Shown here: piece after piece, positions 1 to 64,000 of the stretch
Numbering within the stretch: position 1 is the stretch's first letter
How the letters are laid out: each line of letters opens with the position of its first letter
From: Setoptus koraiensis
Lineage: Eukaryota > Animalia > Arthropoda
Assembly (NCBI GenBank): GCA_048013815.1
Contig: CM106585.1
Coordinates: 23,250,001 to 23,314,000 of the forward strand
DNA length: 64,000 nt
Direction of reading: 5' to 3'
Notes under the pieces: generated by a model
What the model was told of the DNA's origin: nothing
Databases searched by the model: none
Seen by the model: only the letters and a program-made list of their open reading frames with translations
Program-made: the position numbers and the translations under genes

Positions 1-1083
1 ACATATCCATTGTTGTTTTGTTTGCATCTTTTCAGCAGCAGCAGTAAATTTTTCTCGAAATGCTCACCCAATAAGAGCGGCCATAGTAAACTGCTTTTGT
101 CGAATAAACAAATATATTTGTTTTTTTTTTTTGAGGGGGGGGGGGGGAGGAGGCAGGCATAATTTGTCTTTTCGTCAATCCGTCTCGTCATTTCAGATGT
201 GTTTTGGTTTCGGCTCCATAAATGATGGATAACCAGCAGGAATAAACACCGACAACAAAACAAGTCAAAACACAAAGTCTTGCGTTGTCATTGTTAATTG
301 ATAAGATACTAGATTAGTATGAAGCCAGTTTAGAGTGTCTATTTGCCTGTTACATTGACAATAAAGATAGTAATCCATGTATTAGCTACCTCCATCTATG
401 CTATTTCCAGTGTTGTCGCTCCATAATCAATTCAGGTTGTGCGTCAATTTTGAGGTCAATGCAAATATTCGTTCGATAAACGAGTTAGCTAAGCGAGTCT
501 CTGAGTAGGTGAACATCGTTCGAGTGAGACATTATGTTGAGAGATGGAATTGAATCCGGACAATTGGAGTAGCGTTTTTTGCTTGCGTTGTTACTCCCCG
601 TTCGCTCTTTCTCTCTTTCTCCCTCTGTCATTTTTTATCCGTTTGGTGGCGACTGTATAATCTCGTTTTCAATTGTATACCAACAAAAACAACTTAATGA
701 AAACGTATAAACAACACAACGGACGCAAACGATTCTTTGTATAGCATAATCTAGAATTCAGATTTTAAAACAAAACCCGTGAGAAGCTCGCTTTCCACAC
801 TATTTAACCATTAGTATACATGTTTACTGTGAGCACTGTTTGCGCCAACGAGATCACACGAATTAAGCTTAATATTGAGCTGGCTGGCTGGCTGACTCAA
901 CTTGTTGAGTCCGGTCCGGTGTAGTTGTCGTGTGCACTGTTGAGCATTGGACATAACAGCCCCTAGTTGGCGAATCTTTTCATTCGTTACACGATGGCAG
1001 CACACGATGGCGGCAACAATTTATGGCCTGTTGTTGCTTAGCCTGTTGTTATGCCCGATGCGAACCTTCTCCAAACAGTTCGC

Positions 1084-1087
1084 TGTG

Positions 1088-1118
<31 letters not shown>

Positions 1119-1308
1119 TGCCCCCGTATGCTTGCCCCCCTTGAGCCTCCGGTTGGTCTGGTTGCGATGCAACAGCCATTGTATACGTGAGTCCCGTCGC
1201 ACTTCGGCCATGGTTGCGAGCTTGCGTGGAAGCAACGAGTTGTTGTTGTTGTTGCATACCGGATCGGATTGGGTGATAGGCAACCGCACACACACACACA
1301 CACACACA
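1084..1308. repeat. (TG)n at 1084-1118 and (CA)n at 1287-1308
   Basis: Directly visible dinucleotide tracts. Confidence 0.95.
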
Positions 1309-2016
1309 CCGACTGCTGAGCATTCAATTGCATTCTGCATCGCAGACGAACAGAGCGAATTGCTCGAGTGAGATCACATACAGCTACACACAATACACAT
1401 TAGTTCGCTACGTTAGAGAGGAAAGGCGCATGGCTGCTGGTATGTTTGCCTTGCAACGAGAGCGCATATAGAAAGTTCGATCAGACAGCGAGACGAGCAG
1501 CACATGGAACAACCATTAGAGAACAACGAGAGAGCAAAAGTAATTTGAGGCGAATCGCTGAAACAGTTCGATGATGAGCCGCCAAAGTTGCCGCCGTTGC
1601 TGTTATAACAATAGTCAAGTTGAGTTTATTTAACATTGCCAACGTGTTATCGCCACCATAATACACACATAGAATCACAACAATAATGTACAGTCATGTA
1701 CGCGTTATGTAGGCGCTAATTGATAGTCAACAACAACAGCACGCGAAAATGACTCACAACAAATATAGAGAAAAAGTTTTATTTTAAATGAAAAAAAGAA
1801 GAAGAAGAAAGAGTTGCGAATAGTCGCATTGCCATCACAGCCACATTTCGTACAATGGGATGAAGATAATGCTTATATTTTATCTCGTTATCTCATATCA
1901 GTCATAGTGTAATTAACGTCCTGCACCAAATAAGATCATATTCTAATTAGTTTCAGCTGAAAAATTGAAATAAATCATCATTTGCAGTATATACGTGACA
2001 ACGAGCTCGTGTAAAT

Positions 2017-5000
2017 ATGGGCGCTGCATCCTCGTCAACATCTTCTACTCATCGATCATCGTTTGCATCGGCCACCAACCCAAATTGGTTCGATACAAGC
2101 AACTCGCAAGCTTACTCAATCAGCAATGCCAAGATAGGCCATAGGCGTCAATTGCCACCAACTATAAATCAATGTAATAATGATAATAATGCATTCAATC
2201 ACACCACTAGCGACAATGTACCATTGAGTAGGACCAAATTTGGTGGTAGTCAACCATCAATTATAAACTATACTAATGTACCATTTTCAATAGCTGATGA
2301 TGACTTCAATCATGCAGCCATTGCAAATTCACAAAATATTATTCGCAATATACATAATTTGTCGCCACAACTACAACCACCGCCGCCACTGTTGACAAAA
2401 CCAACAAAATCAAGCCACATTAATAATAATGATAACATAAATCATAATAAAATAATTGCTGTGAACAAGAATCAAAATAAAAAAACATCACCAATGGTTC
2501 TTCATTACGGCTCTAGCCAATGCCTATCAAGTCAGACAAAAATGACTAGTCAACCGTCATTAGAAATGTTAAAAGCTCAATTTAACGGAAATCAACGTCT
2601 AGCTAAGCAACATCAGGCAGCTCTTGATGAAAATTATGGATTGATGATGGTGAGACACAACAATCAACAACAATTTCAAGAACAAGGAAGGAACAATAAT
2701 TCAAAAAGATCATCATTGCTAGTAAGTGCCAAAACAAATAGCAGTAAACAACATCCACAACAACAACATATTGATAGTGGTAATTCACACGAAAAACTAA
2801 TTAGGATCAACAGGAACAATAAACCTGCTGTCCTTAACAAACCTATTAATTTTATTAAGCCAAATCATCCATATCATAACAATAATGGCCATAATGTTAG
2901 TAACAAATTAGATCATCAACTACAACAACACAAGCATCAACAACAATTATGTCAACCTATTAAAGGCACATCAAGAAGTGATGGAAGCTGCTCATTAAAC
3001 TCGAACGCTTCTCAATCTTCATCTACAACTAATTCCTCACTAGCTAATCAAGATCTACAGGACCAAGCACAATACTTGCCCAGTCTTCATCACAATAAAC
3101 GACATTTAGCTAGTGCCTTCTCATCGCCAAATTCATCAAATCCTAGCTCATATCATTACAGTCCCAGCCACCAATCCAATCAAGGCCAATGGAGGATAAC
3201 AGTCCAACAAAATCAGCATCCTAAAGTGAGACCAAAGCATACTAAAGCCTATCAGGAAAAGTCACCAGAATATTCTGATCAACAAAATCATCATCAGCAG
3301 CAGCAACAACAACAACATCCTTATCAGTGTAATCAACAAGTCAATTCTTTTATTAGAAAGTCAACATCGTTGTCATCAGTTGCTGCAGTACAAAACAATG
3401 ATGTTGAATTCTGTCAAAATAATCAGGCTCAATTGAATACAGAAAAACAACAAAGGCAGCTGGAATTGCATCAGCAACAGAAAAAACAACACTACCACAA
3501 TCAGCCAATTAAGTCTCGTCATTTCACACCTCACAAACAAACTCTTCATAAGCCCTCGGAAGATGTATCACTGAATCAAAGTAACAGTCGTTTTAGACAT
3601 TGTAAGCGTGGTGGAGTTGCCAATCAGATTCTTAATAGAAACAACAGAGAAGCTTATAAGTCTGTCTTGCCCCCTTTGCCTAGAACTCAATCATTGCACG
3701 AACTCATTCAATTGAGACCCACCGAAAATGGTCAAAATCTACGGACTACAGGTACACTAAGAGGTCAACCAAGTGCGACCAATGTTCTGTTGTCATATCA
3801 TTTTGATGATGATGATGCGGATAATAATGATGATAGCCTGGTAAACAAACATTATGATGATACAAACATAGAGTTTGATGATGAACATCAGAGACGCCAG
3901 ATGGGACCTAATAAATCCACACTAACTAGATCCAAGTCACAATCCATATTGAATAATATGGAAAAGAATGCTCAACAAAGAGATGATGATGAATTGCATC
4001 AGATATTGAATAGATTCAGAAAAAAGATCAACGATAACAACTATCAGCAAAAACTTGTGTCGCAAAATTACATGAAGACGGCAGCTGCACCATTGAATGT
4101 TGACCACCATTCTAGTGCGATAGATGGTATCATAGAAAATAACAAGAACAAAAGAGATGATTCATCTCTTTCAAAGACATCTACATCGTCATCCTCTATT
4201 AATCAGCAGCAATCACCAACATCAACGTCGAACTCAACATTTTCATCCTCAGGTTTTGCCTCTCAAGGTTCCCAATCAGAGTTGAAATCAAGCTCAACCT
4301 CACCATCTTCAACAATAACTACCAATCATCATCTATCAAAAAGTAGCGAAAATAATCAAGACCTACCATCACCTTCCTCTGTTTCAAGTAAATTCTCAAG
4401 CCCATCATTGGCATTATCATCATCTGAACTAAGTGTTGATTTAAAGCATAAGAATAGTTCCTCAGTCATAAATTCAGTTCCTCAAGACATCGATAATTAT
4501 GAAAGTCAATCAGAAAACAAGGTGGCAAGTCAATTAAAACAAAATACTAAGAAAAATGTTGTTACTCACCGTGTCGGAAAGTATCGAGCTCCTGCTCCAC
4601 CACTTAGGCTCGACATTGGCCATGATACATCAAAGAACAACCACAAGAAGTCAGCCGCACCGAGTCCACCAGTCAACACTTCTGTTGAAAACGAGGTTTC
4701 TAAATCTTGCTCAAACAACAGTTATCAATTCCAGCAACAGCTTCATTCTCCCAGAAATAATATCAACTTGCCATTGAATAGCAAACTAAAACTATCTTCA
4801 TCCTTGTTGTCTATAGTCAATGAGTACAACTCATTAGCCTCAGATAATTCGTTAAACTCTTTTGGGTCACAGTTTAAACTTGTTGATCCTGCGAATGCTA
4901 AAACAAGATGCCTAGAAACAAGAAAGAATATGCATGAGGATTCCAGGCGACAACGCCAAATATCTCAATCTGTGTCATCATTGAATACCATAGAAGATTG

Positions 5001-7656
5001 CCAAACATCAGCTATTATAAGATCATTAGCTGGCAAGGATACAAGAGATAAAATCAATCCATACGGAGGGCCAACAAACAGTGAGAATCCTAGCCATTTA
5101 TCGAGTAAACTCAAAAGTGGTAGATTTGTCAATCTGTTTAGGAGATTAAGCGAGCGAACTCCAACGCAAAGTGAACTCGATGGAATTTCCATCAAAAATA
5201 CGAATCCTGACCAAACAATCGATATAAACAAAAGACTTCAAAACAACAGTTCTCTGTTGGTCAAATCTAGTAGGCTCATTCTCAGAAAATCAACATCTTA
5301 CAAGAGTAAAATAGCCAGTCAGCAAGTGTATTCAAATAAGCATTCAAATAGTAAAGAACTTCGTCGCATAGCTTGCATGCCAGACAATTGTTCATCTAAT
5401 TCTGCATGCAATTATAATTCAAAGTATGACTGTAATAACTGGCATCTCAAAAGCGGAGATAGTGCTCGGCCATTAAGTACATCAAGTTTTAATAATTCAC
5501 CTTCTGAGTATTTCCACAAAAAGCAATGTGGACAATTGTGCAAGGATTGGCAACGACCGCAACGGATAAAACAAGGTCAAAATAGAATGCTCAACAAATT
5601 CCTAACAGGTAGTCAGCCTAATCTATCATCACTAGATTGTAAGACTCCAGCGTTAGAGTTGACACGTCAACTGATCTTTTCAACCGCATCGAACGAAGAT
5701 AAAAAACGCCCTCCTTCAATGGCTTCATTGTCTTCTCTACTCAGCATAGTCAAGGACGAGACCAAGGTATTGGATGAATTCGATGCCAGTTATACTTGCC
5801 GTGACGGTAGTAGTAGATGGTATCAAGATTCACTCGAATCTGATGATATCTCTGTTAACAAGGCTATTATAGCAGCTACATTTGATGCTGACCAATTGTA
5901 TGGAAACTCAGAAAAAAGTCACCCTGATTCGGAAAAGTCGTTGAACTATTCTAATGTCAAAACAGTCTCATCATCATCTTCAACATCCGTGTCACCTCAG
6001 CACTTCTCAGGTCAAGCGAATACAACTCTAGTGTGCTGTTCCTCTCCATCTACTTCATTTACTTATCACAGCGATAAAGTAAAACGTTTTTCTACGAAGG
6101 ACCCATTCTGTGGTGTTCCTTCACCTAAAATATGTAACAGCGACACGCATCGCTGTTGTGATCATCAAAGAATAAAACCAGAGATGCACAGGATTGTATC
6201 ACCTAGATCATTGGCACATTCGCAAGAAAACGATCGAGCAAATCCGAGGTTTAGTAAAAAACCTTACGACAAAAAGATAACTTCAATGGCTGAAGCTGAA
6301 CGATACGATGGCAAGTGTCCGCAACATAGATATGATAGTACTGGAGGTTTTGAAATCGAGCGTTATAATCTACTGACAGGTTGCAATGGTCAAGGTTTTC
6401 GCAAAAAAGTACCTACTGATACTTCAAATCTCCAAAGACAAAACGATCAATTGCGATGTATATCGAAGATATCCCAGGAATCCAACTATGATTCAGCTAA
6501 CAAAAACCGCTGTCTATGTCAAAATATAACCGGTCGCTGCGAGCCAAACAACTCTAATCTCGGCCTAAAAGATTTGGAAAAGATTAAAAACTCTGAGCGC
6601 GGTATGCCAACTACGAATGAATCTAGCTTGATGAACTCGATTCAGATAGAAATCCTCCCAAGAGAGAGCTCATTAGGCGCTGTTGAGAGAAGCGAATGCT
6701 CGCAATGTGGTAAACGGTCTGAGAACTTTCAAGTCATTGGCGACAATTTGGTTGAGAAACATTTCAATCTTCATTCATCAACCACATTCCCGGATGAAAA
6801 TATCATGAATAGTTCAAAGACCAACATTATTCATGCACATTGTATTAATAATGGCTTAAATTTTGATAAACATAATGGTCATCAGATTCCTAAGTTACAT
6901 AAATCTAATGGAAGTAATGATTTGCACCGCCAACAGTGCAGCAATGAAAATTTGTCAGCTAAAGAGAGTATGATTAAAAACAATAAACAACTTGGACCAA
7001 GCAAACTTAATGGAAATGTCTCACACCAGGCAAGGTTATCAAGCAAAGATCTAGAGAACAGGGAGTCAAAAAATTTTCCCAAGACATTCAAGGTGGTCAA
7101 TGGCTTGAATCTGTCTCGTCTTAATGGACGTATTGTAGATGGCAGAAAGGACACAGAGGAAATGAACTTCGGCTCAAGAGAAGACTTGGACCAAGCCCAA
7201 ATGACTGAGATGTTGACCAAGCTAATCCCGAAAATGTTGCGATCCAATTCCGAACTTGGACCACATTGGAATAACAACATCAAATTCCAAAATAGTAATC
7301 GATTGTCACCAGTCATAAAATCCAATTATGATAGAGGATACCATCATGATGATGAAGTTATTAGAAATATCATCAAGAATAAATTGAACTCTACACCATC
7401 TGCTCAATCATCAATGAATATTAAGGAGCACATTTCCTCCCGACAATTTGATGACAATTTCATCTTGAAGAGGAAAGTTCCAACTGCTGGTTTAGATCTC
7501 AGAGATCTAAAAAGCACCGAGATAAGCAGCATCAATGACAACGAAACAAATATTATGTGCCATAAAATTAAAAGTGCTATCACCAATACAAACAAATCAA
7601 AAGTAGCTCTCAATATGGAACGACAGTGTCCGTTGCATGGTATAGTCGGACATTGA
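2017..7656 (+). CDS. Uncharacterised 1879-aa Ser/Asn/Gln-rich, probably disordered protein; single exon
   Basis: 5.6-kb stop-free ATG-initiated ORF. N-terminus MGAASS fits the MGxxxS myristoylation consensus. Contains Pro motifs KYRAPAPP and KSAAPSPP and ends in CPLHG. No recognisable folded domain. Confidence 0.8.
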   Translation: MGAASSSTSSTHRSSFASATNPNWFDTSNSQAYSISNAKIGHRRQLPPTINQCNNDNNAFNHTTSDNVPLSRTKFGGSQPSIINYTNVPFSIADDDFNHAAIANSQNIIRNIHNLSPQLQPPPPLLTKPTKSSHINNNDNINHNKIIAVNKNQNKKTSPMVLHYGSSQCLSSQTKMTSQPSLEMLKAQFNGNQRLAKQHQAALDENYGLMMVRHNNQQQFQEQGRNNNSKRSSLLVSAKTNSSKQHPQQQHIDSGNSHEKLIRINRNNKPAVLNKPINFIKPNHPYHNNNGHNVSNKLDHQLQQHKHQQQLCQPIKGTSRSDGSCSLNSNASQSSSTTNSSLANQDLQDQAQYLPSLHHNKRHLASAFSSPNSSNPSSYHYSPSHQSNQGQWRITVQQNQHPKVRPKHTKAYQEKSPEYSDQQNHHQQQQQQQHPYQCNQQVNSFIRKSTSLSSVAAVQNNDVEFCQNNQAQLNTEKQQRQLELHQQQKKQHYHNQPIKSRHFTPHKQTLHKPSEDVSLNQSNSRFRHCKRGGVANQILNRNNREAYKSVLPPLPRTQSLHELIQLRPTENGQNLRTTGTLRGQPSATNVLLSYHFDDDDADNNDDSLVNKHYDDTNIEFDDEHQRRQMGPNKSTLTRSKSQSILNNMEKNAQQRDDDELHQILNRFRKKINDNNYQQKLVSQNYMKTAAAPLNVDHHSSAIDGIIENNKNKRDDSSLSKTSTSSSSINQQQSPTSTSNSTFSSSGFASQGSQSELKSSSTSPSSTITTNHHLSKSSENNQDLPSPSSVSSKFSSPSLALSSSELSVDLKHKNSSSVINSVPQDIDNYESQSENKVASQLKQNTKKNVVTHRVGKYRAPAPPLRLDIGHDTSKNNHKKSAAPSPPVNTSVENEVSKSCSNNSYQFQQQLHSPRNNINLPLNSKLKLSSSLLSIVNEYNSLASDNSLNSFGSQFKLVDPANAKTRCLETRKNMHEDSRRQRQISQSVSSLNTIEDCQTSAIIRSLAGKDTRDKINPYGGPTNSENPSHLSSKLKSGRFVNLFRRLSERTPTQSELDGISIKNTNPDQTIDINKRLQNNSSLLVKSSRLILRKSTSYKSKIASQQVYSNKHSNSKELRRIACMPDNCSSNSACNYNSKYDCNNWHLKSGDSARPLSTSSFNNSPSEYFHKKQCGQLCKDWQRPQRIKQGQNRMLNKFLTGSQPNLSSLDCKTPALELTRQLIFSTASNEDKKRPPSMASLSSLLSIVKDETKVLDEFDASYTCRDGSSRWYQDSLESDDISVNKAIIAATFDADQLYGNSEKSHPDSEKSLNYSNVKTVSSSSSTSVSPQHFSGQANTTLVCCSSPSTSFTYHSDKVKRFSTKDPFCGVPSPKICNSDTHRCCDHQRIKPEMHRIVSPRSLAHSQENDRANPRFSKKPYDKKITSMAEAERYDGKCPQHRYDSTGGFEIERYNLLTGCNGQGFRKKVPTDTSNLQRQNDQLRCISKISQESNYDSANKNRCLCQNITGRCEPNNSNLGLKDLEKIKNSERGMPTTNESSLMNSIQIEILPRESSLGAVERSECSQCGKRSENFQVIGDNLVEKHFNLHSSTTFPDENIMNSSKTNIIHAHCINNGLNFDKHNGHQIPKLHKSNGSNDLHRQQCSNENLSAKESMIKNNKQLGPSKLNGNVSHQARLSSKDLENRESKNFPKTFKVVNGLNLSRLNGRIVDGRKDTEEMNFGSREDLDQAQMTEMLTKLIPKMLRSNSELGPHWNNNIKFQNSNRLSPVIKSNYDRGYHHDDEVIRNIIKNKLNSTPSAQSSMNIKEHISSRQFDDNFILKRKVPTAGLDLRDLKSTEISSINDNETNIMCHKIKSAITNTNKSKVALNMERQCPLHGIVGH

Positions 7657-7755
7657 TGGCTAGCTGTGATTTGATTGGAGTGAATTAGTACCACTTGCAT
7701 AAACGGTTTGTAAATATAAGATTATTTAATAATACCTAAGGTTAAATAACAATCA

Positions 7756-9678
7756 TCAAAGTGTCACCAGTGATGTTTTTGGTATTTTGCTTTTTTGATT
7801 AGACTCAACGACTTTCTTCTTCTTCATAATGTTTTTCTCTTTCTTCATCTGCTTGTACAACTGTCGATCTATTTTATCTTCTTCTTGCATTACTTCTTTT
7901 GCTGTTTCAATATCAAACTGATTGAATTGAGTGGCACGGGCCTTCTCTGACTTCTGTCGGTTAATATCATCGTCAACGGGTTCACCCTGTTCATCGAACA
8001 CGACTCGACTGTTCCATTTAATATTCTTTTTCTTTAATTCTTTCTTTGCTAAAGCGGCTTTGCTAACTATTTTAACCTTTTTCTTGCTCTTAGCTGATCG
8101 CATAGATAGTGCTGGAATGACGTTGGGAAGTTCTTCTTCGCGAGATTCGTTGAGCTCATCTTCATCATCAGTAACTTCAATCAATCTTGCTTTTTTAACT
8201 GGTCTAAGAAGCTCATCAGAATTATCTTCGTCACTGGATGGATTCTGGGTATTGTCCAATGAATCTTTTAAAGAATTAGTAGTTTCGTCGTTGGTCTTGG
8301 ATGGCAGAGATTGCTTTGTTTGTGCAGAACGCCTCTCTAAAACGCGCACCCTAGGGGTTATTGCCAAACCTAAAGATTGTGAGAATGCAGTCAAATCCAA
8401 ATTGGCTTCTTGAAACATCCTCTTAAACTTAGTATTTGCTAAACATTTTAAGTATGCTTTGAATGCTCTTTGGGCAGTATCCTTCAATTGTACGTCTCTA
8501 GCGCATAACGCCTCAGCCTTTCTTTGAATCCAGAGGAGCTTCTGAGCGCTCAATTTCATCTCATTGATGGGTATCTTTTTTTCTTGTATTTCGTTGATAA
8601 AATCTTTTTCGTTTGGCATCAATATTAGTAGAGATTGTCCTTGTTGTTCAAGACGTGCGGTTCTACCAACACGGTGGATGTAACAGGTTACATCTTCGGG
8701 ACAGTCCAATTGTACTACCCAATCAACATTGGGGAAATCTAATCCTCGAGCTGCTACATCTGTAGCTATTAACACAGCTTTCTTCATTTCGCAGAATTCA
8801 TTATAGATATTCATTCTTCGCAGTTGATGTAATGTTCCATATAATGCTAACACAGAAAGGCCGGGACGCATTCTACAGAATAGATCATGAACGAATTTAG
8901 CTTGTTTACAAGTTGATAAAAATACGATAGTTTTCTGGTGTCTATGGTCTCTGATAAAAGTCCAAAGAAAATTCAACTTCTGATGCAGATCTACTACCAT
9001 GTAATTTTGAGTTAGTGATTCAGGTGTTGTTACTTTTGAAATTTGCTCTACACAAACATGTTTCGGATTTTTCAGACTAAGTCGGGCGAGATCTTTCACA
9101 GAATTTGTTTGCGTAGCGCTAAATAGCAAGCATTGTCTCTCTGTTGGTAAGTAATCGAGGATTGCATTGACGTCTTGTTCAAATCCCATGTCCAGAATAC
9201 GATCAGCCTCATCGATTATGAGCATTTTGAGATTGTAACATTGAAACAAAGGGTTCTCGTCCATGTGTTGTAATAGTCTTCCTGGTGTCCCGATGATAAT
9301 GTTCAATTTATCCATTCTTTTTCGTTCAAACTTGAGATCTTTTCCTCCTATGATTAGGCCAGCACTGAAGTTATGCCTTTTACCTACAGCTCTAAGTACT
9401 TCGAATATCTGGTAGGCCAGCTCTCTAGTGGGCGTTATGATAAGAGCACCCAAACCGTCATTTGGAGACCATTTGTCACGATGTAAGCATTCTAGCATAG
9501 GTATGAGAAATGCTAATGTTTTACCAGAGCCAGTTTTCGCTGAGCCAAGTATATCGTGACCCTGTAGAGCCAGTTCAATTGTTTCTTTTTGAATATCAGT
9601 AGGTCTGGTGTAGCCGGCCTTCTCCAATCCAATCAGAGTGTTCCTTGATATAGGAAAATCCTTGAATTTCGCAGCCAT
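7756..9678 (-). CDS. DDX10: DEAD-box RNA helicase DDX10/Dbp4 (18S rRNA processing), intronless, about 640 aa
   Basis: Q-motif GYTRPTDIQ, Walker A AKTGSGKT, DEAD, SAT and HRVGRTAR are present, with a Dbp4-like basic/acidic tail. The first ATG is at 9678 (MAAKF); the ORF track start at 9702 is a TTG. Confidence 0.95.
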   Translation of the reverse strand: MAAKFKDFPISRNTLIGLEKAGYTRPTDIQKETIELALQGHDILGSAKTGSGKTLAFLIPMLECLHRDKWSPNDGLGALIITPTRELAYQIFEVLRAVGKRHNFSAGLIIGGKDLKFERKRMDKLNIIIGTPGRLLQHMDENPLFQCYNLKMLIIDEADRILDMGFEQDVNAILDYLPTERQCLLFSATQTNSVKDLARLSLKNPKHVCVEQISKVTTPESLTQNYMVVDLHQKLNFLWTFIRDHRHQKTIVFLSTCKQAKFVHDLFCRMRPGLSVLALYGTLHQLRRMNIYNEFCEMKKAVLIATDVAARGLDFPNVDWVVQLDCPEDVTCYIHRVGRTARLEQQGQSLLILMPNEKDFINEIQEKKIPINEMKLSAQKLLWIQRKAEALCARDVQLKDTAQRAFKAYLKCLANTKFKRMFQEANLDLTAFSQSLGLAITPRVRVLERRSAQTKQSLPSKTNDETTNSLKDSLDNTQNPSSDEDNSDELLRPVKKARLIEVTDDEDELNESREEELPNVIPALSMRSAKSKKKVKIVSKAALAKKELKKKNIKWNSRVVFDEQGEPVDDDINRQKSEKARATQFNQFDIETAKEVMQEEDKIDRQLYKQMKKEKNIMKKKKVVESNQKSKIPKTSLVTL

Positions 9679-10854
9679 CCTGTTTGAACTAAATTGCCAC
9701 AATTATAATCTTAAAATGGCGAGATAGATAGTAAATTAATAAGGAATGGATGATTGCCTACCAGTGATAATATTTCAAATCAGAGGGAAAAAAATATTTG
9801 TTTTTGTGGGTTTGTTTGCAACAGAGAAACAGCATGGACTGCTGTGTACCACGTGATGTGTTTGATGGCGCCATCTAGTTGCGTCCACGTTGATCTGCCT
9901 TCAGTAAGCAAAAATCTAGCCAATTATCGAATGATGAAAACTGATGAAGAATTTTCGATCTAAAAAAAGCAGAAAAATATGACGTTCGGATCTCATAAGA
10001 ACAAATCTCGAGTAACTTCAACCACCGATTCTATTCTCCTCACTGACGAAACAGGCAATGCCTTCCGCCTCAAGTTCCTATAGGATTTCATCAGGAAGAA
10101 AAATGTAGCTTTCGCGATAAAAACTTTAAGACCATAGTATAACTTTTTTTGCGAGAGATAAAAGACAGGTCATGATTCTGCTATATTTTTTTTCTTTGTT
10201 CACTCAATCTAGAAATATCCAGCCTTTTATGACGTACGTTTTTTTATAAGTCGGAATTTTCATCTATACTACGAGGATATTTTTCATTGAGAAAAAAGAT
10301 TGCAATTTTTCACGAGTTGTCGGAAAGAGTCCGGTATTAGCCTCTTTTTCAGATAGCTCAACACTGAAATTCCGGCTACGGGATATCAGTGTTGAGGATA
10401 TATACATTTCAAGTCTGTACATTCATCTACACACCAATTTATTGACCTCGTGGTTTGATTTTTCCAGCGATTCAAAGCCGTTTTCATCAATCGCTTCTCG
10501 AAACTACTTAAAATGTGTAGTTAAAATGAGGCTTGAATTAGTATGCTTAGTTATATCTTTAAAATACCTATAACTAAACCACCAATATGACTGCATTGGC
10601 TATATTTAAAACACACGCTACATGTCTAAGATCATAAACTTTGGTGTGAACAACAGGCACGATCGGCAAATGCTTGGATATGGCAACTCAAATCAATGAT
10701 TAAACTATTTAGCTTGATGATAGTTATAAACAAAAACTGCAAATATCATACTACATTCAGCAACAATCAGTCTGAATTTGGCTAGAAACGGTTAGAAAGG
10801 GTTGAATTTGGACGAAGGGTTTATCAATTTGGTGAATAATTAACTATTAACACC

Positions 10855-12417
10855 ATGTGTCTATGTAAGTAATCAAACGAGGGTAACGGATGATGGATTT
10901 GATGAAAAACTAAGGGTTGCAACTATAGATATTGAATAACTATACTGAAAAATACATCAATATACTCCCTAAATAGGTTTAAGCCTGTTCACCGTCTCTT
11001 TGGTGACGTTTCTCTGGCAGTATTTGTGTAAGGATACATACATCACAATTCTTAAGAAAATTTTCAGGTACACGCAGGGCCTTATTGACGAGCAAAGGAA
11101 CGCCAAATATACCAGCAAAAACAACGATCCAATTCGAGAATCGTCAAGTGATGAGGACACTGTATTGATTAGTTCGAAAAAGGAGGCAAGCACAAAACTT
11201 CCTGCTGGTTTTTTGTTCGAAGAGGAAATCAGTGCCCAAGGGCACAAATTTAACATATCCGACGTGTCTATGTTTGTCGAATGCGGTATATCGGCGATTT
11301 TGTACGATCAGGTGGTGGACAGGTTTAGATTTAGTGAACTAGAAACGTGGAACCTGATGACTCGACAGAGCAAAGGCTACCAAAATTTGTCCACGAAGTT
11401 GAAAATAATCTGGCTACTAGGTTTGATTTGGCGCTATTTAATTTTGCTGCCTTACCGAGTTGTCCTAGGTGTATACTCATTTTTTTTGTTCACCTCTCTC
11501 ATATTCGTGGTGGGTTGCATGCCACAGAACATCCAACGAAGCCTTGCTAAATATATAATTCCGTTTTCGTTTCGGATAGCGTTAGGGTGTGTCACTACAA
11601 CACTGCGATTCCACAACAAAAAATTTAAGCCAACGGGTTGTGGAATTTGCGTTGCAAACCATACCACTCCGATAGATTTGGTGTGTATGTCATGTGACAA
11701 TATCTACACTTATGTGGGCCAAAGACATGGAGGTTTTTTGGGTTTTCTGATGTCCCAAGTGTCAACAGTTGTTCCTTGTATGTGGTTCGAGCGAGGTGAC
11801 TACAGAGATCGAAATCTTGTCAGGGAACGAATGAAGGAGGCCGTCGAGTCAGAAACGCTCAAATGTCCGGTATTGATATTTCCGGAAGGAACATGTATTA
11901 ATAACACAGCGGTGCTAATGTTTAGAAAGGGCGCCTTCGAGGTTTGCGACAAAGTTTATCCAGTGGCAATTAAGTATGATTCAGCCTTTGCAGAGCCTTA
12001 CTGGGACCGGAAGTCTATAGGCTTCCTTATTTACGTGTTCTCCATCCTCACTAGCTGGGCCGTAGTGTGCGATTTGTACTACATGCCCCCAATGGAACGT
12101 CTGGTAGGTAGACACAACTAGATAGTTAGGTTATTTCATGATACTGTATCTATCAGGACTCTATATTATTTTATAGTACCCTAAATATTGTTATTTTGAT
12201 TGTTAACCACAAATAACTCTAAATAATTTATCAGGTCGACGAGTCTGGTGAGGAGTTTGCAAATAGGGTAAAGACTGCAGTTGCAAATAAGGTTCAACTA
12301 ACAAGTTTGCAATGGGACGGCGATCTCAAGAGGACTGCTGTCAAGGCAAAATGGACACAGCATCAGCAGGCGGAAATAGCCAAAAGAATACAGAACGGCG
12401 AACTGAACAATTTGTAA
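10855..12417 (+). CDS. GPAT3/GPAT4: Glycerol-3-phosphate acyltransferase 3/4 (AGPAT9/AGPAT6 family); exons 10855-10864, 10977-12103, 12235-12417
   Basis: Acyltransferase motifs NHTTPID (HX4D), WFER and FPEGTC are present. Intron 1 is GTAAGT..TAG (phase 1) and intron 2 is GTAGGT..CAG (phase 0). The last exon reads FANRVKTAVA..LQWDGDLKR, matching the family C-terminus. Confidence 0.92.
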
Positions 12418-12820
12418 GCATCCGTTGTGATGGCCTGAACTTTCCGAGAACGATTCTCTATCTGACAGTTCCTCCGACAAATAAATCAATTTTTGTAGTG
12501 GGGACTCTACATGACGTCTCGCTACTCACATCTTCTCACACCATCTCACTTGTCCCATTTCTTCTCACCAACCACAGCAGAATATCTTTTAGAAAAAACA
12601 CCTATTGGTTAAAATTCCTCCAGCGTTTATCACTGACAAATGTTAGAGATAATAGTTTATGTTTATAAATCGACTATGGTTCAAGTGTTAATTATATCTT
12701 GTGTTATATTTTTTTCATTATTGATTTAATTGCAGACAGCTAGGTACAATTAGGTATATATCTGAAATAAGTTCACTAAATTCAACTGATGATGTAAATC
12801 AACCTATCCGCTAATCTCCT

Positions 12821-13797
<977 letters not shown>

Positions 13798-14066
13798 TTT
13801 AAGGTTTGATTTGATTATAAATCGAAATATGTATCGGATAATGATTATAAATAATTGTAAGAAGATGAGAATAATAACATGTAGCCAGTAAATAAATGTG
13901 AGACATGAAGGACAATATTCAATCTAGCATAACACATGATGTCGATTACTGGCGCCATCTGGCTATTTATGCAGTATCTTCCTCAACATGGCCTTTGCTG
14001 TGGAGCAATCCGATGCTTGTTTTCTCACTCGAAAACTCTTTTCTTCTCACCCCAAGACCTTCACCA

Positions 14067-15692
14067 ATGATGTTTTCGTTTGTAAGATCAATAAGATTGA
14101 CAAATAATTATACTTCTTGTCGTCATCTTTTCACAACAAGCAAATTTCTGCAGAACCAATCGGACATTCTTGAATTAGTTAGACTAGATCGAGATGCGGA
14201 GGAGCTGTTGCGACCCATCGACTTGGGTATTTATCCCAACAACCAGATTGCCGGATCAACTAAACATGGACATAACATATATGTCTGTCAACCCTGGGTC
14301 TCCTATAGCAAACTTAACATTGAAAGTTTGCCCGAACTACAATTAGCCGAATGTGTCTCACTAGGTAACACGATACCCCGCTGGAAAGTTGTAGGAAAAA
14401 GCGTACTTCAATCACACAGGTATGGCATTCTACCAAGAACATCCTCTTATTAAAACAAAAACCAACGTCGTCTCTTTCGCTCATACATTTCACAACATTC
14501 CTCTTCTTATATTAGTTCAAATCGTAAAGATGTTGTTGGAAAGAAATCACTGGAAGATTTGAAGATCCGCCTCTCGCAAATATCTAACGTTTCTGCCATA
14601 TTTTTCGGAGTTGAAGTTCTTAGTGGCATACAGCTGGCAACCTTGGAGAAAGAACTGGAGCTCCCAATCTACGACAGATTCACGGTTGTTCTAAATATTT
14701 TCAGAAATAATGCTACTTCTAAAGAAGCTAGACTACAGATAGCGCTGGCTGAGATTCCTTATATAAGGTCACACCTGCGACAAATTCATGAAAGTGCCGT
14801 TAGTACTTCTACTAATGAACCTTGGAAAGATTTAGTAGGTGGCTCCGGCGATACATATTATCACAAGAGACTAGCCATACTCAAACAACGAGAAATTAAA
14901 ATCAACAGCCTGCTGACTGATCTCAAGACTCGACGAAATATAACCAAAAAGTCAAGAAAAAAGAAACTGGTGCCAACTATTGCAATTGTCGGCTACACAA
15001 ATAGCGGTAAAACTAGCTTGATCAAAGCCATCACAAACGATGAAAGATTAGTCCCTAAAGATCAATTATTTGCTACTTTAGACGTAACTGGATATTTTGG
15101 ACAGCTCCCATCTACTCGATCTGCCATCTTTTTAGATACAATAGGATTCATATCAAGAGTACCAGACCTACTGATAAAATCGTTTGACACTACATTATCG
15201 GAGATGAGAGAATGCGACCTTCTAGTCCATGTTCAAGATATCAACCATCCAGACCATAGATTACAGAAAGCAACAGTTCTAAAAACTCTTAACTCAATAT
15301 CCATACCGAAGGCAAAAATTAAATCCATGCTGACGATTGGGAATAAAGCTGACCTGATTGGAAGCTCAACCGACGAGTTGCCTGATTGTGATCTGCTTGT
15401 TTCAGTGAAGACTGGTTACAACATGGAAGCTTTAATCAATCTGCTAGATGAAAAGATTGTAGAGGCTCTCAGTAAACAAACGATCAAGCTCAAAGTGCTC
15501 ACAGGTGGAGATGAGTATAGATGGTTAAGAAAATTCGCAAACATCCAACAACAAGATTTAGATAGCGAGGACCAAAATTACTCAGTCTGTAGCGTAATTT
15601 TATCCCAGGCAGAGCTTGGAAAGTACAAAAAGTTGTTTGGTAACGATACTGTTATCGAAGATGTCGAATGGATGAATGAAGAGGGTGACTGA
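14067..15692 (+). CDS. GTPBP6: HflX-family GTPase, mitochondrial GTPBP6; exons 14067-14419, 14516-15692
   Basis: G1 GYTNSGKTS, LFATLD, DTIGF and NKAD are present, plus the HflX motif LQIALAEIPY. One 96-nt GTATGG..TAG phase-2 intron joins the two ORFs in frame. MMFSFVRSIRL looks like a mitochondrial presequence, so 14067 is preferred to 13905 as the start. Confidence 0.9.
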
Positions 15693-16007
15693 GGGAGAAA
15701 GAAATCAAATCTTCAAGGAACACATCTTGCTCAGAAGGATCGAACAAAACAAATGGTAACTTAGGAAGTAGTGATAAGAACCTAATACTTGGTGATATCT
15801 CATCTACCATTCTTAAACGAACAAGTTCGTAATGCCTACTGGAGGTGACGAGTATATTTAATTGAGATCATTCGCAAATATATAACTGCAGGGTTTGATA
15901 AGGATGATCTGTATTATACAGTATGCAGAGTGATCATGTTCCAAGCAGAATTTGGAGAAGTAGAATATAAGTAGAATTCTAGTGAAGGTACTGTTGTCCA
16001 AGGTGAC

Positions 16008-17120
16008 CTATTCCTCGGCGCTCGCTATTGAGCTAGATCTAAATGTAAATTTTTTACCAACAATATCTTTGGTAGTGTAAGTTGAGGTTGCAGTAGTTCT
16101 TAGGCATGTCAGCAAGCCAAGTCCAAGGCCCTGTATGAATAAAATAAGTGCCTGGGACACTTTATGTGGTTGTTCATCTAATGTCATACCACAATCGAAT
16201 AATTTCATCCAGGATGATCTTTCTGGATTTAAGCGACTGTTCATGGTGATCAAATCGTCCAGATAAGGAGAATCATTGCCACACATAAGAAGGCAGCTGC
16301 ATTCTAGCTGTCCCTTGTCTGAATTGCGATCTAGACCGATGTCTGTACGTTGTATGTATTTTTCTATGAGCAAGGCTAGATTTCTCGGGTTAATCTTGAG
16401 AGGGTAACTTGAAAAGTACGATTTGTATGTATTGACCAGGTCTATGCATCGATCTGAGGCGTCTGAACCAAAGTGATGCCAAATGAGATAGTCCAAAATA
16501 GACTGAGGAAAGGGTGTCTTGTTTGACATGTCATCCGTGTTCAGAGCAGCTGAATAGCAGTTTAGATAATACATGTTCCATTTTTGGTAGCCCCATTCCA
16601 CCCAGCCAGCTGAAGTTGACACAGGATTAATAAGAAATAGTCCATCTATCAATTGTGGTTGCATTATGGCAAACCTAGTCAAAACGTTAGCTCCGACACC
16701 TGTGCCAAAACCAATACTATGCCTAATACGGTAATGAGTGCAGACATGATAGACTATATCAGCCAATTGATCCATCGTTGGATACACATAATCTGCTGGC
16801 AAGTCGTGAGCGCCTTCCTCTTGTCCTGGTGCATTGATATGAAATACTGTCATTCGTTCTAATAAAGGTTTCAATGCTTGATAATTGAAGAAAGATTGGA
16901 AATTCGAGATGTAGTTGAGTCCGAGATCATGAAAAGTTATGATGACATGTCGACTAGAATCGGGAAAATAATTGGCCTCATGTCTGGCCACTAGAACTGG
17001 CCCGTACTCCGTGTCAATGAACTCCTCAATATAGTCTACACCGTTACTTGAATCTCTTTCAAATCTCTTGCCTGTAAGAAGTTTTTGAGAATCTACTACA
17101 AGTAGTTCGCAGTCATCCAT
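16008..17120 (-). CDS. NDRG: NDRG family protein (MESK2-like, non-catalytic alpha/beta-hydrolase fold)
   Basis: Family motifs ITFHDLGLN, HINAPGQEEGA, YPTMDQLA, GFGTGVGANVL and WVEWGYQK are present. The ATG at 17120 gives MDDCEL. Additional upstream exons are possible. Confidence 0.9.
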   Translation of the reverse strand: MDDCELLVVDSQKLLTGKRFERDSSNGVDYIEEFIDTEYGPVLVARHEANYFPDSSRHVIITFHDLGLNYISNFQSFFNYQALKPLLERMTVFHINAPGQEEGAHDLPADYVYPTMDQLADIVYHVCTHYRIRHSIGFGTGVGANVLTRFAIMQPQLIDGLFLINPVSTSAGWVEWGYQKWNMYYLNCYSAALNTDDMSNKTPFPQSILDYLIWHHFGSDASDRCIDLVNTYKSYFSSYPLKINPRNLALLIEKYIQRTDIGLDRNSDKGQLECSCLLMCGNDSPYLDDLITMNSRLNPERSSWMKLFDCGMTLDEQPHKVSQALILFIQGLGLGLLTCLRTTATSTYTTKDIVGKKFTFRSSSIASAEE

Positions 17121-17929
17121 ATTTAAAGTATGCACAATATATTGTAAATAATACTTGTAACGATATTAATTAGATGCTATTTTAGATAAATTATTGATTG
17201 CACAATTATTTACAGTTATTACATAATATTGTGTAGTGCATCACTGCCGAATATCTGCTACCTTCAACAGTTCATTCATTCATTTGCACATGCTAGCTGA
17301 ATCTAGCTCTGTGCTCACAGGACTACACCACTTTCTTTTCCATAGAGAGTGGTGCGAGATTTGGGCAGTCACCAGGGAAGTCGACATGTAGCGTCATCTG
17401 GTGTGAAACATCACACGCGAATATTCATTCACGCCTCACTTTATATCCGCATGTTAATACGCGTGTATAGGCAGCATTGCTACTGTGACCCTTAATCAAA
17501 GGCGGTTCAAAGCGTGCCTTTAGGTATATAAATAAACGATGACCACTATTAATTAATTCAATACATATCGTCAGCTCTGATGGGACGGCATTTGTTACTG
17601 GTGGAAAATGTGCTATCTGTATCCACTCTTATACAATAAATAATCCGATACAAAAGGAAGGTAAGTTTTGTTGAATAACTCCAACTCAATTTCCATTGCC
17701 TGGACGCAAGTAACTAGCTACGGGTTCTTGATACCTCACCATCATGGTACCTTCCTGAGGCTTGCAAAATCAAATGACAATCTGTTTGAGGCTTCACTTT
17801 CGTGTTATTGAAAGCAAGTCATAGAAAGAATTGTACATCTTTCATTCTACGACCAGCTGGCATCAATTAAGATGCATATTATTCATCACACTTACCATAT
17901 TTACATTCCATCATCATTATCAGTATATC

Positions 17930-18442
17930 CGCTATTCGGCAGCCCAAAGGAACGGGGGAAAATAATGATAAGGACAACTTCACACTCAAGGGCGTCGGAA
18001 AGCTCTTGGAGCCGGCGAGAATGGTGACGAGAGGAACAAGAGCTTGAGGAATTCAATGGAAATTCTGATAAGAAGCGAAACAATTTTGACCCCGACGAGA
18101 ACTCATGAGATGACGAAGGTGATGATGCAAACTCTTATCGTGTTTGTACTGCCTTCACAATGTAGTGATGCTGAAGGCGGTACAGATTCAACTAAAGTCC
18201 ATGTTCGTCAAGAGTAAAACTATGGAAATCCTGAAGAGGACCACCCCCCTGAAGTTTATGGTGAACTAAAAGGAGAGGATGGCGTCGACTCCCATGATTT
18301 ACCCGCAACAGATTCTAATAAAGCTACTATAAAGAAGGAAAAATTAGAAAATGGCACTGACCACTCAATTGAAGTGGACGAAAACAAGGCCGGCGGCGAT
18401 GAGTTACCAGATTTTGTAGTTGTAGTTGCAATGGAATGTTAA
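17930..18442 (+). pseudogene. Decayed acidic coding-like sequence
   Basis: Purine-rich, codon-like D/E/N/G/K sequence broken by frameshifts and stops. The longest intact tract is 18218-18442 (NYGNPEEDHPPEVYGELKGEDGVD..) and has no start codon. Confidence 0.35.
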
Positions 18443-21127
18443 CAGATGGCGCTCACTGACGGGCCCGATTTTGGAGGATCCCAGTCGGTAATCTCTCGCC
18501 CCGGTCACACTAACTAGTGTAGGCGATGCTACCATCAGAATGGTATGAAAACATGTTCACAAAGAGACTAGACACTAACTTGTATACTCTTCATGTTGAA
18601 ACTTACCAAATGTTACCTCTGTCGGCTCTCTGCCAGCCGCGCCAGCCGATAGCAACTTGTGACAAACTAAATATGATTCATTCATTTCTACTTGTATGAT
18701 AAATAATAGATGGGTGAATTTCCGTTTTATTTCCCCTTCATGATCAATCAATTTTCGTTGTTGTGGATGAGCGTGTACTTACATCAATTTGAGAGAGAAT
18801 ATATGAAGTTTGTGGTCAATTTTAGATTGCCACTTCTTGATTTGTTTGAACTGATTCGGTTTGATACACTATTGAAAGTTCTATGTTTGTCACAAAGCAG
18901 CAACTTGAATATCTAAGCATATGTGTCTGTGTTACTTCCGTCTGTCCTTTATACAAGAGATGACCACTAACCAAATGCATATTGGCTGATATATACAGTG
19001 GTCCACTGTCAGTGGACAAGTTTATTGCTACTGTTCTGATAGATCTCTGCTGTTTCTCTACCAGTAAGCATGCAATGATTCTGCGATGAATCATGGCTGC
19101 TGGTGAATCTCGGAAAGGAAAGAGAGGCGAAATGGCATGACGTGTGGTGCTGTGGTCACTCTTTCTCGCAGATATGTCAAGTTCAATTGAAGTTATCAAT
19201 TAAAACTCGCCCAATCGGAACTCACAGATGCCGTTATTTACAGGGGACAAATCCAGCAGAGAGGGGGGGGGGTATCCTCATTGTGTCAATATTGATCTCC
19301 ATATGATATCTGAGCGGAACGCAGTTTAGTTTACGATGTATGATGGATCAGTTGAATTGATGGGGTTACGAGCAATGAAAGTTACAAAATAAGTCGTTAT
19401 GCTCAATATGTTGCGAATAGATGATCGAAAATCAATATCAATTTTAGTCCAATGCCGGTAAATTACGGTCATCAGTCATATAACATTTGTTATGCATAGC
19501 ATAGCATACAATATGTTACATAATACGTATACTTACTGTGCCATTGTGGCATACGAGTGAAATATAAGTTTTCAACAATGTCATTGAACAAACCAAGCAA
19601 CCAAATACAATATTCATGCGGGCACGAGCATTAACTAGTGGCTTATGCATCCTTTTATGCAATCACTTACATTATTCAGTAGGTAATGGTGATGAGAATG
19701 ATGACTTAATTGTCGCAACGACTCTCTTGGCAATTAAGTACAGTTGTTGCAATGACAATATATTCAAATGAGCTGTTATTGTTCATTGTGTGTCGCCTAA
19801 TTACATACGTAAATGCGCCCACAAGCCAATAGTGTTTTGTGTGTTGGCCGTTTTCGCTCATTTATAATCATTGCATTATCAGGCAACTATACAACAACTA
19901 CTATCTCTCTTTCTGTCTGTGTCTGTGTCCCTCTCATTCTCTTGATATAATAATAATGCACGCCTAATGGTTACGTGGCCATTGTTTATAATCAGCGTCT
20001 CGCCAAGTGTGTGTGTGTGTGTGTGCGTGTGATTTGCCGAATTGCAGATATTAGACGAGATTAGATTGTCACCGTTATTATTATTACCCTAAGATAGTAA
20101 TAATAATGCCATACACACACCGCGACACTATTACACTTGCAACCAACTGACTGTGTGTTACGTAACACTGAAAGTAATACTACATAGTACATTTGAGTTA
20201 CGTTTACTGTTACCACCAGAGGCCACAACTTGGCAGGCGTTGCTTGATGCATTTTTGCTAGGCTGGTATTATCGTGGGTTACTCTGGTGCCTAATCGTAA
20301 ACGTCATTGAGCGTCATTTGGTACTTAGAGGACGCAGCTAAGTCATTGTGTGGCTATACTAACTATCAACAGTAGAGCGTGTTTGCTTGTGTGAGATATG
20401 CATTTATGTGACTCATTTCAATAGGCAATAAGGCTCTCGTTCACTCAATAACAGAAACCATAAACCATATAGCACCCATTACTAGCTAACCAACGAGCGG
20501 GCCAAAGTAAGTGGCGTGTATGTTTATCTCTGTCTCTCGCATTCGCTGTCTATATCTCTATAACTCATCTGTCGCCCTCTCTCTGGTTAGTTGGCACCAG
20601 TTAGTTGCCACCAGCATCTAACCAGAATGCGTGGGCGTGCCTAACAATAGCTATGCTACAACCAGGCACACATTGAGCAACATCAAATTGACAATGATGA
20701 TGCTTCGCTTAACAAAAACCAACTGTCTATGTTCACAGTTGTTTTTTGTCGGTATTGCGTCGCGACTACACTATTGATGCTCGCGCGAGTGTATCTGTCT
20801 ATTCAGTGCAGGCCAGTGCAAGAGAGATTAGAATTATGACAACTCGAAAATGAGCAACACACATTGCGTAACTGCAAAGATAACTGGTCAGTGGCGACGC
20901 GACCGGCACCGATGACCGACACGAACACAAATGTAGCCGCTCGGTTTGCCCGCTTGGCGCGTTGCAAAATAATTTAAGCGAATAAATATGAATATAAAAT
21001 GAAATAAATATATATCTGCACACCGAGGATGGCAATGGCATTTTGCACAATTTGCGCGCGTATGCTCTTTTCTCTCTGGCCGCTGTCCTCCAACCTGCAG
21101 CCTAATGCATATTTCAATTCTTACGCA

Positions 21128-21171
21128 ACAGAAACAGAAACAGCACCAACAGCACCAACAGCAACAACAGC

Positions 21172-21202
<31 letters not shown>

Positions 21203-21240
21203 GCGGCAACAACAACAATGGCAACGACGACGACGACGAC
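21128..21240. repeat. Compound (CAA/CAG/GAC)n microsatellite
   Basis: Directly visible; it generates the spurious polyQ/polyT/polyC ORFs in the track. Confidence 0.95.
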
Positions 21241-24200
21241 ATAATTCAAATAGCATCAGCAGCAGCAGTTACCTTCAGCTGGCAAGACAGGGCGCACCAT
21301 GCACACACGACCAACATACATTATCTTGCATAATTTATAAACCCCCGCAACTCACCTGAGCTGCGCGCCACTTGGCCACAACACGCGGCCGAGCGCAGGT
21401 GAACGCAGTCTGATTGCTGTGGGCGCTTGCGCCTAGCGTCTAGCCGCACTCGACAGTCGCATTTCCGTCTCAAACCGCAGTGAGCGATGTGCGCCAAAAA
21501 CCTGATTACTACGCTCCCCCTTTTTTTTTTCGTCGTAGTTATCTTGTTGTTGTTTTTATTGTCGTCGTTGCGGTTGTTGTAGCTCGCAAATATGGCCAAC
21601 AATAAAACTATTGCTTTTGTTCATTTCGAACAACAATCCAGTTGTTGGTTATTTGTTTGCACCCGGCGAGGGTATCTTGTTACACACAACACCGTGCCTA
21701 ACTAAATTTCATAATTAAATTTTCGCTCTCACTCACTCATTGCACGGTTTAATTAGTTGAATGCAAACAGCAATCATTTATAATTAATGAACGACATTCT
21801 TGATTAACTGCGAGCCTAATTATCTATTATCGTGACCGCTGTCTGTATTCAGCTGTGTCATTGGTCGGCTGTTTTTGTTGCTATTTCTGTTGCTATTTCT
21901 GTCGTTGGCGCGCACAAAAATAAATTTAGCCACTGCAACGACTTATCAACTATTGTCGAGTGACCCACGAAAGAGACTCCAAGCTGGCCAAGCGATGACC
22001 AAGAAATTCAACAAGGAGTTACGGTCGCGATTTGGTCGCTTTTCTGACATCAACGCGACAATTTTGTCACAATCAGAGGGTCAACGATGGTCACAGCAAG
22101 CTCTGTGGCTACATTTTATCTGTGTGTGAGAAAAAAAAAATCTGCTTATTTCTTGATCTTGTCCCTCGTTAGAAACGTGTCCAATATTGAGCCTCATATA
22201 CGTGACCTCTTACTCTCTCTCTCTCTCTGGCTCTCACTATCCAAATATTTTCTTTTACTACCTTTGTTGTGCGCGCTATTGCTGCTCGCTCTATTAGACC
22301 CATTTCTGGCTAAAGCACCCAAGCGACCATCACTGGGCCGACATTTGCACTGGCTGTCTTGTCATAATAATAATAATTCATCCTTGATAATGCCTACATT
22401 ATTGTGTGTCTGTGTCCCATGAACATGACTCGCCTCCAAGGAAAGCACCAAAAAAGAAATATGAAAATATCACTTACATGGCACGAGAATAACGAGAACA
22501 TTTTTAGAGCAAACCATTGAAAACTTTTTCTTCTACTTACAAATATTATATAATGTTAGTCGTGACGTAATACACCGGTGATATGATGATATCATTACGA
22601 TCGCGACACACATGCGCATTATGGAAGCTGTGTTGGCAGTGTTCGTTTCTTCTAAATTCTCGATAATACGCCGCTACTTTTGGGCCCCTTATGTTGGGTC
22701 ATGCGCATTGTCCGTCGCAATGCTATCCGTTCAACGCTATCAGTTGAATTCAGTTTGGTTAGACACACACGCGCTCAAGACCCGATATATCGACTCAAGA
22801 TAACGCTTAATGTTATTATATAAATGGCATTTGCATTGCGACAATGATTACAAGCACACCCAAGCACCCGCAAACAATAATCCAGCATACACACATGAAT
22901 GATATTACATAACTATCTTATCTAGCTTAGTTATCCTATTATTTGATTGTTTTGTTCCTTCGGTGGCGCTCCTTCTTCCATAGCGTCGTTGTCGTTGAAA
23001 GTGACGACAGGTGGAACTGTATCAAGATCTCATTCGCATATTCAGATGACGACAAAGTGTCAAGGTGTTGATTGTGAGAGCGTTCCATCGGACGTCCGCA
23101 ATGTGAGACTGTGTTACGAGCAAAAACAAAGTATTAGTAAATTAGTATTATCAAGTTTGGCTGTCAAGTGAAATAGTAAGTGCACAAAATCACATCTAGA
23201 AGAAAAAGAAAAAATTAAATCGAAGATTATGCAAGACTTGACTGGCGTATAAAATGATGCAAGCGATTACATCGAAGATTAATCACAAGTGATAGAAGAG
23301 AAGAAAGCAATCGCAATTCATGATTAATTATGAAATTAAAAATTGCAATCATCAGTATACTAATTAATCGACCAATTAATCAATTGTATTGAGTAAGCAT
23401 ACAAGTAGTTGCAATATACAAACTTGATTGATGATAGACAACGAGAAAAACCAGTGAGAACAACAATCACATCTATTCGACAATTATATCTAATAACTAG
23501 TCCATGTTGAGACTGCACGTAAACAAGTGTAAGTATTTCGGCATATCCGAATAAAATTCAAAATCTGAATGTGATTGAAATTTGTGAGCCGGCAACCATA
23601 GATTTTGGCAATGCGTAGATCATACGGAACCAATCAACAAATACAGATCACGCCAACAGCCGATTGGGGCCAGCATCATGCTTGCTTAACAGCCAACAGA
23701 TCGACTGCTTCCAATGTCAATTATATTTTTTTCCTCTTCGTTACAAGCTGATGTTAGTGTAACTTGATTCAGCTAGTGTGTGATGTGAATTAAATGAAAC
23801 CACAATTATTTTTGGCAAGCTCCCAATGCTCAAACTATTAATAACAGCAACGACATTCATTACTATGGGTGATGACGGCCATCGAATGGTCAGTCGGTCG
23901 AGTTGATTGTGCACCGATTGTTGGGCTCCGCGCCCCACATAATCTAACGCAATCCGATAGCGTAACCCGAAATTGTCGGAAGCACTGCGATGGAACGGGC
24001 AAGATATATGTGTGACAACTATATTAACTTTTTGTTTGCACTTGCCCCCTTTCCTATGTTTGCTGTTTGTGCTGTCTAGCCAGTGGCTGCAAAACAAAAC
24101 AATTGTGTTCTCACACTTGCCACTACAATTAAAGCATAATATCTCAACTCTGTGCTCAATATAATCTGCTTGTTGTTGAGACTTTTTCGGTAAGACTTTT

Positions 24201-27200
24201 TCGGCGCCTTGCCTGGCTGCAGGCGAGCACAAAACGAGGCTTTAGTCTCATAGTGGCCGACCGATGACCAATTCCAGCAGCAATTGAATCAATTCGAATC
24301 AATAGTTCAATTGTACGAGCAAAAGAAGCCAAACAATGGGCAGCACAATCATTGTTGTGATGCTTCTGCATTAAGGGGCCCCAATAATTGACAATTACCA
24401 TTACAGATGGTAGTGTCGTTGTAATATCAGCGATTCAGCTAGTTAGAATCATTGGTGAGAAAAAGGGGCCAGCGCTAGTGGCGAAGCCGAACGAAACCAA
24501 TAACATGCGACCTGATTAACAAATAACTCATCATCGCGCCCTTGATAAAATAATTCAATAACACAATAATAATATAGTACAGATATAAAATAAGAATATA
24601 ACAATAATTGTGATGATCGCACTGGACAACAACAGCGATTGCAACGGCATTTATAGTGTCTGTTTGCTGCTCGTATTTTGCTGCTCGTTGTGTCGACGCT
24701 GTCTGAAAATCAGGGTCTAGTCTAGTGTGAATGATACAGTGCTTTGCAACATCCGGCTAATGGGGCGACAATTAAGTGAGCCTGTCCAACTGGTCAGTCT
24801 CACGTCAATCAGTGCTGCATCTTATCGTCATCCACTGTTGTCTTTCCATTACTCACTGCAGTGATTCGTTGTTTGTTTTCGCTCTCACTCTCTCTCTCTC
24901 TCTCGCTCTCTCTATCGGTTACGCTCCATTTCACTCATACATCTGATACGGCCCAACCGCTGGTCAACACCGGTCCTCTCTCTGACGATTGTCAAACCAA
25001 AAAGAGGCCTCAAAGTATAAGTAGTCTCTTTTTCACTTCAGAGCAAATGCAACGAAAAAAACAAAAAGCAGCAAAAGGACAGCGCACGCTGGCTTGAAAA
25101 TAAAAGCAAAATTGAATTTCATTGTGCCTGCCCATCGTCTGTCCAACAGAATCGTATATTTGCACAGATATCACATCTCATCTCTTGCCTCGAATGATGC
25201 TGCTGGATAATAATGTATCGACAATGTTAATACAAATGTTTGTCACAATTGTCTTTGTTGTCCTTTTTTTCTCTCTTCTCCTCGCTTCGTATTTTGTATT
25301 TCGAACCCATGACAGCACTACTTTGTTGTTGTGTTCACTTCCTCTCGCTTGACACTGTCATACTAACGTTTTACAAAATATATTGACTCAATTCATTCTC
25401 TAGCCTCTGTGGCCTGTTGGCAACTCAATCGATCTTACAATTGCTACAAAGCAAATGACTTGCATTGACATTTGAAATTATTTTACAACACGTTACAGTG
25501 AATTTGTCAGTCTTGTTTTTATTGTTTTGGCGCTCATTTCATCTCATCACTTAATCTGCTTTTGAGAAAATTTATAACAAACTGTCATAGGGTGTCACTT
25601 TTTTGTTTTGTTTCAATTGTCATTGACAGCTCGCACAGTTAGTTAGATTGACACACTTGTTCCTCGTGTCGCTAACACCACAATTTGTTATTGACGCCTC
25701 CACAACACGATTCATCTTGGTAGTTGTGTCGTTGAAGTGCTGACTGCAACTACATATGATGTAATATGTACACTTCAATAGAGCAGATTTAATAAATCAC
25801 ACACATAACAGTACGCATCCTCGATTGAATAATTTTTCTAATTTGTTTGCTCATATCTATTCATTCGCATATCTCCATTGGACACTGTATAGCCAGTAGT
25901 ATCAACATTTGGAAAATCTCTAGTTGCGTACAATTTTCATTTTTTTTCAGCAAAATTTCAGATTCGATCTCAAATTTACGTCCAAAATTCAATTTACAGC
26001 TCACATTCAGCTCGAATTCACAATTGTCAGTTTTATTAATTTCGAGCCCATGCGAGCAATACGATGCACAATTGAGGCGAGATAAGTGACAGATGCGACC
26101 CATCGGCTGCACTATTTTGGGCGACCAAATTCAACAAAAAATGTAAAATGTTCGACATTGGTCTGTTCATATGCTATCCGGTTCGACTTGGCGTTCTTTT
26201 CAATTTAATTCCATGCGAGTAATTAGTTCATTTTACATATTGTTTACAAGCTGCGCATTGAATTCTAACAGCTCATCACAGTTTTTTCTCCGAGATTCCA
26301 GTGACATATGTAAGACAGAACAAGCTGAAAAAGCAACCACTAATTTTTAGCGTCACTACGATATCAACTTGATTATTTAGAGATGGCGCTAGACAGACTA
26401 GCGAACAAATGAAATTTCGGATGGATGGATTTTTGTCTCGATGAGTGGCTTGCATCTAAATTTATAATATAGAAGTGCAGAAGATAAATCGTGAAATTGC
26501 GCGACAAATTGTGTGGCATGTCACAATAATTGTGTTACCAATATTACGTAACAAGCACGTAGTGTGATGGGCATTTGCACCACAACACAAATGAAGACAT
26601 TGTCGATATGTTGCAATCATTAAAAGACAATGGTGTGGCAGACTAACTTAAATCCGAGCAATTTCTCCCAAGAATTGCGAGTGTCAGCACGAAAATAAAT
26701 GAAACGAAACTAAACTCTGCGAGACACTATTAATCCTCGTGTGATGGCCATCAGTTTGTGCCCGAGTCACAAGCTGTTCCGTTTGCCCTTTTTGTTTTGT
26801 GCCTTCGCGAGATACCTCACCGTGTAGCAGCGAAATTTCAAAATGACCTCAATCGACCAATCGATTGTTGAAAGGAAGCCAATGATGGATGCCCGCTCAC
26901 TCACTTGCTCGCCGACGAACTCCGGAGCTTAAAGAGATATCGTTGACGCGCATTTGAGGTGAAAATTTCGCCGTTGGTGCAAAGATTTTGTTTTCGCTTT
27001 GTGTTCGCTTTGTTTCAGGGGGGTGGGCGCCAACTTGGTCAGAGGCTCGAGAAATCAGGAAAATAGGAGGGCGCGCTCTCGCCGCTGCAAAGTGTCCATT
27101 GTGGTACTCTGTTTGTGTTTGGTTGATATAAAAGTATCTTTTTGCCTCTTTTCGGGCTCTCAACAGTGAGATAAGTCGCGTTTAAATGAAAATTGGAGCA

Positions 27201-27283
27201 AGCGCGGGCCGATACGGCGTTCGCTGGATGCAGCCAGTTCGGTGCATCCAACGAACGCATCATTAGAAGATTCGCTTTAGAGT

Positions 27284-27335
27284 GTTGCCGTTGTTGTTGC
27301 TGTTGCTGTTGTTGTTGCTGTTGCTGTTGTTGTTG
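27284..27335. repeat. (TGT/TGC)n microsatellite
   Basis: Directly visible. Confidence 0.9.
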
Positions 27336-29518
27336 CAGAAATGGTTTAGACGCAAGCCACGCTGAATGCGACTTGCGCTGTCTGGTTGCGCTAGCTCTCA
27401 AATCTGGTTGAGTGTGCCCCTTCGAAACAAAGAAACAACAACCAGCAGACAGACAGATTAGAGCGAAGGAATGAGCGAAAGAATTTGCGAAAGAATTCTT
27501 TCTTTTGCAATACAAACAACGGCCAGACAGTTGTTGCAAACAAACAGAGAATTTGCAAACTCTTGCCATTGTTTTGGAGAAAACTTTGCTTTGTGTTGCT
27601 TCCTTTTTTTTGTCTTTGTTTCGGCTTCGCTCGCTTACTCTTGGCCCGTTTGATCTCATGTGATCTCATTAATATTGGATCATCATCATCATCAACTACC
27701 ACTAACCAGCATCCATGCTTGCCGCTGTGAGCGATCTGGTGCTCTCGAGCCCGGCTCAATTCTGTCACTTTCACACTGTTTTAAGCTGTTGTTGTTACAT
27801 TGCAAATGAGCCAACCAGCAACAAAGAGCCACCCTTTGTCAAGCATACATCATAGCGTTTAGCGAGATTGGTGGGCCCACTTTGTCAGCTTTTATCTGGG
27901 TATCTCGGTGGGTATGCCGGGCATGTTGGTGAGTGGGTACTGGTTGTGATGTAGTAGGCTACAAACAGATGATGCAATGCGATTTGCCAACTAGCAAGTC
28001 CCACGACAGCAGCACCAGCAACGACAACAACAACAACAACAACAGCGGCAACAGCAGCGACGACGACGACGACGATCTAAAGTAGACACACAATTTAATT
28101 GAATTCATCGCAACGCGGTTCCGTATAAATATATACGTGCAGCAAATAGCGCCGTTATATGCAAATTGAGGCCCATGAAAAATTATCCTAGCCTCTGGTG
28201 CGTGCCTATTGGAACGATTTTGCTCTGCTTGTGAGCCGCGCTGGCTGAGCTAAACAAACTCAATAATAATAAACACCATATTTGCACAACAGCCAGCCGG
28301 CCAGCCAAGCGACGAGCCGGTGTTCGTCTCGAACAGGTGTAGTAACGGATGGTTAAACTCGTGTATAAATGCGAGCAACTTTATTGTGTTCAATTTGATA
28401 TTTTATCAATTGAATCGCCTCTAACCAACATGTCAACTCAATGCGTCACCCAACAAAACTACTATTTCTCCTCTACCTAAATACATATAGGTATTCTGTT
28501 CTTTGCCTCGGGCTAGCTCGCAAGCATCATCGCTAACATAATCATCGTGTTAGCTATAATGTAACGTATTTAGTTATGTAATAAGCAACTGTTCAGTCAG
28601 TTTTGAAACATATTTTGACATGTTCACACAAACACGGCGCTTCTAATCATGTATACATAATGATGTTATAAATTGAGCACCGCCACTGCGACTGCTTAGA
28701 CAATTCTTGCTCATTTGGCACTCACGTAGCGCTTGTTTGATGGGCCCAATATTCATTTATCGTCACCATTTTAGCATTCTCACTTAACTCGTGCGCCATT
28801 TCGTGGTCGTTGTGACTCAACTGCAACGCAACACATTTAAATATCGGGATATTTGAATCTGGATATGCTGTTATCTCTGTTTAACTGCTTTAATATTTGC
28901 ACTCTCTCCCTCGATTCTTTTATGCTTATCCATTTGTGCAGGCCGCTGTAGCCGTAGATTGTTGACCATATCAAATATATCGCTATTGGCTGGCGCCGAG
29001 TGAGTCGCCAGAGGATGTCATCGGATCATATTATCATTAATCATTTCTGGTCACAGTGTTTCTTTGGGACGATGTAATGGATCACTGATGTGCGCCATTC
29101 AAATACACACACACACACAAACAAACGACAGCACGAGAAACGAAAATACAAGAGAAGAGATAACAAGAGAAGAGAAACGATAATAAGACATCATTGGCAA
29201 CAATTTGCAAACATTTGGATCATCATTACCAGCCATCGTGAGCTGAATAGGCGGCCGGCGAGTTCAGTTTTGTTCTTGCCCATGGATCGCAACAGATATC
29301 GTTATGGTGGATATTGTTTGTTGGGCATTAAATTGAAAAATATTGATCAAAATATCTCATAACGTTGTATATAAACATTGGAAAACATTGCCAGTTTCAT
29401 CGGTTGCATTATACGGTGGCTCGCTTTTTCTGTTGTAATGTGTGATGTGTTGCATCGACAACCAGTTATCACATACGATAATAACTCCAATGGCCTAACC
29501 AGATATATGACAAGATAA

Positions 29519-29528
29519 CACACACACA

Positions 29529-29569
<41 letters not shown>
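29519..29569. repeat. (CA)n microsatellite just upstream of the kek ORF
   Basis: Directly visible. Confidence 0.95.
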
Positions 29570-29571
<2 letters not shown>

Positions 29572-29606
29572 TTGGAATAGGACGTACGAGCTAGCCAGTA
29601 CCATTA

Positions 29607-32600
29607 ATGGGCCTGCAAACAACAACATTAGATAGAGTGGTGGCGAGCCAGTCGTGGTCGCGCTGCCATTACTACCGATCCAAACGAGTTACAGCGCCCC
29701 ATGACGGCCCGAGAGGCAAAAATAAAAAATTCACTACCGAAACAAGTCAGTTAACCAGTCCAGTCTTGTTAGAAAGAAGTAACAAGGCCGCCGCAAGAGA
29801 GCGCTTGGCTCAATTGAATTTAGACGAAATCGCACCAGAATTAATGCGCCAGCATGGCGATCATTATGGCGGCGATCAGCAGAAGGGGGCCCGCGACGCC
29901 AACGACAACACCAACACCAACAGCAACAGCAGCAACAACAGTGGCAACAACAACAGCAACAACAACAGCAACAACAACATTGCTGGCGTTGGCAAGCGAG
30001 CGCGCAAGGAATCGAGCAGCGGCACGTCTTCATTAGCGATTGTTAGGTTGCAAAATGATGATGATCTCATTACAAGTCAGTTGGTGGCACAACAAATAAA
30101 AGTGACCACAAGTTTGTTGGCGGCGCAACCGCCGGCCAGCACCCAAACCGGTCATGCTAGTCATGTAAAAGAAAGAAGCGATTGTGATCAATGGTGTTAC
30201 GCCATTAGAAATAGAAGAAATAGTTTAGCGACGAGTTGTTGTTGTTGCCGTTGTTGCTGGTGTTGTTGTTCATACAACAACAGCGAGCAACAAGATAAGA
30301 ATAATGGACACTCATTTGATTTATTTTTAAATTTGAAACGAGCGCCATCAAAAAGTTGCCACTGGCCAATTCTGGCCGGTTACAGTTGCTGCTACAACAA
30401 CAACAACAACAACGACAACAGTAGCACCAGCAGCAGTATAATGACACAACAACACCAGCAGCCCACAACAATGCGCCAACAAAGGACACTAGCAACCAAA
30501 TCAGTGGCTAACATGGTCAACCGGCCGCGTGAGCCGGATGCCGGCCAACAGGAAGAGACGCCTCGAAGAAAAAGAAAAAAAGACGCGCCAGGCGAGCATC
30601 AGAGCAGTAGCAGCAGCAGCGATGTTACAGCAACTCGCTTGTTTGACAGTTACAATGGAGTTACGACGCTCACCAGCGCCACCAGTGCCACTAACAGCAT
30701 TAACGACAACGACGACGAGATAAGTTCATTTCGAGCCGACTATAGCGACGTTCGCGACTTTATTCGCCTGCGACACCAGCGACAACTGGCCAGCGCGAGT
30801 CGCTGCCGTCCAGCTGGCCCAATTGGTGACAGCAGCAGCATCATCTACTTGTGTCACTGTGTATTGCATGTTATGCTCATGTTGCAAATCACCACCAACA
30901 GTGTTCGTGTTGTCGCGGGCAATAATGATTGCCGGCGTTGCCCGAACTGTTCAGTTGATTCAGTTGGTGGCCTCAGCGATCAAGTGATATCAATCTCGGC
31001 GTGTCCATTGTATCAGCCTGGCCAATTTATGTTTGCTGGCCAACATAAATGGCCCCCTGTTGTTGTTGTTGTTGTTGCTGTTGCTGTTGTTGTGGCCGCT
31101 GTTGCTGTTGTAGCAGCAGTGTGTCCAATTGGCAGCAACAAAAAGAAACACTGTTATTGTTGTCCGACGATAATTCGCAATCACTTTATCGATTGTCACA
31201 GCAGACATAAACATGCCACTGGTAAACAAAGAGATAATGGTGACAGCGAGGCCACAATTAAAATCGACGCACAACTGCCTCCCTTCCAGCACCAGCAACA
31301 ACAACAACTACTAAAGCAACGACAACTGCAGCAACAACAACAAAAGCGACAGCAACAACGACAGCCCGCTCGCCGTTGCTCTGGCGGCGTTATCGTGAGC
31401 CCAACAACGAGTGTTGCCTCGATTTATCCTTCAAGTTATCATTATTACGCAACAGCATTAGTGAGATTAACGGGCGCAAATGATGATGGCAAAATTAACG
31501 GTCAAGCGGCCTCATGTCGCAATCATATTGTTCACGTAGAAAACTTGCCACTTAGGATAGGATTACAAATAGACAATAAAAAGCGGAGCAGCATTGGTTG
31601 TTGTTATCATTACAACGACAACAACAGTGCCTTGCTCACAACGATAATTACCCGACATTACAAGTGGCTAAACCGTCCCAATCAACCACTGATATTGGCA
31701 ATTCACTATTGGTCAGTTGCGCAGCGAGACAGTGATAGCAACAACAGCAGCAGCAACAACAGCAGCGGCAACAACAACGACAACAACAGAAGCAACAACA
31801 ACCGTCCATATGCGACACTGAACGATACGATTGTTGTGCAGCGATTGATTTTTAAGCGCCGTCTCGGCAACGAGCGACCATCTTTCAATGATATTGCTTG
31901 TAACATTTCAGACTGTGTCATGAGTGTCGGACATTGTTGCACTGGTTACAATCTGGTTCGTGCGAAACGACCAAATAACCCCGAATTTGTTATGAGAGGA
32001 ATGGTGGAAAAAGTTTCGTTTGCGATAATTGCCAGTGCAACGTTGATTGTGTTTGCGATAAAAGTAATAGCAACATCGCCAGAGAAAGTAACGGCAACAG
32101 CAACAGCAACAGCTCCAGCAAAAGCAACGGCAACATCGCCAGAGAGGCCCCGACCAAAGAATTCTTCACAACTCTATGTATTGTTCAATGTTGATGAATT
32201 GCTAATGTTGCCGCTGTTACCATTTGTCCACTGCCACAACAACAACAACAACAATTGCGCGCGTTGTTGTTTTATCTCCATTGAGGCCACTACAAACCAT
32301 TTGTGCATTTCATTAGCCACCACTGTCACACTGCGCCAGACTGCAACTAGATTACGGGTGATGCACACGACAACAACGGCACCAACAACAACAGCGACGA
32401 CAACAGCGACGACAACAGCGACAACAACAACGCCAACAACAACCAGCCAAACTCGTGCAATTGGTAGGCACAGAATAAGCGCGCCTGCTGATCAGAGAAC
32501 AATTACGCCACTGGCAACAATGGTAATGGCAAACAGTAGTAAAGTGGCGCCGCCATCGGCCAATGTAAAACAAACGCCGATGAAGTGTCAGTTATCAAGT

Positions 32601-35600
32601 CATCCGACTGCGTTGCGCAATATCCGCTACAATGGCCCCAACTGGTCAGCTAAACAAGACGACGACGGCGACGACGAGCAGCAAATGCGACAGAAGCGCC
32701 ATCGCAATGTCGCTCGCATACGTAGACGGAATAAATTGTGCAAAGTGACCATTGTTGCGCAACAGCAGCAACAACAACAGCACCAACAACAGCACCAACA
32801 ACAGCACCAACAACAACAGCGCCAACAACCACAGCCGAGTGGGCCTGTGTGGCGATGGCACTGCTGTGCAAGTTTGCACCAGTTGGCGGCGAGCATTAGA
32901 TATGGTCAGCAGCATCGCCATCATTATCAGTGCGACTATCAGTGTTGGGGGGATTATTCAAGCCAGCAAGCGGGCCAGTTAAACGACAATTTCAAATTGG
33001 TCCCATTGGCCTCGTTGGGCCCCATTGACCAGTGGTTGCTATTCACTTTTTTCATTGTGTTGTTGCTAGTGTCGGCGCTGCAGCTTGCAACAATGACAAA
33101 TTACATGGTGGTGATTTGTTGTTGTTGTTGCTGTTGTTGCTATTGTTGTTATGTCTCATGTTGGCGCATTTCATCGCGCCCGTTCTGCTCGCGACACTTG
33201 AAGTATCTGAAAAACTGTCCCAAAACTACAAGTGAAACAAGTGATTGTGTTGAAAAACTACAATTGATGCGATTGGTCAAAAATGCTGATATAACGATTG
33301 TGATTTTAGTTGCCTTTGCCACACAAAACAACAAACTCAATGGTGCAAGAGATAACAACAAAGGTAATATTGACATGCTGATGAGCGTATCGCTAACATG
33401 TCGTCAGCGCAAGAGCCAACAACAAAAATCAACGCCAACAACAGCAACCATGCAGCGGGCTGGCAAGCTTGCGCGTGCCAGTGCAGCTCGTGACAGCTCG
33501 TGCGATACCGTTACACAAACCGTTGCAGAGATTACGGGACAATACAAACAACAAAACAAACAAATGTTTAATGGAATATTGGCCACTCAAACAACAACGA
33601 CAAGCAATCACTGTCAACTGTCCAAGACAATTACAATCTATTTGTTGTTATTCTATTTTTTATCTCTGTTGGCCACAACAAACAATTGCCAATGTCAAAC
33701 ATACAACAATATAGTTTTTCTCGACCAGCTGACTACTAATGACCAACTGGCCAATAATGACCAACTGTCCAATAATAATGCCCAATTGCCCAATAACGGC
33801 CATTTGCCCGAGGGACAAATGAGACAACAGCCCACAACAGAGACCACCACACCAGCCAGCGGCCAACAACACAACCAACTGCACAACAAGCACCACCAAT
33901 GGAAGCAACTGCAACAACCAACCAATAAATCACCATTAAACATTGCAATTGGGGCCCCATCACACACTGTGAATGCATCATTTTCTGAGGGGCTGGCGAT
34001 CGTGCAAGAGCAAGCAAAAGCGCGCGTTGTTTGGTCAAGCAGAGCAGCATCACTAATCGAGTCGGACAAAGATGCAAACAGCTATGGACAGATAGTTGAC
34101 AATTCGAGTCACAAGCAATTTGTGCACGACAACAACAATACAGCTCAATGTTATTGGCTGATAGCTGAACAACCACGCGACAACAACACCGTTATCAGTG
34201 CCAATGATGGTTGCCATGCGATCGGTGACGAGAAGGTGCAATTGGGCTCATCATTGGTGCCCTTGGCACAATTAATTGTTCAATTATGCAATAAATGTGC
34301 CCAAGAGCAACTCGTGAGAAACGCAACCAGCAGTAACAACAACAACAACAACAACAACAACAACGACGACGGCAACAACGACGACAACAACAGCGACAAC
34401 AACGGCAACAACAACAACGACGGCAACAACAACAACAGCGACGGTGCGACCGTGCCAGTCGCCGATAAAACAAACCGGAAAAGATCGACAACCGGCGAGA
34501 AATCATTCGAGTTTGAGTCACTTCTTCGACATTACGTAAGCGGAACAGCGACAAACACAGGCCAAAAAGAACGGGTTAAAAGTGGCAACACAAAACAAAA
34601 CAACGACAGCGCCGTGATTTGTGTTGTTATGGTTGTATCAAAACAACATCAAAAATGCATCTATGTATCCATTGGTACTGGACAGAATGACACCAAACTT
34701 ATTGATGAAACTGCTGTGAGGCGCCACCAGAGAGTTAGAGCACTAATTGAAAGTGGGCCAAAATCAGCCACTAACGAGTTGCTGACCAATTTGCTGCAAC
34801 AAGCCACGACTCTTAGCAGCAGAAGCAGCGGGCATGGTTATCGTGATTTGCATGACTACACTCAGGCTGTGCCAGTTGATGGGGCCCTCAGTGGGCCTCA
34901 CATCGATGGCTGGCTAGCCAGTGAACTCGAAAATTCAACTGAGCTCTGGCTGAGGGCGCATTTCAGCGCCAGCGATGGCGCTAGTGGCAGCGCCAGTTGT
35001 GATAGATTGTGCTACCGTGTTTGCTGTTTCTTTTCACCTGATCAAGCGAATCAATCAAACAGCAATATAATTAAGTCTGTTACAGCTAATCATGTAACGA
35101 TCAATTTGTTTGTGTCGCCGTTGCTTGCATCATCGTTGCCTTATTATCATTGGCCGGTGACGGCAGCACGGCGCACAATATTGTCCACGTCTGCACGTGC
35201 TGCTACGACAACTACTAACCAGGAAACCAACTATCACCACACTGCTACTGCTGCCACCACCAAAGACACTACATCTACCAAAAATTCCGCACACACTGCA
35301 TTCGGTGCAAAGAGCGAGCGGCATATAGGACAGCGTCTCAAGCGACCACATCGGGCCAACGATGTACGTGTTTCTCTAGTCACTTCCGGTCAACATGACA
35401 CTACTTCCGTTTCAAATCATGCCAAAGCTAAATTGAGGCCATGGGTGATGGGCTGGAATGGCCGGCAGTGGCAGTGGCAGTGGCAGCTTGCTCCCCTAAG
35501 TCAGCACCGGAGAGTCACAAGATCGGCTGTGTCAGCGGGACATCGCTCAAATAAGCAGCTAGTTAAACAGAATCGTTTGCGAGACACAACGACGTCCACC

Positions 35601-35893
35601 TCTAATTGTCCCAGTTATTGCAATTGTGTTTGGAAGAGCGGAAAGTTGTCAGCTGATTGCTCAAATAATATATTGGCTTTACGGGCACAACAACCAACAA
35701 CAACAAGCTCAAATTTAACTACAACTGCCAACTACCAGCGCCAACAACTAGCAACAACAGCCAGCATTATTCCGGACAATCTTGACCAATTAACGCAAAT
35801 AATGAATCTAACACAAAACCATTATCCGCTGCTCGGTATAAGTGCCTTTTCCGCCAAGGGCTACATTCATTTGCAGCGTATCTACTTGTCCAG
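29607..35893 (+). CDS. kek: Kekkon-family LRR-Ig receptor, coding exon 1 (long low-complexity N-terminus, LRR-NT, LRR1-2); true start uncertain (29607 or 33564)
   Basis: The 3' end encodes CPSYCNCVWKSGKLSADC..IPDNLDQLTQIMNLTQN..HLQRIYLSR, the Kekkon LRR-NT/LRR signature. It ends at an AG|GTGAGT phase-2 donor. Confidence is high for the 3' part and lower for the 5' part. Confidence 0.75.
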
Positions 35894-36375
35894 GTGAGTG
35901 GCGCCCACTATTACTCATACAACTAATCTGACGTCGTTTGTGATAGACATGTGAGATATGTGAGGCCGGACTCTATTGTTTTAGCTCGAACACGTTCATT
36001 ATTGGCGCCCCAATGAGCGGCCCCAAGCGGCCGAAATCCTCGCCTTAGGCACAATGTGCGCATTTTGGGTTGTTGCTGCTACAGCAGCAGCAACAATTGC
36101 AATTCGCCATTGATAAGTGGATATCAGACACTCGCAGCTATGGCGCCATTGTGGTGCTATATGGCGCTGCCTGGCGAACGGTGCTGCAAAAACACGTGGC
36201 AAGAGCACGTCCTCCTCGAGGCCTCCAATCTGATTCAATTAGGCAATCAATCTCTCCGGCATGAACTAGATGATGTTGCGCGTGTGTGACTAGTGACTTA
36301 TTTGCAAGCCAGCGCGCGCATATCGGCTAGCTGCAGTTGATCCATTTAAGTGAGTGACGCCTCTCAAGAGGCCAC

Positions 36376-36445
36376 CCATACCCCCATACAGCCATACCCC
36401 CATACAGCCATACCCCCATACAGCCATACCCCCATACAACCATAC
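36376..36445. repeat. 16-nt minisatellite (GCCATACCCCCATACA) x about 4
   Basis: Tandem copies are visible in kek intron 1. Confidence 0.9.
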
Positions 36446-37479
36446 GATCATGCAGCCAAAGATCCGTGGGCCACATAGCGACGTTCGCGCACTTGAGAAA
36501 TTCACAATGAGAATATCAGTTACGTAATGCGCGTACACGCTGTCTAGTGTGGGCGGTGTTTGATTTTTGCCGTCGTTCAGGTTTTTTTTTTTATCAGGCC
36601 TCGCTCGCTGGATCGTTGACTGGCTCGTTAGTTGGCGTTGTTGTTGCTGTTGTTTTCGCTGATGGTTTGCCCCCACTAACGATAGCTGCGCGCGTTCTGT
36701 GCTGATGGGGTCGTGACGCGAGCAGATTATCCGCACTGCCAGCAGATAATGCAGCAACATCAACAACGGCCGGCCGGCCGGCCTCGATTGGCCTCACATC
36801 ATCGCATGTATGAGCGTATGTGGGCGCGTATTGCGCCAACATGCAGTTGTGTACATTGAGGTCAGCTCACTTTCATTCTTGGTATATACTTAGAATTTAT
36901 TCAGGCGAGCACGATATTGATGCGCATAAAGTTATTAGTGGGGCACAGTTGAAAGTTGCAAGTTATAAAAAGACACACAACATCAGTGATTATCAATGAA
37001 TTAGTGGCGGATCTGTTTGTGTGCGCCCCAATCAATTTCTGTGCGGATAAAACTGTGTGAGCGGATAAAATAAAATTGAAAGAAAAAAAAAAATAGCAGG
37101 CATAGAAAAAAGTTTTACCAGCCGCCAGCTGCCTAATAAGTTGGTGTATGTATAGTTGGCGGCTTATAGCCGCTGGCTGAACTTCATCGTATCATTTTAA
37201 ATTAATATCAGCTGGCAGTGCAAGCAATCATCAACTGTATTTAGTTGGTCGCTAATTAATCTATGAGAACTATTAAATCGAACAACATCCTTAGCTCCAT
37301 CTCACAAAACAACATTTTGTCTTCGGATAACAGATGCCGTGGCTATTAACAAATACTCAGCTGACAAGCCATTAGAGTCCGGCGACAACTGTGAGACGAT
37401 CGAGCAGTTATTCTAATGCAATCTCGAGATAAACAATTAGTAGATAACTTATCTTCGGTATCATTCAATAACTATCAGT

Positions 37480-38000
37480 GAGAACAGAAACGATTTTCGT
37501 GAAATTCGAACGTCGGATTCTTCGGTTTTTGCTCGTGGAATCGGGTATCCAGATCATTTTGGAACAGTTTTGGGTTTTTTCGAATCACAAAAGACCGAGT
37601 CAACTGTGCCCATTCTCATCTAGCTGAGGCGTGGTATGGAAGACTCCAGAAAAAGTCAACCGATTTTTCGGGTTGTATGACAGTGTGGTGTGACAGGTGT
37701 GTGACACGAAAGGGCGAAACTGGGTGATTTGGGTACATTTGAAAGGCTCCAAATGATGCATTCAGATAGGCCTAAGTGAACTATTGGCACTATTGGCTTA
37801 AGTGTGAAATCTCAGATTTGTTTTATCACCAGAAAAATTTCTAGCCAGCTCTGTTGTCGTAAACAATTGTCAGCTGCTCATCAATGCACTTATTCATGAT
37901 AGGTGTGGTGCCAACTTTCAACCAAAAAGGAGATGTGTTTTCGTCCGAAATATTCTCAACACTGATATTGAAATCGTGGACAATGCAACTTGCTATAAAA
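37480..38000. mobile_element. Probable non-autonomous DNA-transposon relic in kek intron 1
   Basis: The sequence style differs from the flanking intron (T/A runs, no microsatellites, CATTTGAAAG motif). It shares 18/19 nt (37950-37968) with the hairpin arm at 10383-10401. No transposase or TSD was identified. Confidence 0.3.
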
Positions 38001-38054
38001 GCGTCTCAATTTGTGTTTGCATCTCTGTTTTCTGTATTATCCGTGTTACATTAG

Positions 38055-39853
38055 GTGCCAAATGAGAGACATTCACGCCCACGCTTTCGATAATTTACGT
38101 CTATTGGTTGAACTGGATCTATCATGGAATCTATTGACCATGGTGCCATTGGACAGCCTTAAAGACAGAAAGCTGTTACGTAAGTTGAGCATGCGTGGTA
38201 ATCCATTGAAAATGTTGGATCGTTCAACATTGCGACTATCATCATGGTCGCAGCACAATAAATCAAAGCAACAGCGGACACACGAATCAGAGGCAGAATC
38301 ACTAGCAGAAGATAATTCAATCACGGCAACAGCAGCAAAAGTAACGAAAATAAATAGCTCATACAATGGCCTGACTACTTCCGGTGAGCAAGCGGCAAAT
38401 GAGGTGAATGCAGGCAGTGGCCACCAGGGGGAAATAACGAGTCGCGGGTTGTCGTCGATATCATCTAGTGACACTGGCAATGATGATGCGCCCGCATCAT
38501 CTCAAATGGTCAGCTCAGCAAATGTAATATCGTCATCATCATCATCAAACAAGCAGCAGCAGCAGCAAATAGCAGCCGATGTATTGGACAATTCATTTGA
38601 CAACAACAACAGCAACGATATCGGTGGCTCACATCCTGTTGAGAGCAGCAATGCGAACAACAACAGGAAGTCAGATTTGCGATTGTTGTATGTGAATCAT
38701 TATTGGGCGCAAGCGGACTATTTAAGCTCGTCCAACCAGCCAGCGGCATCAATATCGTCGTCGTTGTTGGACGGCAGCGCCGATAACGGTAACAACGGCG
38801 ACAACGACGACCAAACCAACTGGACGCAAGAGACGGGCCCCGGCCAACGGCAGCCAGAGCAAACAACGGGTCCCAGCAGCGACCAATTTCAATTGAAACT
38901 ACAATTGATGGCCTTATCTGTGGCCTTAGACAATCAACTGCTGCGAGCCAGTGCGCAGCCAATGGGGTCGCAAGCAAGCGGCCAACCAAAAAACAACGCA
39001 TCGGCCAACAGCGCCGACAATAAGCTTGCTGTGATATTGAATAACGTTGGCAATAATGACATCGACTACAACTATTACGCAAACAACGATAATACGTACG
39101 CCAATGGTAATGGCAATTATCAGCAGCACTACCAATGGTCTATTGGGCACTATTTAAACGAGCTGCAAGAGCTAGATTTCGGCCAATGCCAGCTGGCATA
39201 CATACAACCGGAAGTGTTTTATCAATTAACACAATTGAAAAGATTATTGCTAGATGGAAACAGATTGCAGTATATAAGCGCTCGTTTAATATTAAATCTG
39301 CCGGACAATATGCACCAATTGGCTTTAGAGGACAATTTATGGTATTGCGACTGCAGATTGTTTCCAGTTAAATCCTGGCTGGATAGCACGAAAATCCCGC
39401 TGGGCGTCGGGCCCCGCTGTCACATGCCCAACAGCGGCAACAGCGGCACCAACAACGGCAATGGTAGCGGCAACAACGACGACGCCAATACAGATGCGGC
39501 CAATCAGCAGAAACAAGTGGCCCATTTACGGGATTGGTCCCAATTGAGGGCCCAGCAATTGGCGTGTGCGCCGGTGCCCGTGCCCGTGACCGAGCCCGAG
39601 CGATCGGGCGCGCCAATGATAGCGGCGGATAATGGGGCCCGACAAGACATTGATTTGTTGAGCGCAAAAATGTTTACCGATACCGGCGACAAAATGACGA
39701 CATTCTCTCAAGAGCACAAAATGGTCGTATCGTCTGACACTATAATGGCCGCCATGCTTTATCCGGGGCCGGCAAGAGGCGCGTATAATTTGAAAGCAAA
39801 CAGTGGCGCCAACACAAGTGCAATTAATGGCGCCACTCAAGTGGCCAAAGAAG
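38055..39853 (+). CDS. kek: Kekkon-family receptor, coding exon 2 (LRR2-7, LRR-CT)
   Basis: A TAG acceptor in phase 2 gives R-CQMRDIHAHAFDNLRLLVELDLSWNLL. Later LQELDFGQCQL, LKRLLLDGNRL and LEDNLWYCDCRL follow. The exon ends at a G|GTAAGT phase-1 donor. Confidence 0.92.
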
Positions 39854-41588
39854 GTAAGTCGCGCGACTCGCAAACTGGTGGCGAGCACTTGAAGTAGATA
39901 TTTCCAACAAACTGCATGTGGCTAATGTTTAATTTCTGACAAAATGAAGCCATAGGTGCGACGAGATAACGGCAGAGATTGTGTGACAGATTATTTCTCG
40001 CGGCCACTCGCCAGCGTTTCGGCCAGTTTAAAGCGTCAGCCAGCCGGCGTGTCGGCGAGCTAGCCAGAGATAATGCGACAGAGCCAGAGAGAGCGGCCCC
40101 TGTCGACGGCCACTCTGTTGCCAGCATGTATGTTGTGTCTATTTTTAGGCGGCGCCGCTGGCGGCGTTATCTTGGCGCGGCGCGATGATACAACAGCGTT
40201 ACGTCATCACGGCAGCGGACAGCGATGCAATTCGGGTATTGTTGCACCGAGTTGAGTGTGCTATTTATTTCGTTGCGGGCTCGGTATCGGAACGGAACGG
40301 AACAGAGCGGTGCGGCGCGGAGCTGGCCCGTGGCTAGACGAGGTCAGTTGAACGGTGACAATTGTGAAAATTGCCGCTCATTGCACGTGCTCGTGGCGAC
40401 CGTCATCAAGATGGCCGCCAGCCAGCCAGCCAGCAGCAGCTGATGTATGGGGCCGGGCCGGTGATTTAAGCCGAGTGCCCCGTGCTCATCTCATTTCGTG
40501 GGCTCATCAGCGCACCAGCGCATCAGCGCATCAGCTCGCCGTCGCGTCAGCTCGCCGTTGCGTCAACTCATCAGCTCAGCGGCGGCAGTGACGGCGTCCA
40601 CTCAACAACTCAACAACTCAGCCAGCTCAAATGGGCCCCCCCGCAAGAGCGCGTCTGGGCAAACTGGATCAATTCAACACGACACACGTTTTGTGCATGC
40701 TGTCACCGCGCACTCCATACCGTATGATTGGCGACTGGCCACAATGGGGGCCCGTCGTGTATCCGCTCAGCAGCGGCCGGCATCGGGGCCCACTGAGCAG
40801 CGGCTGACATCTTGTCACGAGTAGTCGACTGCTCGAGTGCATGTGTCGCTGGCGCACCGATTGCCTAATCAGCACGGAAAGGAGGCCACTTTGTGCACTG
40901 ACATACCCAGACCCAGACCCAGACACATACACTGTGCGCATATGCTTGTTAGAACGGTGCTGCACTGAGTACACCTGTACACCCAGCAATACTGGGCCAG
41001 CATACCCAGCGTACCCAGCAATACTGGCCCAGTATTGCTGGGTACGCTGGGCCAGTAGTATTGGTGAACCGGCCCGCAAGTGGCCCGGGCGCGCCTTGCA
41101 GCAGAACATTTAATGGGGCCCCACAATGGATGGCTCGCTCGACACTGACAACACCGCCGACTGGTTCAATTTTATTTGGCCTATCCGCCTATCTTATTGG
41201 CGACAGACTTAACAATGTCGCCCACTAAGACATAGGTCAGCGGCGAGGCACAGACGCACAGACGCATAAGGCACGAGCCGGATTAAACTAGCTGAGCAGT
41301 GCGCTTGCAGTTCTTTTCGCCTTCGCCTTGCCATCTCTACACGCCGGCAAAGGCGCCCCAATCGCTCTCGCTCTCTCTCCAGGTAACTTTGCACGTAATA
41401 ATGTGTTTATAGCTTTGTACCTGTAAACACATGCGCCAGCAGCAAGTGGAGCTTGCTTGAGCTCCCATTCTATTAATTATAATGGCAAGCGATGATGGCA
41501 AGACGGCGCCTCAGTGGGGCCGAATAAATAAGTAGCCAAGTAATTGGATCGTATGCAACCGTGGGCAAGATTTATGCACACACACACA

Positions 41589-41657
41589 CACACTTGTTAT
41601 AAGGCACAGTTGTTATATGGCACACTTGTTATATGGCACAGTTGTTATATGGCACAG
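41589..41657. repeat. 16-nt minisatellite (CACASTTGTTATAWGG) x4
   Basis: Tandem copies are visible in kek intron 2. Confidence 0.9.
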
Positions 41658-44241
41658 GGGGCGATCGCACAATTGGACAAGACACCGCCAGCGCCACCAT
41701 AATAGTAGTGGCACTATCACGGCACTACTATTAGGTGGTAGCACCAGACTGTAGATCCACACTGGATCTCCTGTGTAGAACCACCAAAGGCCCACTCACC
41801 TGTCGCCTGGCTACTTGACTTGTCTTGACGCGCGCAATTGTAAATAACGGTACTTGCGCAACAACGGCTAGCCGTGCAAAATGGGGGCCGCTGCCGAGGC
41901 CACGTTCCACTGGTCGCAATCGTCGATTTGCTTTGCTTTGCTTTGAGCGCCCCCAATGTTGCAAAACCGACAAGCGACGGATCCTCAAATCAACTCACCT
42001 TTAAAAGGCTTCCCCCATTTCGCGCGCTCTTAATCTGTTTTGAACACACACACACACACCGTTTGGGGTCACGCGCTGCGACCCAACAAAGACTCGTCGC
42101 GCAACCAAAAAGAGGCGCACCGACCCACAACTGAGACTGGCCCACTTTTTATGCCCATTTGCATATCCGCTTATTACGCCATAATATAGTGAATAACATT
42201 GGCAAGACATTGGCCTATTACAAGTGTGCACTGTCGCTGGTTGTGGTGGCTTTTTTGGCTAGACACACTCACTGTTGCAACTCACTGCAATACGACGCAC
42301 AGTTGCGCCCCGAGGCTTTACAACACGGCCAACTTTGTTGTTGACCAAATGTCATTACATGCCATCTATATATTGCAGCGGCAGCGGCACCAGCAACGGC
42401 CTATTACATATTACATGCATGTGCTTGTTGTTACATAACAACTATAATAACGTTATAATCCGTTATAATCAGCGCCAATATGATTAGTGAGTAGTGTAGT
42501 ACATATTAATTATGTACTGCTCACTGTTACTGTTCAATGTGATGCCAGCAGTAGTGTCTCGTATTTTCCTATTTTGTTTGTTTGCTGATCAAGAGAAGCC
42601 AAGCAAGCGACAATTGCCACTGTCCACTGGTGACCGTTCACCTCAACTAACACAAACAACAATCACTGTTGTGATATTCACAGGTGAACGATTCTTGTTT
42701 GAATTTACAGCATGTTATGCTGCAAATTGGAAATAAGCTCATGCAAATTCAAGCCATGCAAGTACATGTAAACAATGTAATGTAACGTGTATACAATGTG
42801 TGAAAATTCGGCTCAACTGAAACCAAATCATCATCAATTAGTGAGAGTTGAGGCAAGCTCAGGTGAATTGGCTCGCGACAAGCGTCAGACGATAGCTTCA
42901 AAAGAATGATCGACAGAGCCGACAGTTTCCGCCAGTCGCACAATACCAACCGCACTCCCATGCTCCCGTTGGGAGAGTAATGGGAGTGAATAAGGAAAGA
43001 TATGTAGTATTATGTAACAAGTTTGCTGTCGTTTGTATGTATATCACAGTGTGTGTTTGTGTGCTGAGTTGTCACGCGTTATTAGGTCACGCGATAACTA
43101 AATAACTGATGAGAAATACTGACAATACATAACTTTTTACTGTTGTTACTGTAAATGTAACTGTTATGTGTGATAAAATGTAACTTGTACAAATGTTACT
43201 GTGTTTGTGACTAATATCACTGGACAATAGCAAATTATAAATATTGGCCATTTACAAGTGATTAGACTGCAGCTGTCAGCTGACTGAGATCATGAATGTC
43301 GGATGCTCAATACTGGCCAATGCTGCCAATTGGCCATGTGTGAGGCCACAAATCACCAGCCTAATCATGCTACAATGAGCACGTAATCCGTTCATCAAAC
43401 ATTGGTCTTGACTGGCCACAAACTACTTCTTTATCTTACATCATATATCTTTATCCAGATGAAAGCTAGCTGAGGGTTAAAGTTGGCTATTGTGCTCACT
43501 CGCAAGCACCACTGATATTCTCTCTCTCTCTCTCTCTCTCACCGGCGAGTCATTTGTTGATGTCGTTAGATCCGCGGTGAGGCGCCATAACTCTGCTATA
43601 GTGCGCCAAGTCGATAGGTGTCACACGTCATATGTATTGCCTGTATTTTTAATACAAAATGATATAAATGGTTTTTATTCCAATTAGGTTCTAATTTGGT
43701 TCAGGCCAAGCGACACAAAAATCATTTCGTCCATGCTATGATAGCCGGTTTAGCGACAAGATAGATTCAGAAATCGATATTGTCTGTGCCTTTTATCCTC
43801 ATATATCACGCGCCATAGTGAAGCAACCATATTTGACATTCTCCAAATATCTGTTGGCGTACAATTTATATTTTATATACGCATGCCTGAATGGAGCCAG
43901 TTGGCTCGTATTGGAGCCAACAAATCAGCATCTTCGGACACACAACGATGCAAACGATTGTCGCCGTGACTCTCAATAACGACGCACCAGGTGAAGTATG
44001 CCAGGCCTAGATCGGTTAGGCCGGCCATTGTGATTAATTGTTGGCGTCAGGTCGTTGACGAAAAACAGAGGCTTCAAATTAGTGCCACTCACTGAGTCCA
44101 ACAGAGAGCCAAACCAGTTTCTGTTGGTGCGCCAGTTTGGCACCTTTCATGCATATCTATGGGCATGGTATGATGCTGTGAGCGCCGGTGAAACGTGAAA
44201 CGGAAGTGAAAGCCGACACACGAGTCGCGGCGAGAGTGACT

Positions 44242-44305
44242 TGTTGTTGTTGCTGCTGTTGTTGCTGCTGTTGTTGCTGCTGTTGTTGCTGCTGTTGCTG
44301 TTTCT
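44242..44305. repeat. (TTG/CTG)n microsatellite
   Basis: Directly visible. Confidence 0.9.
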
Positions 44306-45378
44306 GCTGTTGGGCAACAGAGATAAGACAAAGGAGAGGAAGAAAAAGAGGCGACGGGTAAACAAACGTTAAAGCGAAACGATACTGTTGTTGTCGTTGT
44401 TGTTTGTGTTTCTCGCGGGCTCTTGTGGCAGCCGATTCGGTTGTAACTTGAAACTGCTTTGCAATAATCATGGCGCTGTTATGATGATAACAATCAATTT
44501 GATTGCTCCAGTTTCGTCGCCGCACTCAACTCGCCAGTTACTGTATGGGGGCCAGAGGATGAAGATGGGGCCCACTTCTTGACATTGTCCACTTTGTCAC
44601 GGGCACTGTGGTGCTTTGTTTGTGCTGGTATAAAATATACCAGCACAATGGCAGTGGCCGAGGCATGTGCACGATATCACTTGTCTATTTTCATGTGAGC
44701 CCGAGCGCTTTAAATGCGCTGCATGGGCATATATGGAAAATGATGCCACCACCATCATGGTCACACAACCAACTGCTCATCCGATTATTCGTGGCGAGCT
44801 ATCGCGTTGCCGTCGGATAATCGGACAGCGTCGGGCAGCATTGGACAGATTCGGACAGCGTCGGACAAAATTCCTGTCGGAGAATCGCGAATAGAGATTG
44901 TTGGTGAGAATGAAAGAAAGAGACAAGTCTCTTGGTAGTTGATGCAAATGGATGTTAGTGCTGGCGGTTACATAAACGTTGCTGCAGACACTGATATTTT
45001 ACTCAAACTCAAACTGCTTCAAACTGCTTCAAACTGTTGTTTGGATCAATTTTATTATCTTGTTTATTATTCGCCCGGCTATTCGCAACAAGACCCCATT
45101 CTGTTGTGTCGCAAATCTGGGCTACAGCAGCGCCACCGTGGCACCCAGTAACACAACTGGCCTCAATTGGCTGCACTACAATGTGCTGCTATGTATTGTT
45201 TGTGTTGGCATCCACTGATAAAAGAGCGGATAAGTGTCAACAACTTTATCAGCCTCAAAAGCCTCAGCTCGGCTCGGTCCGGCCCGCTCACAATGGTTGC
45301 GCAATCGTCAATCTCAACTGTAAATGTCTCTACTATTTCGGCCCCAAATTGAAATGGCCCCGCACACACATAAACAAC

Positions 45379-45384
<6 letters not shown>

Positions 45385-45440
<56 letters not shown>
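45385..45440. repeat. (CA)n microsatellite
   Basis: Directly visible. Confidence 0.95.
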
Positions 45441-45442
<2 letters not shown>

Positions 45443-46363
45443 CATGTAAAGTACGGCAGCGACAAGTTTTCTCGGACATGCTTGTCAGACAAACGAACGG
45501 ACAAACGATGGACAAAAATTACTTTGGCTCTGGCCAAGTAATTTCCAAAATGGATTCCGGCAGCAATCTCCTTTTGGGGCCCCGTTCGAGCCCCCAAACG
45601 GGGTCCCAAAAAGAGATTGCTGCACTTGCACACTGTCTGCATACTCAAGTTTCGTTTGAAATTCACGGGTTGCGGCGCGATACGATTGCACCTGTCACGC
45701 CATTAGAGGCTGTTGTTGGCCGTTCGCTCGCCAATTGCAACAAACATCATTGATTTTATACTCTGCTCACATTGGCGCTACATGGGCACAGGTAACAACG
45801 GTTCGGTGGCGAGCACTTTGTTTGTTTGGCTTTTGAGCCGATTGTTGTCGCTGTTGTGCTGGCGTGATGTTGTGATGAACGACCTGAATTGATATCAAAA
45901 ATCACTGGCTGTCATATATATTTTATTTCTATCATCTATTATTATTGTTATTATTATTATTACTAGCTCTGTTGGCTCGGTTGCCGTTATTGTGAGTGTG
46001 TCTGTTGGCGCTGGCCAGTTGCCGACAACTCACGCCAATTCAATTCACGATTGGCCCATTTCGAATCACAGTGCAGTTTTGCTTCTTTTCGTTCGCTTCT
46101 TTCTCAGCTACCCTATGTATGCTGTGCATGGCTAATGGTGTCCCCAACAAGCGGCATCCACTCACCTGCTCCAACTCACAGACCCCAACTCAAACTCTAA
46201 CTCACAAACTCAGACTTTGACTCACAAACAAACTCAGACTCTAACTCACAAACAAACTCAGAGACTCCAACTGAGAGTGGTCACGAACAAGCTCGCATCG
46301 CTAATCATCGTCGTGTGTTCTTTTAAACTGCATCACCATATATCACCATAATTAACCGATCAG

Positions 46364-46802
46364 ATGAGCCGGTCACTCTCAGTTGCCGGTTCGCCTCCAT
46401 TCCGCTGATGGACATTATGTGGACAGTTGAATACGGAGCCCCGTCGGAGCCCCTTCAAGAGGGCGCCACTGGCTGGCAGGCGGCCAGGCAGCAGCAAGCG
46501 ACAACTCAGGTGCTCTTTGACGGCGCCCAAAGCCAACCGGCCAAAATGGGTGGCGCCAAATTGAGGCCAGCAGCCTCAATTGATGGCGAAACTATTAAGT
46601 GGGCCACATCAAGACAACCGTTGCTGGACGGACCCGACGCCGCTTACCAGCAACAACAGCAGCAACAACAGCAGCAACAACAACAACAACCACGCATTGT
46701 TTTGTCCGGCTTGCGCATAACCGTTCGCGAGACACTCTTCGGGTTGGATCAGAAAGAGTCAGCACTAACAATAGACAAATTGACCATTTTGGACGCCGGC
46801 AG
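46364..46802 (+). CDS. kek: Kekkon-family receptor, coding exon 3 (Ig domain)
   Basis: A CAG acceptor in phase 1 gives DEPVTLSCRFASIPLMDIMW (Ig B-strand Cys, C-strand Trp) through ESALTIDKLTILDAG. The exon ends at an AG|GTGAGT phase-2 donor. Confidence 0.88.
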
Positions 46803-47943
46803 GTGAGTTATACACACACATATAAACTGTTGTTGTTAGTTTATTTTGGGCGCGCGCTTGTTGTTGTTTCGCCAACAACAAAATGCGCCGCGTTTTGTTG
46901 TTGGCGCTATAAACACTCGGCCTCGAGAACGGACGCGCCAACACCAACGCCAGTTGTAAGCAAACGGATAGACACAATCGGCGGCAGCAGCAGCTTTGCT
47001 TTGTTATAATGTTGTTGTGTTATAATGCTATAATGGGGCCAATTTTAAATTTAAAGTGGCGCATAAATGGTTAAGAAGTGGCCCCTGGCGTTAGTAAATA
47101 GATGGCCGAAACACATAGCGGCACATGGCAGCTCAGCGGTTGTTAGATGGTTGGCCAAAGTGCAATTTTGTTGCTGAAAAATGAGCGGGCCAGTGGCGCA
47201 ATTGCGACCACGCTTACACGCGAGACAGATAAGAAGCCATGAGAGAAGAATGCCAGTGGACGCGAACTCTTTGCTCTTTCTTATTGGCTCATCTCGATAT
47301 TATTTTTAAGCAAATTATTATTGTTGGCCCCGGCGAGTCAGTTGCCCGGTTGAGGCTCGCAGTGGGGCCCGCGCTTGATCCAGTAGCCGGCAGGCCGTCG
47401 ATCGAGTGCAAACACAATAGTTGATAATGATGCTAAGCTCGCCCTAGGCGCCCTGGCCCCCTCTTCGCCTGGCTCCCTTCACCTTCCATTCTGGCCGACA
47501 AATTCTCGGGCTCGTGATCCAATAATGGCCGGCGCTTAGATGTTGCGCCAAATGTCACTGAGTGGCGCAAATTGGCCCGTTATTATCTTGGATTATTCAC
47601 CTATTCGCACACATGACGGGCTTACTGATCAGCAAGAGAAATATTGCCCGATACGCGGCCCGACACGCCGAGCGGGTGAGGTGCACAGGGTGCACGGGAT
47701 GCCTCACAGCCGCATACTGCGGGTCCGCATACCATGGTACCACCATACGCTTGCACACGCCCACGGTATGGGCTAGCCGCATATGGTGGTGCGCATATTG
47801 CGGATTGCGGGCCAAGCTTGGCTTCGATTGTCACTCAAATTGTATCTCGCGTGCAGTATCCATCGGAACGAAATTCAGCAATCATATCTGCATGTGAGGT
47901 GGCAATTTTGTCTAATGCTATGTGTCTAAACTGGAGCGAGACG

Positions 47944-48048
47944 AGTCGTTGTTGTTGTCGTTGTTGTCGTTGTTGTCGTTGTTGTCGTTGCTGTTGTTGT
48001 CGCTGTTGTTGTCGCTGTTGTTGTTGTTGTTGTTGTTGCTGTTGTTGT
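47944..48048. repeat. Compound (TTG/TCG/CTG)n microsatellite
   Basis: Directly visible in kek intron 3. Confidence 0.9.
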
Positions 48049-48709
48049 GCATGGGTGTGTGCCATTGGGGCACCGGCAGCAGCCCCAAAAGAGAGATGGG
48101 CCCCGTGGAACGGAAAGCGAAATTTGGCGCTACTTTGAGTTTTGTGCGCTGCGGGCAGATCCCCATTGAGTCAACTTCATCCATCACAACAAGTGCATTA
48201 GTTTATTTAATCCAGCTCGGCAACATTTTTGCCATCTCTATCCATCATAATTATCCAGCCTGAGTCAGTGGTTAGTGAGTCTATCTGTGTGTGTGTGTGA
48301 CTATGAAAATTGCAATGTTATCCATACATACTTATTCGCGAGCTCGATCCGTCCCGAAATTCGAATGTATTATCACGGTATTGGGGCCCGCACACTCGCA
48401 CACATTTTAATGCCCAATCGCAACCTAATCCATTCCATCCATCAACTAATAACAAAGCGAACGTGCTGTATGGTCTTGTTACCGCATTACCGCATCACTG
48501 GCTGCCATCTTTTTGTTCTTTTATTCGCACAAAAAAAAGTAAAACCAAAACCGAGAGCAGAGACGAGAAAGGCAAAAACGAAGGCAAAAAAAAACAAAAA
48601 GCGCATACCGAAAACCTGAGAGCGAGTAGCGAAAAACAGAAAGCAGAATAAAAATTTAACGTAATCTCTTTTGATCATTGTCCATAAATTACGTTGTCAC
48701 TAACTATAG

Positions 48710-59720: not shown

Positions 59721-60215
59721 ATGTCACAGCTCGAGCGGTCGCCGTCGAAACGGATACAGAGACTAATTGAAGTCTGCAAACAATCAACTTCTTCCTCTTC
59801 TATTGCCACAACGTTAATTAGGAAAAACAAGCTAGCCATTGTAACTGCATACGCAACATCGCCATCTTCTGACGCTCACGACAACAATGATGATTATAAT
59901 AACAACGGGCGAAACAGTAAAAATAATTATAATAATAATAATGATGATGTTGATGTTGATGATAATGACGGAGCTAAACAATCGCGTAATACAAAACAAT
60001 CACATGGACCATTTATTGATGATGAGCTTTCAACAATTTCAAGGACCAGAGATAGGACAACAACAACAATAAATAGATCTCACAAACAAGCTCAAGATGG
60101 CAAAATTGTTGTCTCGTCTTCTTCGGCTGTCATAGGCAACAAACAAACAGACAATGATGATTATGAACATCAAGACTATAATTATGATCACGACGACGGC
60201 AATAATGACCAATAA
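59721..60215 (+). pseudogene. Asp/Asn-rich ORF, possible degenerate tandem paralogue of 58792-59400
   Basis: KQS..IAT.L..LA echoes the neighbour's signal peptide but is interrupted by RKNK. It has a D/N-rich body and a DDYE..DY tail. Confidence 0.35.
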
Positions 60216-61552
60216 CGATGTGCAGCAACATGACTGGTGGCCTATTACCCCAAACGCTCAATTACTCAACCCACTTGCTTGCAAAATACATGTGTTGTTA
60301 CATGTTCACCATGTATATATCAGCAATAATTGACTTATCATCACCTGACATCAACATCTAACGCCTAGATAAGAATTATTGTCGTTGATTCCTCACAAAA
60401 CTGTAATCAACTGTCAAAGATTACAATAATAAGCGTATAAGTAGTAGTAATGGTGGTGGCGGTGGCAGTAGTGGTTGCAATGGTAACAGTTGTAGTTATG
60501 TAATATACTTTTCGCTGAAAATAAAGTGTCCCTTTATTGTTTAATTACTCTCCAATGTATTATTTCGATTTTAATCTATAGTCTGGTCTGAAGTTTTGTA
60601 ATTTCGTTTCACTTAACATACTGTTGTGAGGCAGTTACTTGAGTAACTTATTGTCTTGGCTCACTTGTTTGTTTGAATGACGTATATGTAAACACTACCA
60701 CCACCAACAACAACAACAACCACCACCTTGACACCAACAACAAAATGATCTTCACATCATTGCCGGATGAATTCAATCGGTCGTTGAACGGTTACGATAT
60801 AGCTGTAGACAGCGTAAGCGTGAAGATCAGAAATAACAACGACAAAAATACAAGCGAAGCAAACAACAGCGAGACGGCAAATTGCTGAAATCGTGGCAAA
60901 CATCTTGTCGAGATGCTTCCGCCACAAGCCTTGATCTCTGTTATTTTGCTAAGCGATAAACATTGAAACGAGCGCAGCAATGCGTTGTAGATCGAGTTGG
61001 AAACTCAATCGATGAAGCTATAATTTGTGAGATTCGGCGTCTCTCCAGTCAGTGGACTGAGGCGTGAAAATCCTAGGCCGGAAAGGTACTGTTAATTTGC
61101 TACTTTCTAGTTATCCCTCAGTCTTTCGGAAACAAAAGAAAGGAAAAATTCAGCGGACGTGAAAAAAAATGTGACCAATATCGTGACCAATATCGTGAAA
61201 TTTCTCCCTATTAGAAGTTTCAAGATCTGCGTTCGTAACCTCACTACGATCTAACCAATGAAGTTGCGATCAAACATAATCGATCTAAGCAGGCTAACAG
61301 GTGATCATGCTAAAATTTGGGAAAATATTTGATACAGCAACACATCATGTCAAGTTGAGCAACGTGTTTATTGCATGGAGAAAGAACGGCATCTTTTCTA
61401 ATTCCGTTTGCTTTAGTGGCGTCTTCATTAAGGACCCGTCGTCTGGAAAGACAAATATCATCCGTTCGTTAGGCGATACTGATACTCAATTTGTTGCCGT
61501 GCTAGATAATAGGACGAACCACGACCAGTCTTTCCTAGACTTTGTAAATTTA

Positions 61553-61903
61553 TCAAAACCATTTCTTGGGACAAGGACCTCTGCTTGCTTTAGTCAGTTT
61601 GTCTTCAGCCTCAAAACATCTAAAGTCCGGTGCTATGCCACTGCCCCCATGTGGACTATGGCAGGCAATCACTTTCGAGCACGTCATCTTAATATTCATT
61701 CTTGTTATCGTACTATCGTCTATCGGATCAGATGGGTTATCTACCCAAGAACATCTGTCACAAAAATTTTTCCAGGCTCGAAACTTATTCTTATCATCTG
61801 CATTACGTATTATCGCGTTCCACTCTCTCTGGTTCCCTGTTCGCTTGCATTGTACAACCACCAACAGTAGAATGGCACAAAAAAAGATTATTTGATGCTT
61901 CAT
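61553..61903 (-). CDS. Small secreted Cys-containing protein (116 aa), unknown family
   Basis: ATG plus signal peptide MKHQIIFFCAILLLVVVQC|K. The mature region has six Cys. Confidence 0.65.
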   Translation of the reverse strand: MKHQIIFFCAILLLVVVQCKRTGNQREWNAIIRNADDKNKFRAWKNFCDRCSWVDNPSDPIDDSTITRMNIKMTCSKVIACHSPHGGSGIAPDFRCFEAEDKLTKASRGPCPKKWF

Positions 61904-64000
61904 CTTCTAAATCTAATTGAATTTATTTATTATTCTTATGTTCTGTGAATATCTAATACTTCTTGCAACAAGCGATTCGATCTAATATGAGTTTGAATCT
62001 TTCAGTGATGTCTACAATGTCTTTTGATTTACTATCGGCGAGTTACAGTCATCTTGAATCACAATCCATCTTGTAGGATCTATTCAAGGTGGGAAATCGA
62101 CAAGAAATCGGAGAAATCTAGTGCTGAAAATCGCTCCATGATCGCCGTCTGATTTGATAGCATGTATTTGAAAGCTGATCATGAGTAAAATAACTGAAGC
62201 AAACTATTCTCTAGATCTGTTTTCTAGATCCAGTTATCCATGTGAGCGCTACTTTGAAATTTAAAACCGCTCCTATGAGCTCCTTGATTGCTTTTTGAGA
62301 CGTTATTCATCTCGAATTGACGCTGAAAGTGCATTTCGGATGGTCTAGTCAGAATGAAAAAACGGATTCACCGGCAGAAACGCACCCATTGCTCTATGGT
62401 GTATGCTCAATCGAATGAATGAAATTTCATTGATATTGACGAGAGCAGTTTTTAACGGACTGGCCAATTTTGAGTCGCTTCATCCTCTTATTCCAGTTGG
62501 CAGCATCTGACATGATATTCACGGATAGTTTCGGTGCCGAGGACCAGGATCAATTTTGCTACAGACATTATCAACTTTAGTGCCGACTCGCCATTTTTCT
62601 TCTGCCATCTGTTAATACATTATCGTCGATGAATTTACCCAGATTGATACTGTTTTAAAGCGCGAAACAACCTTTTCACAAACGACCCCCTCTTGGACAA
62701 AGATTTTCTTGTTATAATTTCATCTGCAACACCAAATATCATCTAGTTTCTGTGTAAACTCGACATTTTGATTCTTCTATCTGCCATACCCACCAGTTGA
62801 TTGTCAACAGCATTCAATCCAATATTATATTGCAATACAAGCATCTGCATATTAGGTCGAATCGATGTTTTTCTATTGCGAAAAATATTAATCCTGATTC
62901 AGTGTTGTACGTTGTTCTGTTAATGAGCAAATACCATATCGTACACGATAATATTTGATTGAACTTGATGTGGACGCGAAATCAGTGGGCATTGAGTTAA
63001 TTGCAACCTGAGAAAATTTATCGGTAATTCACCAGTTGATAGTTCAATAACGCATACTCTTGCTACCAACAATTGTAAGTCTGGCCAGTTCAGAAATCTC
63101 TCGCTATGCCGGTCTCGCCTGTGGACCAACCAAGCTGAACACTCACGTGACAAATTAATTCAGTTATTCAACGCTTATTATTGATTATTCTTTCTCTAAA
63201 CAAGACTGTACATGCCATCGTCATACCTGATTTCAATAGCAGCCATTTGTAGCTTGTTAATTGTGACATGAGCATAGCAGAAGTAAATGCGAGTTAACGT
63301 AAGCTTATCTAATATTTGTGTATTCCAACAAATCTAAGCAAAAAAATAAGAGAGATACGGACAAATTCAAATTCGCATGCTGACTGCGAACGAAGCAAAT
63401 CGGAAATCGCTGCATGATGCTACATGGAGCCTTGCCATTTGTCTTTGAACTGTCGACTCGTAATTGCTGTCCATTTCCCGGTCGTACATTGCATCATGAT
63501 AACATTGAGTTGCCAAAAGAAAGACATAAGAATGACCACGATTATCTGTTTGCGTAGTTAGTATTATTGTGAATATAATTACTATCGTCTTGATGCAAAA
63601 TATTGCTGTTTGAAATCTCTTATTATTAAGTCTTTTTGTCACTCTCGCTCGAATTTTATTTTTGTCTTATTGTATTTATAGCCCAGCGAGGTAGACAGGT
63701 CAGGAGTGTCAATTTGCTAGGATGGATATCAATTTTATCAATTTGTTGAGACTTCTGACGAACTAAAGATTAGTCAAATTGGAATTGCGAACCAACAAGC
63801 ACAATCGGAATACGTTAGTGAGGATAATATAAATAGGGCTGGCACCGGATTGGTGTCATCGAGTTAGATAAGTAGAACTTGTGAGTAAACTTCAAAAGAT
63901 TTACGAGGTCCCAACACGTCTTCCTTATCAAGTATCCAGTGCAAACCTATCAAAGAAAGAATTAACCCGAAAATGAACAAAAAATCAGTTCAATCTTTAA

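Follow-up and report, generated by a model that had tools for sequence, protein, structure and literature searches.

A 2,000-codon stop-free leader ahead of a Kekkon-like receptor gene, with open but dissimilar leaders in two orthologues

Introduction

The Kekkon/LIG family comprises type I receptors consisting of an LRR-NT, LRRs, an LRR-CT, one Ig domain, a transmembrane (TM) helix and a cytoplasmic tail. Neutrally evolving low-complexity insertions in coding regions have been described for the proteomes of Plasmodium falciparum and Dictyostelium. Internal signal sequences, as used by polyproteins and type II/III membrane proteins, are established cell biology. In N-terminally extended proteoforms, the extensions measure tens of residues and usually belong to minor isoforms. 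Human cases arising from translated 5' leaders have been reported (PMC11317171).

The gene described here lies in a window of 64,000 nt, the whole stretch of DNA that was analysed. As in Kekkon/LIG receptors, there is an LRR-NT and a match to LRR_8, followed by an LRR-CT motif, what reads as the end of an Ig domain, and a TM helix with a long tail behind it. Unlike in that family, the LRR-NT of this mite gene is preceded by 2,000 in-frame codons (hereafter, the leader) and not by an adjoining cleavable signal peptide, and large low-complexity inserts occur within the LRR-NT and between the LRRs. The leader resembles the insertions of P. falciparum and Dictyostelium in being in frame, apparently driven by triplet slippage and unalignable between species, with only the reading frame seeming to matter. 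It differs from them in forming an N-terminal block of 1,250-2,000 residues ahead of a receptor's predicted secretory targeting signal, in not being microsatellite-like in two of the three species and in holding hydrophobic and poly-Cys tracts. As in extended proteoforms, an upstream in-frame start would add residues before the canonical N-terminus, while the mite extension is thousands of residues long and, given that the number of ATGs it contains makes scanning past it impossible, seems to be obligatory. As with the internal signals of polyproteins and type II/III proteins, a distant hydrophobic core could engage the translocon and be cut by signal peptidase; the mite case differs from these in being predicted from sequence and in having extra upstream cores whose positions are not conserved.

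Results

A stop-to-stop open frame of 2,100 codons was found at positions 29595-35897 of the + strand, to which all features below belong. It contains no internal stop, as compared with 96 and 112 stops in the other two + frames and 85, 92 and 83 stops in the − frames over the same interval; the density in these five frames is thus ca. one stop per 20 codons. The frame is closed upstream by an in-frame TAG (29592..29594), and its first ATG, the probable start codon, lies four codons past this stop (29607..29609). Immediately 5' of the frame, a non-coding (AC)26 dinucleotide microsatellite detected by TRF (29518..29569) marks the boundary. The leader itself (29607..35606) is a stop-free run of 2,000 codons with a weak codon signal, in which the only repeats are of 3n period. 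The initial annotation had described the frame as stop-free from 29607 to the LRR-NT, and this was borne out (0 stops against 83-112 in each other frame), except that the frame does not end there and continues through the LRR-NT and the first LRR to a donor site at 35894/35895. The acceptor candidate that the annotation had placed at 28941 has no bearing on the coding sequence, because the in-frame stop sits at 29592. When period-3 repeats were masked, 1,721 codons remained with no stop, as compared with 85 and 103 stops in the other frames. In 300 dinucleotide-preserving shuffles, the longest open frame averaged 155 codons and reached at most 334. The ln P of finding no stop was ca. -107 for this frame and ca. 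-62 and -43 for those of two orthologues, these values spanning three independent assemblies made with differing sequencing technologies. The open frame is not due to chance.

The first Cys of the LRR-NT is residue 2001 (nt 35607). The leader shares its exon and frame with the cysteine cluster of the LRR-NT, which carries a low-complexity insert of 30 residues, and with the first LRR (35607..35894); the motif C-x3-C-x-C ... C is present, and Cys, Pro and Trp columns are invariant in an alignment with four relatives (alignment A1). Intron 1 (35895..38054, phase 2) starts with GTGAGT and ends with a pyrimidine tract and TTAG. Its donor is cag/gtgagt, and the TGA that closes the open frame (35895-35897) falls inside the GTGAGT of the intron. 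Exon 2 (38055..39894, 3' end provisional) encodes LRRs, an insert of ca. 290 low-complexity residues and the LRR-CT; tandem LRRs were recognised in it by Pfam (LRR_8, E=1.1e-11), and one LRR spans the junction of exons 1 and 2. Reading by eye placed a probable exon for the beginning of the putative Ig domain at 46408..46806 (approximate limits). The last exon (48700..51659, 5' limit approximate) encodes the putative end of this domain (YQC...G), a TM helix of 24 hydrophobic residues and then a low-complexity cytoplasmic tail of ca. 850 residues. In the Ig region, visual inspection showed the Y-x-C motif of the F strand and one strand with a W, and Pfam returned no match when the exon pieces were searched singly. 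No short cleavable signal peptide adjoins the LRR-NT, the preceding 330 residues being without a hydrophobic core. Judged by its architecture, and not by a tree, the gene is an LRR-Ig (Kekkon-like) receptor. The neighbouring genes in the genome are intronless.

The frame is also open in related species, which was the outcome that the initial annotation had proposed to look for. The orthologue L001 has 1,370 open codons ahead of the LRR-NT, with 0 stops against 40-63 in the other frames; the orthologue L003 has at least 1,265, running off the contig, with 0 stops against 26-49. L003 and L004, which like L001 are public contigs, are 100% identical and were counted as one orthologue. L001, L003 and the window gene have in common the LRR-NT exon, its donor, the position and phase of intron 1 and the insert site in the LRRs. 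Pairwise comparison of the three leaders revealed no significant similarity (z 1.3-2.0). That the two orthologues are open while the sequences are unalike argues that selection keeps the frame and the content drifts, in agreement with the earlier proposal. In the outgroups L005 and L006, a signal peptide stands right before the LRR-NT, and the frame extends for only 8 and 18 open codons further upstream. As far as these sequences can be compared, the leader arrangement is old and common to at least three divergent related species, and the three species that have it are probably eriophyoid mites. The term searches made of eriophyoid genome papers (PMC7738191, PMC11920263 and bioRxiv 10.64898/2026.08.24.746826) turned up nothing on leaders of this kind.

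The repeats of the leader were compared with those of the surrounding DNA. Flanking and intronic DNA (22.8 kb) contained 9 homopolymers, 9 dinucleotide arrays and 8 tetranucleotide arrays, from which ca. 7 frameshift-prone repeats would be expected in the leader; it had no homopolymer of 8 or more and no dinucleotide or tetranucleotide array. CAA-type arrays occurred in forward and reverse orientation in a ratio of 18:4 in the leader and likewise 18:4 in the pooled set of the window's bona fide coding sequences, as compared with 5:7 in non-coding DNA. Reverse-oriented arrays read in frame account for two poly-Cys tracts (30234..30272 and 33117..33165; TRF and translation) and for a poly-Val/Ala tract (31059..31122), where the leader reaches its highest hydrophobicity (residues 485-505). 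The initial reading of the poly-Cys and poly-Val tracts as reversed CAA repeats was therefore correct, with the addition that the poly-Val tract also reads Ala. A polypeptide containing these tracts and several dispersed hydrophobic cores would be an awkward one, and the topology of the receptor should be disturbed if membrane segments drift.

At 29600, GC content and A>T skew both increase, and they drop again in intron 1, a pattern like that of other exons, and a matching step was observed for the leader of L001. The coding signal of the three leaders was faint but consistent: in all six segments scored, the frame-0 codon score exceeded those of the other frames, by +0.019 to +0.067 (null sd 0.02). 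In all three species, frame 0 is richer in Asp/Glu and poorer in Lys/Arg than the other two + frames. When stops were excluded, the codon-usage score of the leader was +0.02, as compared with +0.05 to +0.17 in the bona fide exons of the same gene, scores which include their low-complexity inserts. Codon signal did not differ consistently between the proximal and the distal leader. By a protein language model, residues 1-896 were judged to resemble a protein less than the last exon does (882 vs 1451). A Pfam search of the leader returned no domain, and an Atlas search no usable match. Word-index protein searches with the complete ORF and with residues 1640-2096 gave no match among the 8,000 candidates at which each was capped, a blank that carries no weight. 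BLAST of the leader against the 64-kb window gave microsatellite matches only, and an origin by internal duplication or from a transposable element was rejected for this reason. The leader contains 94 ATGs, counted in three frames, and therefore cannot be a scanned 5'UTR.

As the initial annotation had stated, the N-terminus bears no signal peptide: there is no hydrophobic segment near Met1, and strong hydrophobicity first appears at residue 485. The annotation had regarded a segment following Met1320 as the best signal peptide. Met1320 is indeed located at 33564, and its segment (33564..33680) has a core at ca. residue 1342, 657 residues before the LRR-NT; it is not special, however, being one of ca. 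8 hydrophobic cores and having no conserved, start-bearing counterpart. The core closest to the LRR-NT, AVICVVMVV (34608..34640), lies 333 residues upstream of it, and the nearest cores of L001 and L003 lie 320 and 300 residues upstream, respectively. The accompanying Met is found 326 (window species), 323 (L001) and 303 (L003) residues upstream. In L001 and L003, the core is Met-led and resembles a normal start and signal peptide; in the window species, the Met lies within the 9-residue core and none precedes it. The core located 300-333 residues upstream of the LRR-NT in all three species is the best candidate for a signal sequence. The hydropathy profiles of the three leaders showed no significant overall correlation, and the core common to them at about -320 must therefore be regarded as a post-hoc match, for which P ~0.01 is our own estimate and not a computed value. 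A conserved multi-pass architecture was dropped since the cross-correlation of hydropathy among the three leaders was not significant. An RVTR motif is present at about 35511 as had been reported, but its reading as a furin site was rejected because RxxR motifs are at chance frequency in the leader (13 vs 8 expected) and none occurs at that position in either orthologue. A 2A-like peptide was also rejected, the NPGP motif being absent.

Discussion

Based on these results, it is proposed, with a probability of roughly 0.68, that the leader genuinely codes for protein as part of the LRR-Ig receptor gene's first exon, subject to selection on its frame only and followed by targeting through an internal signal. 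Translation would start at or near the ATG at 29607. The sequence comparisons show that purifying selection clears stops and frameshifts from the leader, because any of these would sever the in-frame receptor sequence that follows. At the amino-acid level, selection is almost nil, so that the sequence drifts and is reshaped by triplet-repeat slippage. The ancestral signal peptide adjoining the LRR-NT may have decayed, and membrane targeting could then be achieved via a hydrophobic segment inside the protein, for which the core 300-333 residues before the LRR-NT is the likeliest choice. This segment would serve as an internal signal or as a signal-anchor and might be cleaved, as happens in viral polyproteins, and the 900-1,700 residues upstream of it would form a cytosolic, largely disordered head having no sequence-specific role. 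Several observations count against this proposal: codon usage is much weaker than in the bona fide exons, the protein language model gives a low rating, the poly-Cys, poly-Val and hydrophobic stretches are awkward, and the hydropathy profiles do not correlate overall. In addition, the core is Met-led in L001 and L003 but not in the window species, which would be in keeping with an internal start. It is conceivable, though doubtful, that eriophyoid mites possess a whole class of such kilobase leaders, constrained in frame only, which are attached to secretory or membrane receptors, translated and discarded at an internal signal; this would represent an undescribed polyprotein-like route of biogenesis, or a translational throttle, that has been maintained over a long evolutionary time although the sequence of the leader would itself be without information.

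One exon might instead yield two products, a short mRNA with its start inside the exon giving the receptor, with a normal cleaved signal peptide, from the Met ca. 300-326 residues before the LRR-NT and a long mRNA driven by the upstream promoter giving an N-terminally extended protein, whose role, or the harm done by truncating it, would hold the distal frame open. The cores of L001 and L003 at -320 and -300 are directly preceded by Met, as in a textbook signal peptide, and the distance from core to LRR-NT is alike in the three species. In the window species, however, the Met is inside the core, and a protein begun at this Met would lack a signal peptide. In addition, this explanation does not account for why 900-1,700 unconserved distal codons should matter, and the codon signal does not differ consistently between the two parts of the leader. 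We consider it unlikely.

It is much less likely that the leader is intronic or intergenic with respect to the receptor, with the true signal-peptide exon further upstream, an acceptor just before the LRR-NT and the open frame belonging to another nested or alternative unit. Many arthropod LRR-Ig genes do encode the signal peptide in a 5' exon of its own, and an AG is available at 35569-35570. However, this AG lacks a pyrimidine tract, the neighbouring genes have no introns, and a separate unit would need its own stop, yet the frame enters the LRR-NT stop-free in three species. That the leader is untranslated DNA, open by chance, mutational bias, a very recent origin from stop-free microsatellites or an assembly artefact, is scarcely credible: its content is like that of the surrounding repeat-rich DNA, its codon signal is weak and its recognition by the protein language model low, but the other five frames stop at ca. 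every 20 codons, so that it is far from pure repeats, the ln P values come from three independent assemblies, and the A>T skew and the census of repeat types match those of exons.

If the leader is translated, as in the coding interpretation that we favour, a type I receptor is made behind 1,250-2,000 near-random residues in three lineages. This would challenge the view that a secretory signal needs a place near the N-terminus, and would provide a natural example of selection confined to the reading frame, besides testing in nature the amount of junk that a translocon-targeted protein can carry. It also bears on how extremely streamlined genomes can inflate coding sequences as well. Gene models of these mites that begin at the conserved domain may lack thousands of codons.

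An open frame runs through the leader and the LRR-NT exon

The initial annotation had proposed that the 2,000-codon leader (29607-35606, +) ahead of the LRR-NT of the receptor gene is stop-free, and this was confirmed. The open frame, measured stop-to-stop, spans 29595-35897 (+; 2,100 codons), and contained 0 stops vs 83-112 in each other frame (96 and 112 in the other two + frames; 85, 92 and 83 in the - frames). Its first ATG lies at 29607, with an in-frame TAG four codons earlier. When period-3 repetitive sequence (811 nt) was masked, the remaining 1,721 codons had 0 stops, vs 85 and 103 in the other + frames. The longest open frame in dinucleotide-preserving shuffles (n = 300) averaged 155 codons, with a maximum of 334, and ln P(no stop) for the window frame was ca. 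-107 at the off-frame stop rate of 0.050.

The first Cys codon of the LRR-NT is at 35607, and the poly-Cys and poly-Val/Ala tracts, Met1320 (33564) and the RVTR sequence (ca. 35511) were likewise where the initial annotation had placed them. Its account of the frame extent held up to the LRR-NT, but the frame does not end there and runs on through the LRR-NT and the first LRR to a donor. This consensus donor (cag|gtgagt, 35894/35895) ends the exon part, and the TGA closing the frame belongs to the intron's GTGAGT. A TATATAAA motif at 29368-29375 (+), ca. 235 nt 5' of the 29607 ATG, could serve as core promoter of a transcript starting just before the leader.

Tandem arrays detected by TRF in the open frame were almost all of 3n period; an (AC)26 array (29518-29569) lies immediately outside it, and 2-, 8- and 16-mers occur in introns. 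Homopolymers of at least 8 nt, dinucleotide arrays and tetranucleotide arrays numbered 0, 0 and 0 in the leader (6.0 kb), 9, 9 and 8 in the non-coding DNA of the window (22.8 kb), and 1, 0 and 0 in its pooled bona fide coding regions (17.4 kb). The non-coding density predicts ca. 7 frameshift-prone arrays for the leader; 0 were observed. The forward:reverse ratio of CAA-type arrays was 18:4 in both the leader and the coding regions and 5:7 in the non-coding DNA. At 29600, GC rises from ca. 0.40 to ca. 0.49 and A>T skew from ca. 0 to +0.33; both drop back in intron 1 and climb again in exon 2.

In orthologues the frame stays open but the leader sequence differs

An exhaustive HMMER search with residues 897-2096 returned seven weak matches, three of low complexity and four to the LRR-NT exon. 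Among these four is P0001, a 1,352-residue ORF on a 10.7-kb Logan contig of SRR33927557 (L001), which ends in 103 residues of the LRR-NT exon, whose terminal ...LQRIYLSR is identical to that of the window gene. The L001 frame is open over 2035-6147 (1,370 codons) with 0 stops, vs 57 and 63 for the other two + frames and 49, 40 and 43 for the three - frames. Where this frame begins, GC and A>T skew likewise step up. The second relative, P0004, was found on a 1.5-kb contig; by way of its exon-2 product, longer contigs were reached in two sister runs, L003 (SRR11671911) and L004 (SRR11671912). These are identical to each other and carry at least 1,265 open codons ahead of the LRR-NT in a frame that reaches the contig end (0 stops vs 38, 46, 26, 49 and 33 in the other frames).

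The window gene, L001 and L003 were regarded as orthologues because the donor that follows the first LRR has a common position and phase in all three, and each has a large insert between the same two LRRs. Since the intron is retained, the L001 and L003 contigs are genomic DNA, not cDNA. The three leaders had no significant similarity (local alignment scores 1.3-2.0 sd above shuffles), and BLASTP between them aligned the LRR-NT only, plus a faint 45-residue upstream tail for L001 vs L003. The expectation that relatives keep the frame open was thus borne out, with the sequence replaced, and this cross-species evidence supports the proposal that the frame is held open by selection while its content drifts.

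The leader is barely protein-like

In a codon-usage comparison with stops excluded from scoring, frame 0 was best in only 13 of 25 leader windows, and in 7/7 and 12/12 windows of the downstream exons. The frame-0 codon advantage was +0.024 per codon over the whole leader and +0.07 to +0.09 where exons 2 and 4 are of low complexity. Every leader segment in all three species had a small frame-0 excess (+0.019 to +0.067; null sd, 0.02), and Asp/Glu were consistently higher and Lys/Arg lower in frame 0 than in the other two + frames. A Pfam search of the leader found no domain, and no internal duplications were seen in it beyond microsatellites. Recognition by a protein language model was 882 for residues 1-896 and 1451 for the last exon, where typical known families reach 2300. 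These content measures indicate a leader that is barely protein-like.

Membrane targeting and the nature of the leader

The more distantly related metagenome loci L005 and L006, taken as outgroups, have a textbook signal peptide immediately ahead of the LRR-NT; going upstream from its start, a stop is reached in frame after 8 and 18 codons. Only vestiges are present at the position of the signal-peptide core in L001 and L003, and the residues just ahead of the LRR-NT in the window gene are not hydrophobic. The nearest hydrophobic core lies 333 (window species), 320 (L001) and 300 (L003) residues upstream of the LRR-NT, and might act as an internal signal or signal-anchor. That the three positions are so close is suggestive (P of ca. 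0.01, estimated after the fact rather than computed, assuming one core per 250-300 residues); the overall hydropathy profiles of the three leaders did not correlate. The main rival to such an internal signal is internal transcription and translation starting at the Met of this core. In L001 and L003 a Met directly precedes the core, which there resembles an ordinary signal peptide; in the window species, the Met sits within the 9-residue core. No 2A-like motif was found in the leader, and the furin-like reading of RVTR was not sustained: RxxR occurs 13 times where 8 are expected, and this copy is not conserved.

A separate, nested gene would have to end in a stop of its own, and a scanned 5'UTR is ruled out by 94 ATGs across three frames. 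Judged from the sequences, ribosomes reading them would be the only reasonable cause of three independent stop-free frames (1,265-2,100 codons), each joined to the same conserved exon. We therefore take the leader as a putative translated N-terminal extension under frame-only constraint, and as an extreme case of neutral in-frame inflation. Within the window, such inflation was confirmed only between the LRRs and in a neighbouring galactosyltransferase that has a poly-Gln insert. In-frame neutral inflation and N-terminal extension are known kinds; the leader is unusual in its size, its position ahead of a secretory receptor and its persistence across species.

Receptor architecture and neighbouring sequence

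Read exon by exon, the gene appears to have the architecture of an LRR-Ig (Kekkon-like) type I receptor. A pyrimidine tract followed by TTAG closes intron 1 (35895-38054, +), and the LRR continues over the junction. Exon 2 (+) encodes Pfam LRR_8 (E = 1e-11), an LRR-CT motif and the low-complexity insert between LRRs, of ca. 290 residues in the window gene (38280-39180, +), 200 in L001 (6700-7250) and 130 in L003 (ca. 4050-4420); going by these sequences, the site is old and the sequence not conserved. A 30-residue low-complexity insert in the LRR-NT (35650-35770, +), placed after the fourth Cys and before the first LRR, is present in the window gene and L001 and absent from L003 and the outgroups (alignment A1). 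Exon 2 is followed by a 6.5-kb intron with a GC-rich block (40000-42000; 0.56), in which there are tandem arrays of 8- and 16-mers and long ORFs are absent. A presumed exon near 46408-46806 (+) would carry the Ig domain together with the last exon (ca. 48700-51659, +), which also encodes a TM helix and, beyond it, a long tail of low complexity. By eye, the expected B-strand Cys position of the presumed Ig exon reads ...KLRPAAS..., without Cys, which could mean a lost Ig disulfide or wrongly drawn exon limits.

The neighbouring DDX10-like helicase, beta-1,3-galactosyltransferase, Ndr, HflX-like GTPase and acyltransferase are each one uninterrupted ORF. The single-exon galactosyltransferase (52746-54458, -) has an in-frame run of ca. 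20 Gln inside its Galactosyl_T domain. A 500-N scaffold gap with very AT-rich flanks (GC 0.27) lies at ca. 56000-58000. A single ORF at 2017-7653 (+; 1,879 residues) is rich in Ser/Asn/Gln, lacks a Pfam domain and begins with MGAAS, which may be a signal for myristoylation. Its codon usage, in contrast to that of the leader, gives a clear signal, with frame 0 best in 21/24 windows.
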